Shown: piece after piece, positions 1 to 23,870 of the stretch
How the letters are laid out: every line of letters begins with the position of its first letter
How positions within the stretch are numbered: position 1 is the stretch's first letter
Assembly: GCF_900289195.1 (NCBI RefSeq)
Contig: NZ_OMOH01000013.1
Span: 1 to 23,870, forward strand
Direction: 5' to 3'
DNA from: Propionibacterium ruminifibrarum
GTDB taxonomy: Bacteria; Actinomycetota; Actinomycetes; Propionibacteriales; Propionibacteriaceae
Length of the DNA: 23,870 nucleotides
Position numbers and translations under genes: made by a program
Notes under the pieces: generated by a model
Seen by the model: only the letters and a program-made list of their open reading frames with translations
What the model was told of the DNA's origin: nothing
Database searches by the model: none

Positions 1-295
1 GTGTGGGGGCCCCTGCAGGGCTCGGCTGCGGGCATCCGACGTCGGCCCGTCAGGGCCGGCAGTCGGCGGGCGGGCAGGGGCCCCCACACCCCGCGGACGC
101 CCAGCGGCGGACGCGGCGGTTGAAGGGAGGGTTCCCACCCCCCGCGGGCGCCCAGCGGAGAGTGTAGTGGCTGCGGGGTCCTGCGAGGGCCCGCGCTCGG
201 CTGCGGGCATCCGACGTCGGCTCGTCAGGGCCGGCAGTCGGCGGGCGGGCAGGGGCCCCCACGCCCCGCGGGCGCCCAGCGGCGCCCAGCGCGGA
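1..295. repeat. GC-rich structured intergenic repeat cluster downstream of narH. It has two 88-bp direct copies (20-107 and 195-282), a third partial copy of the tail (about 129-158), and a 13-nt inverted pair (1-13 and 77-89).
   Basis: Direct reading: 20-107 and 195-282 differ at 3 of 88 positions (period 175 bp). The sub-motif CCCCGCGGRCGCCCAGCGG occurs at 89-107, 140-158 and 264-282. GTGTGGGGGCCCC (1-13) is the exact reverse complement of 77-89. There is an internal palindrome CCGACGTCGG at 36-45 and 211-220. Confidence 0.85.
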
Positions 296-341
296 TGCAA
301 TGGCCGCGGGACCGTTGGAGGCATGGTGCCGGGGGCGGTCA

Positions 342-1859
342 TCACAGCACCTGCAGGGGGATCGACGGGCGGCCGGTGCCGCGGGCCGTCGGGAAGAAGG
401 CGTCGTCGTCGAAGCCGCGGATGGGGCAGCCCTCGAGCTGGGCGATGCCGCGCGGCAGCTCCGCGTGCGTCGTCGGGACGACGAAGCGGTCGTCGTACTT
501 GGCGATCGACAGCAGCCGGTACATGTCCTCCATGTCCTGGCCGGTCATGCCGACCGCGGCGGGGATCGCCTCGTCGCCCTCGGCCCCCATGAAGACGTCC
601 CGCATGTACGAGCGCATCGCGGCCAGGCGGCGCAGCGACCGCTCCACCGGGGCGGTGTCGCCGGCGGTGAACAGGCCGGCGAGGTACTCCAGCGGGATGC
701 GCATCTGCGCGAGCGCCGACAGCAGCACCTTGTGGTTCTCCCCGTCACTGCCCGAGGCGGTCACCGCGTCCACGACGGGCGACAGCGGCGGGATGTACCA
801 GACCATCGGCAGCGTGCGGTACTCCGGGTGCAGCGGCAGCGCCAGTTCGTAGTCGCTGATGAGCTTGTGGATAGGCGACTCCTGGGCGGCGACGAGCCAC
901 GAGTGCGGCACGCCGTTCGCCTTGGCCTGCGAGATCACCTCGGGGTCGTGCGGGTTGAGCAGGATCTCGCGCTGGGCGGCGTACAGCTCGGTCTGGTCCG
1001 GCCGTGAGACCGCCCAGTCGACGCGGTCGGCGTCGTAGAGCACGACACCGAGGTAGCGTAGCCGGCCGACGCAGGTCTCGGAGCAGACCGTGGGCTGGCC
1101 CGCCTCAAGACGCGGGTAGCACAGCGTGCACTTCTCGGCCTTGTGGGTCTCGTGGTTGAAGTAGACCTTCTTGTACGGGCAGCCCGACACGCACATGCGC
1201 CAGCCGCGGCACTTGTCCTGGTCGACGAGCACGATGCCGTCCTCGGCCCGCTTGTACATGGCCCCGGAGGGGCACACCGAGACGCACGTCGGGTTGAGGC
1301 AGTGCTCGCAGATGCGCGGCAGGTAGAACATGAACGAGTCCTCGATGGTCTTCGAGACCTGCAGGTTCATCTGCTGCAGCACCGGGTCGGTGTCGAGCGT
1401 CTCCATCGAGCCGCCGAGGTCGTCGTCCCAGTTCGGGCCCCACTCGATCGTGTCGATCGTCCGGCCGGTGATCTGGGAGCGGGCTCGGGCCGTGGGGATG
1501 TTCTTCTGGCCCGCGGGGGCGCTCAGCAGCCTGTCGTAGTCGTAGGTCCACGGCTCGTAGTAGTCGGCCATCCCGGGCAGGTACGGGTTGGCGAAGATCT
1601 TCGACAGCGTCGACAGGTGCCTGCCGAGGCGGGGCACGACCCGGCCCGAGGCGGTGCGCCGCCAGCCGCCGTGCCAGTTCTCCTGGTCCTCCCAGCCGCG
1701 CGGGTAGCCGACGCCGGGGCGGGTCTCCACGTTGTTGAACCACATGTACTCGGTGCCCTCGCGGTTCGTCCACGCCTGCTTGCAGGTGACCGAGCAGGTG
1801 TGGCAGCCGATGCACTTGTCCAGGTTCATCACCATGGCGATCTGGGCCATGACCTTCAT
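342..1859 (-). CDS. narH: Respiratory nitrate reductase beta subunit (NarH, Fe-S subunit), 505 aa.
   Basis: The real protein starts at the internal Met MKVMAQIAMVMNLDKCIGCHTCSVTCK of track ORF 342-2543(-). It has ferredoxin-type Cys clusters (CIGCHTCSVTCK, CEHCLNPTCVSVCPSG, CRGWRMCVSGCPYKK, CTLCYPR...CSETCVGR). Its ATG (1859-1857) overlaps the narG stop as TGATG, suggesting translational coupling. Confidence 0.95.
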   Translation of the reverse strand: MKVMAQIAMVMNLDKCIGCHTCSVTCKQAWTNREGTEYMWFNNVETRPGVGYPRGWEDQENWHGGWRRTASGRVVPRLGRHLSTLSKIFANPYLPGMADYYEPWTYDYDRLLSAPAGQKNIPTARARSQITGRTIDTIEWGPNWDDDLGGSMETLDTDPVLQQMNLQVSKTIEDSFMFYLPRICEHCLNPTCVSVCPSGAMYKRAEDGIVLVDQDKCRGWRMCVSGCPYKKVYFNHETHKAEKCTLCYPRLEAGQPTVCSETCVGRLRYLGVVLYDADRVDWAVSRPDQTELYAAQREILLNPHDPEVISQAKANGVPHSWLVAAQESPIHKLISDYELALPLHPEYRTLPMVWYIPPLSPVVDAVTASGSDGENHKVLLSALAQMRIPLEYLAGLFTAGDTAPVERSLRRLAAMRSYMRDVFMGAEGDEAIPAAVGMTGQDMEDMYRLLSIAKYDDRFVVPTTHAELPRGIAQLEGCPIRGFDDDAFFPTARGTGRPSIPLQVL

Positions 1860-4800
1860 CAGAACTGCACCTCCTGGCTGCGGCGGCGGATCAGCGTGAC
1901 CTCGTCGCGCTGGTTGCCGGTGGGGCCGTAGTAGTTGAACGCATAGGAGAACTGCGCGTACCCGCCGATGAGGTGGGTCGGTTTGATGAGGATGCGGGTC
2001 AGCGAGTTGTGGATGCCTCCCCGGCGGCCGCTGCGCTCGGTGAGCGGGGTGTTCGCCACTCGCTCCTGCGCGTGGTGCATGAACACGGTGCCCTCGGGCA
2101 CGCGGTGGCTCACGATCGCGCGGGCCGCCACGATGCCGTTGCGGTTGTACGCCTCGACCCACTCGTTGTCGCGCACCCCGATCTTGTCGGCGTCGGTCGG
2201 GCTCATCCAGATCGTCTGGCCGCCGCGGCCGAGCGTGAGCATGTGCGGGTTGTCGTAGTACTGCGAGTGGATGGCCCACTTGTTGTGGATCGTCAGGTAG
2301 CGCACCGCGACCTCGGCCGTGCCCTCGGCCGAGACGCCCTGGTAGCCGACCGGGCGTTCGCCGTACAGGTGCTGCAGGTTCACCGGCGGGCGGAAGACGG
2401 GCAGGGACTCGCCCATGTCGCGCATCCAGTCGTGGTCGACGTAGAACTGTGGGCGGCCCGTCAGCGTGTGCCACGGCTTGTGACGCTCCATGTTCTGCAC
2501 GAACGCCGAGTAGCGGCGCCCGCCGTGCTCCGAGCCCGACCACTCCGGCGAGGTGATCACCGAGCGCGGCTGGATGACGACGTCGGCGAAGGTGATGCGT
2601 CTCTCCTCGTCGCCGGCCGACAGGTCGGCCAGTTCCGTGCCGGTGCGCTGCTCCAGCGTGCGGAAGCCCTCGGTGGCCAGGCGCCCGTTCGTCGTGCCCG
2701 ACAGCGCCAGGACGGCGTTGATCGCCTTCTCGTCGGTGTCCAGCAGCGGCCGGCCCAGCCCGGCGCCGCCGCGCGCCCGGCCGTTGAGGTCGCCGAGCTC
2801 GGCGACCTCGCGGTCGGGGTGGTAGGCGATGCCCTTGGTGACCATGCCGGCGCCCTCGGTGAGCGGGCCGAGGGTGTCGAACTTCTCACCGATCCTCGTG
2901 TAGTCGCGTTCGACGCCGACGATCTTCGGCATCGTCACCCCCGGGATCCAGCCCTCGCGGTCGCCCACGATCCCGCCGGGCGTGGTCAGCTCGTCGGGGC
3001 TGTCGTGGCCGAGCGGGGCGGCGACGGCGTCCACGTGCGTGCCCAGGTGCCCGGCCGCCAGCCGCGAGACGAGGTGGGCCAGGGTGCGGTAGAGCTCGAA
3101 GTCGGTGCGGGCCTCCCACGGCGGGTCGATGGCCGGGGTGAACGGGTGCACGAAGGGGTGCATGTCGGTGCTCGACAGGTCGTTCTTCTCGTACCAGGTG
3201 GCGGCCGGCAGCACGACGTCCGAGTGCAGCGTGGTGCTGGTGTTGCGGAAGTCGGCCGTCCACATCAGGTCGAGCTTGCCGGCCGGCGCCTCGTCGCGCC
3301 AGGTCATGGTGGCCGGGCGCCGCTCGGGCGGCAGCTCGTCGGCGTTGACGTCGTTGCTCGCGCCGAGCATGTGGCGCAGGAAGAACTCGGTGCCCTTCGC
3401 CGAGGAGCCGAGCAGGTTCGTGCGCCAGTTCGCCAGGATGCGGGGCATGTTCTCCTCGGCGTCCGGGTCCTCGGCGGCGAAGTGCAGCCGGCCCGCGGTC
3501 AGCTCCTGCGCGACGTACTCGCCAGGCGTCATGCCGGCCTGCGCGGCCGCGTCGCCGAGGGCGAGCGGGGAGCGGTCGAAGGTCGGGTAGCTCGGCATCC
3601 AGCCGCGCTGGGCCGACTCCACGAGGCAGTCCGCGGTCGTGCGGCCCGCCAGGGTGCGGGCGCCCAGCGGGCTGGCCATCCGCTCGGCCCGGGCCCCGTC
3701 GTAGCGCCACTGGTCGGTGGTCAGGTAGTACCAGCCGGTCGAGATCATCTGGCGGGCCGGGCGCTGCCAGTCGAGGGCGAAGGTGTAGTTCGCCCAGCCG
3801 GTGATCGGACGCACCTTCTCCTGGCCGACGTAGTGGGCCCAGCCGCCGCCGTTGACGCCCTGGGTGGCGCACATCGTGGTGAGCGCCAGGAAGGTGCGGT
3901 AGATCGTGTCGGAGTGGAAGTAGTGGTTGGTGCCGGCGCCCATGAGGATCATCGAGCGGCCGCCCGACTCGATCGCGTTGAGCGCGAACTCGCGGCCGAT
4001 CTTGACAGCCGCGCCCGCCTCGACGCCGGTCAGCTCGGCCTGCCAGGCCGGGGTGCCGCAGGTGGAGGCGTCGTCGTAGCCGGCGGGCCACTCGCCCGGC
4101 AGCTGCTCGCGGCCCACCGCGTAGTGGGCCAGCAGGATGTCGTAGACGGTGGTGACGAGCCGCCCGTTGACGCGGCGGGCCGGTACGCCGCGGCGCACCA
4201 CGCCGGCGCCGATGCTGTCCTGGCCGTCCTGGGCGGGCAGGTCGAAGCGGGGCAGCAGGATCTGAGCCGGCTCCCAGTCGTCGGTGTCCATGAGCGACAT
4301 GACCGGGTCGACGCCGTCCAGGGTGAGGTTCCAGTGGCCGGCGCCCTGGGGACCGAAGTGGTCGGCCAGCGTGCCGCCGGGGTCCTTGACGGTGCCGTCG
4401 GCGTCGAGGACGAGCGGGCGGAACGCGGGGTTGTCGGTGCGCTCGCAGGTGCCGGCCGGCATCTTGTCGGCGGTGAGGAACTTGCCGGGGACGAACGCCT
4501 GCGCGCCTGCGAGGCCGTCGGCGCCCGCGCGGGCCGTCTCGTCGGCCTCGTCCAGTTCGACGAGGAAGGGGGCGTCGGAGAAGCGCTTCATGTAGTCCAG
4601 GAACATGGGCTCGCGGCGTCCCACGTGGAACTCGTTGAGGATGACGTGGCCCATCGCGAGGGCCAGGGCGCCGTCGGTGCCGGGGGCGACGCGCAGCCAG
4701 TCGTCGGCGAACTTCGTGTTGTCGGCGAAATCGGGGCTCACGACGACGACCTTCTGGCCGTGGTAGCGGGCCTCGACCATGAAGTGCGCGTCGGGCGTGC

Positions 4801-5695
4801 GGGTCAGTGGCACGTTCGAGCCCCACATGATGAGGTACTGGCTGTTGAACCAGTCGCCGGACTCGGGCACGTCGGTCTGGTCGCCGAAGACCTGCGGGCT
4901 CGCCGGGGGCAGGTCGGCGTACCAGTCGTAGAAGCTGAGCATCGTCGCGCCGAGGAGCTCGTGGAAGCGGGCCCCCGCGCCGTAGGAGAGCATGCTCATG
5001 GCCGGGATGACGGAGAAGCCGGCGATCCGGTCGGGCCCGTGGGTCTTGATCGTGTGCACATAGGCGGCGGCCACGATCTCGGTGGCCTCGGACCAGCTCA
5101 CCCGCACCATGCCGCCGGTGCCGCGGGCGCTCTTGTAGGCCCTCGCCCTGACCGGGTCGCCGACGACGTCGGCCCACGCGTCCACGGGGTCGCCCAGCCG
5201 CTGCTTGGCCTCGCGGTAGGCGTCCAGCAGGACGCTGCGCACGTACGGGTACTTGATGCGGGTGGGCGAGTACTCGTACCAGCTGAACGAGGCGCCGCGC
5301 GGGCAGCCGCGGGGCTCGTACTCGGGCATGTTCGCCCCGGTGCTCGGGTAGTCGGTGAACTGGGACTCCCAGGTGATGATCCCGTCCTTGACGTAGACCT
5401 GCCACGAGCACGAGCCGGTGCAGTTCACGCCGTGCGTGGAGCGGGCGATCTTGTCGTAGCTCCAGCGCCGGCGGTAGAAGGCGTCGGCCTCGCGGCCGCC
5501 CTCGAGGAAGATCTGGCGGCCCGAGGCGTCCGTCGTGCCGCGGCGCAGCCACGACCCCATGCGCAGGAGCGGCGAGGCCTTGGCCGGGCCGGCGGTGGCC
5601 CGCGGGGCCTTGGCGGAGCGTCCGGCCTGCGGGGGCTCGGTGCCGTCCGGGCGGGCCCGCCCGCCGGCGGGGCTGTCGCTGATGTCGGTGCTCAT
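1859..5695 (-). CDS. narG: Respiratory nitrate reductase alpha subunit (NarG, bis-MGD molybdoenzyme), 1278 aa.
   Basis: The length and N-terminal motif GGREADAFYRRRWSYDKIARSTHGVNCTGSCSWQVYVKDGIITWESQ are typical of NarG (FS0 cluster ligands). An AAGGAG Shine-Dalgarno lies about 8 nt upstream of the ATG at 5695. Confidence 0.97.
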   Translation of the reverse strand: MSTDISDSPAGGRARPDGTEPPQAGRSAKAPRATAGPAKASPLLRMGSWLRRGTTDASGRQIFLEGGREADAFYRRRWSYDKIARSTHGVNCTGSCSWQVYVKDGIITWESQFTDYPSTGANMPEYEPRGCPRGASFSWYEYSPTRIKYPYVRSVLLDAYREAKQRLGDPVDAWADVVGDPVRARAYKSARGTGGMVRVSWSEATEIVAAAYVHTIKTHGPDRIAGFSVIPAMSMLSYGAGARFHELLGATMLSFYDWYADLPPASPQVFGDQTDVPESGDWFNSQYLIMWGSNVPLTRTPDAHFMVEARYHGQKVVVVSPDFADNTKFADDWLRVAPGTDGALALAMGHVILNEFHVGRREPMFLDYMKRFSDAPFLVELDEADETARAGADGLAGAQAFVPGKFLTADKMPAGTCERTDNPAFRPLVLDADGTVKDPGGTLADHFGPQGAGHWNLTLDGVDPVMSLMDTDDWEPAQILLPRFDLPAQDGQDSIGAGVVRRGVPARRVNGRLVTTVYDILLAHYAVGREQLPGEWPAGYDDASTCGTPAWQAELTGVEAGAAVKIGREFALNAIESGGRSMILMGAGTNHYFHSDTIYRTFLALTTMCATQGVNGGGWAHYVGQEKVRPITGWANYTFALDWQRPARQMISTGWYYLTTDQWRYDGARAERMASPLGARTLAGRTTADCLVESAQRGWMPSYPTFDRSPLALGDAAAQAGMTPGEYVAQELTAGRLHFAAEDPDAEENMPRILANWRTNLLGSSAKGTEFFLRHMLGASNDVNADELPPERRPATMTWRDEAPAGKLDLMWTADFRNTSTTLHSDVVLPAATWYEKNDLSSTDMHPFVHPFTPAIDPPWEARTDFELYRTLAHLVSRLAAGHLGTHVDAVAAPLGHDSPDELTTPGGIVGDREGWIPGVTMPKIVGVERDYTRIGEKFDTLGPLTEGAGMVTKGIAYHPDREVAELGDLNGRARGGAGLGRPLLDTDEKAINAVLALSGTTNGRLATEGFRTLEQRTGTELADLSAGDEERRITFADVVIQPRSVITSPEWSGSEHGGRRYSAFVQNMERHKPWHTLTGRPQFYVDHDWMRDMGESLPVFRPPVNLQHLYGERPVGYQGVSAEGTAEVAVRYLTIHNKWAIHSQYYDNPHMLTLGRGGQTIWMSPTDADKIGVRDNEWVEAYNRNGIVAARAIVSHRVPEGTVFMHHAQERVANTPLTERSGRRGGIHNSLTRILIKPTHLIGGYAQFSYAFNYYGPTGNQRDEVTLIRRRSQEVQF

Positions 5696-5738
5696 GGCGA
5701 GACTCCTTGAGGGATCGAGCTCTGACGGGTCCGGCCGG

Positions 5739-7073
5739 TCAGCCGGGGAAGGGTGCTGCGGGGCGGGCGTACTGGAACCAGCAGATGACGGCGCAGACGG
5801 CGGCGTAGACCGCGCAGATCCAGAACCAGGTGCTGGCCGACATGCTCGACAGGGCCACGCCGACGAAGAACGGGCCGAACGAGGCGATGGCGGCGGTGAA
5901 TCCGATGGCCCCGCCGGCCTGGCGCTGGGGCATGATCATCGGCATCTGCTTGAAGGTGCCTGCGTTGCCGATGCCGCTGAAGAAGAAGAACACGAGCATC
6001 GCCCACAGGAAGCCGGGGAACTGGCCCGGGTCGCTCGGGTTGAGGAACAGGGCCGCCCAGACCAGTGTGCCGGCGACGCCGACACCCGAGACGAAGGTCC
6101 ACAGGGCGCCGCCGAAGCGGTCGCACAGCGGCCCCCAGGCGACCCGCACGATCGAGGCGATGAGCGGGCCGAGGAAGGCGTAGGTGGCGCCGCTGGGCAG
6201 GTCGGCCATGCCGGCGAACCGGCTCGTCGCGCCGTAGGTGTTGTTGATGAGCAGGCCGAACTGGGCGCTGAAGCCGCTGAACAGGCCGAAGGTCATGACG
6301 TACATGAGCGTCATGAGCCACGTGTTCGGGTTGCCGAAGATGTCGATCTGCTGGCGGAAGTTGGCCTTGACCGGCACGTCCTTGAGGAAGACGAACGCCA
6401 GGACGGCGGCGACGATTGCCCACGGCACGAAGAAGATCGCGGCGTTGTGCACCCACAGGTCGCCGCTGCTGGTGTGCTGCGGGGCGATCCAGGTGATGCC
6501 GAACAGGCCGAAGGTCATGAGGACCGGGCCGACGATCTGGATGACCGACATGCCGAGGTTGCCGATGCCGGCCTGAAGGTTGAGCGCCGTGCCGGACAGA
6601 CGCTTCGGGAAGAAGTATCCGGTGCTGGGCATGTAGCCCGAGAAGGTGCCGCCGCCGATGCCGCAGGCGATGGCCAGGGCGATGAGGACGCCGTAGGCGG
6701 TGTTGGGGTTCTGCACTGCGAAGAACCAGCCGACCATCGGGATGACGTACAGCAGGGAACTCCAGCCGACCAGCCTGCGGGTGCCGACCACCGGGGGCAG
6801 GAACATGTAGACGAGGCGGATGATGCCGCCGGACAGGCCGGGCATGGCGGTGAGCCAGTACAGCTGGCTCGTCGTGAGGTCGAAGCCGATCGCGCCCAGC
6901 CGGGGGGCGATGGCGCTCACGAGGAACCAGACGCAGAAGGCCAGGACCATCGAGTAGGTCGAGATCGCCAGGGTGCGCCAGGCGAGTCTGGAGTCCCAGC
7001 GGGATTCGTCCTCGGGGTCCCAGTCGGTCATGACGTGCTTGGACGCCGATGGGCTCTTCGCAGCGGCGGGCAT
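5739..7073 (-). CDS. narK: MFS nitrate/nitrite transporter (NarK/NarK2 type), 444 aa.
   Basis: A 12-TM-like hydrophobic protein with NarK-like segments (GGIIRLVYMFL, GIGGGTFSGYMPSTGYFFPKR, GIGNAGTFKQMP). It sits directly upstream of narG in the same orientation, with a 43-nt gap. GAGAGGAAG lies upstream of the ATG. Confidence 0.9.
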   Translation of the reverse strand: MPAAAKSPSASKHVMTDWDPEDESRWDSRLAWRTLAISTYSMVLAFCVWFLVSAIAPRLGAIGFDLTTSQLYWLTAMPGLSGGIIRLVYMFLPPVVGTRRLVGWSSLLYVIPMVGWFFAVQNPNTAYGVLIALAIACGIGGGTFSGYMPSTGYFFPKRLSGTALNLQAGIGNLGMSVIQIVGPVLMTFGLFGITWIAPQHTSSGDLWVHNAAIFFVPWAIVAAVLAFVFLKDVPVKANFRQQIDIFGNPNTWLMTLMYVMTFGLFSGFSAQFGLLINNTYGATSRFAGMADLPSGATYAFLGPLIASIVRVAWGPLCDRFGGALWTFVSGVGVAGTLVWAALFLNPSDPGQFPGFLWAMLVFFFFSGIGNAGTFKQMPMIMPQRQAGGAIGFTAAIASFGPFFVGVALSSMSASTWFWICAVYAAVCAVICWFQYARPAAPFPG

Positions 7074-7153
7074 GGTCTTCCTCTCACTCGCCAGGCTCCC
7101 TGCGCGCCGGGCCGGCTGTCGCGGTGCCGGACCGCCGGCGCGCGGGAGATTAA

Positions 7154-7196
7154 ACCCGGGTTCACCACAAAAAATAGTGGGTCGGTGGTCCCGGGT
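7154..7196 (-). promoter_or_regulatory. Candidate narK-narGH promoter/operator: a nested inverted repeat around an A6 tract.
   Basis: ACCCGGG(7154-7160)/CCCGGGT(7190-7196) and ACCAC(7164-7168)/GTGGT(7185-7189) flank AAAAAATA. On the minus strand the centre reads TATTTT (7176-7171), a TANNNT -10-like hexamer about 90 nt upstream of the narK ATG. Function is inferred only. Confidence 0.3.
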
Positions 7197-7398
7197 GCCA
7201 CTCGGGGTGGCGGAGCGCAGTGGCCCTCGCCTCGTGCTCGGCGGGCTGCGTCGGCCCGCAGCGGTGGTGCCGGGGCCGCCCGCCGCCCGCCAGAAGGCCG
7301 GCCCGGCGTCGGTGAGGCGATCCTTCGGGCCGGCGCGGACGGTACCGGCTGTCTGGCGGCAGGTCCTCGTAGCTCATGGCGGGGTGGCCAGGGGATAT

Positions 7399-8433
7399 TC
7401 AGCCGCCGATGCGGCTCATCGTGCGGCTGGGGGTGGCGAACTCGGCGCTGTCGAGGCCGTGGGCGGCCGGCTTGGCCCACATCGCGTCCTGCCACGCCCG
7501 GGCGAGCGCGGCGTCGTCGGCGCCGGCCCGCAGCGGCCCGCGCAGGTCTGTTTCGCCCGTCGAGAAAAGGCAGCTGCGCAGCTGCCCGTCCGCGGTCAGC
7601 CGGGTGCGGTCGCAGGCCTCGCAGAAGGGGGCGCTCACCGAGGCGATGATGCCGACCGTGCGGGCGGGGTCGCCGTTCACATGCCACAGGCGTGCGGGGG
7701 CGTGCGGGTCGTCCACCGGCGCCGGGCTCAGGCGGTGCGTCCTGCCGAGCAGGGCGAGGATGTCGTCCGCGGTGATGAGCCGACCGCGCCGCCAGGCCTC
7801 GAGGGGGCCGATCGGCATCTGCTCGATGAAGCGCAGCTGGACGCCCGCATCGAGGCAGAAGTCGAGCAGCGCCGGGGCGTCGGTGTCGTTGACCCCGCGC
7901 AGGAGCACCGCGTTGACCTTCACCGGTGTCAGCCCGGCGCGCTGGGCGGCGGCGATCCCGGCGAGCACGTCGGGCAGGCGGTCGCGGTGGGTGATCCGCG
8001 CGTAGTGCTCGGCGTCGGGCGTGTCGAGCGAGACGTTGACGCGAGTCAGGCCGGCGTCGGCCAGGGCCTGCGCCCGGCGGGCGAGGCCGAGGCCGTTCGT
8101 GGTGAGCGCCAGCTCGGGGGTCACGCCCTGGTCGGTGCGCAACGAGGCGGCCTCGGCGACGATCGACTCCAGGCCGCGGCGCAGCAGCGGTTCGCCGCCG
8201 GTGAACCTGATCGTCCGGATGCCCAGCCGTTCGACGCCGATACGGCACAGGCGGGATACCTCGGCGTCGGTGAGGGTTTGCTCGGTGGGCAGCCAGTCGA
8301 GGCCCTCCGGCGGCATGCAGTAGCTGCAGCGCAGGGTGCAGCGGTCGGTCAGCGAGACGCGCAGGTCGCGGGCGACCCGGCCGAACCGGTCGACGAGGGC
8401 GCCTGGGATGGCGCCGTGCTGCTGCGCGTCCAT
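7399..8433 (-). CDS. moaA: GTP 3',8-cyclase MoaA (radical SAM, molybdenum cofactor biosynthesis step 1), 344 aa.
   Basis: The internal Met MDAQQHGAIPGALVDRFGRVARDLRVSLTDRCTLRCSYCMP carries the CxxxCxxC radical-SAM motif. A second cluster is at SAPFCEACDRTRLTADGQLRSCLF, and the C-terminus ends in GG. The upstream 150 codons of track ORF 7399-8883 are low-complexity and overlap mobA on the other strand. Confidence 0.93.
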   Translation of the reverse strand: MDAQQHGAIPGALVDRFGRVARDLRVSLTDRCTLRCSYCMPPEGLDWLPTEQTLTDAEVSRLCRIGVERLGIRTIRFTGGEPLLRRGLESIVAEAASLRTDQGVTPELALTTNGLGLARRAQALADAGLTRVNVSLDTPDAEHYARITHRDRLPDVLAGIAAAQRAGLTPVKVNAVLLRGVNDTDAPALLDFCLDAGVQLRFIEQMPIGPLEAWRRGRLITADDILALLGRTHRLSPAPVDDPHAPARLWHVNGDPARTVGIIASVSAPFCEACDRTRLTADGQLRSCLFSTGETDLRGPLRAGADDAALARAWQDAMWAKPAAHGLDSAEFATPSRTMSRIGG

Positions 8434-8440
8434 GCCTGCG

Positions 8441-8446
8441 ACTCTA
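8441..8446 (-). promoter_or_regulatory. Candidate -10 hexamer (TAGAGT) giving a leaderless moaA transcript.
   Basis: The minus strand reads CCATTAGAGTCGCAGGC-ATG. TAGAGT fits TANNNT and ends 7 nt before the A of the moaA ATG, and there is no Shine-Dalgarno. The same TTAGAGT heptamer recurs at 10742-10748 upstream of mog. Confidence 0.3.
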
Positions 8447-8527
8447 ATGGCCCCGCCGCGGCCGCCGGATCGCCGCGAGCGCGCGTTCGCCGTGGGCGGT
8501 GACACCGGCAGGGGGCATGATCGGGTC

Positions 8528-9178
8528 ATGACCACGATCCCTGGGCCCGGCGGCCGACCGGTCTCGTGGCCCGCCGGAGGCGGAACCATCCACGGCATCG
8601 TCCTGGCCGGCGGCACCGGCGAACGCCTCGGCCGGGTGAGCAAGGCCGACATCGTCCTGGGCGGGCGGCGGCTGCTCGACCGGGTGCTGGACGGCCTGCG
8701 GCCCGCCGTGAACGGGACCCTCGTCGTCGTCGCGCCGGACTCGGTGCAGGTGCCCGCGGGCTGCCTGCGCACCCTGGAGGACCCGCCGGGCGGCGGCCCG
8801 CTGGCCGGTGTCGCGGCGGGCCTGGCCGTGCTGCCCGCCCCGACCGGGGCCGGCGAGTTGGTGCTCGTGTGCGGCGTCGACACGCCGGGGGCCGGCGCGC
8901 TCGCCGGGCGGCTCGGGCAGGCGCTCGCCGGGAACCCGGGCCACGACGGGGCCGTCGCCGTCGGCGGCGAGCCCGAACCCTACCGGCAGTACCTGCAGGC
9001 CCTGTACCGACGCGACCGGCTCGCCGGGCTGCTCGGCCGGGTGCCGGTACGCGATCGCGGGGTGACCCGCACGCTGCGCGTCCTCGACCTCGTCGAGGTG
9101 GCCGTGCCGGCCGACGTGTGCCGTGACCTCGACAGCCCGGCCGACCTGGCCTGGTGGGCCGACCGGCTGGGCGACTGA
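8528..9178 (+). CDS. mobA: Molybdenum cofactor guanylyltransferase MobA-like (NTP_transf_3 family), 216 aa.
   Basis: IHGIVLAGGTGERLGRVSKADIVLGGRRLLDRVL matches the LAGGxxxRxG...K nucleotide-binding N-terminus of MobA. It is divergent from moaA. The start was chosen at ATG 8528 (MTTIPG), in frame with track ORF 8336-9178. Confidence 0.8.
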   Translation: MTTIPGPGGRPVSWPAGGGTIHGIVLAGGTGERLGRVSKADIVLGGRRLLDRVLDGLRPAVNGTLVVVAPDSVQVPAGCLRTLEDPPGGGPLAGVAAGLAVLPAPTGAGELVLVCGVDTPGAGALAGRLGQALAGNPGHDGAVAVGGEPEPYRQYLQALYRRDRLAGLLGRVPVRDRGVTRTLRVLDLVEVAVPADVCRDLDSPADLAWWADRLGD

Positions 9179-9264
9179 CCCGAGGATGGCGAAATGGAGC
9201 GTAGCCGGTTGGCAGAATGACTGATTCGAGGATGGCAAAATGGAGCGTAGCCGGTTGGCAGAAT
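9173..9264. repeat. 46-bp tandem direct repeat (2 copies, 43/46 identical), with a degenerate third copy to about 9300.
   Basis: Copy 1 is 9173-9218 (GACTGACCCGAGGATGGCGAAATGGAGCGTAGCCGGTTGGCAGAAT). Copy 2 is 9219-9264, with 3 substitutions. Copy 1 contains the mobA stop codon. GC is visibly lower than in the flanks. Confidence 0.9.
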
Positions 9265-9330
9265 GGTCGATAGAGCGTTGGTGGATGGCTGGCGACGCGC
9301 TGTCCGGCTGACTGGGAAGGGGATGCACCC

Positions 9331-10605
9331 ATGCTTGCCACACCAGACGGCGACGCCCCTGGCGGCTATCTGCCGCGTTATCTGGACAGTGAGATCGAGG
9401 AGCTTCTCAGCGAACTCCCGGCATTGGCCATCGATGGCGCCAAGGGGGTCGGCAAGACCGAGACCGCCTCCCGGCACGTCGACGTCGTTCTCGAACTCGA
9501 CTCCCCTGAGGTGCGCCAGCTCGTCGAGCTGGACATGACGACCCAGTTGCAACGTGCCGAGCGGTTGTGCGTGGACGAGTGGCAGAAGTACCCGCCCGTC
9601 TGGGACGGCGTGCGCAGGCTCGTCGACAAGGGCTCGGCGACCAGGTTCGTCCTGACTGGTAGCGCCACGCCGACGACGGGTGACACCCATTCCGGGGCGG
9701 GCCGTATCGTCTCGGTGCGGTTGCGCCCGTTGTCGCTCGCGGAACGCAGGTCGACAACTCCGACGATCTTCCTGTCCGAGCTGTTCGCGGGAACTGCCCA
9801 GATCGGCGGTGAGACGGACTTCCAGGCCGCCGACTACGCACGGGAGATCTGCGCAAGCGGTCTTCCAGGGATCAACCCACTGTCGCCGCGGGCGCGGCGA
9901 GCAGCATTGGACGGTTACGTCGAGCGGATCATCGACCGTGACATCCCCGAGCTTGGCGCCACGGTGCGTCACCCGGCCTCGCTGAGGGCATGGCTGAGCG
10001 CCTTCGCCGCGGCGTCCTCGACGACTGCCGGCCATGCGACCCTGATGCGGGCGGTCGCTCCGGGGGAGCCCGCCATGCCGGCCAGGAGCACGGCCCGGGT
10101 GTATAAGGAACTGCTGGCCAGGTTGTGGATCCTCGACCCGATTCCAGCCTGGCTTCCGACGATGGCGCCATTGTCACGTCTGACGAAGGGCGACAAGCAC
10201 CAACTGTGCGATCCCGGCCTGGCGGCACATCTGCTGGGTGTCACCGAGCAGAAGCTGCTCAGCGGTGTCGCTGGCTCGGGGGAGGTTTTCGGACAACTCT
10301 TCGAGTCCCTGGCGGCCCTGTCCCTGCGGGCCGCGGCCAGCGGCTGTGAGGCCAAGGTGCATCACCTGCGGACACGCGACGGCCTGCACGAGGTCGACCT
10401 GATTGTCGAACGGTTCGACGGCTCGGTCATCGCCTTCGAGGTCAAACTCGCCAGAGTCGTCGGGGACCACGAGGTACGGCACCTGAACTGGCTCGGTGAC
10501 CAGCTGGGCGGCCGGCTGGTGGACAAGGTGGTGCTCACCGCCGGGCGGGCCGCCTTCCGGCGCCCGGACGGCGTGGCGGTCATCCCCTTGGCGATGCTCG
10601 GCTGA
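9331..10605 (+). CDS. AAA-family ATP-binding protein with a DUF4143-type C-terminal domain (COG1373-like), 424 aa.
   Basis: It has Walker A DGAKGVGKTE, Walker B-like LCVDEWQ, and the pattern TGSATP...GRIVSVRLRPLSLAE typical of AAA_14/DUF4143 ATPases. GGGAAGGGGA lies upstream of the ATG. GC is 36/60 at 9361-9420, below the flanking genes. Confidence 0.8.
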   Translation: MLATPDGDAPGGYLPRYLDSEIEELLSELPALAIDGAKGVGKTETASRHVDVVLELDSPEVRQLVELDMTTQLQRAERLCVDEWQKYPPVWDGVRRLVDKGSATRFVLTGSATPTTGDTHSGAGRIVSVRLRPLSLAERRSTTPTIFLSELFAGTAQIGGETDFQAADYAREICASGLPGINPLSPRARRAALDGYVERIIDRDIPELGATVRHPASLRAWLSAFAAASSTTAGHATLMRAVAPGEPAMPARSTARVYKELLARLWILDPIPAWLPTMAPLSRLTKGDKHQLCDPGLAAHLLGVTEQKLLSGVAGSGEVFGQLFESLAALSLRAAASGCEAKVHHLRTRDGLHEVDLIVERFDGSVIAFEVKLARVVGDHEVRHLNWLGDQLGGRLVDKVVLTAGRAAFRRPDGVAVIPLAMLG

Positions 10606-10831
10606 CCGGTTGCCGTCCGGCTGACACTGCGCGAGTCGCCGAATGCGAGAACGACCTTCGTCCCGGTCGTGTGCGGCCGCGCCGCCCGGTGGCCGTCGGG
10701 CGTCAGGGCAGGATCGTACTGTCCCTCCGGCGGCGGCTGGCTTAGAGTGGCGATGAGTTGTGTTCGCAGCCATCCGGGCCCAGGGCGCAGGTGCGACGAC
10801 AAGTGCCCGGGGCGTGGGGAGAGGATGCCAG

Positions 10832-11341
10832 ATGCCCGACCGCAACGACTTCGACCTGTCGACGATCACCGCAGCCGTCATCGTCATGAGCGACCGTGTG
10901 CTGTCGCAGGAACACCCCAACACCGCAGGTGAGGCATGCCGTGACCGGCTCCTGACAGAGGGGCTGTCCGACGTCGCGCTCAGCGTCGTCCCCGAGCGGA
11001 GGCAGGTGCTCGACGAGGAGCTCCGCGCCGCGGTCACCGCCGGCCGTCGCCTCGTCATCGTGCTGGGCGGCACGGGGTTCCGCCGCAACAACGACGCCCC
11101 CGAGGTCGTCCGCGACCTGGTCGAGGTGGAGCTGCCCGGCGTCGCCGAACTGATCCGCGCCCACGGGGCGGAGCACAGCCCGCTGGCCCCGCTCTCACGC
11201 GAGGTCGTCGGAGTCACCGGCAAGGACTCCGACGCCGCCCTGCTCCTCTGCTCGCCCGGCTCCAAGGGCGGCATGAACGACACGCTCGACGTGTTGCTGC
11301 CGCTGCTGCGCCACGTCTACATCCAGCTCGCCGAGAGCTGA
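10832..11341 (+). CDS. mog: MogA/MoaB-family molybdopterin adenylyltransferase-like protein, 169 aa.
   Basis: AAVIVMSDRV...LVIVLGGTGFRRNNDAPEVV...PGVAELIR...SREVVGV...LLLCSPGSKGGMND matches the MoCF_biosynth (MogA/MoaB) fold motifs (GGTG, PGS). The ATG at 10832 is preceded by GGGGAGAGGA. Confidence 0.85.
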   Translation: MPDRNDFDLSTITAAVIVMSDRVLSQEHPNTAGEACRDRLLTEGLSDVALSVVPERRQVLDEELRAAVTAGRRLVIVLGGTGFRRNNDAPEVVRDLVEVELPGVAELIRAHGAEHSPLAPLSREVVGVTGKDSDAALLLCSPGSKGGMNDTLDVLLPLLRHVYIQLAES

Positions 11342-11629
11342 ACTACACCGGGCCCAGAATGAGTCCGATGAACGACGTGTCGACGTAGTGGATCACACTT
11401 CCTCACGATCTTCCTTGAGCAGTTGCTCAAGTGTCACGCCTGACGGCATCGAGTGCCGGGCCCATGGGGTGTGGGTTCGTCGCTGGGGGCTTGTGGCTCT
11501 GCCCTCGCGGATGAGGCGTTCAAAAGGTGTCGGTGTCGAGTGCCGAAGCGGGGGAGCGGTTGGGCGCCTTGTTGATCCGCTGATGCGGGTCAACTACGCG
11601 GAATCATCCGATTTTGCTATGGTTCATCC

Positions 11630-12037
11630 GTGCCAATGCATCGCATTTCCGACATCAGCAGACTGCTCGGGGTCTCGGACGACACGGTGCGCCGCTGGAT
11701 CAGCACCGGCCTCGTGAAGGCTGGCCAGGACGACCAGCACGTGCTGCGGGTCGACGGCGCCTCGCTGGCCGAGCACCTGCTCGCCCAGCAGCACGACCAC
11801 GCCGGCCTCGAGGACGGCTCGCGGTTCCAGTCGGCGCGCAACCACATCCAGGGCATCGTCACCGCCATCAAGTCCGACCCGGTCATGAGCCAGGTCGACC
11901 TCGTGAGCGGCAACTCCCGCATCGTCTCCCTCATCTCCACCGAGGCCGTCGAGGCCCTCGGGCTCGAGGTGGGTTCCATCGCGGTGGCCCAGGTGAAGGC
12001 GACCAACGTCTCCCTCGAACTGCCCGTCACCTCGTAG
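11630..12037 (+). CDS. Molybdate-responsive-type regulator: N-terminal excisionase/MerR-like HTH plus C-terminal Mop/TOBE molybdate-binding domain, 133-135 aa.
   Basis: The HTH is HRISDISRLLGVSDDTVRRWISTGLV. The Mop/TOBE-like region is SARNHIQGIVTAIKSDPVMSQVDLVSG...VSLISTEAVEALGLEVGSIAVAQVKATNVSLE. It lies immediately upstream of modA. The start is ambiguous: GTG 11630 or ATG 11636. Confidence 0.75.
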   Translation: MPMHRISDISRLLGVSDDTVRRWISTGLVKAGQDDQHVLRVDGASLAEHLLAQQHDHAGLEDGSRFQSARNHIQGIVTAIKSDPVMSQVDLVSGNSRIVSLISTEAVEALGLEVGSIAVAQVKATNVSLELPVTS

Positions 12038-12115
12038 CGTCACCGCGTCCGCGACCGGTGATTCCGCGTCACCCGGCAGCAGCCGGAGCACCGCGGCTCC
12101 GCCCGGACCGTCACC
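12025..12115 (+). promoter_or_regulatory. Four direct copies of CGTCACC between the Mop-type regulator gene and modA; candidate operator array.
   Basis: Exact heptamers occur at 12025-12031, 12038-12044, 12067-12073 and 12109-12115, with a partial inverted copy GGTGA at 12057-12061. Function is inferred from position only. Confidence 0.35.
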
Positions 12116-12165
12116 GGGCGCCATCCAGGCCCCGGCACGAGGGGCCCTCTCATGCAAGGAGCATC

Positions 12166-12945
12166 ATGAAACTCGTCCGCAGCATCGGGTCCGCCGCCGT
12201 CGCCGTCGCGCTGTCGGCAACCGTGGTCGGCTGCTCGTCCGGGGACGCCTCCTCGGACTCCTCGCAGGACGAGACCACCGTTCTCACCGTCTACGCCGCC
12301 GCCTCGCTGACGGCGAGCTACGACGAGATGGCCACCGCCTTCGAGACCGAGCACCCCGGCGTCGACGTTCAGTTCAACTACGCCGGCTCGCAGACACTCG
12401 TCGACCAGATCACCCAGGGCGCCCCCGCCGACGTGCTGGCCACGGCCAACACATCGACGATGAGCAAGGCCGTCGACGCCGGTGCCGTCGGCGAGACCAC
12501 CGAGTTCGCCACCAACGTCCTCACGCTCATCACACCCGCCGGGAACCCGGCCGGTGTCACGGGGCTGGACGACTCGCTCGACGCCGCCCAGCTCGTCATC
12601 TGCGCGCCCGAGGTGCCCTGCGGCTCGGCCACCCAGCAACTGACCGAGCTGCTCGGCGTCACCCTCAACCCGGTGAGCGAGGAGCAGCAGGTCACCGACG
12701 TGGTCGGCAAGGTCACCAGCGGTGAGGCCACCGCGGGAATCGTCTACCGCACCGACGCCATGGAGGCCGGCGACCAGGTCACCGAGGTGCCGATCGAGGG
12801 CGCCGACCAGGTCGTCAACCACTACCCGATCGCCACCGTCAACGAGAGCGAGCACGCCGAACTGGCCCAGCAGTTCGTCGACTACGTCCTGTCCGACGCC
12901 GGCCAGGCCACGCTCAGCAAGTACGGCTTCAGCCCGACCGCCTGA
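12166..12945 (+). CDS. modA: Molybdate ABC transporter substrate-binding lipoprotein ModA, 259 aa.
   Basis: MKLVRSIGSAAVAVALSATVVGCSS is a lipoprotein signal with a VVGC lipobox. The ModA-type motif is LTVYAAASL. CAAGGAG lies 5 nt upstream of the ATG. The upstream part of track ORF 11614-12945 is not coding in this frame. Confidence 0.9.
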   Translation: MKLVRSIGSAAVAVALSATVVGCSSGDASSDSSQDETTVLTVYAAASLTASYDEMATAFETEHPGVDVQFNYAGSQTLVDQITQGAPADVLATANTSTMSKAVDAGAVGETTEFATNVLTLITPAGNPAGVTGLDDSLDAAQLVICAPEVPCGSATQQLTELLGVTLNPVSEEQQVTDVVGKVTSGEATAGIVYRTDAMEAGDQVTEVPIEGADQVVNHYPIATVNESEHAELAQQFVDYVLSDAGQATLSKYGFSPTA

Positions 12946-12977
12946 GCGCGGGCGGCCCGGACGAGACGAGCAGAGCG

Positions 12978-14936
12978 GTGAGAGCACGCTCGCGGCGCGT
13001 CACGCCACCGGTCCCGGTGCCGGCCTGGCTGGCGGTGCTGGCCGCCCTCGGCGTGCTCTACCTGGTGATCCCGCTCGCCGGCATGGGCGCGGCCGTGCCC
13101 TGGGGGCGGTTCGGCGAGCTCATCACCGGCGAGGCCTCCCGGGACGCCCTCTGGCTGAGCCTGCGCACCTGCGCGGCCGCGACCGTCACCGACCTGCTGC
13201 TCGGCGTGCCTCTGGCGGTCGTGCTGTCCCGGTCCTGGCGCGGGGTGCGGCTCGTCCGCATACTCGTCGCCCTGCCCCTGTCGCTGCCGCCGGTCGTCGC
13301 CGGCCTGGCGCTGCTGGCCACCTTCGGGCGCCGGGGGCTGGTGGGGCAGGTGCTCGAGGGGGTCTGGGGCGTCCGGGTCGGCTTCACGACACTGGCCGTC
13401 GTCATGGCGCAGGTCTTCGTCTCGCTGCCCTTCCTCGTCATCACCCTCGAAGCCGCCCTGCGGTCCCGGCCGTCGGGGCTGGCCGAGACCGCCGCGTCGC
13501 TCGGGGCCGGGCCCACCAGGGTGCTGCGCTCGGTCACGCTTCCCCTCGTCGCACCGGCCCTGGCCCGCGGCACCGCGCTGTCACTGGCCCGCTGCCTGGG
13601 CGAGTTCGGGGCGACGCTCACCTTCGCCGGCTCGCTGCAGGGCGTCACCCGCACCCTGCCGCTGCAGATCTACCTGGCCCGAGAGACCGACTCCGACAAC
13701 GCCCTGGCGCTCGGCGCCCTGCTCGTCGTCGTGGCCGCAATCGTCGTCGCCGTCACCGAGTGGACGCCCGGGCGTCGCAGCGGCCCCGTGAGCGAGGGGG
13801 AGCAGGCGGCCGCCGAGCCGGCCGGCCCCGGCCCGGCCCGCTCCCTGCCCGCCGCGCCGGTCGACCTCGACGGGGGCCTGTCGGCCAGGGACTGGCGCAT
13901 GAGGCTTCAGATCCCCGCCGGGCAGGTGCTCGCCGTCATGGGGCACAACGGCTCGGGCAAGTCGACGCTCGCCGGGATCGTCGCCGGGCGGCTCCGCCTG
14001 GACAGCGGCCGCCTGCGCATCGGCGACCGGCTCGTGGATGGCGAGCACACCTTCGTCGAGGCACGGCGCCGCGGCGTGACGATGCTCGGCCAGGACCCGC
14101 ACGTCTTCGGCCACATGAGCGTGCTCGACAACGTCGCCTTCCCGCTGCGCTGCCGGGGCGTGCCCCGAGGCAGGGCCAGGCAGGGCGCTGCCGAACAGCT
14201 CGCCGCGGTCGGCTGCGCGCACCTGGCCGGACGCCGTGGCTCCCAGCTGTCCGGGGGCCAGGCCGCGCGGGTCGCCCTGGCCAGGGCGCTGGCTTTCGAA
14301 CCGGCCGTCCTCGTCCTGGACGAGCCGACCGCCGCCCTCGACGTCGAGGCGTCCTCGCACGTCACCCGGGTGCTCGCCGCCCGCCTGGCCGGGGCGGGCA
14401 CGACAACGATCCTCGTCACCCACGACGTGCTGGAGGCCCTCGAACTGGCCGACGCCATGATCGTCCTCGACCACGGCCGGCTCGTCGAACGGGGCGAGCC
14501 GGCCCGGCTGATCGCCCGCCCGGCCAGCGCCTTCACCGCCCGCCTGGCCGGGCTCAACATCGTCGACGGCCCGCTCGTGGTGGGCGACGACGGGCTGCCC
14601 GGCGTGGCCGTCGGCGACCGCCGCCTCGCCGCCGCGCAGCTGCCCGAGGGCGCCACGCTCGCGGCGGGCGACCGGGTCGCCCTGGTCTTCGCCCCCGAGG
14701 CGGTCGGCCTGCACGCCGCGCCGCCGTCCGGCTCCCCGCGCAGCGCCCTGCCGGGCGCCGTCGAGGCCGCCGACGAGGCGGGCGGGCTCGTCAGCGTCCG
14801 GCTGGGGCTGGATGGCGGCGCCGTCATCCGCGCCCGGGTGACGACCGCGGCCTGGGCCGAACTCGGCGCCCCGGTCGGCGGGCGGCTGTGGGCCGTCGTC
14901 AAGGCCACTCAGGTGCGAGTGGTGCCGCTGGCGTGA
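12978..14936 (+). CDS. modB: Fused molybdate ABC transporter permease (ModB, about aa 1-265) and ATP-binding subunit (ModC, about aa 300-652, with a C-terminal TOBE-like domain), 652 aa in one ORF.
   Basis: The permease EAA-loop region is LEAALRSRPSGLAETAASLGAGPTRVLRSVTLPL. A Pro/Ala-rich linker follows. The ATPase part has Walker A GHNGSGKST, the signature LSGGQAARVALARAL and Walker B VLVLDEPTAALD. The C-terminus VRLGLDGGAVIRARVT...LWAVVKATQVRVV is TOBE-like. It uses a GTG start. Confidence 0.88.
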   Translation: MRARSRRVTPPVPVPAWLAVLAALGVLYLVIPLAGMGAAVPWGRFGELITGEASRDALWLSLRTCAAATVTDLLLGVPLAVVLSRSWRGVRLVRILVALPLSLPPVVAGLALLATFGRRGLVGQVLEGVWGVRVGFTTLAVVMAQVFVSLPFLVITLEAALRSRPSGLAETAASLGAGPTRVLRSVTLPLVAPALARGTALSLARCLGEFGATLTFAGSLQGVTRTLPLQIYLARETDSDNALALGALLVVVAAIVVAVTEWTPGRRSGPVSEGEQAAAEPAGPGPARSLPAAPVDLDGGLSARDWRMRLQIPAGQVLAVMGHNGSGKSTLAGIVAGRLRLDSGRLRIGDRLVDGEHTFVEARRRGVTMLGQDPHVFGHMSVLDNVAFPLRCRGVPRGRARQGAAEQLAAVGCAHLAGRRGSQLSGGQAARVALARALAFEPAVLVLDEPTAALDVEASSHVTRVLAARLAGAGTTTILVTHDVLEALELADAMIVLDHGRLVERGEPARLIARPASAFTARLAGLNIVDGPLVVGDDGLPGVAVGDRRLAAAQLPEGATLAAGDRVALVFAPEAVGLHAAPPSGSPRSALPGAVEAADEAGGLVSVRLGLDGGAVIRARVTTAAWAELGAPVGGRLWAVVKATQVRVVPLA

Positions 14937-15009
14937 CCCGGGCCGAGTGAGCCGACCGGCCGCGGCCGCCCGGTGGAGAACCGGGCGCGCCGAGGGGATG
15001 ATTGGGTGC

Positions 15010-15804
15010 ATGAGGCTCGAGTACTACGTGGTCGACGCGTTCGCCGAGCGCCGGTTCGGCGGCAACCCGGCGGGGGTGTGCGTGCTCGACGAGTGGATCG
15101 ACGACGCGGTGATGCAGGCCGTCGCCGCCGAGAACCGGCTGTCGGAGACGGCGTTCACCGTGCGGCAACCCGACGGCGGCTACGAGCTGCGCTGGTTCAC
15201 CCCCACCTGCGAGGTGGACCTGTGCGGGCACGCCACCTTCGGCGCCGCCTATGCGCTCTTCGGGTTCCACGAGCAGGAGGCCGGCCGCATCGACTTCCGC
15301 GCCACGATGAAGGGCTACGAGCTGTCCTGCGAGCGCGACGCGGACATGGTGCGGATGGAGTTCCCCCGCATCGTGCCCGTCCCCTTCCGCTGCGGGGACG
15401 ACCTCGGGGCCGCGCTGGGCGTGGAGCCGGCTCATGTGCTCGCGACCGACCGCGACCTCGTCTGCGTCTTCGACGACGAGGATGCGGTGCGGGGCATGCG
15501 GCCGGACTTCGGGCTCGTCGCTGGCCTGGCGCACGGGCTCTCGGTGTACGTGACGGCCCCCGCGGCCGACTACGACTACGTCGCCCGCGCCTTCTGGCCG
15601 AAGATCGGCATCGACGAGGACCCGGTCTGCGGGTCGATGCAGTCCGCCCTCGTGCCCTACTGGTCCCAGCGTCTCGGTCGGAGCGCGCTCGTGTGCTTCG
15701 AGCCGTCCGAGCGCGAGGGCACCGTGTGGTGCCGGGACCTCGCGGACGCGGTGAGCATCTCCGGGCACGGCAGGCTCTACCTGCGCGGCGAGATCGAGGT
15801 GTAG
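15010..15804 (+). CDS. PhzF-family (phenazine biosynthesis-like) isomerase/epimerase-fold protein, 264 aa.
   Basis: MRLEYYVVDAFAERRFGGNPAGVCVL...RLSETAFTV...LRWFTPTCEVDLCGHATFGAAYAL is the typical PhzF N-terminal pattern. An alternative in-frame ATG at 14998 is possible. Confidence 0.85.
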   Translation: MRLEYYVVDAFAERRFGGNPAGVCVLDEWIDDAVMQAVAAENRLSETAFTVRQPDGGYELRWFTPTCEVDLCGHATFGAAYALFGFHEQEAGRIDFRATMKGYELSCERDADMVRMEFPRIVPVPFRCGDDLGAALGVEPAHVLATDRDLVCVFDDEDAVRGMRPDFGLVAGLAHGLSVYVTAPAADYDYVARAFWPKIGIDEDPVCGSMQSALVPYWSQRLGRSALVCFEPSEREGTVWCRDLADAVSISGHGRLYLRGEIEV

Positions 15805-15891
15805 GGAGCCGGAACGCCGGGGTGGGGCACCGGCGGGCAGGGACGAGCCGGGCACCCGCTCCGGGCCCCGGGCACCGGGAAACGCACCCCT

Positions 15892-15906
15892 GCTTCTCAG
15901 AGAAGC
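15892..15906. promoter_or_regulatory. Perfect 15-bp palindrome GCTTCTCAGAGAAGC between the PhzF-family gene and the acetyltransferase gene.
   Basis: It has 7-bp arms around a single central base, lies 57 nt upstream of the ATG at 15964, and has lower GC than its surroundings. Its role as operator or hairpin is not established. Confidence 0.3.
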
Positions 15907-15963
15907 CTTCTGGCAGGACGGCCGGCCGCCTTACCATGAGGGGGTCGGGGGAGAGGAGCCATC

Positions 15964-16617
15964 ATGGACGAGCGCAACGGCACCGACGCGAAATATCACG
16001 ACATGCTGAATTCCGGCGAACTCTACGACGGCGCCGGCGGGGAGCTCATCGCCTACCAGCACGAGCTCGCGGTGAAGCTCAACGAGTTCAACGCCACGCC
16101 CGACACTCCCGAGGGGCTGGCCGAGCGCGACCGGCTGCTGCGCGAAATGCTCGGCACCCACGGGGAGGGCCTGCGCGTCGTCCCGCCGGTCGCGGCAGGC
16201 TACGGGCTGCGCCACGTGCACGTGGGGAGGAACGTCGTCATCGGCCCCAACGTGAGCATCGCCGACGACGGCGACGTCTTCATCGGCGACGACGTGGTGA
16301 TCGGCCCGAACGTTTCCATCGTCACGACGGAGTACCCTGTCTCGCCGCGGCTGCGCCGCCACAAGCTGCAGTTCAACAAGCCCGTGCGCATCGGTGACAA
16401 CGTGCTGGTCTGCGCGGGGGCCGTCATCCAGGCGGGCGTGACCGTGGGCGAGAACTCCATCATCCGCGCCGGGGGCGTGGTGATCCGTGACGTGCCGGCC
16501 GACTCCATCGTCGGGGGCGTGCCCGCCCGCGTCCTGCGCCGGATCGACGAGGTGGAGGACCGCTTCTACGACCACGGCAGACCCATCCCGCAGGAGATCC
16601 TCGACAAGTACCAGTGA
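15964..16617 (+). CDS. Maltose/galactoside O-acetyltransferase-like hexapeptide-repeat (LbH) acetyltransferase, 217 aa.
   Basis: It has a Mac-type N-terminus (YHDMLNSGELYD...LNEFN) followed by hexapeptide repeats (VVIGPNVSIADDGDVFIGDDVVIGPNVSI...IGDNVLVCAGAVIQAGVTVGENSIIRAGGVV). GGAGAGGAG lies upstream of the ATG. Confidence 0.87.
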   Translation: MDERNGTDAKYHDMLNSGELYDGAGGELIAYQHELAVKLNEFNATPDTPEGLAERDRLLREMLGTHGEGLRVVPPVAAGYGLRHVHVGRNVVIGPNVSIADDGDVFIGDDVVIGPNVSIVTTEYPVSPRLRRHKLQFNKPVRIGDNVLVCAGAVIQAGVTVGENSIIRAGGVVIRDVPADSIVGGVPARVLRRIDEVEDRFYDHGRPIPQEILDKYQ

Positions 16618-16694
16618 GGCTGCGGCACGCGGTGCCCCCCTGTGGGGCCGCCACACACAGCCGGCGCAAGGCTGAGCCTGTGCCTACCGCCAGC

Positions 16695-16734
16695 GGTGAG
16701 TGAACAATGGGCCTGGTCAACGGCATCACTCACC
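16695..16734 (+). promoter_or_regulatory. Perfect 9-bp inverted repeat GGTGAGTGA-N22-TCACTCACC just upstream of the P-type ATPase start.
   Basis: The arms are at 16695-16703 and 16726-16734. The AGGAGA RBS is at 16741-16746 and the ATG at 16755. It could be an operator or a 5'-UTR hairpin; function is inferred. Confidence 0.35.
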
Positions 16735-16754
16735 ACGCACAGGAGACACCCGCG

Positions 16755-19580
16755 ATGACCACGACCGCTCCAGCCGGTCCCTCAACACCCGACAGTGACG
16801 CCGCCTGGCACCCCTCGGTGCTGAGCCCCGACGAGGTGCTCGCCCGCATGGGTGCCGACGCCGAGCAGGGTCTCAGCCCGGCCGAGGCGGCGTCCCGGCT
16901 GGAGCGCCACGGCCCCAACGAGTTGGCCGGCGCCCCGCCGGTGCCGGCATGGCGCCGTTTCCTCGCCCAGTTCGCCGACCCGCTCGTCTACCTGCTGCTC
17001 GCCGCCGTCGGCATCTCGGTCGCCGCCTGGGTGCTCGAGGGCGCCGCCGGCGTGCCCATCGAGGCCGTCGTCATCGTCGCGATCCTGCTCGCCAACGCCA
17101 TCATCGGTTTCGTCCAGGAGAACCGGGCCGACGACGCAGTCGCGGCCCTGTCGACCATGACTGCCGCCACCTCGACGGTGCTGCGCGGCGGGCGGCTGGA
17201 CACGATCCCCTCCGCCGAGGTCGTGCCCGGCGACATCCTCGTCCTGGCCGAGGGCGACGCGGTCGCCGCCGACGCCCGTCTCATCCAGGCCAGCGCGCTG
17301 CGCATCCAGGAGTCCTCGCTGACCGGCGAGTCCGAGGCGGTCGACAAGACGCCAGAGGCGCTCGACGCCCCGGCCGGCATCGGCGACCGCCACGACATGG
17401 TGCACAAGGGCACCGACGTGGTCTCCGGCGTCGGGCGGGCCGTCGTCACCGCCACCGGCATGGCCACCGAGGTGGGCCGCATCGCCACCCTGCTCGACGA
17501 GACGCCCGAGGAGGACACGCCCCTGCAGCGCGAGATCGCGTCGATCTCCAAGGCGCTCGGCCTCGTCGTCATCGCCATCGCGGTCATCGTCATGGGCGTC
17601 ATGGTGCTGGTCAACGGCGTGCGCTCGTTCCACGAGCTCGTCGACGTGCTGCTCACGGGCGTCTCGCTCGCCGTCGCCGCGGTCCCCGAGGGCCTGCCGG
17701 CGATCCTCACCGTCGTGCTCGCGACCGGCGTCCGGGCGCTCGCCCGCCGCAACGCGGTCATGAAGACACTCCACTCGGTGGAGACCCTCGGTTCCTCGTC
17801 GGTGATCTGCTCGGACAAGACCGGCACCCTCACCCGCAACGAGATGACCCTGCGCACCGTCGTCTCGGCTGCGGGACGGGCCGAGCTGACCGGCACCGGC
17901 TACGCACCCGACGGCGAACTGGTCGTCACCGGCGACCGGGACGCGGTGCGGGCGGTGCTCGTGGGCGGTGCCCTGGCCAATGACGCGCAGCTGCACCATG
18001 ACGACGGCGAGTGGACGATCCAGGGCGACCCCACCGAGGCGGCCTTCCTCGTCGCCTGCGCCAAGTCCGGTCTCGACGCCGAGCTGGCCGGCTGGCGGCG
18101 CCGCAGCGAGGTGCCGTTCAGCTCCGAGCGCAAGATGATGTCGGTGCTCGTCGAACGAGACGGGCAGCGGCGGGTCTGGTCCAAGGGCGCCCCCGACGTG
18201 CTGCTCGGGCGCTGCACCGACGAGCGCGTCGGCGGGGTGGTCCAGCCGCTCACCGAGACCCGCAGGGCCGAACTGCTCGGCCTCATCGAGGATCTGTCCG
18301 CCAACGGCTACCGCACCCTCGGCGTCGCTGCCCGTCCCGGTGACGGCATCGGCGAGCTGACCGAGGGCGACGAGCAGCGGCTCGCCTGGACCGGCGTCGT
18401 CGGCATCATCGACCCGCCGCGCAAGGAGGCCGCCCAGGCGATCGGGCAGGCCCACCGGGCGGGCATCCGCACCATCATGATCACCGGCGACCACCCGGTG
18501 ACCGCCTCGCGCATCGCCGCCGACCTGGGCATCAGCGGCGACCGCGAGCCGCGGGCCCTCACCGGCGCCCAGCTCGACGGGCTCGGGCCCGGCCGGCTGC
18601 CCGGCGCCGTGCGGGACGTGGACGTCTACGCCCGGGTCGCGCCCGAGCACAAGCTGCGCATCGTCGAGGCCCTGCAGTCCGACGGCAGCACGGTGGCGAT
18701 GACCGGGGACGGCGTCAACGACGCCCCCGCCCTCAAACGCGCCGACATCGGCGTCGCGATGGGCATCACCGGCACCGAGGTGACCAAGCAGGCCGGGCGG
18801 ATGATCCTGGCCGACGACAACTACGCGACGATCGTCGCCGCGGTCCGGCAGGGCCGCGTGATCGTCGACAACATCAAGAAGTTCCTGCGCTATCTGCTCA
18901 GCTCGAACATGGGCGAGGTGTGCACGGTGCTGTTCGGCGTGCTGCTCGCCGGGGCGCTCGGCCTGTCCGACCCGGCGAACCCCGGCGCCACCTTCGTGCC
19001 GCTGCTCGTCACCCAGATCCTGTGGATCAACCTCGTGACCGACTCGACGCCGGCCCTGGCCATGGGCGTCGACCCCGAGATCGACGACGTGATGGCCAGG
19101 CCCCCGCGCCGGCAGACCGACCGCATCCTCGACCGGGCCATGTGGATCAGGATCATCGCCGTCGGCGCCGTCATGGGCCTGGTGACCCTCGCCGTGTACG
19201 ACTTCGCGCTGCCCGGCGGCCTGTTCACCGGCATGCTGTCCGGCGTGCCCACCGGCGAGCAGTTCGCCGTGGCCCGCACGATGGCGTTCAGCACCCTCGT
19301 GTTCGCCCAGCTGTTCAACGCCCTCAACTCGCGTTCGGCCGACGGCTCGGCCTTCCACCGGCTGTTCAGCAACCGCTGGCTGTGGGCCTCGCTCGGCCTG
19401 GGGGTCGTCCTGCAGGTCGCCGTCGTCGAGATCGGCTTCCTGCAGTCGGCCTTCGGCACCACCTCGCTCGACCTGGCCCACTGGGGCGTCGTCGTGGCCG
19501 CGTCGAGCCTCATCCTCGTCTACGAGGAGATCGTCAAGGCCGTCCACCGGGCCGTGACCCGGGCTCGGCGGAAGCGGTGA
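16755..19580 (+). CDS. Cation-transporting P-type ATPase, P2 (SERCA/CtpF-like, probable Ca2+) subfamily, 941 aa.
   Basis: Motifs present are TGESEAV, CSDKTGTLTRN, PEGLPA in M4, MITGDHPVTA and TGDGVNDAPALKRADIGVAMG. The start was chosen at ATG 16755, 8 nt after AGGAGA; the track ORF begins at 16707. Confidence 0.93.
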   Translation: MTTTAPAGPSTPDSDAAWHPSVLSPDEVLARMGADAEQGLSPAEAASRLERHGPNELAGAPPVPAWRRFLAQFADPLVYLLLAAVGISVAAWVLEGAAGVPIEAVVIVAILLANAIIGFVQENRADDAVAALSTMTAATSTVLRGGRLDTIPSAEVVPGDILVLAEGDAVAADARLIQASALRIQESSLTGESEAVDKTPEALDAPAGIGDRHDMVHKGTDVVSGVGRAVVTATGMATEVGRIATLLDETPEEDTPLQREIASISKALGLVVIAIAVIVMGVMVLVNGVRSFHELVDVLLTGVSLAVAAVPEGLPAILTVVLATGVRALARRNAVMKTLHSVETLGSSSVICSDKTGTLTRNEMTLRTVVSAAGRAELTGTGYAPDGELVVTGDRDAVRAVLVGGALANDAQLHHDDGEWTIQGDPTEAAFLVACAKSGLDAELAGWRRRSEVPFSSERKMMSVLVERDGQRRVWSKGAPDVLLGRCTDERVGGVVQPLTETRRAELLGLIEDLSANGYRTLGVAARPGDGIGELTEGDEQRLAWTGVVGIIDPPRKEAAQAIGQAHRAGIRTIMITGDHPVTASRIAADLGISGDREPRALTGAQLDGLGPGRLPGAVRDVDVYARVAPEHKLRIVEALQSDGSTVAMTGDGVNDAPALKRADIGVAMGITGTEVTKQAGRMILADDNYATIVAAVRQGRVIVDNIKKFLRYLLSSNMGEVCTVLFGVLLAGALGLSDPANPGATFVPLLVTQILWINLVTDSTPALAMGVDPEIDDVMARPPRRQTDRILDRAMWIRIIAVGAVMGLVTLAVYDFALPGGLFTGMLSGVPTGEQFAVARTMAFSTLVFAQLFNALNSRSADGSAFHRLFSNRWLWASLGLGVVLQVAVVEIGFLQSAFGTTSLDLAHWGVVVAASSLILVYEEIVKAVHRAVTRARRKR

Positions 19581-19729
19581 ACGAACCACCGGCACCACTG
19601 CCCTGACTGTCGCCCACGGGGCGAGAGATCGGCAGCGGGAGTTCCCCCGGACCACTGGCCAGCGCCACCCGGCCGGCAACGACCGCAGTGGACCCCGGGA
19701 ATTCCCCCGACTGGTGATGCCTGAACCGG

Positions 19730-19758
19730 CTGACGGCGCGTCTCGCGTGGCGTAGATT
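19730..19758 (+). promoter_or_regulatory. Candidate promoter for the cas gene remnant: CTGACG-17 nt-TAGATT.
   Basis: The -35-like CTGACG is at 19730-19735 and the -10-like TAGATT at 19753-19758, with a 17-nt spacer. It lies in the non-coding junction upstream of the csb2 ORF. This is pattern match only. Confidence 0.25.
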
Positions 19759-19911
19759 GCCGCCCAAGGGCGACAGGGCACGGCTTTCTCAAGGACAGGA
19801 TCTTTCGGATCATGACAGTGCGCAGCAGCGGGTCGGGACGAGGAGCCGGCGCGATTCGTCACGTGGGTTGGTTTGCCGGGTCGAGGCCGTCGCCGAGAAA
19901 GGGGCCGGGCC

Positions 19912-20700
19912 ATGCCTGATCGCTCTCGCGGCGTGGCGTCCCGGCGGGTGGCCGCCATCCGCTGGGAGCTGCGCACCCGCCGTCCCTATCCGGCCTGGGC
20001 GGGTATTCTCGCCACCGATCGGCTGCGCCATCTCGTGGTCTCCGGGCTCGACGAGTCCACCGACCCGGAGGACTTCCTGCTCACCGGGCACGGCGCCGGG
20101 CCGCTGACGGAGCATCGTTTCGGTTACCACGCGCACGCCCACTGGCTGTGGATCGAGGACGACGAGCAGCACGTCGTGGGGCTGGCGCTGTGGTGCAGGC
20201 CCGGGCTCGCCGCACCGCAGCGGGACCGGGTGCTCAGCGTCAGGCGCCTGAGCCGTCCGGATTTCAATGATGCGGGTTTTCAGCCCGGCGATCTGAGCAT
20301 CAGCGGTGTCGGTTCGGCCGCCGACGCCCTGCCGGAGCTCGGGAGCGGGCTTGTGAGCACGGCATGGGCGTCGGCTGTCCCCTATCTGCTGACGCTGCAC
20401 ACGAAACGGTCCCGCCAGTGGGAGGATGTTGTCGCCCAGGACGTGCAGCGGTACCTGGATCATTACTACGGGGTGGGTGCTGTGAGGCTCATCACTCTTC
20501 AGTTCGGCAGGGCGGCGTCGAATTACCGGACGAGTCGGTGGGATCCGGCGGATTCCCCCTCTGAGGCCGTCTGGATCGAGCGCATGGAGGTGGACGTCCC
20601 CCTGACCGGGCCGGTCTGCCTCGGCCGCCACAGCCACTTCGGTTTCGGCCGCTTCGTGCCGCTGGCCGACGGGCTGGTCACCGATCCGGGCCTGCCATGA
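19912..20700 (+). CDS. csb2: Type I-G (I-U) CRISPR-associated protein Csb2 (Cas5/Cas6-family RAMP), C-terminal portion only; it appears 5'-truncated (262 aa from ATG 19912, 275 aa from TTG 19873).
   Basis: Csb2-like mid-protein segment: LTGHGAGPLTEHRFGYHAHAHWLWIEDDEQHVVGLALWCRPGL. Terminal glycine-rich RAMP loop: GRHSHFGFGRFVP. The stop overlaps the cas4-cas1 ATG (ATGA), as in type I-G operons. From recollection, full-length Csb2 proteins are roughly twice this size and begin with a Cas5-like domain that is absent here. The in-frame stop at 19813-19815 limits any upstream extension. Confidence 0.6.
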   Translation: MPDRSRGVASRRVAAIRWELRTRRPYPAWAGILATDRLRHLVVSGLDESTDPEDFLLTGHGAGPLTEHRFGYHAHAHWLWIEDDEQHVVGLALWCRPGLAAPQRDRVLSVRRLSRPDFNDAGFQPGDLSISGVGSAADALPELGSGLVSTAWASAVPYLLTLHTKRSRQWEDVVAQDVQRYLDHYYGVGAVRLITLQFGRAASNYRTSRWDPADSPSEAVWIERMEVDVPLTGPVCLGRHSHFGFGRFVPLADGLVTDPGLP

Positions 20701-22348
20701 GCGAATACGCGGCCCAGCCCGGTTTTCTCCCGGCGAGGATGCTGAACGAATTCGTCTACTGTCCGCGGCTGTTCTACTTCGAGTGGGTGGATCAGCGCCG
20801 GGAGTCGAACGACGACATGACCGAGGGCAGAATCGCCCATCGGCCGGTGGACTCCCGCGGAGGCCGCATGCCCGAAGAAGGCGGGGAATCGGGTCCGCGA
20901 ACCACGTACTCCGTGGCGCTCAGCGATGAGGAGTGGGGGCTGTCCGCGGTCATCGACCGGGTGGACCATCGTGAGGGTGTCAGGGTCCGGTCGATCACAA
21001 GAAGGGGCACCCACAGATCGATGGGGAACCGTGGGCTGCAGATCGCGCTCAGGTGCTCGCCTACGCGGCACTGCTCGACGCAGCCGGGTACACCGTCGAT
21101 CATGCCGAACTCTTCTACGCCGAAGATCATGTGACGGTTCCGGTTGCCTGGGATGACGATGCCGCGACCGAGCTGCGTGGGCTGGTCGCAGCGGCTCGGG
21201 ACCTTGCGGAGTCACCGGTTCCTCCGCCCCCGCTCATTGACAGTCCACGCTGCCCCCGCTGCTCGTTGGCTGGGCTGTGCCTTCCCGATGAGACGAATGC
21301 ACTGACCGAACGGCATGCGGCGACCAAGAAAAGAGTGCTTCCCCGCAACCCTGATGAGCGGCCCCTGTACGTGACCGAGCAGGGGGCGTATGTCTCATCC
21401 AAGGGTGGCCGTATCGTCGTCAGCAAGGACGGTGAGGAGCTGGCCGGCCTGCGTCTTCTCGACATCTCACAGCTGTGCGTGTTCGGTCATGTCCAGATCA
21501 GTACGCAGGCCATTACTCGCCTCCTGTCGGCTGGTGCCCCAGTGCTGTGGATGAGCTACGCGGGATGGCTCAATGGCTGGGCCCAGGGGAGCCCGAGCAA
21601 ACATGCTCAGCTCCTGAGGCGACAGGTATTGTCACCCAACGGCGCGGCGATCGCCAGCCAGATCATCTCGGGCAAAATACGTAACCAGCGGACGATGCTG
21701 CGCCGTAATGCGAAGCCTGCGATCGAACCAGCGGTGCTGGACAGCCTTCGTGAACTGGCCGAGTCGGCTGCTGAAGCCGACAGTTCTGCGTCATTGCTCG
21801 GCTACGAAGGAACTGCGGCCAGGCTCTATTTCGAGAACTTCACCCAGATGCTCAGTCCCCAAGCCGAATTTGGTCAGGAGTTCGATGCCAATGGGCGGAC
21901 GCGCAGGCCTCCAAAGGACCCGATCAATGCTCTGCTGGGGCTGTGCTACTCCCTTCTCGTCAAGGATCTCGTCGCTGTCTGCCTTGGGGTGGGGCTCGAC
22001 CCCTACATAGGTGTGCTCCACGCGTCACGATATGGGCGCCCGGCGCTGGCGCTCGATCTTGCGGAGGAGTTCCGGCCCCTGGTGGCCGACTCCGTGGTAC
22101 TGAACGTGATGAACAACGGCGAGATCGGCTCTGAGGACTTCACGCGCAGAGGCATCGGTTGTCAACTGACGAAACAGGGACGCAAGAAACTCATCGGCGC
22201 CTATGAGCGAAGGCTTGAGACAGAGGTCACGCATCCGGTCTTCGGCTACAGGATCAGTTACCGCAGGTGCCTTGAGGTTCAGGCCCGTCTGCTCGCCGCG
22301 GTGCTGATCGGAGAGATCCCAGGGTACAGGCCCTTCGTGACGAGGTGA
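20697..22348 (+). pseudogene. cas1: Cas4-Cas1 fusion (type I-G/I-U adaptation nuclease-integrase) interrupted by a frameshift near 20985-20990. Restoring one base gives about 550 aa.
   Basis: Frame A (20697-21134) starts with Cas4 motifs LNEFVYCPRLFYFEWV...GLSAVIDRVDHREGVRV and then degenerates. Frame B is open from 20975 and reads PVDHKKGHPQIDGEPWAADRAQVLAYAALLDAAGY...SPRCPRCSLAGLC, which is the Cas4 D..E.K/QxxxY motifs and the C-terminal Cys cluster. It continues as Cas1 (...GYEGTAARLYFENF...RRPPKDPINALLGLCYSLL...GLDPYIGVLH...ALALDLAEEFRP). Confidence 0.85.
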
Positions 22349-22638
22349 GGAACATGGCGAGACGCCGCTATCTGATCGCCTACGACATAGCGAATCCGAA
22401 AAGGCTGAGGGCCGTTGTCAAGTTGATGGAGGACTTCGGTACCCGGCTGCAGTACTCAGTCTTCCTGTGTGATCTCAGGCGGGCAGAGCTCGCGGTCTGG
22501 CGTGCGGCCCTGGCGGACGTTGTCGAGTTGAAGGAGGACTCGGTGATCGTCATAGACTTGGGGGCAGTGGGTGTGACCCCGATCGAGGTCATCGGTCTGG
22601 CGAGGAACCTTCCCGGTCACGGCGCCGTCGTCGTGTGA
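22345..22638 (+). CDS. cas2: CRISPR-associated endoribonuclease Cas2, 94-97 aa.
   Basis: RRRYLIAYDIANPKRLRAVVKLMEDFGTRLQYSVFLCDL is the canonical Cas2 N-terminal beta-alpha-beta pattern. GTG 22345 overlaps the cas1 stop (GTGA). An alternative ATG lies at 22354. Confidence 0.87.
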   Translation: MRNMARRRYLIAYDIANPKRLRAVVKLMEDFGTRLQYSVFLCDLRRAELAVWRAALADVVELKEDSVIVIDLGAVGVTPIEVIGLARNLPGHGAVVV

Positions 22639-22810
22639 GGCCTGCGAGAGGTCCTGCCCCGCCGGTGCCCCGCGGGACCGCTCGCAGCCTTGCCAGAGGC
22701 CTGTTAGCGTTGACAAAACCATAGCGATGACCTACGATCTGGGAGTGCTGGTGGGACCGCTCGCAATCGGGTTCGTTTCCCCTTGTCAGATGTCACAAAA
22801 TCTGATAGCG
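22639..22810 (+). other. CRISPR leader (172 bp between cas2 and the first repeat).
   Basis: The call rests on position. GC drops toward the array. It holds a 13-bp direct repeat GGGACCGCTCGCA at 22674-22686 and 22753-22765. A repeat-like fragment GTTTCCCCTTGTCAGATG at 22775-22792 resembles the repeat 5' half ATTTCCCCATCTATTCAGATG. Confidence 0.7.
22710..22738 (+). promoter_or_regulatory. Candidate CRISPR leader promoter TTGACA-17 nt-TACGAT.
   Basis: There is an exact -35 consensus TTGACA (22710-22715), a 17-nt spacer, and a -10-like TACGAT (22733-22738). It lies 72 nt upstream of repeat 1 and is oriented toward the array. Confidence 0.5.
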
Positions 22811-23870
22811 ATTTCCCCATCTATTCAGATGGGGCTCCATTGAGACCTGACCTTGGGCTTGTACTTGCGCAGGAGCTCGCCCCTATTTCCCCATCTATTC
22901 AGATGGGGCTCCATTGAGACCCCCACGAGCCGAGCGTGGTGTTGTCTCCGGCGTCGAATTTCCCCATCTATTCAGATGGGGCTCCATTGAGACGTGCCGT
23001 TCACGAAGGGGATGAACCGCTTCTTGCCCATTTCCCCATCTATTCAGATGGGGCTCCATTGAGACCACACCTCGTGCCGAGTAGCGCTGGTCCTCTCGGT
23101 CGATTTCCCCATCTATTCAGATGGGGCTCCATTGAGACCCCTCGCGCCGACGATCTTCTCGCGCATTCGGTCCAGCCATTTCCCCATCTATTCAGATGGG
23201 GCTCCATTGAGACCGGTGCCGGTGACCTGGCTGATACCGATCATGGCCAGATTTCCCCATCTATTCAGATGGGGCTCCATTGAGACATTTGGCATGGTGG
23301 TGTGCCTCACTTTCGCTTCGTATTTCCCCATCTATTCAGATGGGGCTCCATTGAGACACCTGACCGCCGGCTGCAAGAACCCGTCCGGGCAGGCATTTCC
23401 CCATCTATTCAGATGGGGCTCCATTGAGACAGTACACCGCCAGCGAGGACTCGTGGGCCACCCTGCACATTTCCCCATCTATTCAGATGGGGCTCCATTG
23501 AGACCTATCCTGCACGGCAACCGAAACAGGAATACCCTGAATTTCCCCATCTATTCAGATGGGGCTCCATTGAGACCCGACGGTGTTCTTGGACGGCCGG
23601 TCGTTCGGAATCTCATTTCCCCATCTATTCAGATGGGGCTCCATTGAGACATGCCGCGGCCCCAGTAAACGCCATCACCAGACCCCTGAATTTCCCCATC
23701 TATTCAGATGGGGCTCCATTGAGACAAGCTCAACAATTGCATAAGGTTCGGGGCACTCATCATTTCCCCATCTATTCAGATGGGGCTCCATTGAGACAGT
23801 GGCATGTCCCCACGGTTGCGTCTGACGGGTGCGTATTTCCCCATCTATTCAGATGGGGCTCCATTGAGAC
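22811..23870 (+). CRISPR. CRISPR array with 15 identical 36-nt repeats (ATTTCCCCATCTATTCAGATGGGGCTCCATTGAGAC) and 14 unique spacers of 35-39 nt. The array is cut by the window end.
   Basis: Repeat starts: 22811, 22885, 22958, 23030, 23103, 23178, 23251, 23322, 23395, 23469, 23541, 23615, 23690, 23762, 23835. Each repeat has an internal 8-bp stem CCCCATCT/AGATGGGG with loop ATTC. The 3' end ATTGAGAC resembles the ATTGAAAC handle of the type I-C/I-G repeat families and sets the orientation as plus. Confidence 0.98.

Follow-up and report, generated by a model that had tools for sequence, protein, structure and literature searches.

How a CRISPR locus with adaptation genes and a complete-looking array could operate with no effector genes beside it was the question raised by one end of the DNA analysed here, a 23,870-nt stretch from Propionibacterium ruminifibrarum JV5 (the window). 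The initial annotation had described an effector-less, type I-G-like locus with half a csb2 gene, and had considered a recently amputated locus, an adaptation-plus-processing module feeding an effector encoded elsewhere, or a novel minimal variant. We conclude that the segment is probably one half of a hybrid type III-D CRISPR-Cas locus, the half for crRNA biogenesis and adaptation, and that this is a hybrid of known modules and not a new kind of CRISPR system. The window ends within the array, so that the content past the array cannot be read from it; the effector-less appearance is an artefact of this edge, and the effector genes most probably lie just beyond it. The likely order of the whole locus is ATPase, Y (the Cas6-like gene), cas4/cas1, cas2, leader and CRISPR array. 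On the opposite strand and converging on the array, there follow, as we consider quite probable, cas7-insertion, csx19, cas7-2x, a cas7-cas5 fusion, cas10 and TIR-SAVED.

The left neighbour, outside the CRISPR system, is a P-type (Ca2+-type) cation ATPase gene (16707..19580, plus strand; NCBIfam and Pfam P-type ATPase matches), and locus comparison showed that the same ATPase gene immediately precedes Y in P. australiense and L016 as well. As noted earlier, 331 nt separate the ATPase end (19580) from the Y ATG (19912). This intergenic region 5' of Y (19581..19911, plus strand) was aligned with the loci L016, L017 and L012. A block at approx. 19742-19830, including TAGATT at 19753-19758, was conserved among these lineages without I-G effector genes, and may be a promoter.

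The stand-alone Cas6-like protein Y

Y (19912..20700, plus strand) comprises 262 aa, or 275 aa from a TTG at 19873, and was studied by profile search, structure modelling and comparison of homologues; the open reading frame and its motifs were found as first described. With the Csb2 model TIGR02165, Y aligned at profile positions 248-491 of 492 only (E-value 4e-9; 36.2 bits, below the cutoff of 45 bits). With PADLOC Cas56g it aligned at positions 222-447 of 449 (E 1e-30), the Cas56g models being covered in their C-terminal halves only. [quoted passage not shown] Y had no Pfam match, and its sole NCBIfam match (Csb2) is the one below the cutoff. Since Y passes no curated model, annotation pipelines call it hypothetical or mislabel it as Csb2.

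Y is complete for its family and not a truncated gene. All 17 database homologues (identity down to 41%) are 217-278 aa long, the Cas6 fold is complete and, in intact relatives, Y coexists with a separate full-length Csb2 of 471-527 aa; Y is therefore not half a gene. The reading as "half a csb2" gives way to a genuinely short family, an outcome that the initial annotation had itself named as speaking against its proposal. The AlphaFold model of Y (pLDDT 88, pTM 0.85) contained a complete Cas6 fold with two RRMs and a C-terminal glycine-rich loop, the chain beginning about 12 residues ahead of the first strand of the fold. When this model was compared with the PDB using Foldseek, the top nine matches were all Cas6-family proteins (probability 1.00), the best being Cas6b 4z7k and the Cas6 entries 5yi6, 3i4h and 3pkm; a profile search with Y against PDB sequences gave no matches and fold comparison alone succeeded. 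Y shares with stand-alone Cas6 enzymes (Cas6b 4Z7K, P. furiosus Cas6 3I4H/3PKM, T. thermophilus Cas6 4C9D) the two-RRM fold, the C-terminal glycine-rich loop and the separate gene, and such enzymes provide type I and type III complexes with their crRNAs. It differs from these structures in that sequence similarity is undetectable, TM-scores reach only 0.4-0.5 and the conserved histidines of Y lie in Csb2-type positions.

The glycine-rich loop of Y reads GRHSHFGFGRF, and the HAHAHW and SHFGFGR motifs are both retained in Y and in the aligned canonical Csb2 C-terminal halves. H60, H75, H77 and H242 were invariant in the aligned family and common to these C-terminal halves; judged from its position in the motif, His242 would be the counterpart of the Csb2 catalytic histidine, and the invariant histidines may correspond to Csb2 H503/H520. 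The Csb2 residing in the same locus as Y lacks the histidine at the SHFGFG position in three of four aligned loci, and HAHAHW in all four. Sequence and model identify Y as a homologue of the Cas6 domain in the C-terminal part of Csb2 and predict that it is a crRNA-processing endoribonuclease. Its stop codon overlaps the cas4 start (ATGA), and its dN/dS is 0.09-0.26.

An identification of Y as Csb3 was rejected: in complete loci it is the gene ahead of Y, and not Y itself, that fits the published Cas8-like descriptions of Csb3. That upstream gene matched the PADLOC Cas8g large-subunit and NCBIfam "Cas3-extension" models, and its own identification as Csb3 is uncertain.

Adaptation genes, leader and array

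Y is followed by a gene for a type I-G-like Cas4/Cas1 fusion (20697..22348, plus strand; NF049935, cas4g_cas1g). The initial annotation took cas4-cas1 as one gene and missed a frameshift. Translation and alignment revealed a 1-nt deletion (CCC to CC) at approx. 20986-20988, which splits the gene into the ORFs 20697-21134 and 21053-22348, with homology in the second frame beginning at 20990. The first piece matched NF049935 at positions 2-98 with 88 bits, and the second at positions 116-546 with 583 bits, above the cutoff of 560 bits. After a one-base repair the gene encoded 550 aa, with 151 of 152 invariant columns kept. An independent assembly of the JV5 reads was identical over 12.9 kb, frameshift included. 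P. australiense cas4 carries its own, independent frameshift at a different site, and intact cas4/cas1 alleles were found in three other contigs. A programmed frameshift was rejected, because the site of the shift differs between JV5 and P. australiense and the three other alleles are intact. Sequencing error is an unlikely origin of the frameshifts, given the identical JV5 assembly and a P. australiense run of the same sequencing project (consecutive run accession), which matched the independent complete genome by 100% over 3.4 kb; because of this match the JV5 frameshifts are probably real mutations.

The cas2 gene (22345..22638, plus strand, with an alternative start at 22354; 94-97 aa) was present as first annotated, matched TIGR01573 and PF09827, and showed a dN/dS of 0.07-0.11. 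It is followed by the leader (22639..22810, plus strand), 89% identical to the leader of P. australiense. A promoter scan of positions 19400-23000 gave a single promoter-like site, TTGACA and TACGAT separated by 17 nt at 22710-22738 (10 of 12 matches).

The array (22811..23870, plus strand) reaches the last base of the window exactly. As previously reported it holds 15 identical copies of a 36-nt repeat, ATTTCCCCATCTATTCAGATGGGGCTCCATTGAGAC, and 14 unique spacers, as determined with a repeat finder and from the sequence. The spacers are 35-39 nt long and the repeats are spaced 71-75 nt from start to start. Regular identical repeats, unique spacers, a leader and the adjacency to cas2 (cas1/cas2) identify it as a CRISPR array. 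The repeat RNA folds into an 8-bp hairpin (-13.8 kcal/mol), and the predicted 8-nt 5' tag of the crRNA is ATTGAGAC. Separated from the rest of Csb2, its Cas6 domain folds on its own, binds the repeat and cuts it 4 nt 3' of the stem, leaving an 8-nt handle (PMC9638904), and the repeat geometry found here, a hairpin with the 8-nt tag 4 nt past the stem, matches that of this substrate. The search for further arrays with the JV5 repeat, suggested in the initial annotation, returned only P. australiense among species-representative genomes, and nothing in metagenome or viral contigs; the P. australiense and JV5 arrays have an identical repeat and no spacer in common. When the whole array was compared with phage and plasmid records, and three spacers with viral contigs, no convincing protospacer match was detected.

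Type III-D effector genes and related loci

The genes annotated next after cas2 in JV5 form a type III-D module that comprises, in its own reading direction, TIR-SAVED, cas10, the cas7-cas5 fusion, cas7-2x, csx19 and cas7-insertion. The proteins SPF69425-69427 (598, 173 and 539 aa) share a contig of 55,269 bp with Y (SPF69421), and exactly three accessions lie between SPF69421 and SPF69425, the number of the two cas4/cas1 pieces plus cas2. A JV5 read assembly (L087) holds the full type III-D module, with the gene content and order of this type (PADLOC, TIGR03986), outside the window. Converging on the array of P. australiense, whose genome is complete, are genes for TIR-SAVED, Cas10, two RAMPs, a 173-aa protein and a TIGR03986 RAMP. 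From the shared contig, the consecutive accessions SPF69421-69427 and the P. australiense genome we infer that the effector operon is linked to this array in JV5 also; the linkage is seen directly in the P. australiense genome and in locus L007. PADLOC matches of the module were SAVED_TIR (5e-125), Cas10 (2.5e-106) and Cas10d (1.1e-55), Csx19 (2e-53), Cas7_IIId and Cas5_IIId, and the GGDD motif of Cas10 is intact at residue 321. No second cas6 was found in the type III-D module of L087. The cas7-insertion gene of JV5 carries a 1-nt G insertion that splits it into 598 and 137 aa, and in P. australiense an IS630 lies inside this gene and IS elements lie in the array. The type III genes showed a dN/dS of about 0.4, and Csx19 of about 1.1, which indicates relaxed constraint.

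Csb1, csb2, cas3 and small cas8g left no trace anywhere in the window or in the sister loci (tblastn), and the type I-G interference genes are missing as first stated. The 331-bp junction was compared with small cas8g, including its 3' end, and with cas3, csb1, csb2 and the upstream regions of csb1 in complete loci (tblastn, short-word blastn), and nothing was found. A deletion fusing the operon promoter to Y is unsupported, since the junction has no homology to the csb1 upstream regions. A type I-G effector encoded in trans was likewise not supported: among the best 120 matches to the Cas3g of the nearest complete locus, in a search that was not exhaustive, no close Cas3g was named for P. ruminifibrarum or P. 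australiense, and the best non-self homologue was only 51% identical.

Intact relatives have the order csb1-csb2-cas3-small cas8g-Y-cas4/cas1-cas2. L007, the closest complete relative, has the I-G interference module upstream of Y and the same type III-D genes beyond its one array. Comparison traced Y, the Cas4/Cas1 fusion, Cas2 and the repeat back to type I-G, and showed that in the lineage of JV5 and P. australiense the I-G interference genes have disappeared and the remainder has been retained. The synteny comparison proposed earlier bore out this loss. In a further variant, L022, only cas3 and small cas8g are lost and Y remains with the adaptation genes. The layout free of I-G effector genes, with its conserved junction, occurs in three lineages.

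In composite loci a type I system and a type III effector have the array, Cas6 and adaptation genes in common. The loci described here likewise have one array and one adaptation module for the type III effector, and L007 has both effectors around a single array; they differ in that the type I arm is deleted in JV5 and P. australiense. We know of no described pairing of I-G with III-D, and our literature search on CRISPR in P. ruminifibrarum and P. australiense found nothing useful. In the type III-Dv locus of Synechocystis sp. PCC 6803 a cas6 gene of its own comes after the operon, together with adaptation genes and the array (PMC11026444). The JV5 locus resembles it in the content and order of the operon (cas10, cas7-cas5(-cas11) fusion, cas7-2x, csx19, cas7-insertion), the Cas11 part belonging to Synechocystis and the JV5 fusion being identified as cas7-cas5 only. 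Common to both are also the separate cas6, adaptation genes and array adjoining the effector operon, a short Cas10 with GGDD and a cyclic-oligoadenylate-dependent accessory effector, and the predicted tag ATTGAGAC is similar to the final 8 nt of the Synechocystis repeat, ACTGAAAC. Unlike the Synechocystis locus, JV5 has a Cas6, a Cas4/Cas1 fusion and a repeat of type I-G ancestry, TIR-SAVED in place of Csm6/Csx1, an inverted Cas6-adaptation-array block on which the effector operon converges, a frameshifted cas7-insertion and an actinobacterial host. With type I-G systems (formerly I-U; Thioalkalivibrio sulfidiphilus, Geobacter sulfurreducens, Bifidobacterium animalis; PMC9638904; bioRxiv 10.1101/2022.08.19.504415) it shares a Cas4/Cas1 fusion passing the cas4g_cas1g model, the 36-nt hairpin repeat with an 8-nt handle 4 nt past the stem, and the homology of Y to the Csb2 Cas6 domain, itself active alone in vitro. 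It differs from them in the lack of cas3, cas7g (csb1), csb2 and cas8g, and in that Y is an extra gene alongside full Csb2 in the related complete loci.

Proposed working and present state of the locus

The Cas6-like gene, adaptation genes and array most likely work for the type III-D effector. The array would be transcribed from the leader promoter; Y would bind the 8-bp hairpin of the repeat and cut 4 nt downstream, giving the 8-nt tag, and the tagged crRNA would be loaded by the type III-D complex. On binding of target RNA, Cas10 would make cyclic oligoadenylate that activates the TIR-SAVED effector, and new spacers would be added by Cas4/Cas1-Cas2. Here the suggestion of an adaptation-plus-processing module feeding an effector encoded elsewhere came close to the truth, except that the effector probably adjoins the array. 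Effector genes most probably do lie directly past the distal end of the array, as the initial annotation had envisaged, and they are of type III-D instead of cas3, cas8u and cas7u; the term "effector-less" does not hold.

A recently amputated, effector-free type I-G locus in decay would agree with the absence of csb1, csb2, cas3 and small cas8g, with the independent cas4 frameshifts in JV5 and P. australiense and with the IS elements in the P. australiense array. A type III-D module next to the array, seen in P. australiense and most probable in JV5, already contradicts it. Moreover, Y, Cas1 and Cas2 are under purifying selection across three lineages that have the layout and junction in common (dN/dS 0.07-0.26, dS 0.35-0.69), from which it follows that the I-G genes were lost long ago and that selection preserved the others; once repaired, cas4/cas1 retains 151 of 152 invariant residues. 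Amputation and decay are thus very improbable. Still harder to credit is an undescribed autonomous variant of Cas6-like protein, Cas4/Cas1, Cas2 and array only: the window holds nothing further and the module is conserved under purifying selection, but it would have no nuclease or target-binding component, and the adjacent type III-D effector genes contradict it and account for the retention of the module. The function of Y itself could be different: Y might be a RAMP without activity or might assist the adaptation complex, with another enzyme making the crRNAs. Y always lies directly upstream of, and overlaps, cas4/cas1, and no deletion variant, L022 included, has parted it from the adaptation genes; its cleavage is a prediction from sequence and model, and according to a preprint Csb1 is also able to cut repeats in Bifidobacterium. 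We consider this rather unlikely in view of the complete Cas6 fold, the histidine and glycine-rich motifs as in canonical Csb2 Cas6 domains, their absence from the co-resident Csb2 (the histidine in three of four aligned loci, HAHAHW in all four), the lack of another cas6 in the locus and the requirement of type III-Dv for a separate Cas6 (PMC11026444).

The most serious competitor, less likely than not and far from negligible, accepts the architecture as described and holds that adaptation and type III-D interference in JV5 are already a dead relic. It draws on the 1-nt deletion in the Cas4 domain and the 1-nt insertion splitting cas7-insertion into 598 and 137 aa, both probably real by the 100% match over 3.4 kb in the same-project P. 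australiense data, on independent damage to the same two genes in P. australiense, and on the dN/dS of about 0.4-1.1 in the type III genes. Against it, adaptation is possible without Cas4 in other CRISPR systems, and neither Cas2 nor the Cas1 portion is damaged. Each of the two lesions alters one base in a short homopolymer run with all else intact, the split Cas7-insertion could still assemble, and three other contigs carry intact cas4/cas1 alleles. Because of the two frameshifts the JV5 system may be impaired now, having been under selection until recently; with the cas4 frameshift, the IS630 and the array IS elements of P. australiense, both cultured strains may be non-functional.

Seen together with the DNA past its array, an apparently effector-free locus with a "half gene" becomes an ordinary division of labour. 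Propionibacterium has a type III-D system with fused subunits and TIR-SAVED, which probably works with a Cas6, a Cas4/Cas1 fusion and repeats taken over from I-G, and in a relative (L007) I-G and III-D effectors surround one array; as examples of modules exchanged between CRISPR types these are open to testing, and they imply no new principle. Tentatively, and at somewhat less than even confidence, we propose that Y represents an unnamed stand-alone Cas6 family that arose from the Csb2 Cas6 domain and may be the working crRNA nuclease of one I-G variant. In composite loci like L007 Y would allow a single array to supply an I-G Cascade that targets DNA as well as a type III-D complex that targets RNA; JV5 and P. 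australiense would have dropped the I-G arm, the type III-D effector capturing the Cas6, adaptation genes and I-G-type repeats for good. If Y is indeed a Cas6 family feeding both effectors, the lineage of JV5 and P. australiense would be a natural experiment in the loss of the I-G arm.

The Cas6-like gene Y

The gene Y (PROPJV5_2370 of Propionibacterium ruminifibrarum JV5, the strain to which the window belongs; 19912-20700 on the forward strand) encodes a Cas6-like protein of 262 aa, or of 275 aa if the TTG at 19873 is the start. The initial annotation had read it as half a csb2 gene in an effector-less type I-G-like locus. The features it listed, i.e. the motifs quoted from the ORF, the end of a P-type ATPase gene 331 nt upstream, Cas4/Cas1, cas2 and the array, were all confirmed in place. 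In the profile-HMM comparison that it had proposed, Y covered only positions 248-491 of the 492 of the Csb2 model TIGR02165 and scored under the curated cutoff; this sub-threshold match was the sole NCBIfam match of the Y family, and no Pfam match was obtained. Y was tested for the two-domain organisation of Csb2 and does not have it, and is therefore outside the Csb2 family.

Nor is Y half of a gene. In a search among 5.8 billion proteins all 17 homologues were 217–278 aa long, with identities down to 41%, and they had invariant histidines and the C-terminal SHFGFGR loop in common. When 1.84 billion representatives were searched with a profile, the short family came first, followed by full-length Csb2 proteins that were matched in their C-terminal halves only. 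The AlphaFold model of Y (pLDDT 88, pTM 0.85) has a complete two-RRM fold from residue 13 on, and its best structural matches in Foldseek were all Cas6 endoribonucleases with Cas6b (4Z7K) on top; 4Z7K is likewise the best structural match of the Cas6 domain of Csb2, as described by Shangguan et al. (PMC9638904). By its fold, Y belongs to the Cas6 superfamily. Intact relatives have csb1, csb2 (471–527 aa), cas3, a small cas8g-like gene, Y, cas4/cas1 and cas2 in one operon, in this order, so that Y coexists with a complete Csb2.

We aligned four loci that contain both Y and full-length csb2 (L002, L003, L007 and L010). The HAHAHW (HAHAHWLW) motif was missing from the co-resident Csb2 in all four, and the histidine at the SHFGFG position in three; the glycine-rich loop of Csb2 read SRLGLG, RNLGFG or ARLGLG in three loci and RHLGFG in L002, against SHFGFG. 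Both SHFGFG and HAHAHW(LW) were retained in Y and in the C-terminal halves of canonical Csb2. With these motifs kept in Y and absent in whole or in part from its co-resident Csb2, Y is probably the working Cas6 of the Y-containing type I-G variant.

Loss of the type I-G interference genes

The absence of the type I-G interference genes, as initially annotated, was borne out by the nearest complete locus, L007 from an uncultured Propionibacterium, in which Y is 80% identical. When the window was searched by tblastn, the 6.8 kb of L007 comprising csb1, csb2, cas3 and the small cas8g had no counterpart, although both flanks aligned. Because these genes are absent, the segment is not a type I-G system.

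One of the three readings put forward initially was that the locus had been amputated recently. The layout ATPase-Y-cas4/cas1-cas2-array was found in several P. australiense assemblies, one of them a complete genome, and in a second P. ruminifibrarum-like lineage. The junction sequence upstream of Y was conserved among the lineages with this layout and absent from the complete loci. Between these lineages dS reached 0.35–0.69, and dN/dS was 0.09–0.26 for Y, about 0.10–0.12 for the Cas1 part and 0.07–0.11 for Cas2; Y and the adaptation genes are under purifying selection. Their arrays consist of the same repeat and have no spacer in common. Between P. ruminifibrarum JV5 and P. australiense, the ATPase was 98–100% identical and neighbouring genes 85–88%; the ATPase and Y together were 95–100% identical (window 16700-20700 against loci L017 and L016), whereas the adjacent PhzF and acetyltransferase genes were 71–90% identical; in L016 the flanks were 98–100% identical, yet the cas genes only about 85%. 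This mosaic suggests that the block was recombined or transferred repeatedly. Taken together with the gap relative to L007, the pattern is unlike that of a fresh deletion left to rot, and we concluded that the type I-G interference genes were truly lost from this locus, but not recently.

The metagenome locus L022 (L022:7256-14650) contains, in this order, type III genes, csb1, csb2, the first 35 codons only of cas3 and, with the small cas8g missing, Y-cas4/cas1-cas2 and an array with 25 repeats or more. This deletion arose independently of the first one, and its right edge, too, falls just upstream of Y. A short TGTCAGTGCC-like motif preceded by a T-run recurs before csb1 in L002, L003, L007 and L010. 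It may be an operon promoter or operator, and does not occur in the window.

The left two-thirds of the window (342-14936) hold a nitrate-reductase and molybdenum cluster (narG- and narH-like genes, an MFS transporter, moaA, mobA, MoCF biosynthesis, a ModE-like regulator, modA and a modBC fusion), which is housekeeping and bears no relation to the CRISPR finding. A 46-nt unit occurs there in two copies of 93% identity (9173-9265), between the mobA-like gene and an AAA_14/DUF4143 gene.

The type III-D module beyond the array

The array (22811-23870) runs up to the final base of the window; its 36-nt repeat is present in 15 exact copies, separated by 14 different spacers of 35–39 nt. Past the array of the complete P. 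australiense genome, the opposite strand carries a type III operon that converges on the array and encodes TIR-SAVED, Cas10, two large RAMP fusions, a 173-aa protein and a TIGR03986-type RAMP split by IS630. The same type III genes follow the array of L007 itself (L007:3425-16877); there the array, in which only two repeats were recognised, is preceded by a full type I-G operon and followed, on the opposite strand, by an intact cas7-insertion gene (722 aa), csx19 and the end of cas7-2x. The ancestor was accordingly a composite in which type I-G and type III effectors flanked a single array.

For JV5, cluster look-ups assigned SPF69425 (598 aa), SPF69426 (173 aa) and SPF69427 (a RAMP of 539 aa) to the 55,269-bp contig that also carries Y (SPF69421). 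The accessions between Y and SPF69425 number exactly three, which corresponds to the two cas4/cas1 pieces and cas2. From the common contig and the consecutive accessions we infer that the type III genes of JV5 are linked to the array. The whole module is present in the JV5 read assembly (L087), where PADLOC recognised SAVED_TIR (5e-125), Cas10 (2.5e-106), Cas10d (1.1e-55) and Csx19 (2e-53), as well as a Cas7_IIId...Cas5_IIId fusion, a double Cas7_IIId and a large Cas7. GGDD is retained in the JV5 Cas10, and no other cas6 was found in the module. The module equals the type III-Dv operon of Synechocystis in content and order; that operon, too, has a separate cas6, adaptation genes and an array alongside it (PMC11026444).

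The locus is most probably not effector-less: the segment would function as the part of a type III-D locus that comprises cas6, adaptation genes and array, and Y, the adaptation genes and the array were probably retained because the effector lies beyond the array. The reading of a module that feeds an effector encoded elsewhere came close, the effector being type III-D and located past the array. The claim of novelty falls because Y belongs to a genuinely short family and effector genes lie just past the array, two findings that the initial annotation had itself set against its view. The Cas4/Cas1 fusion and the repeat are of type I-G; what is left is a hybrid of known modules and a Cas6 family without a Pfam match.

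Proposed function and present state

RNA folding gave an 8-bp hairpin for the repeat, and the leader holds a strong promoter-like site according to a promoter scan. When isolated, the Cas6 domain of Csb2 cuts its repeat 4 nt past the stem on the 3' side (PMC9638904). A cut by Y at this position would leave the tag ATTGAGAC, which is similar to the final 8 nt of the Synechocystis repeat, ACTGAAAC (PMC11026444). The tagged crRNAs would be loaded by the type III-D complex, target RNA would elicit cyclic oligoadenylate synthesis acting on the TIR-SAVED effector, and spacers would be acquired by Cas4/Cas1-Cas2. No convincing protospacer match was obtained for the whole array against phage and plasmid records, or for three spacers against viral contigs.

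Curated models recognised cas2 (22345/22354-22638, forward strand) and a Cas4/Cas1 fusion like that of type I-G. The initial annotation had listed cas4-cas1 but overlooked a split of its frame: a 1-nt deletion (CCC to CC, near 20986-20988), located between both halves of the Cas4 nuclease motif, breaks cas4-cas1 into two reading frames. An independent assembly of JV5 reads was identical to the window across 12.9 kb. One-base repair gives a protein of 550 aa that retains 151 of the 152 residues invariant over 20 diverse homologues; residue 289 (window about 21561-21563) is Ala in JV5 and an invariant Gly in the homologues. Intact alleles are present in other samples. P. australiense has its own, independent cas4 frameshift in the assemblies examined, of which at least one comes from the type strain.

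In JV5 a second frameshift, a G insertion, divides cas7-insertion into 598 and 137 aa; the P. australiense assemblies examined have an IS in this gene and IS elements in the array. In the P. australiense locus L017 (LR134442, L017:12912-17542) IS5- and IS1634-family elements are inserted in the array, and an IS630 follows it. Spacers are duplicated there (4 equals 5; 15 equals 16, with 17 nearly the same; 18 equals 19), and the terminal repeats are single-base variants. Between JV5 and P. australiense dN/dS was about 0.4 for the type III genes and about 1.1 for Csx19 (L087:9478-9999 against L083:7304-7825), compared with about 0.1 for the adaptation genes; the type III genes are under weaker constraint. 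The system has clearly been long maintained but may be disappearing from the two cultured strains.
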